A DNA stretch of 64,000 nt from Botryllus schlosseri (Eukaryota): positions 622,001 through 686,000 of the forward strand of contig CM119373.1 in the NCBI GenBank assembly GCA_051294905.1, in the 5' to 3' direction. The notes under the pieces were generated by a model that saw nothing but the letters and a program-made list of their open reading frames with translations, was not told where the DNA came from and ran no database searches. The position numbers and the translations under genes are program-made. Of this stretch, positions 1 through 64,000 are shown piece after piece. Each line of letters starts with the position of its first letter. Position 1 is the first letter of the stretch.

Positions 1-128
1 GACACCATCTTACACCGTAAAGCCCAGGCCCATAGTGCGACGGTAACCAATCTCCGACGAAGCTCTCTTAACCCTCATGCTTAACTAAACACAACTATAT
101 GAATTACAGATTTTCACGTTAAACTAAT

Positions 129-3100
129 ATGCCAATAATTAACTACCTGTACAAATGGAAAGGACTACAAAGATTGCTGCTGTTAATCCCGTGGGCTTGT
201 TTTGTGAAAACCCAAACTGGCGAAAACCTACTACCCTTATCTGCCATGACCGTGGGGTCCGTCGACGACTTTAATTTTACGGGATGGATACTTTTCGACG
301 TCCCACCAAAGCCGCAAAGAGTTCCGTTGTCACGGCTTTTTATATTAGGAGGGGACTGGCCTCGAAGGGACATTCGACGTCACTATCAGATACAGGTTGA
401 CGACTCGGCGTTTGGTCCGTTGAAAGCCGCACCGCAAAGTTTATACAAATTACTGACACCCATATCATCCATAGGATCCCAAAACGCCAGGTATTGGAAT
501 GAAACCTGGGCGTATGAACGGGAGTGTGTGTGCAGAAGGACTGAGTCGTGGATATCGCCGGATCTGAACCCTGCGGACTACTATACTCAAAAAATAAAGT
601 ACCGACGTGACGGCAGACTGGGAGTGATACATCTCTGGAGGTACGTAGAAACCCGAGTCTTGCATTCTCTACCCCTCGAGACATTACAACGACTAACCGT
701 ATATAAGACAATGATCATAAATTTATTGGAACAATATGAAACAGTGGAAGCAAATTGTCGCTATCAGTTCGGGCGTCATATAGGATGGGATATCGGACAG
801 AATAGATTCAGCCATTGTGTTGCTCACAAAAAACGTCGAAGTAGAGTGATGTGTATAGAGTGCTACTTCATGGGGGAGCAACCGGTTGAGAATTTCTTGC
901 CCCTAGATTTTGTAATACAGGAAGTCGATCCCGGTATTATTGGGAACCCGCCGGATAAGCGGAGAACCTTTTCTAGCAATCAATGGCCCGACAGAGCTCC
1001 TCTGCCGAAGATAAGCGAGAATCTGGTATGGCTACAAGCAAGGAACGAGACATATTCGGAACATTGGCATGTGATGTTCGACGGACGAAAAACCGATACG
1101 GCATTCCTACGCACGATGGCGAAACCCCAACCTTCAGGCATGGCAATGTATGACTCTTACCCAGTTCTTTTGCATAATAGATCGCGGTGCGGACTAAAGG
1201 AAAATAGACAAGTTTGTTCAACGGCTGTTGGAGATCTCAAAACAGCCTTACTATTCAATAGAGTATTATTCGACCCTTTCGAGGGGCAGGCCGTGTTTGC
1301 GGACCCTCGGCAAGGTGCAATGCAAATTGCTGCCCCTGAAAACCGAACGCGGACGGAAATACTTTTACCAACCCTGGGTAACCAAACTTCCTGCTTGATT
1401 TCAAAAGGGTGGGAAACGTTCATACTATCCCCGTCTCGAGAGACACCCGATGGAAATGGACGGGGGGGTATCAAAACCTGGCTATCCCGTCTTGGGGTAC
1501 AATACGCAGAAGAGACAAAGAAACACTTGTCACAACTGAAGGTTCGAATAAGGGGAGGCGTAGAAACGCAGCGAGAAAGACCCGTCTCGCGGGGACAACT
1601 TGAGGAGTTATCCGTGAGGTATAACCTTACCCTACGACCGACATTAGTAGAACAAGTAAAATTATTAAATACGATACTTCTGGATTATATGGCCACACAA
1701 AAGCTAATTCAGGCAGAAGTGGGGGACGAAAAGTTATTTCAGTCTCGATGGATCTATCGGGGGACGTTTTGTGAAGGTTCCCTGGTCTATACGCCATATG
1801 CCTATAGGAATAATGCGGGGGAGAGATCCACCGCTCGAACGGTGATATTAACCGCAACTGATGACCGTGGAAACCATCACGCAAGGATCACATGGACCCC
1901 CGAAGTTCCGCAAACTACTTCGATGATGGTGGGCAGTACGAACACAGAAGCTTTGGGAAATGGGCGTGGCGTAACACCAAGTGAAAAAAGGAAACCAACA
2001 AACAACCGCTCGACACCGTCTCCGGCTTGGGAAATGCTAACGACTGCCACTGAAGCAATGTCGTTACCAAGGTTCCCGCCCGCGCACCAGGAAGTCATGA
2101 GACGGGAGAAGGAATTGGCGAGCCAAAACAAATCGGCGGAGGCGATAATTACCAGAAGAATGACTCACGAGACCACCACGCAAACGAAAATAATCGACCA
2201 AAGGTTAGTAGAAACTGATTGGTCCGGTTTTGCAGGAACTACGGTTTCCTACCAGGTTTCCTCCGATCGACATGTAGACGGTAATACAACACCCGAGGCG
2301 AGTAGAACTGCCTATGTAACGACTAGCCCTCTCCCCAACACTACCGAAACGAGCGAGACTCCAAGGGATCAGGAGGGCGACGTCGCACCCTTGGTGACCG
2401 TTGAACGGCTAACAACAACAGTACCAAAGACTACAGCGCTGAGACACCTACCATCTCTAACTCTAGGATGGCGAATGAAAACGACGCTGGTGCAAGCTTG
2501 GCGATCGCAATCGATGGCTAAAAAAAGGGGAAAAAATGACAATGCCATACCAACCTATTCGACTCATTGGAAGCAACAGTTGCCAACCAATCCACGTAAC
2601 CTACCCGAAAGAACGACGAAAATCAGCGGTGAGGTGTCCACAACAACGCGAGTGCATCCGATTACCACTGCAGACGCGCTGCAGGACTCCAGAGAGGATG
2701 ACGGAACCGACATCGGAACGGACTACCAAAGCCCGGACCACAACCGTAAGGTAAGTACCGGAACAACTGCTTTGTATTCAACAGGAGACGACAAAGACGA
2801 CTCGTCCCCGAGGAGTGTCGAACTGATGAACACTACCTTGGAGTCAACGATGACTGACGCGTCACCACCGCCTGGGCAAAAAAAACGAAGTTTGGGAACA
2901 CCCGCTCCTGAGTATTCCCGAATATCAAGAACCACCGCGGGGAAGACAACCACAGATTTCGTTGACTACAACTATACTCGATGGCTGCACGAACTGGTGA
3001 TGATGGAAGGTGGATATAAGGTAAGAGAATTATCCTTGATCGATAGGGTTATTATGGAAGGTGCGAAACTGATACCTATCATGGAACCAGTGGTTGTAAT

Positions 3101-3272
3101 ATTGGTGGTAACAGGGTTGATAGCTCTGGTGATTGTGTTGTGGGTTGGTTGTATAAGATGTCGTCGGCGTAGAACCCTAAGTCATCTGAGGAACACGAGG
3201 AGGCGTAACGGAACAAGTCAATGGATGGCGATAAGGGTAATACGAAACACAGCAGAGGATAACGAGATTTGA
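129..3272 (+). CDS. Intronless 1047-aa type-I membrane glycoprotein; candidate env-like/viral glycoprotein of an LTR retroelement or endogenous virus
   Basis: Long uninterrupted ORF, visibly more GC-rich than flanks. N-terminal hydrophobic stretch (LQRLLLLIPWACFV), Cys-containing ectodomain, KKRRSR polybasic site (~aa 234-239), many N-X-S/T sequons, Ser/Thr/Pro-rich region (~aa 590-950), TM helix VVVILVVTGLIALVIVLWVGCI then RCRRRR. The env identity is inference; no family motif recognised. Confidence 0.7.
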   Translation: MPIINYLYKWKGLQRLLLLIPWACFVKTQTGENLLPLSAMTVGSVDDFNFTGWILFDVPPKPQRVPLSRLFILGGDWPRRDIRRHYQIQVDDSAFGPLKAAPQSLYKLLTPISSIGSQNARYWNETWAYERECVCRRTESWISPDLNPADYYTQKIKYRRDGRLGVIHLWRYVETRVLHSLPLETLQRLTVYKTMIINLLEQYETVEANCRYQFGRHIGWDIGQNRFSHCVAHKKRRSRVMCIECYFMGEQPVENFLPLDFVIQEVDPGIIGNPPDKRRTFSSNQWPDRAPLPKISENLVWLQARNETYSEHWHVMFDGRKTDTAFLRTMAKPQPSGMAMYDSYPVLLHNRSRCGLKENRQVCSTAVGDLKTALLFNRVLFDPFEGQAVFADPRQGAMQIAAPENRTRTEILLPTLGNQTSCLISKGWETFILSPSRETPDGNGRGGIKTWLSRLGVQYAEETKKHLSQLKVRIRGGVETQRERPVSRGQLEELSVRYNLTLRPTLVEQVKLLNTILLDYMATQKLIQAEVGDEKLFQSRWIYRGTFCEGSLVYTPYAYRNNAGERSTARTVILTATDDRGNHHARITWTPEVPQTTSMMVGSTNTEALGNGRGVTPSEKRKPTNNRSTPSPAWEMLTTATEAMSLPRFPPAHQEVMRREKELASQNKSAEAIITRRMTHETTTQTKIIDQRLVETDWSGFAGTTVSYQVSSDRHVDGNTTPEASRTAYVTTSPLPNTTETSETPRDQEGDVAPLVTVERLTTTVPKTTALRHLPSLTLGWRMKTTLVQAWRSQSMAKKRGKNDNAIPTYSTHWKQQLPTNPRNLPERTTKISGEVSTTTRVHPITTADALQDSREDDGTDIGTDYQSPDHNRKVSTGTTALYSTGDDKDDSSPRSVELMNTTLESTMTDASPPPGQKKRSLGTPAPEYSRISRTTAGKTTTDFVDYNYTRWLHELVMMEGGYKVRELSLIDRVIMEGAKLIPIMEPVVVILVVTGLIALVIVLWVGCIRCRRRRTLSHLRNTRRRNGTSQWMAIRVIRNTAEDNEI

Positions 3273-3454
3273 AGGTAAGAGAATCGATTCTTGAAGTTAG
3301 GTGTAAGTTCGTTATGTAGTTAGGATAGAGAAGTATGAGATGCAATTTTATAATTTTGGGAAATTCTTAAGTAAACTTGTGATAGGCATCGGGAATACAA
3401 AAACAATACACGCGATGCATTGTTTGCGGTTGGTTTCAAGTGAAGTATTTTATA

Positions 3455-3645
3455 TAATGGGCGTAAACGGAAAAAACTGAAACCTCGTAACTAGAAATAT
3501 GCTAAGTCATGGTAAGTTAGTTATGTAAAGAAGCATAAATGAAAGGCAGTGCATCGTTTATAATAGGTGTCAACTGTATTATTTTACGTAATGGGCGTAA
3601 ACGGAAAAAAATGAAACCTCGTAACTGGAAATCTGCTGAGTCATG
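3455..3645 (+). repeat. 57-bp imperfect direct repeat pair downstream of the glycoprotein ORF
   Basis: taatgggcgtaaacggaaaaaa.tgaaacctcgtaact.gaaat.tgct.agtcatg at 3455-3511 and 3589-3645. Confidence 0.9.
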
Positions 3646-3668
3646 AAATGCTAATTCGAGAGAATTGT

Positions 3669-5487
3669 AAAAAAAAAAAGGGTTGACGTGTAAAAATACT
3701 TAGTCAATAAAGTGATCACCATGAACGGGTAATGTTGGTATATAGTGCACTAGTTCCACTTGTTGGATGGACAATCAGGCCCCTGTAGGGCTCTAGCTAT
3801 GATACTGGGTAGGCTACCTTATGTTGTAGTTTTAGCAGTGGCTCAAGTGCAGTTTTATTGGCAGCCCCCCAACAAAGGATGCCATATTGTAACTTCGATT
3901 GGATTAGGGATCTAAACAGATAGCCTCAGAAGAACCCAGACTGACATGAAGCGTCCAACGCTGTAGAACAGGCCGCACTTCGGTGATAATTTATTGTCTA
4001 GGGCAGGGGCTCTCAACCCGCGGCCCGCGGGCCGCATGCGGCCCGCGACATCTTTCATTGTAAACGCAATTTCTACTGGCACGACATTGTTAAATAATAA
4101 CATAGCTACTTAGCTCTCTTATCGCACAGGCTCTGTCTCGCTTGATTACTGATTCTTTGATGTTTTCTGGTTTATTGATATATGCTCGAGTGTAGATAGT
4201 TATTGTTTTGAATCGGTATTCGCCTGGAGGAGATTAAACGGCGGGAACTGGGTTTGTAAGTTTGCGTGGAACAATCAATTTGCTTTCTCAGATACGAATG
4301 GAAAACCGATGTGACATAGTTGTCGTAACGAAGCGTAGAGGCTAAAATTATACCACGACACTTTCTTCTGAAGTTGTATCGCCTGATGTTAGAAAAAACA
4401 TTGCTAGCTAGGTGTCAAACCCATCAATCCATATTTCGAGGCAGTGCTAAAATTGTCGACGATGTTACAGACTCATGGTTCAAAATTGCTTGGAATATCG
4501 CTAAACTCATGAAATCTGCCAGAGAAGGTGTCATTTCAATAAAACCTAAGCATACTGTGCGAATATTCGCTGCTTCCGGAACTTCACAGCAAGGACAACA
4601 TTACTTGACAAATGTTCAAGCTACACTTGTCTTTCATCGCATGTTCTGAAATACGTTGCCGCGCAGAGAATTTTAGCCTAGCATCGGACGAAACCACTGA
4701 TTTCACAGACATTGCATAGCAAATTATCTGGGTGCTTTTTATCAGAGTGGAAATGATGGCAGGGCAAACGCGGGGAGGGCCGAGCGAAAAACATCAACTC
4801 GATGATAATTCTTGGATTATCCACCGATCAAGGATAATCCCAGAATTATCAAATAAAAACTGAAATAACTCCGCTTCTACAGCTTGGAATTGGGTCAAAT
4901 TTGTTTTGCATATGGTTTTTGAAGACAGCCCAACAATTTCATGGGGTTGGCAGAAAATTTGAAAAAAAAAATTTTTTGCGTTTTTGGGCAAATTCAAAAT
5001 TTTCAAACTCTACGAAACCCGCGAATATTGGTTGGAATGAATTCAAATTTTGTGTGCGTCGTTTTTTAAGGCAACCTAACAATTTAATCAAGTAACCAAC
5101 AAGATTCAGGAAAAAATGTTATTTTTGAACAGCCCTACTGTCCATTAATGCTTCACAATGTAGAAAAATGTACTAAACGCCTGTATACGACTGGTAAATA
5201 GGCTATAGTAGCCTAAATTTAATAGTAGCCCACAAATACATGGAAATATTGTTTTGCGGCCCGCAACGTATTTTGCTGTTAAAATGCGGCCCGTTAGGCA
5301 AGGGAAGTTGAGAACCCCTGGTCTAGGGACTGAATATGACTCTTCCAGGATATGTCCTAGTACAATAAAACGCCGAGATATTTGACATTATCTGTGTCGG
5401 AAGCGGGCTGACCAGCGATGCTACGGTTCCGGGATAAAGTTTTATTATTGAAAGAGACTTCTGCATCGCAATGTGCAACTACATACA
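3669..5487 (+). mobile_element. Possible polypurine tract and 3' LTR (TGTA...TACA) interrupted by a hAT insertion
   Basis: A11GGG purine run 3669-3682, TGTA at 3689, AATAAA ~5364, TACA ending 5487. No second LTR in the window to confirm the boundaries. Confidence 0.3.
4004..5320 (+). mobile_element. Non-autonomous hAT (Charlie/Buster-like) element with transposase relic
   Basis: TIRs caggggctctcaac/gttgagaacccctg; perfect 8-bp TSD gtctaggg (3996-4003, 5321-5328). Relic FSLASDETTDFTDIA*Q near 4670-4745 resembles the hAT catalytic 'LALDESTD' motif. Confidence 0.9.
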
Positions 5488-6166
5488 TTTCAAGAATCGC
5501 TTCCCAGCTTCAATATGTAGATTAATGGCGAATTATATGCCCGAAAGAATGTATAGCCTAATCCTATCCATTCTCATCGATCAGTCTTTGCGGATCCGGT
5601 GTCAACTGATGCGGTTCCTCAAGTACATAATGACATTTTTTTAAATTTATTGCGGTACATAACTCCCGAATACACGGAAACGATAATGTGTCACACAATA
5701 TTCTGTGACTAAAATAACATTTTCCACACATAAACGTTTTTGTAGTCAGAACTGAGGGATAACCAAAAAACGTAAAAACGATAACTTCCAAAATTACTAA
5801 ATTCCAACTGATAAATTAATATCGGAATTATATTTAGAGTCAACAAGCTCCTGACTGGGTCAGTGCTAGGTCGATTCCACCACCGCGGACAAAGCCAACC
5901 ATAGTCATATGTATATAAACGACATTAATTGTACTAGTCACGTAATAATTAAATTGATTAAAAAAAACATTGATTTTAAGTCATTTGTGAACGGAAATCC
6001 ACATAAAATTTCGATGTGATGATCAGTCGATTTCTTTCTGTAATAATCGGCAACATTGGATATTCAAACGTAATAAGCGATCAGCATTTATCCATGATGT
6101 AATTGCTGCCACATATAGGACCCCGTTACGATTGTTAACACTGTGGTATAAAAAGGCTGTACGATT

Positions 6167-6504
6167 CAGGCCTGGACAACTAGAAGATTTTCAGCTTTAC
6201 GAAATTAGATAACAACTAGAATTAATGAATTTACAAAAACTAGGACATTGAATCAAGCTCAGGTCAATTGAAATAAGATTTCATTTTCATAAGCATGTGA
6301 ATGACAAGTGTCTGTACATCAAGCTTATTAGCTCGTTTACCCCAATTTGGTTCTCCTGTAGCATTTACAGAAAAATCACAGCGATTAGATTATAATTAGA
6401 ATGAGAGTAAAGAAACTTTTCACATTCGATTAGAATTACATTACAGGAATTTCGTTATAGTTATACTAATTCGACCACTCGAATTATCTAGCTGCCCAAG
6501 TCTG
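6167..6504. mobile_element. Old hAT-type MITE rich in attagaatt motifs, present in the 3' flank of all three pentraxin copies (also 36056-36352, 53671-54027)
   Basis: Degenerate TIRs caggcctggacaactag/ctagctgcccaagtctg; degenerate 8-bp TSD close to atacgatt at all three positions. Confidence 0.65.
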
Positions 6505-6593
6505 ATGCGATTGCCCTCGTCAGATCATGATCAATCATGATGTTATGTTGATTGGAAAGTTTCCTTGCCGCCCAAATACAAATCCTGCTGGAC

Positions 6594-7111
6594 CAGTGGT
6601 TCCCAACCTTTTTGTCTTCATTTCCCACAACCCTTTATTCCGAGTCTTCATTCCCCACTACCCAAAACTACTATATAGTGTTACCCTATTTTGAGATCCC
6701 AGAAAAAGGACACTTTTTATAAACTCGAAAGCGCCACGAAAACTGTGATTTAGAACATTTTTCGACTGATGGTATTGTGTTGACTACAAAAAGTTGACCA
6801 CTTTGATTCGACTCCGTTTATTTCACGAAATTTTGACGTTCGCTGCGTCGGGCTCGCATTTTTCGTGGCATTTAAATCCTATCGAATGAGACTAGGACAA
6901 ATTCCCAGAAAAGAGGAGGACATTTAGGCGTCCCCCGAGTACAATTTCAATTTATAATTTTCGATACATACATTTCAAAGCAGTTAACTGGCAACGGTAA
7001 TCGCGCATCGTTCTCCCTAAATATGTAGACCATCCTGTATATACTACTTATAACGAATGCGTCTATTCCCCAGCAGAAAACATTGAATTCCCCACCGGTT
7101 GAGAACCACTG
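6594..7111. mobile_element. hAT-type MITE just 3' of pentraxin copy A
   Basis: Termini cagtggttcccaacc/ggttgagaaccactg; absent at the paralogous site in copies B and C (cgctggacgaagg). Confidence 0.8.
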
Positions 7112-7231
7112 CAGTCGCAGGACGAAGGGCCGACCAATTATCGAATTTCATGTAAAATCATAATAATGTACACAAATTACCAGTTCTAAATCAGTTTTGT
7201 CGTCGCGCACGTAATTCGAACCAGCATTAAA

Positions 7232-7902
7232 TCATTCATTTTTGTCGCATGCGCCAGTCCAAGTATCAGTAACTCCGTGATTAGTGACGATTGAATTGTC
7301 GCGATCGAAAGTCACGTCTGCATCGCTTGGACAGTGGCAACCATTTGATTCGTACATTTCAAGTATTTCCGTCGCATTCAAAGCCCTCTTCCAAATGATA
7401 AAACCTTCTATTTCTCCGTGAAAGCCTTCATCTGAAAACATTTGTTTACCCGGACTGGTTCCGCTGATTGGGCCGTATTGTGAGTGACCCAAGATTAGTA
7501 CGCCATTACGTGGGACGGGATCAAGATTTTGAACTGTGGTGGATGGTAGAGATGAGCCGTTAACGAAAGTATCTGTCGATGATGCTGACTTCACTATGCA
7601 CAAATGTGACCGGGTTGTTATGGAGTTCATCATCGCAGTGAAGTGTTTTCTACTCTCGAATCTGACTTTAATGGACGGCGAATATTTATTAATCTCCACG
7701 TTAAAGGTTTCGCACTCTGTTGAGCTTGAAATACTAGTCAACGCGCAGTAACTGAGCAACGTTCCGCCCACTTGCTTTCCTTCCGTTGTAGGGCGAACCC
7801 AAGCGCATGCCGTTAATGACTTCATCTCCGAAACCATGCCTCCATACTGAACATATACGCTGTGGTCTTCACTCGGGAATACGAAGTGAGATGTGTTGCA
7901 CG
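7232..7902 (-). CDS. Pentraxin-domain terminal exon, copy A
   Basis: Acceptor ttcag at 7903-7907, phase 1. Motifs MKSLTACAWVRP, GTLLSYCA, SHLCIV, FVNG, GVLILGHSQY, FHGEIEGFIIWKRAL match the pentraxin/LamG fold. TGA at 7232-7234. Confidence 0.9.
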
Positions 7903-8012
7903 CTGAAAGCAACAAGTCAACAATATACTTGCAAATCAATCCCTATCAAAGGTAAGGAAGCCAGAATTTTGATTTCCTAAAATCTTAAGGTGGGTTTGTC
8001 AATCAATGATTA

Positions 8013-9365
8013 CTATGATCAACAAAATGAAAAAAAAATTTAGGCAGAACATCTGAAAGTCGTTTCTGGTTTTTTTAGGTTGCTGATTACGGATATCACA
8101 TTAGTTTTGTCAGATTGGCTCTCTGTCAGAAGATATTTATACCCCTAAAAAAGCCCAAACCCCTAAATATTTCACTTGGTAGGAAAACAATCGTAGTTTT
8201 TTTCTAATTTTATACAGCGCATAAATGGCTAATTTACTATGAAGAACCCTCATGTCATTCTCAGTTATTCTATCAATATTACCATGGCATGATGCGAAAT
8301 ATTTGATTGTCAACAAAGCAGTTTGTCTATAGCCTAAAAATTGTACTTTTGCGCAACGGAAATCCATATTATCCTCCTGTATCAATTGGTTATTCCACCA
8401 AGACTAAAGAGGAGTATAAAACTGTAAAATTTGTCCTTGAAAGGCTTAACTACAATACTCATATGTGTCTCATTTCGTTTGACTGGTAAATGGATCATTT
8501 TCCACTGAGTCAACAAAGTGGGTATAACTAGTAACCCTATCAAACGAGATGCTTAAATCTGTATCTAGTATATTCGAATACCGATGAAAGATTCCTATTT
8601 CACATTAGGAGGAGTTCACAGCATATAATTTCTCCTAAGATGTAGTAAATAAAGCTTTTTAGATGATCACAAAGCACCCAACTATAAACAGTTGGTCCGA
8701 AAATTCGTATCTGCATATCGAAAACTTGGAACAAACATGAGCATAAAATTTCACTTCCTGTTTAGCCATCTTAATATATTTCCCGATCATCTTGTTCATT
8801 AGCAAGGGGAGAGGTTCTACCAAGACATCAGAACAACAAAAGAAAGATACCAGGGCAGATGAGATGAACTATTGAACATATTATGTCAGACCATTGCCGG
8901 AACCTTTCGAGAAACTGCACTAAATAGCTTACAGGCGAAAATCGTACGAAAATCAATTTCGATTTAAAATATATCAATAATATTGTATTCCAACTGAATA
9001 TTTCAAATTTACAATAGGTGTTGACGTAAAACTGATTGAGTCCATGCCACGCTATTTGATTATCTAGGTGAATACTTATATACATGACTAGAGTTTATGG
9101 TGTTGCTGTATTTTGATTTAAAATTGTCTCCCGTGTGTAAAAATAACAAGAAGATTGAATTACTAAACTTTATAGTGCGACTAAGCCGATTTTATATCTA
9201 GTCATTACCGCTAAAATGGGAGATTTTGGTCAGAATAGCCCCATGGGTTATCTCTACAATAAGAGCCAATATGAAAAAAACTAAGGTCATATTCGGAATC
9301 AGTGCCCTTCAGAACCCCCAAAACCACTCTTACTTTGTCTGCCTAAAAATATGTGTTGACCAGTG
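8013..9365 (+). mobile_element. Chapaev3-type (CMC) DNA transposon relic in the last intron of copy A
   Basis: Right end gttgaccagtg, degenerate left end, TTA TSD; empty site at ~46060 and ~37310. Relic peptides SLKIVLLRNGN..YSTKTKEEYKTVKFVLERLNY and MSIKFHFLFSHL..QGERFYQDIRTTKERYQG match the Chapaev3 transposase. Confidence 0.85.
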
Positions 9366-9427
9366 TTATTATCGGTCGGTCGTCATCTTGTAAGCTCCAT
9401 AAAACGCAAGTCGTGTCATTAACTTAC

Positions 9428-9529
9428 CTCTTTCATCCTTGGGCTTCGAAGTCGTGAGACCGTCCTCGGTTGCGGTCGTAGAACGTTCAGAGGCTTGAGT
9501 CGTCTTTGGATTTGACGTATTCACTCCAT
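9428..9529 (-). CDS. Thr/Ser-rich 102-nt phase-1 exon, copy A (DGVNTSNPKTTQASERSTTATEDGLTTSKPKDER)
   Basis: ag acceptor 9530-9531, gtaagt donor. Open and frame-compatible with the pentraxin exon; paralogous exons in B and C. Confidence 0.8.
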
Positions 9530-9603
9530 CTGTGATGTGTCAATGGGTACGATTTTATCATAAATAATATCGTATGATAATCTTAAATTATGTTAACACT
9601 CGC

Positions 9604-9702
9604 CGTTATCGTAGGGCTTCGAAGTCGTGACGTCATTGTTACTTTTGCTCGTAGGCGTTTCAATGGGAGACGTTGTTTCGGCGCCTGATTGTTGCGATCC
9701 AT
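9604..9702 (-). CDS. Thr/Ser-rich 99-nt phase-1 exon, copy A (GSQQSGAETTSPIETPTSKSNNDVTTSKPYDN); GC donor
   Basis: tag acceptor; the donor is GCGAGT, whereas paralogues have GT. Open frame. Confidence 0.75.
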
Positions 9703-9748
9703 CTAATATAAGTGTGTCGATAAAGATGAGTCAGCCTATATTATATTC

Positions 9749-9969
9749 AAAATACACCAACCAAAACTCTGTCAACAAAAGGAGTTCGTGTACTACCTAA
9801 AAATAGTACATTGAACGCTCTATCTTTCATGCTGGTGACGTCATATTTTGTGATACGATTGTTGATATACAATGTTCTTTCCAATTCTCTACTAGTTTCG
9901 GACGATTACCCCTGACGAGTGTCAGCCGAAAATATTCGGGTTCATTTCAATATGAATATACTATTCAAT
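9749..9969 (+). mobile_element. Penelope-like retroelement 3' fragment (pseudo-LTR)
   Basis: 12-bp duplication tatattatattc (9737-9748, 9970-9981); empty site ~46430-46445. Encodes the GIY-YIG C-terminal end (CQQKEFVYYLKIV) and contains a hammerhead motif. Confidence 0.8.
9908..9941 (+). ncRNA. Minimal type-I hammerhead ribozyme motif
   Basis: ACCC-CUGACGA-G(UGUCAGC)C-GAAA-AUAU-UC-GGGU: full core, stem I ACCC/GGGU, 1-bp stem III with palindromic AUAU loop. Predicted cleavage after C9937. Confidence 0.75.
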
Positions 9970-10122
9970 TATATTATATTCGTGTTATACTTTGGAAATT
10001 ATTTCCCCAATCTACGGACTCGGAAATTGCGCTACCATACTTTGCTAAATTTTCAGTAGATCCGATTGCTAACGTTGCTTTCCAGTATGTGAGGATTTAG
10101 TCATTATTTTCGTGAGTAATCC

Positions 10123-11504
10123 TAGGGTTGCCATCGACATGGACCCAAAAATAAGGACAGTCGAAAAATTAGATTAGCATGAAAAACCGTTTTGTACATA
10201 CTTTGTATTTATACGAGCCCTGGCCTATCACATTCCATACTTTTCGTCAAAAAAATATGCTCCAGCAATGCCTTGTTATTAGAAAGTGCTTCATGGACCT
10301 AACGACGGCTCAGGTCTAGGTTTACCTTGACTCAGGGCCGAAACAACACTTCTTCGTCACCCCCCCCCCCAAAAAAATCGTTGGTCTTTCCCTACCCCCC
10401 TCATAGGGGTAAAAACAAGCTGCTTCACCTCGTTGTGATTAGAGGCGTCAATCTAGATTGCAAAAGGCCGTACACCAAGTTGAGACAAAATCATTTTCTG
10501 AGCGTATGGAGCAAGAACTCCAGTAACAATGCTTGTAGTCTTAGTCGAGGCCGAAGATAACTTATTGGCGACGTTGGAATCGGGGAATATTGCTTTGAAC
10601 AATTGTTCAACAATTGTGCAATCGTTGGTGAGGAATGATTACTGGTGTTAGACAATATGGAATGCCCATGCACCCTCTGCAGCAGCTGCCTGTTAGTCTG
10701 TGGTCGTTGGTGCTGATTGACTTGTGGAAAAATTATTCATCGTTTGGCTAAAATTAATCATTGTGACACACTTCTTGTGTTTTGGGGTATCAATGTGAAT
10801 TGAAATAGCGGCCTTTCCTATGGCCTCCAGGTTAATGTCACAATTGCAGATATTGCAATGTGAGAAACACTCGCCCTTAAAGCTTCGTTAGATACCTTTG
10901 AATTCTCTGTCATAATTGTCACCAAACAACGTTTTTACACCGGCTCATTTTAACTAATCAGATTTAGCCTGACAGGTAGCTAAAACTATACGTGCAAGTG
11001 CAATATAAGTTTGATAAATTTATCAATGATTTTAGCTTTACTACTTTTTAACATATGTGTTGGCTGCACTGCGCCTTTTTCACTACGCATTAAATGCTGC
11101 CTTCCCCACACCTTGGTTGAGCTTATTCTGCTGTAGACCAAACAGCAGAAACCTGGTATTGCTGTTTACTGCTAAAATGACGTCCGCTGCGATAGCGTGG
11201 TACAAACGAAACTGCTATACCACCACTCACTGCCCTAGCTATCTCACCACCTAGAAGTCAAATCTTGTGGTGTGTACGTCACGAGGGTTCCTTTCATTTA
11301 TGATGTCATAAAATCTCTACGCAAAAGCATAATTTTAGAATATTATGCAACACAGATACCAGAGGAAAACGATCGAAGTTCAGTAGTGGTTGAAAATAAG
11401 ACAAAATAAGGACGTAAGTCGAAAATCAGGACATTTCTTAGAAATAAGGACAGTTGAGTTTTCTCAGACGTGGCCATTCAGAATAAGGACGGTATGGCAA
11501 CCAC
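10123..11504 (-). mobile_element. hAT relic with 5' transposase fragment (C2H2/BED-type zinc finger)
   Basis: Ends tagggttgccat/atggcaacc, subterminal ataaggac repeats; absent in copy B (~46580). Minus-strand relic HCNICNCDINLEAIGKAAISIHIDTPKHKKC..AAEGAWAFH with stops. Confidence 0.8.
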
Positions 11505-12156
11505 GTAATGGCATCACGTTTTGTGGCCCTGTTGTATGTGAAACTCGGAATTACTGTTAATATTCGGAGCATTGGAACAAATGTTTAGGAAGACATGATA
11601 TGTCCAATCGAGGTTTAAAGTTTTCGCGGTTGCAAACACTATCGAAAGTATATCTTCGCTCTGTGTAATCGACGATGTGTCTGTAGTAAAATTGTTGTTA
11701 CATAATAAGAGCTGGATAATGAGAAAATTTTCAGCCGTTCCTAATTACATTACAATTCAAATAATAGTTGAACATTTTTCAAATTAGATTAGAATTAAAG
11801 CTACACAGTTTTTTTCAAATTAGATATGAATTAGACTTAAAGAATTTGCTTTTCATAAGCATGAGAATGACAATTGTATGTGGAGTAAGTAGACATTGTT
11901 TGGCAATATACAGTTTTCATGTAGCATTATTGGGGAAGCAGTGATTAGATTAGAATTGAACTGTGAGCGAAGTAGCAGTTCACAAATTAGATTATAATTA
12001 GATCACGGGAATTCCCCTCTAATTAGCCTAATTAGACAAAGGATTATCTGGTTGCCGCATTATCACATTTCAAGGACAACAGGACCGTACCGATATCGGT
12101 GACCAAATCATCGTCGCTTTTAATTTCATTTCTCAGACACGTACCCGAGTCGCGTC

Positions 12157-12305
12157 CTCCTCGCCACCTCATCCGCGTCAGCGGTATCTTACAAAAGCCT
12201 AGAGGTGGGCCGTGCTATAAGTCGGCAGTTACGGAAAATAAGAAGAATATCGGCCTGGTGTAAATGACCATAGTAGTCGACAAAACCATGAATACCCCAA
12301 AACAA
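12157..12305 (+). mobile_element. 5'-truncated SINE copy
   Basis: Matches the 3' half of SINE 45365-45627; TSD acccgagt(c/t)gcgtc; empty site at ~47212. Confidence 0.85.
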
Positions 12306-14938
12306 ACCCGAGTTGCGTCTCCATCTACATGTCGCAGACTCGCAGTACCTGCGTACTCACACTTTTGAAATCAAGTTGTGAATCGGATTTGATGGTGACA
12401 ATCCAATCACTTTAGAATCTCGCGGCTTATTCAGGGAAAACTGAAATCTAATTTAGCGCAATATCACCTGACTGTGTGACTTCAACACGTTCTTTTTCCG
12501 CCCGTCTTTTCAAGTCGCTCATAATGGATTCAAGAGATGTGCCGTCCTGCAAAATGTGTAACATATTCATTATCATATGCGCGTGAAATACGCTATAGTT
12601 CGCACACGGCACATGCATAAATGTAGTGTCGTTATGATCGTGAATTTACGGTGGTATCGTCTCACTCTGAATTGTGAATAGGACTAGAATTAGTGCCAAT
12701 CATTATTTCCTGGTGTGCTTTCTTTAATATTAATACAATGTGTATGTTTATTTACACTCAGGATATTGATTGTATAGTGCTCGCATGTATTCGAATAATT
12801 ATGTTACCGATAGTAAATACATTGAATCGAGAGTGGCCAACCTGCGGCCGTAGAAGGAAATTTGTGCAGCCGTTAACATGCAAATTCACTTTACGAATTG
12901 ACTCTTACGAATTGAGAGATTTTAATTAATCTTAAATTTTTCTTCGCGCTACATGCGATTCTATGTGTATTCAATTTTCAATTTTATTGTAGAAGGGCCA
13001 TTTGCAATCTGAACCCCACAGTACAGATGCGAACAGCAGAGGAAAATGATACGCCACATATACAAATACGAACTAGGAATCTTGTATTCCTGCTTATCAT
13101 GAAAGAAACTCGTTTGTAATGCGTTTGGGCGATTCCAATATCTTTCCGCACAATACCGACAATTCTGATGCGTGGTCATGGTCAAGAAATAACAGCAATA
13201 AAGTTACTAATAACTGTTGGCCCAACCGAAGATGTATCATCAATTTATCATTATAACTTGCCTAAATTTTCGAACACAGTCCCTCCATCAACTCTACGGA
13301 ATAACCTGATCACAATGGGCTGAGAAAGGATAATATTTAATGGTTGTATGTGATCATTCTGGAGTTCCGCGTGAATATACATGGAATGTTTACCTATAGT
13401 GTCCTATATATGGTGTGGACACAAGCAAATCTCACGGCTCAGTCAAATCGGTCCATATCACACTTTCCGTTTAGTCAAAGGCAATTTGACGGTGATTTTT
13501 GACCAGATTGCTGAGCATTACATTTGATAAAACGGGAATCAATCGAAAGCTACACGAGCGTGAGAGTGTGAATGCTCAATCGGCTGCGCAACCACACCTG
13601 GTCACAGGCGGCATGGTTGCGTCACAATACCAAACTCCGTTACAGCGCAACATTCGAGACTGATTTTGGGGAGTTCCAGGACCACGAACAGAATAAAATT
13701 TATATTTCCGTCACGGACCCCCGCGGATCCCTCCGAGTTTACTTCAAATTTAGCTTGATTATCGTGCAACCGTCGTATGTCTCGTGCAAATATTAAGTAA
13801 TAAACAGCAACAAGATGGTCTTTTTTGTAAATAACATCATACTATATGCAGATATTGGGCAGACTATTATTATTTCAAAGCGAAATCTGCAGCTGCATTT
13901 ATTGAAATATGTGGCAGTGCCTCGAAAATCTGCACTTTCGATTTGATAGACGAACGAGTGCCGAAAATCCATTACCATAAAGATAGGTGGTGGCGAACGA
14001 CGAACGTAATAATAACCCGTAACGCTTCCGATGACATCTTTGAGTATGACATCAACATACATGGCAACTTATCACGTCTAGCCTTGTCAATTCTATCCAG
14101 CAGCTCATTTTGAGGTTATTCGGGAATAGTGGTTACATGTAGGCTATATCAAGAGAGAAAATGGTTTCAATCGCTTTATTCGGGCAGATTACGAAACAAA
14201 ATTCAGAATTCCGATTTCAAACGACTGATTATTCATTTGCTGAGACTGATAAATCCAGATGCAAACTGTTTTGCAAACATTTCTAATTCTGATTGACTTT
14301 ACTACTCCAACTTTTTTTAAACATTCCACAATCCTAACTAAGATCTGCTAACAGAAAGATTTTGATATTAGTAAGCTATTGGCAATTCGGCAATTAAATT
14401 GAGTTTTCACAGTAGGATATTTGATATCAGACCGCCATTCTGTCGATGTGAGTTCTGCAATTTTAGCAGTAATGAAGCAAAACTGCTGGGTGATTTTCCT
14501 AATTCAGAAAATTACAAATCCGGTTATCAATCATTTTGCAGATCTAGCGGTTTCGCGGACCCTCGGTTGAGAATCACTGACCGAGAGTGTAACAACAATT
14601 CCGTTATATTCACGAAATCTGATACTGAATGAAATGCAATCAATTTTGTCCTGAATTTATTTCGAGTAGGTATAGGCCCACTAAATGGTTAGGTGACGTT
14701 ATATTTTGGAGGAATACCCATGCATCGATGGATTACCATTTCGAACAATTACGCAAAAGGATTTTGTTGTCGTGTTGCATAAACTTGCTCACCTCACAAT
14801 TTCCATGAGAAGTCCAACGGCCGTTGACGTAACTTCTGCTGCAAAATTGGCCTGAAATAATTGGGATTGGTGGATTAGCGCACGTGCTTTCCAGACTAAA
14901 TTACGTAAAGTGTGACGCCCTGTAATGAAGATCTATAA

Positions 14939-15812
14939 CAGTGGTTCTCAGTCGGGCGTCCGCGAGACATCCAAATTTGCAAAACGATTGATAGCCTAAT
15001 TTGTATTTTTTCAATTAAGTAAATCACGAGCGAGATTCGCTTCATAACTGATTACATAACTGGTAAAACTTTACGACTCATATTACACAAATAGCAGTCA
15101 GAAAGGAAATATCCTGCTGTACAAACTCATTTTAATTGATAAATTGACAGCAGCCTAATGATACAAACATACATTGCTATTTGAAGATGCTTTGTCGGGG
15201 TTTGTGAAAAAATAAAAAGTTTGGGTAGTAATAGGTCAATCCGGGTGACTTGGAAATGGATACAAGATGTCAGTCTCAGCATACTAGGGCGCAGTCGCTG
15301 TGAATGGACATTTGTGATCCATTTTTTCTGCAATTTACATAATAACCAAAAATAATTTCATGATGAGCTGCTAGATAGAAATGGCTAGGCTGGACGTTCA
15401 TTAAGTAATCTGTTTTTCAATTGTGGTGCCTTAGGTGTGAACGGAAACGTTACGAGTTAACAGTACATGTACAGTACATTCCCACCACTTATCTTTGGGG
15501 AAATGGATTGTCAGCAGTCGTTTATATCAAATCAAAAGCGAGTGTTTTCAAGACACAGCCAGTTCTTTCAACAAATGCACCTGCAAAATTCGCTTTGAAA
15601 TAATAAAAATAGATGCAATTTCTACATAATGTATGATATTATTTATATTTTGTTGGTGTTTATCACTAGCCTAAAGTTAAATATTGAATAAGTCATATCA
15701 CGGTTGCACGATAGCCTGATTGAGCTGAATTTTAACGAAAACTTAAGGGAGTCCGCGGGGGTCCTTGATTGTCAAAATGGGTTCGCGAATACAAGAAGGT
15801 TAAGAACCATTG
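14939..15812. mobile_element. hAT MITE of the cagtggttctca-ggtccgcg family (other copies 31523-32212, 51111-51986, 62321-~63030; reverse copies ~13710-14579, ~48670-50730, 63038-64000)
   Basis: TIRs and 8-bp TSD atctataa (14931-14938, 15813-15820); the 31523 copy has TSD gcctaatg; shared internal sequence among copies. Confidence 0.9.
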
Positions 15813-16205
15813 ATCTATAAGGTCTAAAGCTAAGCAATTGGAAGGGACATACTCTATCTACCTTGGAGTGACATGTTTTGAAATGATTTATCGTGTTACT
15901 TTTTATCAGTCATCACCATCATCCATCTGTATTTATGCAACTTATATCTTCATATTTCTCCTTTATCGTCATTATCGGATCCACACACGGCTGTAAATAG
16001 CAGGAATAATGGACACCCCTAAGCTGGAACTACTCATGTAAGCTGGATCAGTCACAACGACACACCATAAGCTGTCGAGCTTCGTATCGAAATGAAAAGA
16101 TAGGATTATGCAGTCTGATTGTCACTGTATCCTCCCTGCTTGCCTTCCAGACAAAGTCACAATTTGCGTATAAATGAAGAACTAGTATTCACCAACTATA
16201 CTCAC

Positions 16206-16278
16206 TTGAAGTACAGGCAACTGTCACAAGCAATGCAGTCAAACACAAAGTTGTCGAGAGGAGTGGAAACACGACCAT
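16206..16278 (-). CDS. Signal-peptide first coding exon, copy A (MVVFPLLSTTLCLTALLVTVACTS)
   Basis: ATG at 16278, hydrophobic 24 codons, phase-1 gtgagt donor; paralogue at 52371-52443. A minimal spliced model with the 3' exons gives 314 aa in frame. Confidence 0.75.
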
Positions 16279-17496
16279 CCTATCTGACTTACAGCAATCA
16301 TTGTAACTCTACCTTACTGCAACACGCCAGGATAAATGCTAACATAAAACGAGGAAGTTAAGTCTGAGTAGGTATGTTTTTGAAAATTATGTGTGATTCG
16401 GATGAGCATGAGGTGACTAACTTTGGCTCTGCGTATTTTTAATTTGAAAATGAACGTGTGTACGTTTTGGGCTGTTAATAATAAACAGGCCGCTATCGCT
16501 ATATTAAACATACAGTACCTTTCATTATACGTTAGCGACTCCATCTCCCCGTCTGCTCTGTGAATCTGCGTGCTAAATTTGTCCCGGGATGAACTTCTAT
16601 TATTCCAGGCATACATTTTAGGAACGCCATTGAAGCCTAAAGTAACGCATTATAGTAACGCGACGACATTTTTCCTCTGATGCCATATCTAGGATTGTGT
16701 TTAAAATAAATATCGATTTAAAGCAAACATGTTTGAAACAAAGCCCTTGTTTAAAAATTGTTTTTTGAAGTGACGTCATAGTGAATTGATGCTCACAATT
16801 GAAATGCCGGGTAAATATTAGCGATGGTGTGAACCTCTGAAAGGTTCAGGTTCGTGTGAACGCGAACCTTTTTGAAAGGTTCTGTGTGAACGCGAATTTC
16901 TGAGCGGTGTTCTGAGCTGTGTTTATTGCGTTCCAATTTAAAAACAATCACGAAATAACTTGCATTACTCGTCTAATTGAGAAAGGAGACAGTGTTTCTC
17001 GGCGTGCGCGCCATCAAATCGACAAGTGCAGCAACATCAGGTTTTGATCGTCTAGCGTCGCTTCGTCTGGTTAGTAATAATCAAATTGCTCACTTAAGCA
17101 TCACTCCCGGTTTGTGAAATGCAAAGAGTTCATTATCTTTCAAACCTCACCATTGGTCATCAGTACTGCGCTGATGACGGAATTAAAGATATGACGAATA
17201 TCCACAGTACAGTTATTACGGAGTACGCGGTACTCCCTGCTTATGCAGATTTGGCGCCTATGTGTGGACATGGTTAGTTAAAAAGGCGACACCAACGAGG
17301 CAAAAATTACTTATTTTGTGAACAATTATTTTTAGCCAATTCAAACAATAGTAGTATCATATATCATCTTATGAAATACATCGGAGCAGTAGCTAGTTTT
17401 CAAACAACCGGCTCCATATGGATTTTATGCAGAGCTTCTGCTTCAGCTCTATCTCTGTTTAAAATGCACGGCTTCTGACTCCTTCTCTGGCTCCAA

Positions 17497-18056
17497 AAGG
17501 GTTATAATGACTCGACTAATAATGAGTCGACTCGAATCCGACTCGAGTCACGATTTTCTGATGACTCGACTTGATTCAAGTCATTTTCTCAAAATAAAAA
17601 TATGACTCGACTCGACCCGAGTCAATCTGTGTATTGACTCGACTTGGACTCGAGTCATTGCGCATGACTCGGACCAAGTCATATGACTCGAGACTCAGAC
17701 GGCCAAGACCGACATTTCATTATAATTTCGAAGAATAATAAAGTAACCAAACTATTGGGATTTCATGTATTGGTACTGGTACTTGAAATTGCGACCGGAA
17801 ACTACTAAAATCGAGGAAAATTAGTATATTATGAATGCGAACCATTCGATATCACCAAACAGAGTTATAAAACGTGGATTTAACAAGACTTTAACTGGAA
17901 ACTGAGCACTGAGCAGTCAACACAATGACTTGGACTCGAACTTGACTCGGTGGTGAATTGCGTCCGACTGTGAAATGAATCGACTAGACTCGAGTCAAAA
18001 ATATAAAAATGAGAATGACTTGTGTCTCGGAGCCTTGTGACTTGGTTACAACCCTG
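17497..18056. mobile_element. Deleted hAT element with gactcgagtc subterminal repeats (family of 57777-59929)
   Basis: Ends agggttataatgactcg/ggttacaaccctg; many gactcga/tcgagtc motifs. Confidence 0.8.
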
Positions 18057-18523
18057 TCCAGAGCCTTGTGCAGTGCCCACATTTGATCGTCGTAATTTCT
18101 TAACGACATGTAGCAATTGCTCTTTAAAATCAAGTTGTAAATCGGATTTTATGACGACAAACCAATCATTTTATATAGCCCGTAGCTTATTTCGTGAATA
18201 CTGAAAATAAGCGCAATATCACCCGAGTGAGTGGCTTCAACGCGTTCTTTTTCCGCCCTTTTTTTCAACTCGCTCATAATGGTGTCGAGAGATGTCCTGA
18301 AAAACGTGCAACATATTCACGGATATGCGCGCGACATTCGCTAATTGATACACGGCACATGCTTAAATCCAGTGTTGTTAAGTTCGTGAATTTACGTGGT
18401 ATACTTAAACTCTGATTTGTATACACTAGTATTGGTGCAAATCATTATCTATTCGTGTGCTTTGTTTTGTATTAATAAAATGTGTTTTGAAGAGCTTCTT
18501 GGAGGTACAGAACTTCAATCTAC

Positions 18524-18731
18524 AATTGAATAGTATATTCATATTGAAATGAACCCGAATATTTTCGGCTGACACTCGTCAGGAGTAATCGTCATGCTGG
18601 TGACGTCATATTTTGTGATACGATTGTTGATATACAATGTTCTTTCCAATTCTCTACTAGTTGCTGACGATTACCCCTGACGAGTGTAAGCCGAAAATAT
18701 TCGGGTTCATTTCAATATGAATATACTGTTC
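18524..18731. mobile_element. Penelope-like pseudo-LTR fragment with inverted partial copy; two hammerhead motifs (minus 18553-18586, plus 18673-18706)
   Basis: 18524-18593 is the reverse complement of the 3' part of 18593-18731; flanking duplication aaaatgtgttttg; both cores CUGACGA...GAAA...UC intact. Confidence 0.8.
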
Positions 18732-20885
18732 AAAATGTGTTTTGTGTTATAGCCTACTGCCTTTACTTATATACACTCGGGATCGTGATCGTATAGTGCT
18801 CGCATGTTATCATTAGGCCTACAATTATCATACATCAACGACAGTGGCGCTTATCGCCTGTTTAGGCCTTTTGCACCACGGCAATGCATTTGTAAAGTTC
18901 AGTGTCTTTGCTTTTGTACATCGAGGACGACTTTCATGCTCGCGCACATCCACTCTTCCATTCGCTCTCGTTTACATGCGTCCTCTTGCTGGTCTCTGCT
19001 GCAGAATTTGGAGCTCGGTTCACTCTTCCTCTGGGCTTTTTCAAGACGCTGCGTTAACAGCGAGGTCGGCGATGGTGCTCGCATATATTCTGTTGCCGAT
19101 TCTAAATATAGGTACATTGGATTCTTGCAGAACGTTCATCGTACGTGCATTGGCGTAGCCAGGAGGGGGCAAAAGTGGCCATGGCCCCTCCCAAATATTT
19201 CGAAATTTTTCGTAAACTAGTACATGGTGGAGTATATTTTCGCAGATGTATTCAACTTGAAATTTTTTTCTTGTTACGTCCTTGCGTCCGTGTTTTCTGT
19301 TTTAGGAAGACCTAGAGCGCAGCAAGTTCCATTATATTCACCAAATCTAATCGGGAAAGAATTACAATGAATTATATCCCGAATTGCATTTGGGTATAGG
19401 CAGGCCTACTAAACGCTAATGTCACTTTATCTTCTGGAGTAATACTCACACATCGATGAATTGTCAGTCCGAACAATCACGCGAAATTAATTTGTTGGCG
19501 TGCTGCATTTGAATTTGCCATATTCAACTTGCTCACCCCACAATTTCCAGCGGCCGTTGATGTAACTTCTGCTGCAAAATTGGCCTGTAATTTGCGGGAT
19601 TGTTGCGTTAGCGCAAGTGCTTTCCAAACAAAAATACGTAAGCTGTGACGCTCTGTATTCAAGATCGAAGCTATCGGTGGAGACAGACTCTATCTTGGAG
19701 TGACATGTTTTGGAATGATTTATCGTGTTACTTTTTAGCGGCGATAGCATCCATCTGTATTTATGCAACTTATAACTAGCAGAAATATTGAAAACCCGTA
19801 AGCTAGAACCACGCAGTTTCAGAGCTTCGTATCGAAATGAGAAGATTGGATTATGAAGACAGATTGTCACGGTGTCCTCCCTGCTTACCATCCAGGCAAA
19901 GTCACAATTTGCGTATAAATGAAGAACTATAGTATTCACCAACTATACTCACCTGAAGAACAGGTAACTGTCACAAGTAGAGCCCGACCGATTATCGGCT
20001 CGCCGATAATATCGAGTCGATATCACGCTTGGAGAGAAATATCGGTATCGGCCATTGAAGGTAAAAAAATATCGGCCATTTTCGTGACGTCACAACATGG
20101 TGGCAGGGAGTCAAAGAAGTCGATAGAAGACGTCAGAACGGTAAATTATAAAAATAAATGGCCAAGCTGCATATAGTGCATACTGCATACAGGGCAGTAG
20201 GCGTGTGCCAATCTGAAAAATATTAAAAATAACTAACCACCGTTATGCCCCACTGACTTCGTGGGAATCCTCCTGCAGTGATCGATCACCAAAGGCAAAG
20301 TCACTCAACTTCAATCGTGCTGGACTGACCCTCGTGATGATAGAGAAAGCGTCGCGTCGAAACAAATCTCTGAAGATAGTGCTATTGGTTCGGTACCAAC
20401 AGAGCTATAATTATACCAGTGATGCATGAAGTCGTCTGACCGAGGCCTGCGGGGCCACCATGATAGGAAATATGCGAGCATAGAGGGGAAGAAAATCAAG
20501 CAAACGTGGAGTAAAGTCAATAATTGATACGAAAATTTTTGATTCCGTGATGACATTGGCCAATTCTGACAAAAAGGCGTAAAATATTGATCAATTGATT
20601 GTTCAAATGCTGGTCATGGCTCATGGTCAACCCAATGCCCAAGGGGGATGGGTGGAGCAGTTGCAGACGTGGACAATTTGAGTTGTTTGCACATTCTATT
20701 CAGCTATTTGTTAATGATGTGCTGAAGGCTCCAGGTGCACTGCCAAAATAATATCAATATTAATATCAATATTTGGTGAAACCATTGAAGGAAAGATCCC
20801 CTGCAAGGGAGCGGTGGAACTGAAATGGTGAAAGATTTCCAATTCTTGCTGTGCCACTAATTATGGTACCAAGTGAAAGACTGCT

Positions 20886-23800
20886 CACTGTGTTTAGTAC
20901 TATAAGTAGTATGATTAGCTGGGTTTCGTGCAGGCCAATCAGAGAGCGCCACGTCATCCTAATTGCCACGCCCATTTTCATACCCTAAGGGTACATTCAT
21001 CTGCTACGTCATGTGTGCCACATCATCAAGCGCCACGCCTATAGTGCCACATCATCCATCCATTGCAATATCATCGCTGCATTGATTGCCGCATCTTGAT
21101 ACTTTTCTCAGATATTGTATTATGTGTATTTAGGACAAATATCATCCGTCCATATGTTTTAAACTTGATTTTATGTGTACAAGTTACGGTTTCTGCAGTT
21201 TCCACATTTTACGACTTATGATTGCCGCGTCAAAACATACCTTAGCTAGAATCGACAGATTTTCTTTATGTGTATTTAAGACTATGTATTTAAATTCCTA
21301 TTCAGATTATACGTAAATGCGAGAAATATGATGTCTATGCAAGGCTATATTCTCCGGATAATATTATTAATATCAAAATTCTACACATCATCACTAATTA
21401 CTTAATATAAAATGCGATTTTGAGCGCTGCGACTTGATAATATGAATCCCTACGCTTCTGATGCATGATTTTTTGTGATAAGGACCTAGGTAACATTCAG
21501 AGTCTACAACGATTGTTTGGATATACATTATAGCAATACCCCACTAAACTATAGGCGGTTATATTACTCTATTGGTCAGAGATAACTCATCCGTCCATAT
21601 TTTTAAACTTGATTTTATGTATACAAGTTACGCTCTCTGCAGCCTCCACATTTTACGACTTATTTTCATTAGACGCAGGCAAGCGATTCTCCAGTTCGGA
21701 GGTACGGAAACAAATCACTCGCATGTGCGCGTTCCGAACAGTCTTGTAGAATTTTCTAAAGTCGTAACAGCTTATAGTAGCATATACGCGAATCCCAAGG
21801 TGAAAATAATCGAACGAACTATAGCCGTAGGCGTGCGATTCGCAGGGCTTTATTTATACAAACACTTTCGATGCCTGTACGCGAACCCCAGCGTTATAAC
21901 GATTAGGTCTAATTAGCACGTTCTGAAGCCGTAAATTTAGTCAACATCATTGAGATAGCCATGATTTAAATATGGTGATCGAGTGTGACAATAGCACTCG
22001 TCAAGGTTAGACAAACATAACCTTAAACTACTATCTACTTCACAAAATATAAAGTTGTAAAAGTAAGCAGATTTCTATGAAAACCTGTTAAATAGAAGTA
22101 AAAGTAGCCTAGAAACATAACTACTTACCGAAAAATCGTTACGTAGAAGTGGGGTTAGTCTACGAACATAACCACTTACTTACTTTGAAATCTCTACTTG
22201 TACTTGTATTCGAGCGGAATTGCATCTATCATGTGTATTTAGGGCTAATGCGACATCACTATGTTGACGACAGGGCTGATTTGAACACACAAATTTTGCG
22301 AATTAAACTTATCGCTCACCACGGACACTCAATGAAGAGCACCCTGGAGCACCCACAAAAATGCTCTACAATTCTTGACATATAATATACTGAGCATATA
22401 ATAAGCTGACAAAACTTATTGCCGTGCGACCGATGCATTAATGACTTTAATACTCTGTATTTTAAATTATCACACCTATGAGTCGAAATGTTGTTAAGTA
22501 ACTCATGTTTTCAACATAACCTAAACGTAAAGTGCACGAATTTCCATGTTGATCAAATACCAAAAACTTTGCTTGCTTTCAAAGTTAGTACCTAAGCGCA
22601 TAACAGAATTTACCCAAAAAAGTCGGTACTCCGAAAATTTTGTGAAGTAGAGCCTTTTGGTGTTGGACTTAAGTTCCAATGAACAAGTGTTCACGTGAGT
22701 TCGAATCCCAAACCCTGTACGTTATATTTGAGTCAAAAAAGTTATTCATACTCATGATTCGAGATGTTAAGTAACTCATGTTTTCAACATAATGTAAGCG
22801 CGAAGTACGCAAAATTAGATAACATACAAATACCACAAATTGCGCTAGCTTTCAGAGTTGATAAGTTTAACTCTTTTAACAAAGTTGTATGTGCGCAATA
22901 TATATTTATCGTAAGTCCTGCACGTTCATGATTTCGTCCGAGTTTGAGTTGTAGAAAATATTATACCAACATCGCGACATCTTTCAAAAACAAAACCACG
23001 GTCACTGCTTGAGAGACCTATTAATGTCATCCCAATAATTTAGTTACTTCCACAAAATAGTAGATACGTATTTGACTTACGTTTCACAAAGCTAACACGC
23101 ACACAATTTACTTTAGTAACGAAAAGTGGTGAGATATCGAAAGATTTCTCCTTACATCAAAACAACTAGAATGTGGAACTATATTAAAAACGTTCCTAAC
23201 CCTTTGCACACCGCTGATAAATCGCACAAGCAACAAGTTTAGAGAATCGATATATACATAGTCAATTTTCATAATAGAATTAGCATGCTAAACATTAAAT
23301 ACTCACCTTGAAAGTTGGTACGCAGTTGTAGGCCATATTAACAATGCACCATACCAAATTTCGTCACACATTTCATGATGTAACACCTTTGGAACTAACG
23401 CAGCTTTCTACAGACTTTAGCATGAATCTGTTTTTCGGTAGCGTAGCAGGTACCTATACATAGTAAGCTTTAATAACGGAATTATCATGCTAATAATCAA
23501 ATTCCCACCCTGAATCTTGGTACGCAGTTGTAGGATAATATGAAAATGCACCACTCTAAATTTCGTCACACATTTTATGATAGTTGTAGGACATTGTGAT
23601 TATGCAGCATACCAAATATCGTCACACATTTCATGATGGAATAACTTTAAATCTAACGCAGTTCTATACCAACTTCGCGTAAATCTGTTTTTCGGTAGCG
23701 CGTACCTATGCATAGTCAGCTTTAATAACGGAATTATCATGTCAATATGTGACTCCTCAACTTGAAACCTGGTACGTAGTTGCAGGATTTGGTGATTATG

Positions 23801-26800
23801 TAGCATGTCAAATTTCGTCACACATTTGATGATGGAACAACTTTAAAACTAACGCGGCTCTACATCGATTTTTTGCGTACATCTGTTTTGCGGGAGCGTA
23901 TAGCACGTACCCATACATAGTCAACAATAATAATGGAATTGCCATGCTTAGCATAGAATACCAACTCGAAACTTGATACGTAGTTGTAGGACATTATGGC
24001 AATGCACTATGCTAAATTTCATCAAACATCTAATGATGAAACACCTTTAAAACTAACGCAGTCGAATACCGACTTTTATGCATATCGGTTTTGCATGAAC
24101 ATAGCATATACCTATACATAGTCAATTTTAATAACAGAATTAGCATGCTAAACATTAAATTCTCACCTTGAAGGACATAATGACAATACACCATACCAAA
24201 TTTGATCACACATTTCATGATGTAACTCCTTTAAAACTAACGCAGTTCTCTACACACTTTTGCGTGAATCTGTTTGTCGGTAGCGTAGCACATACCTATA
24301 CATAGTACGCTTTTAACGGAATTACCATGCTAATAATCAAATCCCGACCCTTAAACTTGGTACGCAGTTTTAGGACATTATGAAAATACACCATACCAAA
24401 TTTCGTCGGACATTTCATGATGTAACACCTTTAAAACCAACTCAGTTCTATACCGACTTTTGACTAAATCTGTTTTTCCGTTGCGCAGCACGTACCTACA
24501 CATAGTATACACACTCAACTATAATAACGGAATCACCATGTTAATAATCGACTCCCCACCTTGAAACTAGGTACGCAGTTGTAAGACATTATGACAATGC
24601 ACCATGTCAAATTTTGTTACGCATTTCATGATTGAACAGCTTTAAAACTAACACAGTTCTATACCGACATTTGCGTAAATCTGTTTGGCGGGAGCGTAGC
24701 ACGTATTTGTGCATAGTCAACTTTAATAACGGAATTACAATGCTAAACATTGAATGCGTAACTTGAAAACTGGTTCACGGGTGTAGGACATTATGACAAT
24801 GGAACATATTAAATTTCATCACACATTTCATGATGGAACACCTTTAATTGAAGCCTACGGAACTCTGCAAATTGTTTCGATTTATTCTGCCCGTTTTAAT
24901 TTAAGATAAGGAAGCCCATTTTACTCAATGTATCGATGCGTACGTTACTCTACAAATTTTTCTGATTAATTCTCCCTATGTTAATTTATCATAAGAAAGA
25001 TGATTTGACTCCTAAAGTACGAAATACTTGCTCGCTTGAGCTAAGCCGCAGCGCTTGGAGTGGAATTTTACGAAGTATGTGGACGCATTTCAAAGGAGCA
25101 TACTTTACGCTCTAATTCGATTCCCACACATTCCATATAATTACTAACTGAACCATTGAGTACCAGCCTTGAAATTTTGCGTAGTACTAGCTGGCATGTA
25201 TACAATTTCATGGCACCCGACAGTACGACGGAGACTATCAAAATATCGAAAGAAGTTCTCTATTCTTTTCTGAAATAATCAAGGTTTCATCAGGACTTCC
25301 CTTCATATAAACTCCAGCAGAATCATTATTAACCCCTCAAGTTTACTCAATTTACTCGAATTTGATACTCGAGTACTAAATCCCTATTTTCCGCAAGTAT
25401 GATAGTGGCTATCGCACGATACTCAACGATTCGTAATTTTGCTGGAATACAAGTACAATTAGGGATTTAAAAGTAACTAATATAGGTGGTTATGTTTGTA
25501 GGTTATTTACACGTATAGTGATCGGTCTTTCAGGACAAACTACCTACTTTTAGGACTTCATATTTTAAAGTAGTTTGAGGTTACGTTTGTATCACCTTGA
25601 CAAGTGCTATGATTATGCTGCATACCAAATTTCATCACACATTTCATGATGGAACAACTTTAAAACTAACGCAGTTCTATAGCAACTTTTGCCTAAATCT
25701 GTTTTCGGTAGCTTGTACATATACATAGTCAGATTTAATAACAGAATTATCATGCTAATATGTGACTCCTCACCTTGAAACTTGGTACGTAGTTGTAGGA
25801 CATTGTGATTATGCAGCATACCAAATTTCCTCACGCATTTCATAATGGAACAACTTTAAAACTAATGCGGTTCTACATCGACTTTTTGCGTACATCTGTT
25901 TTGCGTGGGGGGCGTATAGCACGTACCTCTACATAGTCAACTTTAACAACGGAATTACCATGCTTAACATCGAATCCCAACTCGAAACTTGATACGTAGT
26001 TGTAGGACATTATGGCAATGCACCATGCTAAATTTCATCACACATCTAATGATGGAACACCTTTAAAACTAACGCAGTCGAATACCGACTTTTACGCATA
26101 TCTGTTTTGCGTGAACATAGCATATTACGAATCGTTGAGTATCGTGCGATAGCCACTATCATACTTGCGGAAAATAGGGATTTAGTACTCGAGTATCAAA
26201 TTCGAGTAAATTGAGTAAACTTGAGGGGTTAATAATGATTCTGCTGGAGTTTATATGAAGGGAAGTCCTGATGAAACCTTGATTATTTCAGAAAAGAATA
26301 GAGAACTTCTTTCGATATTTTGATAGTCTCCGTCGTACTGTCGGGTGCCATGAAATTGTATACATGCCAGCTAGTACTACGCAAAATTTCAAGGCTGGTA
26401 CTCAATGGTTCAGTTAGTAATTATATGGAATGTGTGGGAATCGAATTAGAGCGTAAAGTATGCTCCTTTGAAATGCGTCCACATACTTCGTAAAATTCCA
26501 CTCCAAGCGCTGCGGCTTAGCTCAAGCGAGCAAGTATTTCGTACTTTAGGAGTCAAATCATCTTTCTTATGATAAATTAACATAGGGAGAATTAATCAGA
26601 AAAATTTGTAGAGTAACGTACGCATCGATACATTGAGTAAAATGGGCTTCCTTATCTTAAATTAAAACGGGCAGAATAAATCGAAACAATTTGCAGAGTT
26701 CCGTAGGCTTCAATTAAAGGTGTTCCATCATGAAATGTGTGATGAAATTTAATATGTTCCATTGTCATAATGTCCTACACCCGTGAACCAGTTTTCAAGT

Positions 26801-29800
26801 TACGCATTCAATGTTTAGCATTGTAATTCCGTTATTAAAGTTGACTATGCACAGGTACGTGCTACGCTCCCGCCAAACAGATTTACGCAAATGTCGGTAT
26901 AGAACTGTGTTAGTTTTAAAGTTGTTCAATCATGAAATGCGTAACAAAATTTGACATGGTGCATTGTCATAATGTCTTACAACTGCGTACCTAGTTTCAA
27001 GGTGGGGAGTCGATTATTAACATGGTGATTCCGTTATTATAGTTGAGTGTGTATACTATGTGTAGGTACGTGCTGCGCAACGGAAAAACAGATTTAGTCA
27101 AAAGTCGGTATAGAACTGAGTTGGTTTTAAAGGTGTTACATCATGAAATGTCCGACGAAATTTGGTATGGTGTATTTTCATAATGTCCTAAAACTGCGTA
27201 CCAAGTTTAAGGGTCGGGATTTGATTATTAGCATGGTAATTCCGTTAAAAGCGTACTATGTATAGGTATGTGCTACGCTACCGACAAACAGATTCACGCA
27301 AAAGTGTGTAGAGAACTGCGTTAGTTTTAAAGGAGTTACATCATGAAATGTGTGATCAAATTTGGTATGGTGTATTGTCATTATGTCCTTCAAGGTGAGA
27401 ATTTAATGTTTAGCATGCTAATTCTGTTATTAAAATTGACTATGTATAGGTATATGCTATGTTCATGCAAAACCGATATGCATAAAAGTCGGTATTCGAC
27501 TGCGTTAGTTTTAAAGGTGTTTCATCATTAGATGTTTGATGAAATTTAGCATAGTGCATTGCCATAATGTCCTACAACTACGTATCAAGTTTCGAGTTGG
27601 TATTCTATGCTAAGCATGGCAATTCCATTATTATTGTTGACTATGTATGGGTACGTGCTATACGCTCCCGCAAAACAGATGTACGCAAAAAATCGATGTA
27701 GAGCCGCGTTAGTTTTAAAGTTGTTCCATCATCAAATGTGTGACGAAATTTGACATGCTACATAATCACCAAATCCTGCAACTACGTACCAGGTTTCAAG
27801 TTGAAGAGTCACATATTGACATGATAATTCCGTTATTAAAGCTGACTATGTATAGGTACGCGCTACCGAAAAACAGATTTACGCGAAGTTGGTATAGAAC
27901 TGCGTTAGATTTAAAGTTATTCCATCATGAAATGTGTGACGATATTTGGTATGCTGCATAATCACAATGTCCTACAACTATCATAAAATGTGTGACGAAA
28001 TTTAGAGTGGTGCATTTTCATATTATCCTACAACTGCGTACCAAGATTCAGGGTGGGAATTTGATTATTAGCATGATAATTCCGTTATTAAAGCTTACTA
28101 TGTATAGGTACCTGCTACGCTACCGAAAAACAGATTCATGCTAAAGTCTGTAGAAAGCTGCGTTAGTTCCAAAGGTGTTACATCATGAAATGTGTGACGA
28201 AATTTGGTATGGTGCATTGTTAATATGGCCTACAACTGCGTACCAACTTTCAAGGTGAGTATTTAATGTTTAGCATGCTAATTCTATTATGAAAATTGAC
28301 TATGTATATATCGATTCTCTAAACTTGTTGCTTGTGCGATTTATCAGCGGTGTGCAAAGGGTTAGGAGCGTTTTTAATATAGTTCCACATTCTAGTTGTT
28401 TTGATGTAAGGAGAAATCTTTCGATATCTCACCACTTTTCGTTACTAAAGTAAATTGTGTGCGTGTTAGCTTTGTGAAACGTAAGTCAAATACGTATCTA
28501 CTATTTTGTGGAAGTAACTAAATTATTGGGATGACATTAATAGGTCTCTCAAGCAGTGACCGTGGTTTTGTTTTTGAAAGATGTCGCGATGTTGGTATAA
28601 TATTTTCTACAACTCAAACTCGGACGAAATCATGAACGTACAGGACTTACGATAAACATATATTGCGCACATACAACTTTGTTAAAAGAGTTAAACTTAT
28701 CAACTCTGAAAGCTAGCGCAATTTGTGGTATTTGTATGTTATCTAATTTTGCGTACTTCGCGCTTACATTATGTTGAAAACATGAGTTACTTAACATCTC
28801 GAATCATGAGTATGAATAACTTTTTTGACTCAAATATAACGTACAGGGTTTGGGATTCGAACTCACGTGAACACTTGTTCATTGGAACTTAAGTCCAACA
28901 CCAAAAGGCTCTACTTCACAAAATTTTCGGAGTACCGACTTTTTTGGGTAAATTCTGTTATGCGCTTAGGTACTAACTTTGAAAGCAAGCAAAGTTTTTG
29001 GTATTTGATCAACATGGAAATTCGTGCACTTTACGTTTAGGTTATGTTGAAAACATGAGTTACTTAACAACATTTCGACTCATAGGTGTGATAATTTAAA
29101 ATACAGAGTATTAAAGTCATTAATGCATCGGTCGCACGGCAATAAGTTTTGTCAGCTTATTATATGCTCAGTATATTATATGTCAAGAATTGTAGAGCAT
29201 TTTTGTGGGTGCTCCAGGGTGCTCTTCATTGAGTGTCCGTGGTGAGCGATAAGTTTAATTCGCAAAATTTGTGTGTTCAAATCAGCCCTGTCGTCAACAT
29301 AGTGATGTCGCATTAGCCCTAAATACACATGATAGATGCAATTCCGCTCGAATACAAGTACAAGTAGAGATTTCAAAGTAAGTAAGTGGTTATGTTCGTA
29401 GACTAACCCCACTTCTACGTAACGATTTTTCGGTAAGTAGTTATGTTTCTAGGCTACTTTTACTTCTATTTAACAGGTTTTCATAGAAATCTGCTTACTT
29501 TTACAACTTTATATTTTGTGAAGTAGATAGTAGTTTAAGGTTATGTTTGTCTAACCTTGACGAGTGCTATTGTCACACTCGATCACCATATTTAAATCAT
29601 GGCTATCTCAATGATGTTGACTAAATTTACGGCTTCAGATCGTGCTAATTAGACCTAATCGTTATAACGCTGGGGTTCGCGTACAGGCATCGAAAGTGTT
29701 TGTATAAATAAAGCCCTGCGAATCGCACGCCTACGGCTATAGTTCGTTCGATTATTTTCACCTTGGGATTCGCGTATATGCTACTATAAGCTGTTACGAC

Positions 29801-30579
29801 TTTAGAAAATTCTACAAGACTGTTCGGAACGCGCACATGCGAGTGATTTGTTTCCGTACCTCCGAACTGGAGAATCGCTTGCCTGCGTCTAATGAAAATA
29901 AGTCGTAAAATGTGGAGGCTGCAGAGAGCGTAACTTGTATACATAAAATCAAGTTTAAAAATATGGACGGATGAGTTATCTCTGACCAATAGAGTAATAT
30001 AACCGCCTATAGTTTAGTGGGGTATTGCTATAATGTATATCCAAACAATCGTTGTAGACTCTGAATGTTACCTAGGTCCTTATCACAAAAAATCATGCAT
30101 CAGAAGCGTAGGGATTCATATTATCAAGTCGCAGCGCTCAAAATCGCATTTTATATTAAGTAATTAGTGATGATGTGTAGAATTTTGATATTAATAATAT
30201 TATCCGGAGAATATAGCCTTGCATAGACATCATATTTCTCGCATTTACGTATAATCTGAATAGGAATTTAAATACATAGTCTTAAATACACATAAAGAAA
30301 ATCTGTCGATTCTAGCTAAGGTATGTTTTGACGCGGCAATCATAAGTCGTAAAATGTGGAAACTGCAGAAACCGTAACTTGTACACATAAAATCAAGTTT
30401 AAAACATATGGACGGATGATATTTGTCCTAAATACACATAATACAATATCTGAGAAAAGTATCAAGATGCGGCAATCAATGCAGCGATGATATTGCAATG
30501 GATGGATGATGTGGCACTATAGGCGTGGCGCTTGATGATGTGGCACACATGACGTAGCAGATGAATGTACCCTTCAGTG
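20886..30579. mobile_element. Giant palindromic (foldback-like) non-autonomous element with CACTG...CAGTG ends and 2-bp TSD (EnSpm/CACTA-like)
   Basis: TSD ct (20884-20885, 30580-30581); removing it restores host codons gaa aga ctg ctc agt gct (ERLLSA). Arms 20987-25437 and 26124-30574 are reverse complements with constant coordinate sum 51561. Confidence 0.85.
23250..24850. repeat. Diverged ~200-bp tandem repeat array (mirrored at ~26710-28310; further units ~25600-26123)
   Basis: Anchor aaattt(c)gtcacacatttcatgatg recurs at ~23356, 23558, 23614, 23810, 24014, 24197, 24397, 24609, 24811. Confidence 0.9.
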
Positions 30580-31141
30580 CTCAGTGCTCACCTGCTCAAG
30601 CTAAATCGGTAGAGTTCGGAATATTACAAAGTTTGTAGTACAAAGGCGGTACGAACACGAACCAAGCAAACTTTTCCTGTGGATCAGCAAGCTTAGTGGC
30701 ATCACCAATATGTTACATATACAGGCCTATGCCTTTACGATCTAGACTTGGCCTGAGATCATCAGTTCAAGAACTGGAAGGCGTGTCCAAGCCTAACTGG
30801 TGGAGTTCGCATTACAAACAGGCCATTGCACTGGTCAGTAGATAAACTGCCCAGTGACCTAATAATTCGATGTGATGCAATATAAATATTCATTGGACGT
30901 AAGACACTAATGTGCTTCCACTAATTATATTTTCAACAGCCTCTAATCCTTGGTTAGGTACACGAGTAAACAACACTTGTTATAGATCTAATGTGCTAAT
31001 TGTTAGTTGAAAAAATGCTAAATTCTGCTGTTAACCAACATGAATGTGTGCCAAAATTCCAATATTTTGCATTCAAACATGCCAAATGCCAACACTGGCA
31101 CCGGCCACTATCACCTACATTCCTACAAGGTCCGTATACAA

Positions 31142-32567
31142 CAGGGCCGGCCAACCTGTGGCCCGTGGGCCACGTGACCCCGCGAGAAGGTTTTGAGTAG
31201 CCCGCGAGGTCATTTCCGAAATTAGTAATATTATCAAAAATGGATTGCACAGATTGTGAACTTGCAAGGCCAACCAAAAATTTGATTAGTCTGGCCGCAA
31301 CACTTGAGATGTGATGACTAAAATATCAGTTCCGACGCATTGGCAGATCCATGAGCCAGTTACATTTTGGTAGATCTTCGTACACCACAATAAAGCAGAA
31401 TAATTTGCGATAGATTTATCAAAAGTAAAAATTTTCTATACACGCTTCGCGCAACATGTTGTCACTCGATTTCTTGCTTTTAATATGATTTCACCTTTGT
31501 GAAAATGAAAGAACGCCTAATGCAGCGGTTCTCAACCGGGGGTCCGTGAAGCATTTTCAGGGGGTCCGCGAAGCCTCTAAATTTGTAAAATGATCCGACA
31601 AGCTACTTTTTATTTATTTATTTTCAATTAGGAAAAGCATGAGCCGGTATCGCTTTACAATTGCTCAAACTTTAGGACTCACAGCATTGAAATGGTCGCC
31701 TGAGATGAAATGTCCGAATGTGCAAACTCATTACAATTGTCAAATTACCAATAGCCTGCTGATGCAAACATATTGCAGTTTAGATATGTTTTGTTGGGGT
31801 TTGTCAAAAAATGAAATGTTGAAGACTTTCTCCTGTGATAAATCAACTAAAAAACTTCAATATGAGATGCTAGATGGAAAGTACTAGGCTGGACGTGATA
31901 TGTTCATTATTAACTCACAACAACAGCTGTAGTCGGAAGCGTTACGCATTACGACATTCGACAATACTTCTTTGTGGAAATGGATTTTCAAGACAATAAA
32001 CACAGCTGAATAATTCCCTTCGAACTAATAAAAGTCTACCCAATTTCCACATATAGTGTGCAGTTATTTCTAAGAAAAGTCATTTTGTGGCTATTTATCG
32101 CTAGCCTCCTATTAATATTCGCACAAGACAGATGACGGTTGCACGATAAATGAGCTAATTTTGAACAAAAACTTGAGGGGGTCCGCGAACACAAAAAGGT
32201 TAAGAACCACTGGCCTAATGTATCAGATTGAGTCTAACCATATTCGCGATTACGAGACAAAGTGTTGTCGCTCAACATATATGCGACCTTGCGTTTGCGC
32301 TCGCAGAAAAGCCGTCGACTATGAAACCTAGGCACAAAATGATTGATGCATGTTGGTCGAAACTTTCGATATCTACATGCAGGCGACGAATAGTCCATTC
32401 CTTGCAAACTGAGCCCAGCGATATACAGCAGGCCAGCAATATCGCCAAGTGAAAATATTATTGACCTATGAACTTCGAAACATTTTCGCGCTTAGCGTGG
32501 CTAGTGGCCCGCGCAATAGTTCGTCAATCAAATGTTGCCCTTTGGCTGAAAATGTTGGCCACCCCTG
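31142..32567. mobile_element. hAT MITE containing nested MITE 31523-32212
   Basis: Ends cagggccggccaac/gttggccacccctg; TSD gtatacaa/gtatacag. Confidence 0.85.
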
Positions 32568-32869
32568 GTATACAGTATAAATAAACGCTGGATGTTTCCG
32601 AGCAATTGATATCGATTCCACTCCTTCTTTTTTCCATGCAGTGACGTAATCGTCTCGCGCGGAAATATTCTCTCAAACTTTGCAATATACACGCATCGGG
32701 AGCGTTTCTCACTTGTGAACTAGAAAAGCCTAGCTACCAGCAACTTTTTAGAATTGCTTCCAAAAGACAAAATTTACGGGTTCACTGTACTTAATATCGT
32801 GTTAAGTTTATTTGAATTATTCCACGTCGGAAAAAGTGAGAAACATGGACAATTTTCATTCGCTCTCAT

Positions 32870-33000
32870 CCGGATTTTTCATTCGCACCATTCGCACCAC
32901 CCTTGCCGTTCGCACTCATCCGGGTTTTTCATTCGCACCATTCGCACCATTCGCACCACGCTTGCCATTCGCACTGAAACTTTTTTCATTCGCACCAGTG
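32870..33000 (+). repeat. Short tandem cattcgcac repeats inside the hAT element
   Basis: Repeated ttttcattcgcaccattcgcaccac units. Confidence 0.85.
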
Positions 33001-34242
33001 CGAACCGTCACACAGGTTGAAAAGCACTGCCCTAGATCATTTATTTTATGTTCAAGCATATCAATGGCTGTAAAGTTGTTGAAATAAATGCTCTGATGTG
33101 TTAAATATGGGCCTTGAGCTAGATTCCATATATTTTGAATATCGGCTGAATATATCGGGGTTATCGGTGGAGGTACTGGATATCGGTCTTATCGGTATCG
33201 GCTCAGAAATCCAATATCGGTCGGGCTCTAGTCACAAGCAACGCAGTCAAATACAAAGTTGTCGGAGGAGTGGAAACACGACCATCCTGTTTGACTTACA
33301 GCAATCAGTATAAATCTACCTTAATACAGCATGCCGGGGTAAACGAGGAAGTTGAGTCTGTGGATAGGTGTTTTTAAATATGAAGCGCGATGTGCCTGGG
33401 CATGAGTTGACTAACTTTTGCTTAGTATGCTTAGTATTTGAGAATTAACGTGTGTACCTTTTGAGCTGTTAATCATAAACTGATCTTTATCGCTATATTA
33501 AACATACAGCACGTTTAATTACGTTGGGAAGTCCACTACCCCTCTGCGCTGCGAATCTGCGTGCTAAATGTGTACAGGGATAAGTTCCATTAATTAAATC
33601 ATGCATCACAATGTGCAGGTATAAATTTATAGAAACGCCTTTGAAGCCCAAAGTAACGAAATATAGTCTTGAAACACGCTACGTTTTTCTCCTTAGATGT
33701 TATAGCTCACTCGCTTTATATCGTTTTCTCAATCTAATAGTGTTGCAGCTGCGGATCGTACCACTACGCTATCTCGCCAGCTCAATGCAGGTGCTATCTG
33801 CAGTACTGAACAACCGTGTCATTTTTCATTTATTACGGTACATAACTCCCAAATATACGGAAAAGTGAATGCGCCACATAGTATTCAGTGACTGAAATAT
33901 AATTACCCATATATTCATATATAGGAATTTTGAAAAGCGTCAAAACGTTATTTTGTAACTATGTTATATGTATACATATCAGCAAACATGAACTGAAAAT
34001 TCAATATGTAAATTGGTTTCCTAGTCAACAAGCTCACCAACTGATCAGTATGAGGTCGATTCCCACACCGAGGACAAAACCAACAATATGGCCCATATCA
34101 TAATCATAAACTCGCTATTGCAGTACAGAGATGAAATTCTTGTTCACATAATGATGATTGACTATTCATTTTATATAAATATAGATTAAAATTAGAGTTA
34201 AATTTTCATCGAATACATTCATACATATTCATAATAAGCCAA

Positions 34243-35798
34243 TAGGGATGGTGTGAACGCGAGGTTCACGTTCGCGTTCTGTGTGTGAACCTCGGAAATC
34301 TAGAGGTTCGCGTTCACAACAGAACCTTGGTAGGTTCTACACTGTGAACCTTTTTTATATATTACAATTTTCACTTCGTTACAACATCTTTGGTTCATAT
34401 TTATTGCATTTCAACTGCGGGGCACTCCATGCATGGCGCTGGCAGCATTAAAAATCAACACTAAACGAGCATGCACCTTGACAATCTCAAATGTTTTACT
34501 TGCTTTGTTACAAAAGTTTCCTCGAAACATCCAGGTTTCCGTTCGTCCATCAAAAACATCACGAGCAAAATACGCAGTAAGCGAATGATGCTTATTCCAC
34601 CAATCAATGAAATTGATATCGTTTGCTGATGAAAAAAAATCTAGCAGGCGTACGGGATCAATCTTGACTTCGTATCTTTACTGCATCATTAACACCAAAT
34701 CCGTGCGATTGAGGTGTTGGCCACTGCTGTATAGTGTATAACTTTTGTAGCAAGTATAGAAACCTGTTTTACATTCAGCTCAATATCAATGTAGCGATAC
34801 TCTGACGCCGAATACATTGTCCGGTCTGGTCTCGACCGTTAAGGCGTAAGTTTATGTTCACTGGTAAGTACTCGTCGAAATTGTTGGCAAAGCGACGGAA
34901 AATATTGATTTTATGGGAGTATTATATCCTTTAATTGCCTCAGTTGATACATTTAGGGCAAAGATAATAAAGTTGGATTAGCAATAAAGTCGATTAGCGC
35001 GTTCTTCAGGATTTATCAACCCAGGATTAAGGAAACCGGTTGATCGCGGCGCATAAAGTTAGTGTTAATCTCATGATTTAACAAACTGGAACAACTATAG
35101 ATTTCTAGTTATCTATAGAAACTGCGTACCATTCCTACGTCCAATTATTCCCGATAATGACCGTGCCGATTGTCTCCTAGGTTATGGCTTCACTAAACAA
35201 AAAACGAATTATGTACCCGCCATTGCAAAGCGATATCCGTTTCTTAGCTGTACCGTACTAATTGGACACGACTTACATTTCGCGATGATGATAATTCTAC
35301 CTATTACAGTGGCAGTATCGTCGTTAGCAGCCTGCTGTTTCAGTATGGAGATTGTGGGATCTCAAGTTTTATTCACCAACTAGCAGCCAATATATAACGC
35401 ATTTTCGCATTATGATGCAACAGATAACGCCACTTGATTGAAAACTCGGGACACCTCGACTAACCATCGCGCGTAACCCTCTTCACCTTCATGCGTCGCG
35501 ATTAGCAGTATTTAATCACACGATTAGCATTCTCCCGAATCAGCTAACTTAATTATCTCCGCACTCAGCGACGTTTAAAACACCAATATGTACTTCGGCA
35601 TTGTGGCATTATGTAGCCCGAGTCGTCACTAGGTATCGTGTACATTAGTAGGGTATCACTTCGTTGCAAGATAGGGTTGGAATTAGCAATATTACGTCAC
35701 GTGACGTCATGAGGTTCACGTTCGTGTTCACACAGAACCTTTCAAAAAGGTTCGCGTTCACACGAACCTGAACCTTTCAGAGGTTCACACCATCCCTA
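34243..35798. mobile_element. Non-autonomous hAT with gtgaac/gttcac subterminal repeats (end fragment also at 16819-~16900)
   Basis: TIRs tagggatggtgtgaac/gttcacaccatcccta; TSD taagccaa; empty site ~53415. Confidence 0.95.
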
Positions 35799-36544
35799 TA
35801 AGCCAATGAATTCTGCCTGTAGTACTATTGACGCATATGGCCAAAACAACATCGATTTCATCTCACTCACTAACGAACGAACTTAAATCCGCATCAAATT
35901 TCTATAAGCCAATCCGTCGATTTCGTTCTATATAATACTCATTATTGGATATTCAAATAATATTAATTAGTTATCGTCATTTGTACATGACGTAATTGCT
36001 ACCACCAATATAACCCCGTCAACATTAGCCTATTACATAAAAACGCAATACGGTTAAGACTTGGACAACCAGGAAATTTTCTTATTTTCGAAATTAGATT
36101 TATTATAATTATAGCTACCCGATTTTTTTTTCAATTAGACCAGAAATATAATTATTGCAAGACACTTTTTTTTACCAAATTCGATAAAACTTGAATTGTA
36201 GATATATATTTTTTTCAAAATTGGATCATATTTAGAAATATTGAATTTGCGAAAACTAGGACATTGAATCGAGCTCAGGTCATATCAAATCAGAGTTCAT
36301 CCGCATAAGCATGAGCAGGAATTAACTAGAATTATCTAGCTGTCCAAATCTGATACGATTACTCTCGTCCAATTATGATCAATCACGATTTCCTGTTACT
36401 CGGATAGCTTCCTCGCCACCCAAAAACAAAACCCGCTGGACGAAGGACTGACAAAGGGCAGAAGTTGCATGTGGAATGTTTGAAATCAGTTTTGCCGTCG
36501 CTGACGTAATTCGAGCTGTCATTCGTGTCGTAAACAAACGAAAA

Positions 36545-37208
36545 TCATTTATTTTTGTCGCATGCGTTAGTCCAAGTATAAGCAACTCCATGATCAGGGA
36601 CGATTGAATTGTTGCGATCGAAAGTCACGACTGCATCGCTTGGACAGTAGCAACCGTCAGATTCGTACATTCCAAATATTTCCGTATACTTCAAAGCCCT
36701 CGCCCATATGGTAAACTTTCTATTTCTCCGTGGAAGCCGTCGTCCGGAAACATTTCTTTACCTGGACTTGTTTCGCTGATTGGACCGTCTTGTGAGTGAC
36801 CCAAGATCAGCACGCCATCACCTGGGACGGGATCAGGATTTTGAACTGTAGTGGATGGAAGAGCTGAGCCGTTAATGTAAATAGCCGTCGATGATGTTGT
36901 CTTAACTATGCACAAATGTGACCGGGTTGCTATGGGAGTGTTCATCGCAGTGAAATGACTTTTACTCTCGAATTTCATAGCAATAGCCGACGGATGAATC
37001 TTCACGTGGACGGTTTGGCACTCTGCTGAACTTGGAATAGTCGTCAAAGCGCAGTAGCTGAGCAACGTTCCGGCCACAGGCTCTTTGTCAGGTGCAGGAC
37101 GAACCCAAGCGCATGCCGTGAATGACTTCATCTCTGGAACCACGCCTCCATACTGAACATAGTCGTGGTGTTCTTTACTCGGGAATAGGAAGTGAGATGT
37201 GTTGCACG
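36545..37208 (-). pseudogene. Pentraxin terminal exon, copy B, with 1-nt frameshift (or sequencing error)
   Basis: Same motifs as A/C; aaa at 36713-36715 versus aaaa in A and C. The downstream frame is otherwise open to TGA at 36545-36547. Confidence 0.8.
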
Positions 37209-38115
37209 CTGAAAGCAACAAAGTCAACAATATACTTGAAAATCTGTCCCTATCAAAGGTAGGGACGACAGAATTTTGATTTCCTAAAATCCTAAGGTGG
37301 GTTTGCCAATCAATTATTATTATCAGATGGTCGTCAACTTGTAAGCTCCATGAAACGCAAGTCGTGTCAAACCCTTTCTAATCGGCCGGCCTACTGACCA
37401 AAATTTTACTGCATCCACAAAAAAGACGATAAAATGTCATCCATATGGTTTAAATCGACGCCCAATATATTGCCGTAAACCTTAAGTAGCCGCCGAGCGG
37501 TCTAAGATACTCCTACGGCTCAGACGCCAGAGGGAATAGCGGTGTGCGATGAAATGTTCTCGATTTCTTGAAAATAAAATACAATTTTGTTCTTCTATAT
37601 CTTCTGACGTCATACTTAGGCCCTCTCTTGGTATATGACCACCTGATTGCGTTTCGCATGAATCTCTACGTTCCAACGAGACATTACACAATACTATATC
37701 GCTTCATAGCCCAGCGCTACGATCTTGGAAAGGTAGACATGATAAGCACGGATCACGCGGCCGCCGACGATGAGTAGGCCTAATCGATTACGTAATCGCG
37801 TAATCTCGTGGAAGGCAATTCACTTCCAATTCTACATAACATAGTAACTATTTTATATATCTCCATGCTATTGAAGTGGCGTAAACCCCAGTGGCTTGTT
37901 ATATGTAACTTGCAACTGCATAACGAATTCGTAAGTATACACATATTGGCTTATTCGACACTGCCCAGTGCCCATATACGCTCGAGAAGTCATTTCATGT
38001 GATACATTATTGCTTTATTTCACATCAATTTGAACTGTATTCTACACGGCTAGTGTTCCATGTATGATCAACAGTAGTCATAGAAGCCAACAGTAACTTC
38101 GTGTGCCATCTAAAC

Positions 38116-41100
38116 CAGTGATTCCCAAGTGCGGCCCCCAGATAGCCTTCTTGCGGCCCCCAAATTATATTAAGAAATCGATTTATGACAAAAAATAAAA
38201 TTTATATTTATCAAATATTGTTGCTTGGCCTGGCCTCTGTAGTTTTTAATTATAGAATTACAGGATAGTGGTGAGTATAGAGACTGCTAACGTTATATCA
38301 TTGCTGTTTCAATGCAATGTGCCCTAACTTTCCAGTTGAACGGGCAGTAGCTATAGATATAAATAGGTATTGATAACTTTCAAAACCGGAGGAAAATCCT
38401 GAAAAAAAAGTAAATTTTTCCCACTTCGTGGTCGGTTGACTAAAAATGAAAAAGAAGCTCAACTCCCGGAAAATACAGTTTTTATTTCACATTAACAGGT
38501 GGTTGACTGAAAAAAAGGTCACCTTTCCGGTCCAGCTCCCGAAATAGTCGCCGTAGCGTTCCCACAGTGCTGACTTAATGTATATCAATCGAATTTCCCC
38601 CTATATGTAACCAAAATCCTCAAAAAAGAAGACAAAATCTCAAAAAAGAAGACATTTGGGCGTTCTCCGAGGACACTTTAAAAAAAATCGAAAAAGAGGA
38701 CAAATCATCTTAGGACGTATGGTAACCCTATGATAACTAGATGTGCAACACGTGACTCGCGGTTGAATACGCCGAAATGCATACTGCTTAACCGGCTAAA
38801 AGCAGCCTGATTAGTGGTCCTATAGTCAGGGCCGTAGCTGTCGCACCCAAAACCCCCCAATTGAGGGGGGCCGAGCTCGAAGGGGGCACAAAATTATTTC
38901 GTGAGTTAGCATAAATATAGAGTATTTTTTGAAAATTTATGTTATGATTATGTGGATAATCCAAGAATTATCATTGAAAAACTCAAATAACTCCGCTTCT
39001 ACTGGTTGGAATCAGGGATATATAGAACTCCGGGATGGCTGACTTCATTTTGGCCATTACCTAAGTAGGTCCAGAAAGTTACCTGCAATCTGCCTCGAAA
39101 TATCCACTTTTCTGCAAGCTAGCAATACAGCTGTTTTTAGAATAACGATCCTCAACCTTTTGCGGAATAGTTAGTTAAGCTAGACATTCTTCCATTATCA
39201 CAACCTTACTGCTGTATAGCCAACCTAGTAAAGTTCAACACTGCTGTATAGCCAACCAAGTAAACTATCACAACTCTGAATTTCAGTAAATCATGAATGT
39301 GTTTAATTTCCACACATCATATAATCTGCATCAGGCCATAAATAACAGAGTGAATAACGAATAATATCAGCGTCTTCTACCTATTTACAAGCCATTGTCG
39401 GAAACCTTGCAGCTGGGATGGGGGGGGGGGGTAATAGGATTGATTAAATCAACCGTTTCAATTCGCGTTAACCGACAATTACCATGGAGTATAGGGTTGC
39501 ATTTAAAACAAACATATTCAAAACCAGGCCCTTGTATAAAATATACTTTTTTTAAGCCATGACGTCAAGAATATTCAATAGTGACGTCATATTGGATTGA
39601 CATTGACAATTGCAAATATAGTGTAAATATAGCTCCTTTGACGAAATATCTGTGCTATTGCCGTTGAACCGACTATTTTGAGGGTTCCAGCCATCCCATA
39701 TAGATATTAGTCGGCTATATCGGGTGGTAATCGTCCGTAGGCTCATATAACACGTATTTTAGAAAGTATTTACACAATTATGGCATAATTTTACAACGTT
39801 GGAAGAATTTTTTTTAAAAGGCCTTTGTTTAAAACACTGTTTAAAGCATGTTTTAAACATAGTATTTCAAACACCGTTTATTTTAAATGCACCCCTGCCA
39901 TGGAGCATTTCCAATAACAAAAAGATAGCACGGCCTGTAAGGACTCGAAATTGTGATAGCAGCATTGTCAGCTTCTATGTCACTCAATGAAAGTTGATCA
40001 AGAAATCAACACACCATTGATACTTCTCTTCAGGTTCCAATGTAGCCTCGGGTAGAAGTTTGGTACATATCATTATCAATTCAAGAAGCATTCGGTAGAC
40101 CCAGTTGTTGAATTCAGCTGATATTTTGTTCACCGAGAAATAGTTTCATGACCGCAGTGAAGAAATTGCCACCATGGCTTAACGGTACATCACGAATGGG
40201 CCTCCTGAAGCATTTCATGCCATTTATCAGTTGAGAAATATTCAGTATCATTGTCTTGCAGATTTTCCGATAGAGCGATAGATGATTCCATGTAAAAAAA
40301 TCATCTCGGTGAGGAGGCACGAGATCCAAATATTCAAATCGTGGCCATCTTTGCCAAGATTTCAATGGAATGTGTCCAGTATAATATATCAGGATATCCA
40401 CTGTTGACGTGATGCAAATGCTGGAACATCGCGTTTGTTTTTCCGGAATCTGCAACAACAATAAACAAATGATGTATTTAGAGACACAAATTAACCTTAA
40501 GAATATATATAGATGTATGCAGAGTTGGTCAGTAGTGAAGAACTTCTACTTCATTGCAGTACTCAAGTAGTTGTTGCCTATTTTCGAAGATACATCTTGT
40601 AATTCTGAAGCAGCCATCTCCAAACTTGAATACCTTGCAGGCATTTCACTTTACAGCTACTTAAGGAAGTTTAAATACCAGTACGCTCGGGAATACGACT
40701 GTTACTTGAGTAGCAATGCAGACTACTTTAACCACATCAAGATTAATGTAAATCGCTCATGTAATAACGTATCACTAGAATCAGCCAAACTTACCTTGGG
40801 CCGACTGAGGAGAGGTCCATGCGTTATTGCAACGATTTGACTAAACCTTGCAAATTGAAAGCAATCTTCAGAGTTTTCTCTTCCTCCATCGTACAGGCCT
40901 ATAGCCTATAGGCTATAAGTGTTTATATGGTAAAGACAGGCCGTATCTCAGGGTCGTCTCGTGTCCTGACGATTGTGTTGGCTTATCCATTCAAGGGAGT
41001 GGGCATCTTCATGGCCTCAGTGAGAGCAAATGGTCAACAAATGTTGTGGCCATATACTGGGAGTCAGCCATTGGTAGTTCACAACAGTGCACTTCTGTTG

Positions 41101-43292
41101 AAGTATAATTCCAGTACTGTAGCATTGAGGTGCCGCTCATTAACAAACATATGCCTGCCTTGTTTTACCAGACATGTTACTGATGAATAGTATCTGTAAC
41201 AAGAGATTGGATTCAACAGTTGCTATGGACACTTACACAACTGCAAAGACCTTGACGCGTTGTGTTGTGTTTGTATTAGATTCAAATGTTTGGTTATTCT
41301 CAATTGAAATTCCTCTTGAATCTTGCACACCGGTGGTGTACTCAGTGGCTCCAATTCTTACTAGGAATAATCCAGCAATGATCTGGAATACCGGTAAGCC
41401 TGCAATACCAGCAGCCAGCACTATACCTGCATATTCACATATTAATCTATTGTACAAGATCTTAACTGACAAAGTCCCTCCTAACGGTCGCCTTCATAGT
41501 TGACACGGCACAGTGTAAATGTACACTTGTACTTGTGCAATGTACAGCCTTGGATGGTGACATACATTCGCATAACATGCCGGTAAATGAAAAACCTACC
41601 GCAAGGCGTAATCAAAATCATACTGCGGATATCAATGTTAACGTTGGATATTATTCTACATTTTGTTATCTTCTCACGATTATCAGCGCAGCAAATCATG
41701 TTACATAAGATACTACAGAAGCAGAGATATTCCGAAGGCGAGTAAATGGCCGTACCGGTATACCGGTAAATTGCTGCTGAAGGAATAGGGCTAATACCGC
41801 AAAGTTTCAGACTACCTGAACATCTCATAACCTAGTTAACCTCTAGCTTTATATAATAACATAAACATGGATATTATATGCCTCTACCGCTCTCAAAAAC
41901 TTAAAATTACACACAGATGAAGCGGCTGACCGTAACGTGAATCAAAACTGAATGCGCGAATCTGGACCCACTTAGGTAATACCGCGATGACGCAATTGAC
42001 GCAGTCAGCCATCCCGGAGTTCTATATATCCCTGGTTGGAATTGAGTCAAATTTGTTTTGCATCGTCTTCGAAGACAGCGCAACGATTTCATGGGGTTAA
42101 CAGAAAAGTCTGACAAAAAAATTTTTTTTGCATCTTTGGGTAAATTCAAAATTTTCAAACTGTACGAAATCAGCGATTATTGGTTGGAATGAATTAAAAT
42201 TTGGTGTGCGTCGTTTTTTAAGGCAACCTAACGATTTAATCATGTAATCAGCAAGATTCAGAAAAAAAGCTATTTTTGAACAGCCCTATTGTCCATATAG
42301 GCGCCTAAATGACTGGCGCCGAATGTTCTTGTCTTGGCAATCTGAACCTCACAAGACAAATACCGTCCCGCAGGAAAGAAAATTATATGCCAGTGAAGAA
42401 ATACCAATCTGAAATCGTGTGATCTTTCAGTTTAGTAGGTTTGGGCCATTCTACATTTTTTGATATAGCAGACAAAAGGTCACGAAATAACATCATGTAA
42501 AGAAGTCATACCTAGGGGTCCGCCCGCCCGAAGATGTTTAATTTTACGGAGTCTGCAGTTTCAAAGACACTTCTCACTCAGCTCTACCGGTAAATCTGAT
42601 TACGTGGGCAAAGAGGACAACCATGCAATTCCCGATCTTATTCACCGATTCTATCATGAATTATCGAAATATTCGCGCGTTATGTATGTATAAGGGGTTT
42701 TATGGTGCTCGACTACTAAGGTCTTGTGCACCAGGCCTGGGGGAGCTAATAGTTGAATAGTTGAATAGTTGAATCGCGCGTTAATTTCGTGGCAAAAGCG
42801 AACAACGTGATGCGGGGTCAGTTTATCACCCTATGGGAGCCTGTGGTCCTGACGAAGTGCTGTTACGTTCCTGTCAACGGGTATACCCCCGGAGATGTTT
42901 AATTACTATTGAGGGGGCTTATACCTTTTCAAACACACCTCACTCAGCTCTACCGGTAAATCAGTTTACTGGAACAGAGACAGGATGAAAATTGTTAGGA
43001 ATACATGCAATTCCCGATCATATTGACCGATTCAGTCATGAAACTAAAGAAATTTCTCGCGCTTCGCGCGTTTAGGTCATGAAAGCTGATTCACTCAACG
43101 GACACCCAATGCAGCAGATAAGTAGCGGTAAACAGTGTACAGTTTTGAAATCTCGTCAGGGCAATAAAACTACTCCGAAATAGCAACGATGACTGTTCGG
43201 GTCCGTTTCGTAGCCGTAGTATTCGTGCGGCCCCGACCGTACTCTGAAATTCTAAATTTGGCCCTCACACCGAAAAAGTTTGGGAACCATTG
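38116..43292. mobile_element. hAT element with nested insertions
   Basis: Ends cagtgattcccaa/ttgggaaccattg; perfect TSD atctaaac (38108-38115, 43293-43300). Confidence 0.85.
39013..42034. mobile_element. 3.0-kb TIR element, 32-bp perfect TIR, 8-bp TSD; superfamily uncertain
   Basis: TIR cagggatatatagaactccgggatggctgact; TSD gttggaat (39005-39012, 42035-42042); empty sites in the same host repeat at ~4880 and ~59018. Confidence 0.9.
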
Positions 43293-43838
43293 ATCTAAAC
43301 CGATATATAACTGCCTCTATATGATGTTGTTATTACAGGCTCTGGTACCAAAATAGCCCAACTCTCACGCTTATTCGTGTAGTGTTAGGGCTGGTGTCGG
43401 CTTTGTTATACAATACTAAACCCCATGATAGGGATATTGATGAATATGCCAGGATAATGGCCAACCTATATGTACAATTTGCAATTGCCTGAAGCAATTG
43501 TACATCTGTTTGAAGCCGCAACGAGTCGGATGAACTTACGCAGCCATGATTTTCACGTAATAAGCTATTGCTTTCTTTCACGTCGATTTGAAACATCTCT
43601 ACGTGCTAATCTTCGATATAAGGACTTTCATTGAATAGTATGAACAACAACAAGTCATAGAAGATAACTGTAATTGGTTATATGACGTCTAGAACGGAAG
43701 ATACAATGCATTATATTCCAGGCGTTCATTCACGCGAACATCATTACAAATTCAATTTTGCGGGAAACGTTTTTGCGTGTTCAATCTGCATTTCAAGCAA
43801 GATATACATTGATATAATAGGTTGTACATGGTCTTATG

Positions 43839-44824
43839 CAGGGGTCGCCAACTCGAAACGGGCCGCGGGCCACTTTTCAAATTTCGTAGAGGCCGCGGGC
43901 CGCATGAATTCGATATCAATGTAAAATAGGCAGCCACGTTCTAAAACTCTATTTTAGTACATCGGTGAGCTACCTAACATAGGCGATGGGCATATTGACC
44001 ACAAAAGAAATAATATTTTATTAAATGAATACAAATATACAACCAAAAACCATAATCATCAATTTTATTTTATTTTGAACTGTGAGCTGTGTACGATACC
44101 TAGGAACGCTTTTCAGCGACTCAGGAATCGATATTGGGACCGGCGAGATACGTTACTAGCTGAAAGACCATCTCCACTTAAAGCTTGATCTTATGGGGAA
44201 GCCCTAATCCAGTCGTTCTCAAACTTCTTTTAGACATGCCCCCTTTATGATCCTGAAAAATCGTCATGTCACAAAATGCAACCAGAATGCTAGCAATCCC
44301 AACGGCTAGTTTGATGGCATGGAAGGTTTTGGCTGTTGATGAGAGCATTCTATAAGATGAATTCCGTACTATACATAGAGCAATAACTATGAATATGAGG
44401 TAAATCGCACGGAGCACGAATATTTTTTCATATGAGCGCATCTCCGCCTCCCCATTCAGATGCTTTCGCGCTCCCCAGTTTGGGAACCACTGCCCTAAGT
44501 CATTTCTAAGCGTCTCGTTCTTGGCAGTGTTTTTGAGCCATTGCAAGTCAAGGCAATATGCCCATTCATATCAGCAGATTACCCCGCGATGGAATGCTGT
44601 TGCCATCACCACAACGGTTTTAGCTAGTGACGAATAGTGATGTTGGGCACAGGAGAATAGCTTGTTTTGAAACAGCAACAACAACATGTTGAAACTGTAG
44701 TCAATTTCAGCATTTGAAATTGGATTTCTTAGCTTTCTTCCGAAATCTCAGATCAGGTCGCGGGCCGCAGAATATGACTTGGCGGGCCGCATGCGGCCCG
44801 CGGGCCGCGTGTTGGTGACCCCTG
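43839..44824. mobile_element. hAT MITE with nested MITE 44210-44492
   Basis: Ends caggggtcgccaac/gttggtgacccctg; TSD gtcttatg. Confidence 0.9.
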
Positions 44825-44846
44825 GTCTTATGTATACGTATTCATC

Positions 44847-45943
44847 ATGGGCGATTTTTTTTTTGACATGTCAAAAAAGTCAAAATTAGGTCAAAATTGT
44901 AGCGTTAGGTCAAAATTTGTCAAAATTGTTTACAAAATCAAACATTTTTTGACCCCTACATTTCGTTTGTATCGTAGATTTTGCGCTGTCTGTGAACTTA
45001 TCATTTTATAATTTACAGCTTGTAGCCTACTTTATAGGCCTACCGCTGTAAACGGCCCATCGTCTGCTCATTGTGAATCATAAACGGTCAAATGAAACAA
45101 ATAGTGACATGGTTTTATGGTCAACGTACCGCAATATCCTAACTGAAGCAAGATTGCTTGGGCATTGCATGGTTCTTACATCAAGAAGCGCAAGCTAAAA
45201 AATTGTGATATAGACAACATTGTCAGAATGAAGCAACACGGTGCATCACCAGCAAGCAGTGTGCACACAACTTCAGTGTTGTCAGCTAACAACTGCTGCT
45301 GTTGAACGCTCTTTCTCCATTCTTGGCAAGCTACTTAGTAAGAACAGACACTTTCTACCCGAGATAGCGCATTGGTATAATCCGCGGCTGCAACACCAAT
45401 TGGTGTGGGTTCGATTCCGACCGAGGTCGACTTCATAATTCCGATAGCTAAGTGTTGGAGGTTTACCTAGGCTCCTCCTCGCCACATCATCCGCGTAAGC
45501 GGTGTCTTACAAAAAAGCCTAGAGGTAGGCCGTGCTATATGTTGGCAGTTACGGAAAATAATGAAAAATATCGGCCTGGTGTAAATGACCATAGTAGTTG
45601 ACAAACACCATGAATACCACAAATCAAACACTTCCTACCCGAGAATGTAGGAAAGTATCTTTCGTTGTACTACAACAAATTTTAATTATTCCACCATAAT
45701 ACGTAATGTAACTACTGCAATTCTTCATAGGGCCAGATTTCGTTAAAATACTAGCTTTTTCAGGTAAAAATTTGTCAGTTTTTAGCCAAAAACGTTCTTG
45801 CAGGCCAATCTACTTTGTAAAGACAGACAGTTCCAACCAGAAATGAAGATAAGTAGTACAATTTTAACATTATGTGCGAAAACACCTAATTTGCATACGT
45901 GAGGTCAAAATTTAGATTTTTTAGGTCAAAAAAAATCGCCCTA
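44847..45943 (+). mobile_element. hAT relic with dimerisation-domain fragment interrupted by a SINE
   Basis: Ends gggcgattttt/aaaaatcgcccta; peptide TTAAVERSFSILGKLLSKNRHFLPE|NVGKYLSLYYN continues across the SINE. Confidence 0.75.
45365..45627 (+). mobile_element. tRNA-derived SINE, near full length
   Basis: A-box tagcgcattgg, B-box ggttcgattcc; 17-bp TSD acact(t/c)tctacccgaga-like (45348-45364, 45628-45644, one mismatch). Confidence 0.9.
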
Positions 45944-46127
45944 ATCATAACTAACCATATAAATCGATTGTTACCGTTTAGAAAGTAATGCTGGTCGAGC
46001 TATCTTAGAATACGTAACGACTCCTCCGTGTTAAACAATCGCGGACCAGGTTTGCCAATCAATGATTATTATCAGTCGGTCGTCACCCTGTAAGCTCCAT
46101 AAAACGCAAGTCGTGTCATTAACTTAC

Positions 46128-46223
46128 ATCTTTCATCCTTAGGCTTCGAAGTCGTGAGGTAGTCCTCGGTTGCGGTCGTAGAACGTTCATAGGCTTGAGT
46201 TGAATTTGACGCATTCCCTCCAT
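46128..46223 (-). CDS. Thr-rich 96-nt phase-1 exon, copy B
   Basis: Paralogue of 9428-9529 with an in-frame 6-nt deletion; ag/gtaagt sites; open. Confidence 0.75.
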
Positions 46224-46297
46224 CTGTGATGTGTCAATTGGTACGATTTTATCATAAATAATATCGTATGATAATCTCAAATTATGTTAATAATTAC

Positions 46298-46396
46298 CGT
46301 TATCGTAGGGCTTCGAAGTCGTGACGTCATTGTTACTTTTGGTCGTAGGGGTTTCAATGGAATACGTTGTTTTGGCGCCTGATTGTTGCGATCCAT
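46298..46396 (-). CDS. Thr-rich 99-nt phase-1 exon, copy B
   Basis: Paralogue of 9604-9702; canonical gtaatt donor; open. Confidence 0.75.
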
Positions 46397-49305
46397 CTAA
46401 TATAAGTGTGTCGGTTAAGATGACTCAGCCTTTATCATATTCGAGTAATGCTTTGGAAATTATTTTCATTATCTACGGACTTGGACATTGCGATACCATA
46501 CTTCGCTGCATTTTCAGTTGATTCGATTGCTAACGTTGCTTTCCAGTACGTGAGGGATTTAGTCATTATTTTCGTGAGTAATCCTAACCATGATTATGGC
46601 ATCACGTTTTGTGGCCATGCTGAGGGTGAAACTCGGAACTACTGTTAATATTCGGAGCGTTGGATCAAATGTTTAGGAAGACATAATATGCCCAATCGAG
46701 GTTTAAAGTTTTCGCGGTGGCAAACACGATCGAAAGTATATATATGCGCTCTGTGTAATCGACGATGTGTCTTTAGTAAAATTGTTGTTACATAATAAGA
46801 GCTGGATAATAAGAAAATTTTCAGCCGTTCCAAGTTACATCAGAATTCAAATGATAGCTGAACATTTTTCAAATTAGATTAGAATTAAAGCTACACATTT
46901 TTTTTTAGACTTCATACTCATAAGTATGAGAATAGCAAATGTATGTGGAGCAAGCAGGTATTGTTTGGCAATAAACAGTTTTCCTGCAGCATTATTGGGG
47001 AAGCAGTGATTAGATTAGAATTAAATTTTGTGAGCGAAGTAGCAGTTCACAAATTAGATTATAATTAGATTACGGGAATTCCCCTCTAATTAGCCTAATT
47101 AGACAACTAGAATTATCTGGTTGCCGCATTATCACATTTCAAGGACAAGAGGACCGTGCCGATATCGGTGACCAAATCATCGTCACTTTTAATTTCATTT
47201 CTCAGACATGTACCTGAGTTGCGTCTCCATCTACATGTCGCAGACTCGCAGTACCTGCGTACTCGCACTTTTAAAATCAAGTTGTGAATCGGATTTGATG
47301 GTGACAAACCAATCACTTTAGAATCTGGCGGCTTATTCAAGGAAAACTAAAATCTAATTTAGCGCAATATTACCTGACTGTGTGACTTCAACACGTTCTT
47401 TTTCCGCCCGTCTTTTCAAGTCGCTCATAATGGTTTCGAGAGATGTGCCGTCCTGCAAAATACGCAACATATTCATTATTCACGGATATGCGCGTGAAAT
47501 ACGCTATAGTTGGCATACGGCACAATGCATAAATGTAGCCTAGTGTTGTTATGATCGTGAATTTACGGTGGTATCGTTTCACTCTGATTTGTGTATAGGA
47601 CTAGAATGAGTGCCTATCATTATTTCCTGGTGTGCTTTGTTTTGTATTAATACAACGTGAATTGTGTTATACTGCCTTTGTTTATCTACACTCAGGATAT
47701 TGATTGTATATTGCTCGCATGTATTCAAGTAATCATGTTGCCGATACTTAATACATTAGATCGAGAGTGGCCTGCGGCCGTAGAAGGAAATTTGTGCAGC
47801 CGTCAACATGCAAATTTACTTTACGAATTGACTCTTACGAATTGAGAGATTTTAATTAATCTTGAATTTTTCTTCGCGCTACATGCGATTCTATGTGTAT
47901 TCAATTTTCAATTTTATTGTAGAAGGGCCATGTGCAATCTGAACCCCGCAGTACAGATGCGATCAGCAGAGGAAAATGATACGCCACATATACAAATACG
48001 AACTGGGAATCTTGTATTCCTGCTTATCATGAAAGAAACTCGTTTGTAATGCGTTTGGGCGATTCCAATATCTTTCCGCACAATACCGACAATTCTGATG
48101 CGTGGTCAAGAAATAACAGCAATAAAGTTACTAATAACTGTTGGCCCAACCGAAGATGTATCATCAATTCATCATTATAACTTGCCTAAATTTTCGAACA
48201 CAGTCCCTCCATCAACTCTACGGAATAACCTGATCACAATGGGCTGAGAAAGGATAATATTTAATGGTTGTATGTGATCATTCCGGAGTTCCGCGTGAAT
48301 ATACATGGAATGTTTAACTATAAGGTCCTATATATGGTGTGGACACAAGCAAATCTCACGGCTCAGTCAAATCGGTCGATATCACACTTTCCGTTTAGTA
48401 AAAGGCAATTTGACGGTGATTTTTGACCGGATTGCTGAGCATTAAATTTGATAAAACGGGAATCAATCGAAAGCTACCGCGGCTCTGGAGCAAGCTCACA
48501 CGAGCGTGAGAGTGTGAATGCTCAATCGGCTGCGCAACAATGGCTAATATGCTCCCCTGGTCACAGGCGGCATGGTTGCGTCACAATACCAAACTCCGTT
48601 ACAACGCAACATTCGAGACTGATTTCGGGGACTTCCAGGACCACGAACAGAATGAAATTTATATTTCCGTCACGGGCCCCCGCGGATCCCGCCGAATTTA
48701 CTTCAAATTTAGCTTGATTATCGTGCAACCGTCGTATGTCTCGTGCAAATATTAAGTAATAAACAGCAACAAGATGGTCTTTTTTGTAAATAACATCATA
48801 CTATATGCAGAAATTGGGCAGACTATTATTATTTCAAAGCGAATTCTGCAGCTGTATTTATTGAAATATGTGGCAGTGCATTGAAAATCTGCACGTTCGA
48901 TTTGATATGAACGAGTGCCGAAAATCCATTACCATGAAGATAGGTGGTGGCGAACGACGAACGTAATAATAACCCGTAACGCTTCCGATGACATCTTGGA
49001 GTATGATAGCAACATACATGGCAACTTATCACGTCTAGCCTTGTCATTTCTATCCAGCAGCTCATTTTGAGGTTATTCGGGAATAGTGGTTACATGTAGG
49101 CTATATCAAGAGAGAAAATGGTTTCAATCGCTTTATTCGGGCAGATTACGAAACAAAATTCATAATTCCGATTTCAAACGACTGATTATTCATTTGCTGA
49201 GACTGATAAATCCAAATGCAAACTATTTTGCAAACATTTCTAATTCTGATTGACTTTACTACTCCAACTTTTTTAAACATTCTACAATCCTAACTAAGAT
49301 CTGCT

Positions 49306-50476
49306 TTTTTCCTCATTTATATTAACGACATTGTTAATGCATCTTTATTCCGCACAACGCTATTTGCTGATGATACTCACCTCTTCATAACCTCCAACAC
49401 TGTCGATGATTTGCATGCATCTGTGAATAGGGAACTCCCAAAAGTGTCGAGATGGCTGCAAGCAAACAAACTAAGTTTGAATGCAGATAAGACCGAGACG
49501 CTCGTTTTAAATAATGCCAGTCATAATTTCACTGTGAACATCAATCATAAACAAATCTCAATATGTGACTCAGCAAAATATCTCGGCGTCACCATTGATT
49601 CGAAATTGTCTTGGAAGCAGCATATTGAATGCACAATATCAAAACTAGCTCGGTGTGTGGGAATAATGACCCGTCTCCAATCTTTGGTTTCCAGATCAGT
49701 ACTACGAACCATCTACTTCTCTCTTTTCCACTCGCATCTGCAGTATGGAATCGTAGTATGGGGAAATGCATGTACAACATTTTTGTGCAGAATTCGAACC
49801 CTGCAAAACCGTGCGATACGGCTGATCTCATCTGTACCTTTACGTACCAATTTATCGCCTTACTACCGTAAGCATCGAATTTTGCGAGTTGATGAACTGT
49901 ATCGCTTCGAAGTATCAAAAGTTGTTCACAAATATTTTTCCAATAGTCTGCCTCTTGTGTTTGATGACTTTTTCATACCTGCTAAACATGTCCATTCCCA
50001 TTACACGAGATCTTCGTCTAAAAGAAACGTCTACTTACCCCAACCCAATAGCAACCTAACTAAGAGATCTATCGACTACTCGGGACCTATCATCTGGAAT
50101 GCATTACCATCACATATCCGTAAATTGCCTTATAATAGATTCAAAAAAGCCCTACTTGATCACCTCTTGTCGTTACACTAACACTGTTGCCCTACCTCGC
50201 CCAGACATTGCTTCATTGATCATTTGCTACCATTGTTTAATTTTTTTTCTATTTTTCTTTCTCAACTAAATATTTTTTACAGCCAGACTGTTCTGAGTCA
50301 AGTGTACCTGTTTGATGCTGGTGTGATCAGACTAGATGACCTTCATGGTCTTATCGATCATTCCTATCTAATACCGAATACTGTGCACGCATATTTTCTG
50401 TACCACCATCACTGCCGTTTGTTATGTATTTTGGTTCGATGAAAATAAAGACTCTCTCTCTCTCTCTCTCTCTCTC
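49306..50476 (+). mobile_element. 5'-truncated CR1/L2-group LINE: reverse transcriptase C-terminal part, 3' UTR and (CT)n tail
   Basis: Frame open 49306-50181: FLIYINDI..LFADDT..LSLNADKT..KYLGVTIDSKLSW. aataaa then (ct)n; TSD tctgct; empty site at ~14344. Confidence 0.95.
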
Positions 50477-52370
50477 TCTGCTAACAGAAAGATGTTGATA
50501 TCAGTAAGCTATGGGCGATTTTGCAATTAAATTTAGTTTTCACAGTAGGATATTTGATATCAGACGGCCATTCTGTCGATGTGAGTCCTGCAATTTTACC
50601 AGTAATGAAGCAAAACTGCTGATTTTCCTAATTTAGAGCATTACAAATCAGGTTATCAATCATTTTGCAGATCTAGCGGTTTCGCGGACCGCCTGAAAAT
50701 GCTTCGCGGGCCCCCGGTTGAGAATCGCTGACCGAGAGCGTAATAACAATTCCATTATATTCACGAAATCTAATACGGAAAGAAATGCGATGAATTCTGT
50801 CCTAATTTTATTTCGAGTAGGTATAGGCATACTAAACGGTTATGTGACGTTATATTTTGGAAGAATGCTCATTGCTCAGGCATCGATGGATTACCGGTCG
50901 AACAATTACGCAGAAGGATTTTGTTGTCGTGTTGCATTTGAATCTGCCATTATCAACTTGCTCACCTCACACTTTCCATGAGAAGTCCAACGGCCGTTGA
51001 CGTAACTTCTGCTGCAAAATTGGCCTGAAATATATGGGATTGGTGGATTAGCGCACGTGCTTTTCAAACTAAAATACGTAAATGTGACGCCCTGTAATGA
51101 AGATCTATAACAGAGGTCCTCAGCCGGGGGTCCGCGAGACCTCCAAATTTGCAAAATGATTGATAGCCTAATTTGTATTTTTTCAATTAGGTAAATCACG
51201 AGCTAGATTCGATTCATAACTGGTAACATAACTGGTAAAACTTTACGACTCATATTAGAAAAATAGCAGTCGGAAAGGAAATATCCTGCTGTACAAACTC
51301 ATTTTAATTGATAAATTGACAGCAGCCTAATGATACAAATATACATTGCTATTTGAAGAAGCTTTGTCGGGGTTTGTGAAAAAATAAAAAGTTCGAGTAG
51401 TAATAGGTCAATCCGGGTGACTTGGAGATGTTTACAAGATGTCAGTCTCAGTATAATAGTAAGCAGTCGCTGTGAATGGACATTTGTGATCCATTTTTTC
51501 TGCAATATACATAATAACCAAAAATAATTTCATGATGAGCTGCTAGATAGAAATGGCTAGGCTGGACGTTCATTAAGTAATCTGTTTTTCAATTCTGGTG
51601 CCTTAGGTGTGAACGAAACGTTATGAGTTAACAGTACATGTACATTGTACATTCCCACCACCTATCTTTGGGGCAATGGATTGTCAGCAGTCGTTCATAT
51701 CAAATCAAAAGCGTGGGCTTTCAAGACACGGCCAGTTCTTTAAACAAATGCACCTGCAAAATTCGCTTCGAAATAATAAAAGTAGTTGCAATTTTACATA
51801 ATGTATTATTATTAATAAGAGAAGTATTTATTTGCTCTTTATCACTAGCCTACAGTTAAATTTTGCATAAGTCATATCACGGATGCACGATAATTGAGCT
51901 ACATTTTAACGAAAACTTAGGGGGGTCCGCGGTGGTCCCTGACGGTCAAAAGGGGTCCGCGAAGACAAAAAGGTTGAGAACCACTGATATATAAGGTCTA
52001 AAGCTAAGCAATCGGAAGAGACAGACTCTATATACCATGGAGTGACATGTTTTGGAATGATTTATCGTGTTACTTTTTAGCAGCCATATCATCCATCTGT
52101 ATTTATGCAACTTATCTCTTCATATGTCTCCTTTATCGTCATTATCGGATCCACACACGGCTGTAAATAGCAGGAATAATGGACATTCCTAAGCTGGAAC
52201 TACGCATGTAAGCTGAATCATTCACATATAGACACACCGCAAGTTGTCGAGCTCCGTACCAAAATGAGGATAAGATTGACTCTGTATCCTCCCTGCTTAC
52301 CTTCCAGGCAAAGTCACAATTTGCATATAAATGAAGAACTAGTATTCACCAACTATACTCAGTTACTCAC

Positions 52371-52443
52371 TTGAAGTACAGGTAACTGTCACAAGCAACG
52401 CAGTCAAATACCAAGTGGTCGAGAGGAGTGGAAACACGGCCAT
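52371..52443 (-). CDS. Signal-peptide exon, copy B (MAVFPLLSTTWYLTALLVTVTCTS)
   Basis: ATG 52443, phase-1 gtgagt donor; paralogue of 16206-16278. Confidence 0.75.
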
Positions 52444-54217
52444 CCTGTCTGACTTGCAACAATCAGTATAACTGTACCTTAATAAAGCATGCCTGGATAA
52501 ATGCTAATGAAAACGAGGAAGTTGAGTCCGTGAATAGGTGTTCTTAAATATGAAGCGCTATGTGCGTCTAGGCATGAGTTGACTAACTTTTGCTTAGTAT
52601 TTGAAAATTATCGTGTGTACGTTTTGAGCTGTTATTCATAAACTGATCTTTATCGCTATATTAAACATACAGCACGTTTAATTACGTTGGGAACTCCACT
52701 TCCTTCTGCGCCGCGAATCCGCGTGCTAAATTTGTACAGGGATGAGTTCCTTCAATTAAATTATGTATCGCAATGTGCAGGTATTAATTTATAGAAACGC
52801 CTTTGAAGCCCAAAGTAACGAAATATAGTCATGAAACACGCTACGTTTTTCTTCTTAGATGTTATAGCTCACTCACTTTATATCGTTTTCTCAATCTAAT
52901 AGTGTAGTAGCTGCGGATCGTACCACTACGTTATCTCGCCAGCTCAATGCAGGTGCTATCTGCAGAACTGAACAACCGTGTCATTTCTCATTTATTACGG
53001 TACATAACTCCCAAATATACGGAAAGTGGATGCGCCACATATAGTATTCAGTGACTGAAATAAAATTACTCATATATTCAATTTTCTCTAATCAGACTCA
53101 AAGGATTTTTGAAAAGCGTCAAAACGTTATTTTATAACTACGTTATATATATACATATATGCAAACATGAACTAAAAATTCAATATGTAAATTGGTTTCC
53201 TAGTCAACAAGCTCACCAAATGGATCAGTATGAGGTCGATTTCCACACCGAAGACAAAACCAACAAAATGGTCCATGTCATATTTATAAACTCACTATTG
53301 CAGTACAAAGATGAAATGCTTGTTCACATAATGATAATTTGCTATTCATTTTATATAAATATAGATTAAAATTAGAGTTAAATTTTTATCGAAAACATTC
53401 ATACATATTCATCATAAGCCAATGAATCCTGCCTATGGTACTATTGACGCATATGGCCAAAAGAAAATCGATTCCACCTCACTCACTAACGAACGAACTT
53501 AAATCCGCATCAAATCTCGATAAGCCAATCGGTCGATTTCGTTCTATATAATACCCAATATTGGATATTCAAATAATATTAATTAGTGATCGTCATTTGT
53601 ACATGACGTAATTGCTACCACCAATATAACCCCGTCAACATTAGCCTATTACATAAAACGCTGTACGGTTAAGACTTGGACATTGGACAACCAGGAAATT
53701 TTCTAATTTTCGAAATTAGATTGATTATAATTATAGCTACACAATTTCTTTTTCAAATTAGACCAGAAATATAATTATTGCAAGACAGTTTTTTTACCAA
53801 ATTAGAATAAAATTAGAATTGTAGATATATAATTTTTCAAAGTTGGATAATATTTAGAATTACTGAATGATAGCTACACATTTTTCTTTCTCAAATTAGA
53901 CTAGAATTAGAATTACTGAATTCACGAAAACTAGGACATTGAATCGAGCTCAGGTTATATCAAATCATAGTTTCTTCGGTTAAGCATGAGCAGGAATTAC
54001 CCATAATTTTCTAGCTGTCCAAATCTGATACGATTACTCTCGTCCAATTATGATCAATCATGATTTCTTGTTACTCGGATAGTTTCCTCGCCACCAAAAA
54101 AAAAACCGCTGGACGAAGGACTGGCAAAGAGCGGAAGTTTCTTGTGGAATGTTTTAAATAAATTTTGCCGTCGCTGACGTAATTCGAACTGTCATTCGTG
54201 TCGTAAACAAAAGAAAA

Positions 54218-54888
54218 TCATTCATTTTTGTCGCATACGCCAGTCCAAGTATAAGTAACTGCATGACCACTGACGATTGAATTGTTGCGATCGTAAGTCA
54301 CGACTGCATCGCTTGGACAGTAGCAACCGTCAGATTCGTACATCCCAAGTATTTCCGTAGAATTCAAAGCCCTCCTCCAAATCGTAAAACTTTCTATTTC
54401 TCCGCGGAAGCCATCGCCTTTAAACTTTTGTTCACCCGGACTTGTTCCGCTGATTGAACCGTATTGCGCTTGACCCAAGATCAGAACGCCATCACCTGGG
54501 ACGGGTTCAGGATTTTGAGCAATAGTGGATGGAAGGAGTGAGCCGTTAACGTAAGTAGCTGTCGATGACTCTGACTTCACGATGCACAAATGTGACCGGG
54601 TTGTTATGGGTTTGTTCATCTTAGTGAAATGTTTTTTCTTCCCTAAATGCATTTTAAGCGCTGACTGCTGCCTATCAATTTTCACGTCGACTGTTTGGCA
54701 CTCATTCTGACTTTCAACGCTCGTCGATGCGCAGTAACTGAACATCCTTCCGGTCACAGGCTCTGTTTCCGTCGCAGGGCGAACCCAAGCGCATGCCGTG
54801 AGTGACTTCATGTCTGGAACGATACCTCCATACTGGATATAGTCGCTGTGATCTTCACTTGGGAATAGGAAGTGAGAAGTGCTGCAGG
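54218..54888 (-). CDS. Pentraxin-domain terminal exon, copy C
   Basis: ttcag acceptor, same 671-nt length as A, intact. Motifs LTACAWVRP, SHLCIV, YVNG, GVLILGQAQY, FRGEIESFTIWRRAL. Confidence 0.9.
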
Positions 54889-55989
54889 CTGAAATAAGAT
54901 ATGAAAACATATCATTTTTGAACGTTAACAGGTGAGAATTTTTCTTCATTCGAATTCCAAAATAGGTTCTCCAAACTATCATTATAGATGTCGTCACCTT
55001 GTATTCCCTGAAAAGCAACTCATGTATTAAACTCTGTATACATGCGATTCAGCTGTGATGGGGCTTGCAGCATCTATTTTACATGTAGAGCTGCGCTTCA
55101 CGCTCTGTCAATTCAAATGAATATGGCCAAGATATACGGCCGAAAAAACGAAAAATATAAAAAAAACTTCATTTTATGTAATTTTGAAACATGGATCAAA
55201 TAATTTAAAATACGGACATAAGCTACTATGATTACACCGCGACGATGTGTCGTCATGTCACCACACATTGCTCGTTCTAAACATTAAGTGTTTCCGTAAG
55301 CTGCAAAAGAAATAAATAGACATATATGAGTAGGAACATATCAGTGTTAGAAAAAGTCACACCATAACACTCCCATTTGTTATGACGTCACCATGACTAA
55401 ATTGTGAATCTAGGTAATGGAAGTTGAGCTATATTTGGTCTGCGTGCCTAAACATAATATAAGCGAATACTTATCACTGTTTTTGAGTCTGAATTAGCAA
55501 AAAAGGGAATAAAGTTATCGGAATTCCCGCTATGTTAACCCTCATGCTCGATAGAAATAGTACTCGAAGCCAATAGCTCTCCTTGTATGTATAAGATACT
55601 GTCAGAGTAGTAGTCACAAATCAGAGTACGGTTGATGCCAGTCGTAAGATTTCACTCGGTGCGACGTGACTGGAGCAAAATGTCCAGAAATGGTCAAGTA
55701 CTCATCGTCGGTACTCAAGTCAAAGTAACAATAACGACGTAAATTTCTACTTGAGAACAAGAAGTGATTTACAAGTAAGTAAAAAAAGTAAGCATTCGAG
55801 GCCTAGAAACCCGTCAAGTAGAAGTCTGCAAGTAACGAAATACTTCTACTTGCCGAAAACTGTCAAGTAGAAATAAAAGTAGTCTATGTTCACAACCACT
55901 TGCCGAAAAAATGCACGCAGTCTTACCGAAAAAAGTGTGTATTCACACGCCTGTACCGCCCCTGACATACGGGTGTGAATAGAAACCTT

Positions 55990-56380
55990 GGTACACGAAA
56001 TAACAAGCTATCTCAAACTTGCACTATTTTTAGATGATACACGAACTCCTTTTGTTGACACATCCTTGACTGGTGTATTTTGATAAAAGTCGACTCCAAG
56101 GCACACAAATGAAAGTTTGAGCGACCCTTACCGACTATGTGAAATCTGTCGTCTCGAAATTATTGGTTGTGTCACCAAAAAGAGAGGTGATGTGTCATCT
56201 AAAAATGGTACATGGAACGCTCTCGTATTCGACATTTCGTTCTGGTGACGTCATATTTTGTGTTAGGATTGTTGATATACGCTATTCTTTTGAATTCTCT
56301 ACTAGTTGCTGACGATTACCCATGACGAGTGTCAGCCGAAAATATTCGGGTTCATTTCAATATGAATGTACTATTCAATT
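55990..56380. mobile_element. Penelope-like fragment with inversion: GIY-YIG C-terminus (minus) and pseudo-LTR with mutated hammerhead (plus, 56318-56351)
   Basis: Minus 56160->56020 reads FRDDRFHIVGKGRSNFHLCALESTFIKIHQSRMCQQKEFVYHLK, typical of the Penelope endonuclease end. Hammerhead core reads AUGACGA (C>A at 56322). Confidence 0.8.
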
Positions 56381-56614
56381 TTAATCATTTTGTAGTAACT
56401 ATGCCCGTCGGCCATGTTAGAGAGCACAGCATTGTGTACAGCGTCAGTGGCCTATTTATCTCGATATAGAATTCATGCGGCCCGCGCCCTCTATGAAATT
56501 TGAAAATGGCCCGTGACCCGTGTTTTGAGTTGGCGAACCCTGTGTTAGACTATTTCCACTTCTACTTGACAGTTTGACTTTATCTAATCAAGGTAGGTTA
56601 AGTCAGAGACCCAC

Positions 56615-56716
56615 TTCCATCGTCCGTAGGCTTGGTGGTGGCGATGCCGTCTTTCCTTGTAGTCGTAGATGGCTTGGTCTCGGACGTAGTAGTTGAGTGT
56701 GACTGATGCACTCCAT
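56615..56716 (-). CDS. Thr-rich 102-nt phase-1 exon, copy C (GVHQSHSTTTSETKPSTTTRKDGIATTKPTDDG)
   Basis: aag acceptor, gtgggt donor; same length and position as the A exon. Confidence 0.7.
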
Positions 56717-56788
56717 CTTCGATATGCGTGTCAATGGAAATGGTTTGATTATTCTCGTTTGATAGTCTTACAATAAGTTAGTACTCAC

Positions 56789-56860
56789 TGTTACCGAATG
56801 GCTCAGACGTGAGGACCTCATCATTGTTAGTGGTCGTACGTGGTTGAGTTGCAATTGCTG
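56789..56860 (-). CDS. Thr-rich 72-nt phase-1 exon, copy C (AIATQPRTTTNNDEVLTSEPFGN)
   Basis: tag acceptor (NAGNAG), gtgagt donor; open. Confidence 0.65.
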
Positions 56861-57440
56861 CTATGAAATTGCTTTCTCAATTCATTTTATGTGTACAGTT
56901 GAATCCGGTTAATTCGGACTCCGGATAACCCGGACCATCCCCTTTTTCGGCCATATGCTCGGGAACGAAACAAAATCAAATATTGCCCGGAAAAAAGTAC
57001 TGTTCATTCGGACAATTATCGGCTTGATTCGGAAATGGACTCGCAATTCCTATCGTTACGCAGAGGGGCATAGTAACGATGTACTTCTACACTTCGAATT
57101 ACCAGAGGTAGATCTTGCGTGCTAGCTGTGCTTCCTCAAGTGGTTGTGATTTTTTGACAACATTTGCTTGGAAGTATTCAGTTTCTTCGACAAAATTAGG
57201 CCTAGGATATTTACTTTAATACTTACTTGTAAATCGCAAATACTGCTTCTACTTGAGTACAAATTTGCGGCGTTGCTTCTACTTCTACTTGAGTACTGAC
57301 GGTGATTACTTATATTATGGGCACAAGCTGAGTGGAATAATGACTATCCATGCATTAAAAGTGGACAATGAAGTCTTACAAACAAGGCCGTGTCAGCTTC
57401 AAAGTCGCTTTTAATTGGGTACAATTGCGTCCGTCTGGTA

Positions 57441-60400
57441 CAGACCTGGGCAAAGTTCGGCCCGCGGGGCTATTTTGTACGGCCTTCAAAAGGTTGCCTG
57501 GAATTCAAAACCTGCTTTTTGAATGTTGATGCGTGGACTGAAACAGTCGCCTGCGTCCACTGGACAGGAAATTCGTTTACTTTGAAGCCTATTCATTAAT
57601 GCGCCACGATTACGCTGCCTACGTATCTGATTCAGTGCTTGATTTTACCTATAAAATCAGTAATTTGCTAGTAATTTTTTTCTGTTCATTATCAAGAGTA
57701 AGTTCTATGGAAGTGAGATAGAAAAATGTTGCTTCTGCATCGTTAAAGCCGAAAACTAGCTTTATAGAGTAAACGGCAGGGTTGTAATGACTCGAGTCAT
57801 GACTCGACTCGAGTCAGACTCGAGTCACGATTTTTTTGTGACTCGACTTGACTCGAGTCATTTTCTTGAAATTGGAAAATGACTCGACTCGACTCGAGTC
57901 AATATTTGGATTGACTCGACTTGTACTCGAGTCATTACGCATGACTCGACCCAAGTCATTGACTCGGCTTATTTTATATGACTTGAAGATGAAGAAATTT
58001 GCGAATCGTAATGGTTAGATCATCGCATCTGACGAATTCTGCCGACATCGCTATTTGTCACCACTGCTTTCGTTGCACTCGTCTGTTATAATATATGCCG
58101 CCGTAAAAGTAACAGATAATTGCACAGTACCAAAGTATTGCACAAAATCATCTAGTGATGAAGGGGTAGTAGATCCTCCGCAATCAAAGTACTCAAGACT
58201 GTACAATCAAACAATCGAAACAAAGTTCAATTAGAGCCAATGAAATGAATCAGATGGCCATGTACTTGCAAGAGACTGATAAGCTCATGTACGGATTTGA
58301 AGGTGATGATTCTTTGCATTTTTGTGCAACTAGAAAGAACGAGTATCCAATACTCTTCAGTGTAGTTCAATAATGCTGGTCAATTCCTGCATCTAGTGCA
58401 CCAGTGGAACGTGTATTCAGTAAATGTGGATTTATTATAAGTCCATGCCGCTTTAACATGTCTGAGGATCTCCCTTTCACTTTAGTATTTTTGAAGTTGC
58501 GACATCAGGTAGTAGCCGTCGGTTAGTCTGCGATAAGTATACGGCAAGTCCGTGGTCAACGGATATCCGCTTACAGTTTATACTTAACTGGCACTTCCGC
58601 AGTAGCTGACACGAACGTCCTGTGTTCTGTGTAGTTCTTGACTGTAGTTCAATAGACACAAACAATTGCCTTTTCCAGATATATTGTACGGGTCGATAGT
58701 AATTTGGATAGTTTAAGCAGTAAGTACAGCGTACATGAGTCTCGTATAAATCTGAGTCAATCTTTGATATGCACTGGGTTATAACTATGCGATAAGTCAC
58801 GTGATATAGCATTATACCATAACAGATATAGGAGAGAGAAGGGGCCAGAGCTCCACAAAGTGTAACTCATTGATTTGATCTGCTGTCTGTGAAAACACAC
58901 AGTTAAGGCAGTTAAGGAAAATAAGGAGAATATCGGCCTGGTGTGAATGACCATAGTAGTTGACAAACACCATGAATAGCGCATAACAAACAAACCCTAA
59001 TAACTTCGCTTCTTCTAGTTGGAATTGAGTCAAATTTGCTATGAATCATATTTTTACACAATCTAACCATATCACGAGGAAGCCGGATGAAAATTCAAAA
59101 CTCTCTATTAGTCTAATTAGTCCAAAATTTTCTCTCATAGCACTGGTTTCTACTGGTTGGGATTGAGCCAAATTTAAGTTTATTTTAGGAGCGTCCTTTT
59201 TAAGATTTTGTCCTCTTTTTTGAGAATTTTGGTAAATGTAGGGCAAATTCGACTAAGATACAGTAAATCAGCACTGAAGTAACGCTCCGGTGGCTATTTC
59301 GTGAGCTGAGCAGGAAAGTTGACCTTTTTCAAGTCAACTACCTGATAATGTGAAAGAAAAACTGTACCTCTACATCTACATAAACATGCATATGTTGATT
59401 CTCTATCTGCTGATATCCACACATGAATTCGTTGGTGATCTGCTATTTGTGAGCTGTCGTCGATGTGCCCGTAATAAAAACCGAATGCTTGTATTTGTGA
59501 TGTATCAGACTGACAACAAGACCGATAGATATTTGATTTAAAGTTCTACAATTAGTTAAGTTATCATATTTGCGGCCTGTCTCGTCTATCTGTAGCATCG
59601 GTAAATCAGGCCAGGAACTGTCCGTTATCTGCCTAAATATACATGTGCCAAGACTCTGGTATAGGGACGAAATAAGCATGTTTGGCAAGCAAGGAATTCG
59701 ATATCGCCCAAGCAGGATTGAGAACATAAATTAAACATGACTTCAATGCTGTGACTTGGACTCGGACTCGAGTCATAACACTATGACTCGGACTTGACCC
59801 TTAAAACGGTGAGTTGGACTCGGACTCGAGTCGGTGATGAATTGGAAATGACTCGACTTGACTCGAGTCAAAACCACAAAAGTAAGATTGACTCGTGACT
59901 CGGAACCATGTGACTTGGTTACAACCCTGGTAAACGGTTATCAAGATATGGCAAAATCTGCTTTTTTCGGCTCGTTCGGTGAAAATGCACGACCACTAGA
60001 GGGTGTACGAACCCAAAATTATGATAGAATTTATGTATTTGCTATTTGGCACCACTTGTCAAGACACTTTTGTGAACTTCAATTTTTTTTTACTCCACCT
60101 TTTACTTGCACACTGCACGGAAGGTAGCGATAAAGACAATAAGCTTTTATTATACCAATTCTCAAATATATTTCAGTGCCGTGGTTCTCGAACCAGGGTT
60201 ATTTACCCCCAGCTATTGCTCTATTTGTCCTACTTTCATAGGTCAGAATTCTCTCATCAACAGCCATCACCGTCCATGCCATCAAAATACCGGTTGGGAT
60301 TGATAGTATTCTGGTTGCTTTTTTTAATATTTTGTGATATCATGATAAGGGTGGCGCGACATTTTTCGCTGTCATACAGAAGGGCGTGCCTAAAAAGTTT

Positions 60401-60699
60401 GAGAACCACTGTTTTAGTGTCTTAATAGTAGAACGTGGATACGAGTTTAAAAAGAGTTGAAAATGTATCATGTTTAACATTATTTCGAATCATGTCGGCA
60501 AATATATTTTTTAATTAATCGTCACTTTCTCATTACCTATAACAGCGACACATTCACAGAGCAGCATTTATTAACAATGTAAATTAGAAATTAAATTAAA
60601 ATACGCTGCAGAATATAGCAAAAAAATCCAACTCGGCCCGGAAACGTATTTTCAACTTCTCATTTGGCCGGCGAAAAAAAATATAATTGCGCACCCTTG
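57441..60699. mobile_element. Older hAT MITE shell enclosing 57777-59929 and ~60175-60411
   Basis: Ends cagacctgggcaaa/ttgcgcacccttg; degenerate TSD gtctggta/gtcttgtg. Confidence 0.6.
57777..59929 (+). mobile_element. hAT element with gactcgagtc subterminal repeats and dimerisation-domain relic
   Basis: TIRs cagggttgtaa/ttacaaccctg; TSD gtaaacgg; relic YPILFSVVQ*CWSIPASSAPVERVFSKCG at ~58340-58430. Confidence 0.95.
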
Positions 60700-60888
60700 G
60701 TCTTGTGGAACAGATTGGTACACAGACACGTTTGCATTTGCAGAAAAAAGTGAAATTACTCACGACAGTAAACGAAGAAAAAAGTCAAGACGTTACCTTG
60801 ACAGTTCGACAGTTGGTTGCGTTGGAGGGGATTTGAAAGCGTACTATTTGAAGTCTATACGCCTCCGTTACACAGTTTAACAATGGAC

Positions 60889-61454
60889 CAGGGATGAGCA
60901 AACTTTTGTCTCGCGGGCCGCGTTCAACATCTGAATCCAAGCGCGGGCCGCACTATAGCTAATAGAGATTATTAGCCAAAACAATATTCTTATTCATTTA
61001 TAAAGGCCCAGTGCCCGAGGAAATATTGAGATAATATGAATGTATATTTAAAACAAACTAATATACGCGTCAAAATAGTGACAAGATCTCATAAGCTGGT
61101 CGTCCACAATAACAAATTTATCGAATTCTGCGATAAAAGTCGCTTGTGCCGATTGTTGCAACAGGATGGGAATTTCAATTATGTAATTTCTGTTTTAACT
61201 TTCTGTGATGTTTAGCAAGTGAAACCTATACAAATGCGTGGGACTTGAGGTTAGGCTATTGCAATAGCAACCGCAAATAAGAAATAAACATCATATAAGA
61301 CTGTAACTATCATTGTCATGGTGAAATACATTACGAAAAAGTTTAGTCAAGTCGCCACAATAATTAGATTTTTAATATGCATTTTATCAATATTTTTCTT
61401 GAGGGCTTCGAGGCCGCACAAAATGGTGCTGAGGGACGTAGTTTGTCACCCATG
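60889..61454. mobile_element. hAT MITE
   Basis: Ends cagggatgagcaaact/agtttgtcacccatg; degenerate TSD caatggac/cacttgac. Confidence 0.7.
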
Positions 61455-61783
61455 CACTTGACAGTATTTGTGGAATTGTTTGGTATCGAAAATACTGTAC
61501 AATTGAACTTACCTGAGGGTATAACTGATGTGCGTTTTATGCGATCAGTGCCGATTACAGCAGTATAGGGTACCTCCAATACATGTATCAAACAACGGAA
61601 ATGTGTTTGTTGACGCACGGCCATGAAACTGACAATTGATTTTCGCTAACTCGGAAAAACCCGTTTTTCCACTTAATTCGGACAAAGGTGTGTTGGGCCA
61701 AGCAATTTGAATTTTAACGGAGTCGACTGTATTCATAGTTTTCCTGATTCCGAAATCTCATATTAGAACACATAATAACTTAC

Positions 61784-61840
61784 TGGTAGCCGCGGAAGTA
61801 TTTGCTGTCAAGTCATTTCCGTTTGTGATGGTCGGTGTCG
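61784..61840 (-). CDS. Candidate further Thr-rich 57-nt phase-1 exon of copy C (TPTITNGNDLTANTSAAT)
   Basis: tag acceptor, gtaagt donor, phase 1-1, composition like the other stalk exons; no paralogue seen. Confidence 0.45.
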
Positions 61841-63409
61841 CTATATGGTGATCGCCCGCCTGACCAATGATTGTATGCAGTGTAACGACACAACCCTCGT
61901 CAGTTCCCTTGATAAATGTTTCCAGTTCCTTTACGAGCTCTTTCTCGGAAATACAAAATCGAAATATAACGTACGATCAATTTACCGCAAGGATGCCCAT
62001 TAGGGTTGTTAAAAAAAGTTTTTCTTCAAATTATACTGGCTATTCGATACAATTTTCAGTGTGGTCTGGAGTGGGACTTGAACCAAATTAGCTGTGTAGC
62101 GTTAACATTTAAGTAACCTGACAATTTATTCAATAGGCCAGTAAAATTTGAAGTAATAATTCCTTTTTTTGAAAAATCCAAACGGACGAGCAGTATTCCA
62201 TAACATGCTATTGCGACCCAAAATTGTCAATTTTCACGCGAGTAATGCCAGATCATACAGTTGCGCCCAACGCAGCTTGATAGTTCTAGATTTGGGTTTT
62301 CTCAACAAAATATTTTAAACCAGAGGTTCTCAACCGGGTATCCGCGTACCCATAGTGGTCCGAGAAGCATTTTCAAGGGGTCGGCGCAACCTCAAAATTT
62401 GCAAAATCGTTGATAACCTAGTATTCTTTTAATTAGGTAAATGATAAAGCAATTTCACTTCATAACGGCTAAAACTTCCGGACTCACAAAAACAGAATGG
62501 CCGTCTGAGATGAAATATTCTGCTGTGTTTAGTCGCGTAGAATTGCCAATAGCCTATACTGGTACAGACATATTGCTGTTTAGAGAAGTTTTGTTGCGGT
62601 TATGGAATATATTTGTTTGAAAAAAAAACATGTTTCTCCTTTGATATACATAACCAATATAACTTCAGGCATGGCCTACTAAAGGCCATGCTTCAGGATC
62701 AGCTGCTAGATAGAAATGACCATAGATTGGACGCTATATTGGTGCCATATCTGTTGCGATTATACACAAAGATATCGTCCGAAGCATTACGCGTTATTAC
62801 TACATTCGCCACCACCTATTATTGTGGATATCAATGAATTTTCGGCCCTAGCTCATGTCAAATCGAAAGCTTGGATTTTTAAGACATGGCCGTGTATTTC
62901 AAGAAATACCGCTACAGAATTCGATTTGAAATAAGAAAACTCTTTTCAATTTCTATATAAATCGTATGATGTTATTTTCAAGAGGCGTCATTTTGTTGCT
63001 GTTTATCACTAGCCTACGGTTAATATTTGCACTGGAGCAGTGGTTATCAACCTTTTGTCTTCGCGGACCCCTTTCAGACCGTCACGGATCCCCGCGGGCC
63101 CCCACAAGTTTCAGCTCAATTTTCATGTAACCGTCATCTGTCTTGGGCAAATAGTATCTATAGGCTAGTGATAAACAGCAACAAGATTACTTTTCGTGGA
63201 AATAACATCATACCATATGTAAAAACTCGGTATCAGTACGCAGTCGTGTCTTGGAAATCAACGCCTTCGATTTGATATAAACGAGTGCCGAAATCTATTT
63301 CTACAAAGATAGGTGGTGGCGAATAATATTAACGCGTATCGCTTCCGACGACACCTTTGGGTATGATCGCAACATATACCTGGCTCAAAATTTAGATAAA
63401 GACGTTTTA

Positions 63410-63683
63410 ATGTTTGCTTGTGGTGTTCCTGGTTTTTGTCGACCTCAAATGTTAATTTACCCCAGGCTGACATTCTTCATTTCTGCTCCGAAACTGTCGA
63501 CTTGCATCACGATCCACTTCTAATACGTTTTTTGCAAGACACCGCTTATGCGGATCGCATGGCGAGTAGGAGCCTCGATAACCCCCAATTCATAGGTAGG
63601 AACTCTGAACTCGACCTCAGTCGGACTAGAAACCGCAATCCATTGTGTTGCAGCCGTGGATTTCACCACTACGCTATCTAGCC
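63410..63683 (-). mobile_element. Diverged tRNA-derived SINE copy
   Basis: Reverse complement starts ggctagatagcgtagtggtgaaatccacggctgcaacac and aligns with 45365-45627. Confidence 0.8.
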
Positions 63684-64000
63684 ACGTAATTTCCACGTAG
63701 CAGCTCACCTTGAATTTATTATGGAATAGGGCAATGTATATTAGCCTACATATTAAAATGGATTCCCTGGCGAGGTTTCAATCCCGTTACGTTACTCGGT
63801 TATATTAGGAATAGAAACTTCAAGAATTTCTATTTCAAACTACTGTTCACTAATTTGCCGATACTGACAACTTCAAATCGAAGATGATTTGCAGACATTT
63901 CGAACTCACCCTGATTGACCTTACTACTGCAACTTTCTATTATTTTCCACAAACTTTATCAGAACAGACTTCAACGACAATATGTTTGTATCGGTAGGCT

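Follow-up and report, generated by a model that had tools for sequence, protein, structure and literature searches.

The forward-strand open reading frame at positions 129 to 3272 of a 64-kb window of Botryllus schlosseri DNA (the whole stretch analyzed here) raises two related questions: what kind of membrane glycoprotein does it encode, and what kind of element carries it? An earlier note, made from the letters alone, had read it as an env-like glycoprotein at the tail of an enveloped retroelement or endogenous virus. We place a probability of about 55% on a more specific reading, namely, that the product, P0001, is a fusion-dead paralogue from an undescribed family of class I-type fusogens and would serve as an attachment or glycan-shield partner on the particles of a Merlin-ended element.

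The frame is intact, as the earlier note stated, and encodes a putative type I membrane glycoprotein of 1047 amino acids (aa). It is the longest of the eight ATG-initiated ORFs of at least 120 aa (the next has 254 aa), which bears out its description as the only long intact one, and its stop-to-stop frame is the longest of the seven in the window that reach 150 codons (the next has 295). The probability of such a frame remaining free of stops by chance is about 1e-24.5. Upstream, a forward-strand frame at 1 to 84 is open from the window edge for 27 codons plus a stop and ends 44 nt before the P0001 ATG; it may represent the 3′ end of a gene farther upstream in the same element, and repeat-level read depth in sequencing run X1 extends to position 1. 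There was no Rfam match in positions 1 to 7000 and no tRNA in the 64-kb window. One neighboring host exon, judged by eye, has an acceptor-like pyrimidine tract and AG near 7902.

The ORF sits in a multi-copy mobile element that ends at about 5618. In run X1, which may be the source sample, depth is about 12 in the flank, has a median of 377 over the 5′ part of the ORF and of 5696 over its 3′ part, and is 13 after 5616 (in 234-nt bins; summed contig depth does not equal copy number). This multi-copy depth supports the mobile, virus-like setting first proposed for the glycoprotein. Other copies of the ORF carry at least seven 1-nt deletions among the 12 indels listed, and 30 variants, from 40 of the 347 sites listed, divide into 9 synonymous and 21 non-synonymous changes (p 0.53 for the neutral expectation). 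Run X9, labeled "RNA?", has a profile broadly like that of the DNA run and was not counted as transcript data, and X22 yielded 23 partial reads. In X24 (3% of the run read), almost no reads fall over 1 to 2808, and a depth of 1.9 to 4.2 in one orientation covers 2809 to 3744, a signal that would be sense and 3′-biased if this is a 3′-end library; with short derivatives at an abundance about 15-fold higher, these reads are not assignable to this copy.

The relatives of P0001 tell more about its nature than the protein does by itself. Six matches at E ≤ 0.001 were found among 1.84 billion representatives, to which one contig, L001, adds a further protein, and all of these relatives are unnamed. 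Seven distinct sequences cover the family's cleavage point. In four of them (P0004, P0005, P0006, and the L001 protein), R-x-K/R-R is followed by an apolar peptide, and the same four also carry long heptads and a transmembrane (TM) segment. The furin site is absent from the remaining three (P0001, P0002, and P0003), which have the head in common with the fusogen types; in P0002, a minimal RSGR lies close to the cleavage-site position. Hydropathy fails to split the two groups, the L001 peptide scoring 0.77, below the best P0001 window at 0.98, and the tree, with its long branches, fails to resolve the no-furin pair (support 53/0). P0003 is full-length, aligns with P0004 and P0005 across the cleavage site, and has the same plan as P0001 (signal, head, no site, short helices, a stalk with 27% S+T, and TM), so this plan is not a private decay of one copy.

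Class I fusion proteins, among them retroviral Env, coronavirus S, and influenza HA, combine a furin site, an apolar peptide, an inner coiled coil, an antiparallel outer helix, and a TM segment. When P0006 aa 435-730 was modeled as three copies, the score was 0.76 versus 0.00 for the best control, in a job unlike the calibration set (three copies of a eukaryote-associated protein) whose score may reflect likeness to solved six-helix bundles. Among solved pairs, 21 of 30 attained the score mark, and among single chains 0 of 23 did so; in the P0006 runs at least 36% of contacts agreed, with a pLDDT of at least 70. Contacts in the model follow heptad steps along 435-571 and form antiparallel pairs at 541-600, 544-596, 548-592, and 552-586/589. 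P0006 is thus predicted to be a trimer of hairpins on the class I fusogen plan; its language-model features lie nearest to those of CoV S2, HA, and Fusion_F0 (0.86 to 0.88), which we treat as a lead only. All four furin-site proteins are predicted to be class I-type fusogens, the site being present in 4 of 4 and the trimer coming from the P0006 model.

Consistent with the earlier note, which recognized no known fusion-protein family, no catalogued family was matched in Pfam and PDB sequence searches with P0001 and its relatives, which returned nothing meaningful, including no match to paramyxovirus F or herpes gB. Fold searches of two low-confidence models (mean pLDDT 42.7 and 40.8) gave no match at E ≤ 0.001, and VIA paired these weak models with helical hairpins of a generic kind (best Z 8.7 and 6.6, within background), HIV gp41 being among the tied rows. 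This outcome speaks for neither a new nor a different fold. The ESM Atlas held no usable match for P0001 aa 28-600, word-index protein searches found no relative beyond P0005 itself, and the viral contigs scanned contained 0 loci matching the family. Metagenome contigs gave 0 matches with P0001 and 1 with alignment A3. The sole prokaryote-genome match (L002; E 1e-3, 26% over 74 aa) was dropped as likely chance.

P0001 itself has the outward features of a class I envelope protein, largely as the earlier note described them. The signal-like N terminus (aa 1-30, positions 129 to 218) is weakly hydrophobic (KD15 1.59 at aa 12-26, by hydropathy only; the model places a helix at aa 4-28). Of the 13 Cys in the protein, 11 precede aa 550, and the ectodomain is enriched in sequons (13, versus 6.3 in shuffles; 33 of 5000 shuffles reach 13). 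One strong hydrophobic segment (aa 988-1006, KD19 3.27) is followed by a basic cytoplasmic tail (together, positions 3090 to 3269), and a similar anchor is found in P0003 (pairwise E 1e-4). The SU-like head (aa 93-393, positions 405 to 1307) is homologous to the part of the fusogen-type relatives that precedes their furin site (BLASTP pairwise E 4e-13 to 2e-17 against P0004, P0005, P0006, and the L001 protein), and within it aa 138-251 is the sole region that the model places with moderate confidence by pLDDT.

Homology beyond the head is marginal (hhalign P 0.056; HMMER gave no significant match there). A reversal-motif profile built from three fusogens, the motif being picked by eye, scores best in P0001 at aa 534 (15.0 versus 7.7 for the next best) and in P0003 at aa 497 (19.7 versus 6.7), in the same alignment column; these scores were matched or beaten by 228 and 41 of 2000 shuffles, respectively. 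Helices are predicted at aa 444-531 at a pLDDT of about 36 to 52, and, as judged from sequence comparison, these helices plus the motif at aa 534-557 (positions 1458 to 1799) are the likely counterparts of the inner helix and the chain reversal in the fusogen relatives. At the place that corresponds to the furin site plus fusion peptide in the relatives (aa ~425-443, positions 1401 to 1457), P0001 has no RxxR, and it lacks the priming cleavage site that stands directly before the fusion peptide of a class I fusogen. Where the relatives have outer and membrane-proximal helices, P0001 has an S/T/P-rich stalk (aa 566-985, positions 1824 to 3083). The earlier note was right about this region in kind but not in length, as it spans about 420 rather than about 350 aa, and with 25% S+T and 32% S+T+P it is moderately mucin-like; its 6.9% Pro and low heptad score (0.30) do not suggest an outer (HR2) helix by the TM segment. 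Without the furin site and outer helix of its fusogen-type relatives, P0001 is probably not a fusogen, contrary to how it had been taken.

The reading that we prefer would run as follows. A fusogen gene was presumably duplicated to give the P0001 gene. With neither cleavage nor an outer helix, the product could not fold back to draw two membranes together; the stalk would instead hold the conserved head off the membrane, where the head would bind the target cell and the neighboring fusogen would carry out fusion. More tentatively, and at odds a little short of even, a new order of enveloped elements that rely on reverse transcription may have P0001 as its second envelope gene; in that order, a Merlin/IS1595 transposase at inverted ends would replace integrase and LTRs, and the duplicated copy of the fusogen would have become a stalked attachment protein. 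The same origin would also be compatible with action on the host cell, where P0001 would mask the fusogen receptor or poison fusogen trimers and thereby limit re-infection. P0001 has lost the fusion parts but retains the head and, probably, the inner helix, its long glycosylated stalk would be able to mask surfaces, and env-derived receptor interference, known from retroviruses, is a precedent. We nevertheless regard such a host-side role as unlikely, given that the P0001 gene belongs to a multi-copy element and not to a fixed host locus, and that the analogous baculovirus protein occurs with virion membranes, according to the available part of its description (PMC4864199).

The nature of the element is best judged downstream of the ORF, where the direct repeat and the purine tract reported by the earlier note are both present. 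The repeat, on the forward strand, has two 107-nt copies (3416-3522 and 3550-3656, 80% identical), and 11 nt of terminal sequence recur weakly within it at 3566-3576 (E 0.043); the tract, at 3669-3682, is followed by TG at 3684 and AATAAA at 3706. This arrangement could belong to a Gypsy or BEL LTR retrotransposon with env as its third ORF, the 3′ LTR then running from 3684 to 5604. A CA at 5603-5604 that has a 4-bp inverted match, a further AATAAA at 5364, and a site depth at 3696 twice that at 2825 (5427 versus 2714) are in keeping with this, the end is not placeable to the base from 234-nt bins, and Gypsy elements with an env gene are found in invertebrates, tunicates included, according to the available parts of PMC13524379 and PMC4402516. 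Binned depth, however, lacks a two-fold step at 3684 (6427, 4857, 3426, and 5696 before it; 5916 at 5383-5616). It steps instead about 15-fold at about 2703, inside the ORF, with none at the purine tract, which leaves the LTR suggested by the earlier note unsupported.

The step at 2703 finds a counterpart at the right end of the repeated unit (5596 to 5618, reverse strand, 5′-GG inward), where depth is 5916 in bin 5383-5616 but 13 in bin 5617-5850; next to it, 5619-5626 is one flank of a candidate 8-bp target duplication whose partner lies beyond the window. An internal inverted copy of this end stands on the forward strand at 2703 to 2716 (7 of 7 terminal bases and 12 of the first 13, with one gap). 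The terminal 7-mer, GGAACCG, occurs once on the forward strand of the 64-kb window, at 2703, and would be expected about 0.02 times in the 130 nt around the step; this coincidence was noticed after the depth table had been examined. With a step at 2703 the plateau should reach 7091, and 6427 was observed. Position 2703 is likely the left end of a high-copy non-autonomous derivative, and the behavior of the 3′ region suggests the inverted end of a DNA-transposon-type element, not an LTR. Within it lies a separate nested repeat, about 10 times more abundant, at 3745 to 4003, which resumes past an insertion to about 5361 (from depth and joints, with limits drawn from 234-nt bins). The insertion (4004 to 5320), hAT-like and non-autonomous, has inverted ends, lies between the two copies of an 8-bp target duplication (3996-4003 and 5321-5328), and is absent from other copies, whose empty-site joints skip 1325 nt.

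On contig L001, a DDE_Tnp_IS1595 transposase (E 1.8e-19) lies directly upstream of the fusogen relative. The element likely inserts like a Merlin DNA transposon and not like a retrovirus; an inverted 3′ end, together with a relative beside a Merlin/IS1595 transposase, makes the Gypsy/BEL third-ORF capture that the earlier note favored a less likely setting. Errantivirus Env proteins are, in the available part of PMC13524379, of F or gB type, and the Pfam/PDB searches, like the weak-model fold searches, gave no such match, so that an LTR element now seems rather improbable. If a Merlin-type element is correct, its transposase would recognize the GG-ended termini and would also have amplified the shorter derivative from the end-like site at 2703. 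The likeness of the window's element end to a GGAAC at L001:1944 was not significant (1512/2000 shuffles), and a presumed Merlin terminal consensus was not confirmed in the open-access literature.

It is very improbable that P0001 itself is a fusogen, activated at KKRRSR or by some other protease and shielded by a mucin-like region in the manner of filovirus GP. The basic cluster at aa 234-239, the predicted helices, the TM segment, and the basic tail might be read that way, and the earlier note had offered RRSR (aa 236-239, positions 834 to 845) as a furin site. However, the ectodomain has 4 RxxR versus 6.7 expected by chance and no R-x-K/R-R, and RRSR lies inside the head, is unconserved in the family alignment, and precedes a predicted beta strand rather than an apolar peptide (KD15 0.48); it appears to be a basic loop, not the family's cleavage site. 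The stalk, moreover, occupies the interval between helices and TM where an outer helix would be needed, whereas the mucin region of filovirus GP precedes its cleavage site, and relatives with the full apparatus exist. As for a single-copy intronless host receptor or domesticated env gene, which an intact, sequon-enriched ORF amid decayed repeats might have suggested (a single-copy orthologue being part of the earlier note's own refuting case), it is refuted by repeat-level depth to about 5618, some 30 times that of the flank, and the frameshifted sister copies, neutral-looking variants, and lack of a host-family match in the searches argue the same way.

If the fusion-dead paralogue reading is right, a class I fusogen family without a catalogued relative would be added, and a route to a separate attachment protein would come into view: duplicate the fusogen, lose the cleavage site, and put a stalk in place of the outer helix. 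An envelope system would also be tied to a bacterial-type cut-and-paste transposase, a combination that we did not find described in open-access literature, and Merlin-type DNA would gain a mechanism for cell-to-cell or horizontal spread. No Merlin element with envelope genes was described among the open-access matches listed. A retroelement named "Lusen" is reportedly tied to a Merlin-like enzyme; the name was not found among the open-access matches listed (best 20 of 221 and best 20 of 81), a scope outside which lie Repbase and subscription journals, so a prior description is possible. Kuafuorterviruses and Troyka were ruled out as the family, both having LTRs and integrase in the available parts of PMC11673190 and PMC12440569.

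Set beside known systems, the relatives resemble class I fusogens in their furin site, apolar peptide, long inner coiled coil, antiparallel outer helix (as modeled), and TM segment; they differ in matching no named family by sequence or, with weak models, by fold, and P0001 departs further in having neither cleavage site nor outer helix. A close parallel is the baculovirus group I F-like protein Ac23, a retained fusion-dead homologue (available part of PMC4864199, as for the rest of this comparison). Both are fusion-protein homologues without a furin site that have extra sequence before the TM segment; Ac23 lacks fusion function, as P0001 probably does. Unlike Ac23, with which it has no sequence match, P0001 would leave fusion to a probable paralogue rather than to an unrelated protein such as GP64; its family's cleavage point follows a head of about 430 to 530 aa, a 130- to 420-aa S/T-rich stalk replaces the outer helix, and the gene lies on a genomic mobile element. 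A retained fusion-dead homologue alone is thus a known type, and novelty would rest on the combination of envelope and transposase, which is direct in L001 and inferred for this copy.

As in Errantivirus and Tor elements, an envelope-type glycoprotein gene with signal, sequons, and TM is carried by an invertebrate mobile element; their env genes are paramyxovirus-F-like or herpes-gB-like and LTR-flanked in the available parts of PMC13524379 and PMC4402516, whereas P0001 matches neither type, lacks a furin site, and lies by an inverted-looking end. The words "Merlin," "inverted repeat," and "mucin" are absent from the main text of PMC13524379. Terminal 5′-GG, the DDE_Tnp_IS1595 transposase in L001, and the behavior of the non-autonomous derivative recall Merlin and IS1016-IS1595 as covered by the available part of PMC8101967, where the described Merlin elements carry a transposase gene; for this copy, whose left end lies beyond the window, neither a transposase nor a target duplication is seen, and "envelope" and "reverse transcriptase" are absent from the main text of that source. 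Teratorn, finally, offers a precedent in which viral genes are combined with a cut-and-paste transposase and inverted ends; there, in the available part of PMC10175614, a piggyBac element with TTAA ends is fused to a 180-kb herpesvirus DNA genome, whereas here a Merlin-type enzyme would be joined to class I-type envelope genes.

The open reading frame at 129-3272 (+ strand) is intact, as the earlier note had claimed, and at 1,047 aa it is open for far longer than chance allows. Its product, the env-like glycoprotein P0001, also carries several of the other features claimed for it: a signal-like N terminus (weak), many sequons (13 in the ectodomain versus 6.3 in shuffles, 33 of 5,000 being as high), a region rich in S, T, and P (aa 566-985, S+T = 25%), and a single TM segment (aa 988-1006) followed by a basic tail. 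The protein has 13 cysteines, and searches of Pfam, PDB, and Atlas did not recognize it. The proposed furin site, RRSR, carries no weight because RxxR is rarer than in shuffles (ectodomain, 4 versus 6.7) and the motif sits within the head domain, where it is not conserved among relatives.

An exhaustive phmmer search with P0001 aa 1-600 returned 6 unnamed proteins (E ≤ 0.001), and a metagenome scan added one further relative, on contig L001. The head domain (P0001 aa 93-393) is common to all full-length relatives (pairwise E, 4e-13 to 2e-17). Leaving out P0007, which is too short, and P0008, a near-copy of P0004, 7 distinct sequences extend through the part that follows it. We defined two groups of relatives by the presence or absence of R-x-K/R-R followed by an apolar peptide; this is found in 4 of the 7 (P0004, P0005, P0006, and the L001 protein) and absent from the other 3 (P0001, P0002, which has a minimal RSGR, and P0003). 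Hydropathy alone fails to split the groups (0.77 to 2.15 with the site versus 0.83 to 0.98 without), and a tree of head domains did not resolve a single loss of the cleavage site from several (support, 53/0).

Three copies of aa 435-730 of P0006, modeled together, scored 0.76 (best of 3 controls, 0.00), with pLDDT of at least 70 and contact agreement between runs of at least 36%. In the calibration, which fits a three-copy job only roughly, 21 of 30 solved pairs but none of 23 single chains reached the mark. The model has a long central coiled coil (435-571) and a chain turning back (541 contacts 600, 548 contacts 592, and 552 contacts 586/589), predicted contacts that we read as a trimer of hairpins, as in class I fusogens. 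The model's pass may nevertheless be a product of likeness to solved bundles. Language-model features were nearest those of coronavirus S2, hemagglutinin, and Fusion_F0, all below 0.9 and a lead only; monomer models were weak, and fold searches based on them were uninformative.

After its head, P0001 has shorter predicted helices (444-531), of low confidence, and then a motif (aa 534-557) resembling the chain reversal of the cleavable relatives. Homology in this part is marginal: hhalign gave P = 0.056, the motif scores were equaled by 228 and 41 of 2,000 shuffles, and HMMER gave nothing significant. The top-scoring motif positions of P0001 and P0003 nonetheless share one alignment column, and the match of P0003 to P0004 and P0005 runs across their cleavage site. 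The TM-plus-tail regions of P0001 and P0003 are alike, and both proteins have stalks (~420 and ~130 aa; S+T, 25 to 27%) where the cleavable relatives have an outer helix (S+T, 12 to 13%). These sequences suggest that P0001 is a paralogue unable to be primed or to fold back, its noncleavable plan apparently being kept in at least 2 full-length proteins that are 23 to 27% identical.

The literature offers an analogue in the F-like protein of group I baculoviruses, described in PMC4864199 as lacking a furin site, having lost fusion, and staying on virion membranes; P0001 also lacks its family's furin site and is likely fusion-dead. Our preferred role for P0001 would be attachment or shielding on particles. 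The main rival is that it acts by receptor interference.

Contigs of sequencing run X1, possibly the source sample, were aligned to window positions 1-7000, giving summed depth rather than copy number: the flank had ~12, positions 1-2574 had a median of 377, the 3' part had a median of 5,696, and depth fell to 13 after 5616. Depth so far above the flank indicates a multicopy element. Other copies have 1-nt deletions within it, and its variants (9 synonymous and 21 nonsynonymous; n = 30, among the 40 of 347 sites listed; p 0.53) look neutral. A hAT-like insertion (4004-5320) with an 8-bp duplication is missing from other copies. Flanking it, within the element end, is another short repeat of very high abundance (3745-4003 and 5329-5361), which finishes in a small hairpin and CTAG, recalling a Helitron 3' end.

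The claimed direct repeat (3416-3522/3550-3656) and purine tract (3669-3682) do lie downstream of the frame. The sequence would allow an LTR spanning 3684-5604, given the purine tract, the TG and CA, and an inverted match of 4 bp, and one site-level depth pair is compatible with doubling, but binned depth has no step at 3684. Depth instead steps ~15-fold between 2696 and 2825, and at 2703, on the + strand, lies the sole window copy of a 7-mer matching, in inverted orientation, the element's right end at 5618; ~0.02 such terminal 7-mers are expected in 130 nt, the coincidence with the step having been noticed post hoc, from the depth table. The site is the top match among 5,500 positions to the first 14 terminal bases. 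A step placed at 2703 predicts a next-bin depth of 7,091 in X1 (6,427 seen) and 128 in a second run, X9 (151 seen). The simplest reading is that 2703-5618 is an abundant nonautonomous derivative with inverted ends starting with GG. A single-copy gene is ruled out by the depth contrast between flank and element.

On contig L001, the fusogen relative, which has two internal stops, directly follows a DDE_Tnp_IS1595 transposase (E = 1.8e-19); the contig did not match the window at the nucleotide level. Immediately 5' of the transposase are broken reverse transcriptase frames (1-1895; RVT_1 E = 8.8e-28), by eye of non-LTR type, which suggest animal host DNA in this metagenome contig.

Elsewhere in the window, a 4,451-bp inverted repeat (20987-25437 and 26124-30574; 99.8% identity; spacer, 686 nt) contains 211-bp tandem arrays and is either a foldback-type element or an assembly artifact. 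A ~4.4-kb duplication (12306-16656 and 47212-52829; 85 to 93% identity) has its second copy split by ~1.2 kb holding a partial reverse transcriptase frame (49294-50178). Three paralogous pentraxin/Laminin_G_3-domain exons (7232-7837, 36691-37131, and 54218-54982, - strand), 78 to 84% alike in DNA, suggest a tandem host gene array.

The earlier note's reading stands as to an env-like, mobile sequence. P0001 is, however, less likely to be the fusogen of an LTR retrotransposon than a disarmed second envelope protein whose element has Merlin-type ends; for the whole proposed mechanism of the protein and its element, we put the probability at about 0.55. Among the papers listed by searches of the open-access literature, none described a Merlin-type transposase combined with an envelope, and the available portions of PMC5718144 and PMC12859917 do not mention a Merlin-envelope element. 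The published systems compared here are of other kinds: errantivirus Env is F-type or gB-type, in LTR elements (PMC13524379); Tor Env is furin cleaved and carried by an LTR element (PMC4402516); Kuafuorterviruses and Troyka have LTRs and an integrase (PMC11673190, PMC12440569); and Teratorn is a fusion of piggyBac and a herpesvirus (PMC10175614). The putative inverted ends of 2703-5618 start with GG, as Merlin ends do (PMC8101967).

Follow-up and report, generated by a model that had tools for sequence, protein, structure and literature searches.

This locus lies in a 64,000-nucleotide stretch of Botryllus schlosseri DNA (the window; GenBank assembly GCA_051294905.1, contig CM119373.1, positions 622,001 to 686,000) and consists of a large palindrome inserted in a decayed transposon. 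The outer element, at 19978-33230, is a non-autonomous hAT-type element of a high-copy family, bounded by identical 15-bp terminal inverted repeats (TIRs; TAGAGCCCGACCGAT) and by an 8-bp target duplication (GTCACAAG) at 19970-19977 and 33231-33238. Paralogous segments at 16223-16230 and 52388-52395 are empty at the host site, and their homology to the window resumes at 33231. The palindromic insertion occupies 20905-30574 (9670 bp), and 92% of its length is paired. An earlier note, made from the letters alone, had set the element in a candidate immune gene cluster; three pentraxin-domain exons near the element were confirmed, while the insertion itself falls within no recognisable exon. The same note had described a foldback-shaped, non-coding mobile element, either young or homogenised between its arms and lodged in hAT sequence, and our analysis supports that description. 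In short, the structure is real, and the ends and the superfamily that had been assigned to it are wrong. The one end that survives likely marks the element as a damaged, helper-dependent offshoot of the virus-like Maverick/Polinton elements.

Limits of the insertion

Four of 24 listed public runs were compared with positions 19600-26123, namely the contig sets X1 (possibly the sample from which the window came), X5 and X6, and the bulk RNA run X23. The host hAT element has other copies, which agree with the window past the letters CACTG and diverge from it exactly behind 20904, in at least 40 contigs of X1, at least 5 contigs of X5 and at least 91 reads of X23, and all contigs and reads that leave the window there share one continuation. 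Each of the X23 reads in question has 150 letters, of which a median of 58 are loose, and the reads therefore reach into host DNA upstream of 20886. Among the 24 of 1448 loose ends that were listed there was no breakpoint at 20885/6 or at 20986/7 and no AGTAGT end joined to other flanks; the 6 of these that come from X6 show no divergence behind 20904. RNA depth in X23 drops from ~160 to ~11 across the junction, where the window reads VPSERLLTVFSTI. Since the host family matches the window through 20904, CACTG is host DNA and the foreign DNA starts at 20905. The 19 bp at 20886-20904 (forward strand) that had been taken for a CACTG terminus of the insertion are hAT sequence, with loose ends behind 20904 in X1, X5 and X23. 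Likewise, the motif VPSERLLSA, which was said to be restored in the host upon removal of the element together with one CT, loses its support, since CACTG is part of the host family, whose match to the window extends to 20904. A check of the reading across this junction against relatives of the host transposase yielded no candidate; two that were considered were dropped as spurious frames derived from repeats. A 27-aa fragment of the host had no Pfam match, and the host reading presumably resembles the C-terminal motif of hAT transposases, a likeness that we do not count as proof.

The surviving left end of the insertion (20905-20986, forward strand) comprises 82 bp and has no partner on the right side. 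It opens with AGTAGT at 20905-20910, a hexamer with 19 occurrences in the 64,000 positions of the window (~3 in 10,000 per site), followed by CCAATCA and GCCAC-type motifs. Such motifs reappear within the first 75 bp of the adjoining arm. Two of the GCCAC-type motifs shared by the end and the arm start have a single further occurrence each elsewhere in the window, which indicates that the end and the arm belong together. Directly before AGTAGT stands ACTATA (20899-20904), which would represent a 6-bp target duplication on the left side; its right-hand counterpart is absent, as are the junction on that side and the continuation of the host.

On the right side, the arm terminates at the position that matches 20987, and CAGTGCT follows twice (at 30575 and 30582). 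The right arm is thus 82 bp short, and no ACTACT-type right terminus, (ACT)2, is present. No reverse-complement copy of the missing 82 bp occurs in 30575-64000, and the host family's continuation behind 20904 was not found in the window when as many as 3 mismatches per 20 letters were allowed. The window therefore lacks the outermost 82 bp of this arm as well as the hAT sequence expected after 20904, both probably lost by deletion. The right arm is abutted by a likely remnant of a hAT-type MITE at 30575-33029, the right end of which reads CAGTGCTTTTCAACC inward, and the CAGTGCT at 30575 equals the first 7 letters of the MITE end at 33029. This remnant has no clean 8-bp duplication on its flanks; it is likely a MITE bordering a deletion and the source of the CAGTG that had been read as the right terminus of the palindrome. 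Two further MITEs are nested within it, at 31142-32567 (target duplication 7/8) and 31523-32212 (8/8). The window as a whole abounds in CAG-ended MITEs.

Structure of the palindrome and its repeat family

Self-alignment of the window returned one ungapped inverted pair, formed by a left arm at 20987-25437 (forward strand) and a right arm at 26124-30574 (reverse strand, its end incomplete by the 82 bp). The element is thus a palindrome of two non-coding arms of 4451 bp, which differ by 9 substitutions (99.8% identity). These arms, free of indels and with only a handful of substitutions, had been correctly located from the letters alone, as had a spacer of 686 bp, which lies at 25438-26123. One of the two mismatches given as examples, 21921/29640, was also correct, while the other, 23711/27850, should read 23710/27851. 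The left arm contains a tandem array (23255-24847, forward strand) of ~200-bp units, six of them near full length and three partial, with its mirror counterpart at 26714-28306 in the right arm. Both parts of the spacer are derived from arm-type sequence. The first, of ~175 bp, is an old inverted copy (~70-85%) of arm positions 21990-22221 (alignment score 107; the best of 200 shuffles reached 32); the second consists of 2.5 array units in the orientation of the left arm, 89.6% like 23597-24109. The spacer meets the right arm with an overlap of 2-3 bp. An older inverted duplication held in the arm shows that fold-backs had happened previously in the element's repeat family. Predicted folding of the palindrome centre gave the expected stem only, its z of -9.6 stemming from the arm ends that were included.

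Arms and spacer are made of sequences from a repeat family that is high in copy number and variable in structure. Depth in X1, X5 and X6 was 2.4, 108.7 and 0 in a bin of unique flank, and 8,764-277,031, 4,860-117,725 and 4-527 over the element, figures that do not represent copy numbers. Joints and loose ends in the public data show many rearranged forms of the family (e.g., 22104 joined to 24178, 22220 to 22425 and 21970 to 26030). Other copies diverge from the window behind 25605-25610, which is compatible with a central deletion in the window copy.

We examined the best-supported 40 of 485 variant sites, a selection that over-represents sites at which the window copy differs from nearly all others. 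Thirty-one of them lie in the arm, and at 30 of these 31 both arms share one letter where the public contigs mostly have another. The other letter reaches at least 90% in X1, X5 and X6 alike at 24 of the 30 concordant sites, 14 of which lie outside the array. At the sole discordant site, 22904, the family letter is found in the right arm and not in the left. The two arms thus share letters that are rare in the family and are far nearer to each other than to most of it, which indicates that, once the lineage had diverged, one arm served as the template for copying or correcting the other; it is likely, then, that the halves of the element were copied from each other. Pieces nearly identical to the arm were also found in X6 (332 bp with 1 difference and 202 bp with 2), in which the unique flank has a depth of zero. 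Part of the seemingly private variation would therefore be common to a lineage, and this suggests that some of the letters shared by the arms mark a minority lineage of copies, not the window locus alone.

The junction between left arm and spacer is crossed by one X6 contig with 30 letters and by one X5 contig with 25, the threshold of the tool being 31. A strand-changing joint at 26123/26124, a junction situated at the edge of the stretch compared, does not occur among the 15 of 172 joints listed, and one X6 contig continues from 26123 into another array unit. The fold-back junction between spacer and right arm is accordingly known from the window's assembly alone.

Coding capacity and transcripts

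The element had been credited with no credible coding capacity, and this was borne out: its longest stop-to-stop frame, of 122 aa, was equalled in 22 of 200 shuffles, none of its 51 frames of at least 40 aa matched Pfam at E ≤ 0.01, and a search of Rfam gave 0 matches. The Maverick genes for protein-primed DNA polymerase (pPolB), integrase, capsid, ATPase and protease are thus not among these 51 frames by Pfam. Exact-motif scans returned 9 metagenome loci, 1 phage contig and 14 viral loci, with one scan returning 0; no match went past ~21 bp or corresponded to the element, and all are attributable to chance. An autonomous Maverick with the element's end was not found in three scans of viral contigs, which gave chance matches only.

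The earlier note had also raised the prospect that the arms, if transcribed, would give a hairpin RNA of more than 4 kb. The RNA data come from the single bulk run X23, of which ~6/100 was used. Depth over arms and spacer was 0-10 reads per direction, compared with 38-86 over the host piece at 20254-20907, and it was the same in both directions; 95% of the reads continue into unlike sequence, and the locus from which they originate is not assignable. This run, with a depth that cannot be assigned to the locus, lends the hairpin RNA no support.

Origin of the palindrome

With long modular inverted arms, internal tandem repeats and no coding capacity, the element has the structure of a foldback. 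The commonest Maverick end in vertebrates is 5'-(AGT)2//(ACT)2-3', with 6-bp duplications (PMC8097293), and the genes of Mavericks include those for a protein-primed polymerase and for an integrase (PMC6431247). The element resembles them in the AGTAGT at its surviving end, in its long terminal inverted repeats and in its residence in an animal genome (PMC8097293; PMC6431247; PMC4028283; PMC3014272), and its total size, if whole, would be near the low end of their range. We consider it probable that the end is of the Maverick type, a point that the preferred reading and its closest rival have in common. The differences are considerable. Intact Mavericks of vertebrates have seven or eight genes, and their TIRs measure 46-1,447 bp (PMC8097293), whereas the element has arms of 4.5 kb, is 92% paired and possesses none of the polymerase, integrase, capsid, ATPase and protease genes; its second end and target duplication are lost. 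It is therefore Maverick-ended and not a demonstrated member of the group, given that one defining feature of the ends is found and the other, (ACT)2, is missing from the window copy.

We favor the view, with a probability of about 0.6, that the element is a helper-dependent palindromic derivative of a Maverick/Polinton that was later trimmed. The following steps can be envisaged. A Maverick-ended element would first have had one of its ends copied back onto itself, giving rise to the family. The resulting gene-less element would borrow polymerase and integrase from an intact Maverick. Protein-primed strand displacement, as in adenovirus, would free a single strand able to snap back into a panhandle of 4.5 kb, within which pairing over 92% of the length could permit either arm to be rewritten from the other. 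The helper's integrase would have inserted a copy after ACTATA in the hAT relic. Later deletions may then have taken out part of the centre and, on the right, the terminus and the target copy together with the middle of the host as far as the neighbouring hAT-type MITE; the window copy would now be immobile.

The replication model for such a cycle is established in adenovirus, where the inverted ends of the displaced strand pair and the resulting panhandle serves as the template (PMC9863843). The analogy would extend to protein-primed strand displacement and to the annealing of the displaced strand by inverted ends; in contrast to adenovirus, with ITRs of ~100 bp and a gene-rich genome, the element would pair over nearly the whole molecule. 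Taken further, the family might be a polintovirus satellite of the snap-back kind: a gene-less palindrome spanning the whole molecule, replicated by the protein-primed polymerase of a Maverick in the form of a self-annealed panhandle, with arms that are rewritten from each other at every cycle, and amplified to high copy number. Such a satellite would be to DNA what copy-back defective genomes are elsewhere, and it would have become fixed in the germ line of an animal. We put this joint reading forward tentatively, and the odds are somewhat against it. A survey of the anole reports no non-autonomous Maverick copies (PMC3014272), and the Mavericks of C. elegans are described with 744-bp TIRs and TIR-only remnants (10.1101/2024.01.15.575659). 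In the literature that we searched by title and the start of the abstract, with thin coverage of subscription journals and Repbase reports, no gene-less palindromic Mavericks were described. The original Polinton paper of Kapitonov and Jurka from 2006 reportedly mentions non-autonomous forms.

The copying of Mavericks has been inferred from their genes and from adenovirus, active elements have hardly been observed, and the matter has been named as an open experimental challenge (PMC4028283). If the preferred reading is true, a gene-less, Maverick-ended palindrome family would record how Mavericks copy, and the concordance of arms across many copies would test strand snap-back, mutual repair and the minimal end required in cis. 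Near-perfect palindromes of several kilobases are fragile. The window copy, with probable deletions at its centre and right end and a location inside a cluster of pentraxin-domain genes, is by itself a poor witness, since one of its ends is lost.

The rival closest to the helper-dependent palindrome is a single fold-back in place, which we regard as unlikely. Under this scenario, a non-palindromic Maverick-ended repeat was inserted, after which a break or template switch at 26123 led to 4451 bp being copied back and rejoined at 30575, while the remainder of the element and the central part of the host were lost at once. Its appeal lies in economy, for one event would cover the near-identical arms, their shared rare letters, the 82-bp shortfall, the missing host continuation and also the overlap of 2-3 bp at the spacer/right-arm junction. 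The lack of that junction among the 15 of 172 public joints listed suits it as well, and the arm-shared variants fit it just as they fit the preferred reading. It has difficulty, however, with the near-identical arm pieces in X6, where unique-flank depth is zero, and with the older inverted duplication in the arm, according to which fold-backs had already happened in the family.

Improbable, in our estimation, is a foldback of another cut-and-paste superfamily (Mutator-, Tetris- or Galileo-like), the arms of which would have been lengthened and equalised through gap repair or conversion, with AGTAGT a coincidence. Tetris of Drosophila virilis has internal units of 220 bp and TIRs of up to 1,735 bp (PMC4079207), and Galileo has units of ~210 bp, TIRs of ~1,260 bp and inner DNA recruited into the TIRs (PMC3573991). 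Modular arms, ~200-bp tandem units and many rearranged forms do recall these elements, and Tetris and the 2-TIR copies of Galileo further resemble the element in being non-coding and in having inner DNA recruited into the inverted repeat. The element differs from both in having arms ~2.5-3.5 times longer (4.5 kb), in their 99.8% identity and in its Maverick-type end motif. Moreover, AGTAGT stands at an exact junction defined by reads, where chance would place it at the rate given above, and no 7-10 bp duplication, as a Mutator- or P-type transposase would leave, is visible, the right end being lost.

An artefact of assembly or of a fold-back read, such that the chromosome has one arm only, might be suspected from the near-identity of the arms and from the absence of the spacer/right-arm junction in independent data. 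It is very improbable. The arms differ at nine positions, with the right arm carrying the family letter at 22904 and the left arm not; the flanks are unmirrored; and both sides lie in a single host element, whose TIRs and target duplication match and beyond which the paralogous segment resumes at 33231. The integrity of the host, the unmirrored flanks and the nine differences together speak against a fold-back artefact.

The original proposal of an EnSpm/CACTA foldback derivative at 20886-30579, with CACTG ends and a CT duplication, has as little to commend it, being largely refuted by the host copies that carry 20886-20904 and depart from the window only behind 20904. Within the CMCT clade, duplications of 2-5 bp are general and CAC..GTG ends are typical of EnSpm (PMC12730594). 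The letters are indeed there, CT/CACTG at 20884-20890 and CAGTG/CT at 30575-30581, each near a boundary of the element and with CT beside it, but CACTG belongs to the host hAT family and CAGTGCT equals the end of the adjacent hAT-type MITE. The CT pair therefore borders host and MITE sequence, and the insertion, which begins 19 bp further in, has no CAC..GTG termini of its own. A variant in which the host family holds an older CACTG insertion, with 19 bp and 5 bp of it remaining, is barely conceivable, and the palindrome would still begin at 20905. That the CACTA call arose from letters of host and MITE is a practical lesson: the ends match over 5 bp only, and an inverted match of 5-8 bp with a 2-bp duplication within 150 bp occurred in 320 of 20,000 random pairs of places, or in 204 of 20,000 with the right end fixed (1.0-1.6%).

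Rearranged forms of the palindrome family

The family of the palindrome's left arm and spacer (20987-26123) is a mosaic of rearranged forms. When public contigs were compared with this interval, the joints 22104>24178, 22220>22425 and 22472>22529 were each found in all three DNA runs (X1, X5 and X6). Other family copies in the public runs enter or leave the alignment at 22225, 23145, 24848 and 25610.

The element also contains an older inverted duplication, pairing 21990-22221 with 25435-25612 at about 70-85% identity. Its two halves flank the array of tandem ~200-bp units (23255-24847), and its inner end coincides with the boundary between left arm and spacer. This duplication may be the trace of a previous fold-back, or a nested element.

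The host hAT family and the adjoining MITEs

The hAT-type element into which the palindrome inserted belongs to a high-copy family, as judged from the piece to the left of the insertion (19978-20904). The family is contained in the reads of the bulk RNA run X23, at a depth of 38-86 per direction over 20254-20907; within the window, the element overlaps no recognisable exon.

The palindrome's right arm is abutted by what is likely a three-deep nest of hAT-type MITEs (30575-33029). Both inner MITEs (31142-32567 and 31523-32212) have 8-bp targets with TA at the centre. The left end of the outer MITE is doubled and degenerate, and the same MITE carries a tandem block of CATTCGCAC at 32880-32997.

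Pentraxin/LamG-domain exons and other open frames

Three paralogous pentraxin/LamG-domain exons lie on the minus strand within a tandem segmental array (7232-7942, 36548-37377 and 54218-55048), the middle copy having a frame change near 36700. A small upstream segment common to the array occurs three times (9827-9968, 18592-18733 and 56242-56378); its second occurrence is overlapped by a 208-bp imperfect self-inverted stretch (18526-18733, 79% in the window self-alignment).

A plus-strand frame of 295 aa (49294-50181), with a weak reverse-transcriptase match under the Pfam cut-off (E 2.5e-06), is likely a truncated LINE. A Pfam search with the 1049-aa plus-strand open frame at 123-3272 returned no match; its middle is Thr/Ser-rich and a hydrophobic stretch lies near its end.
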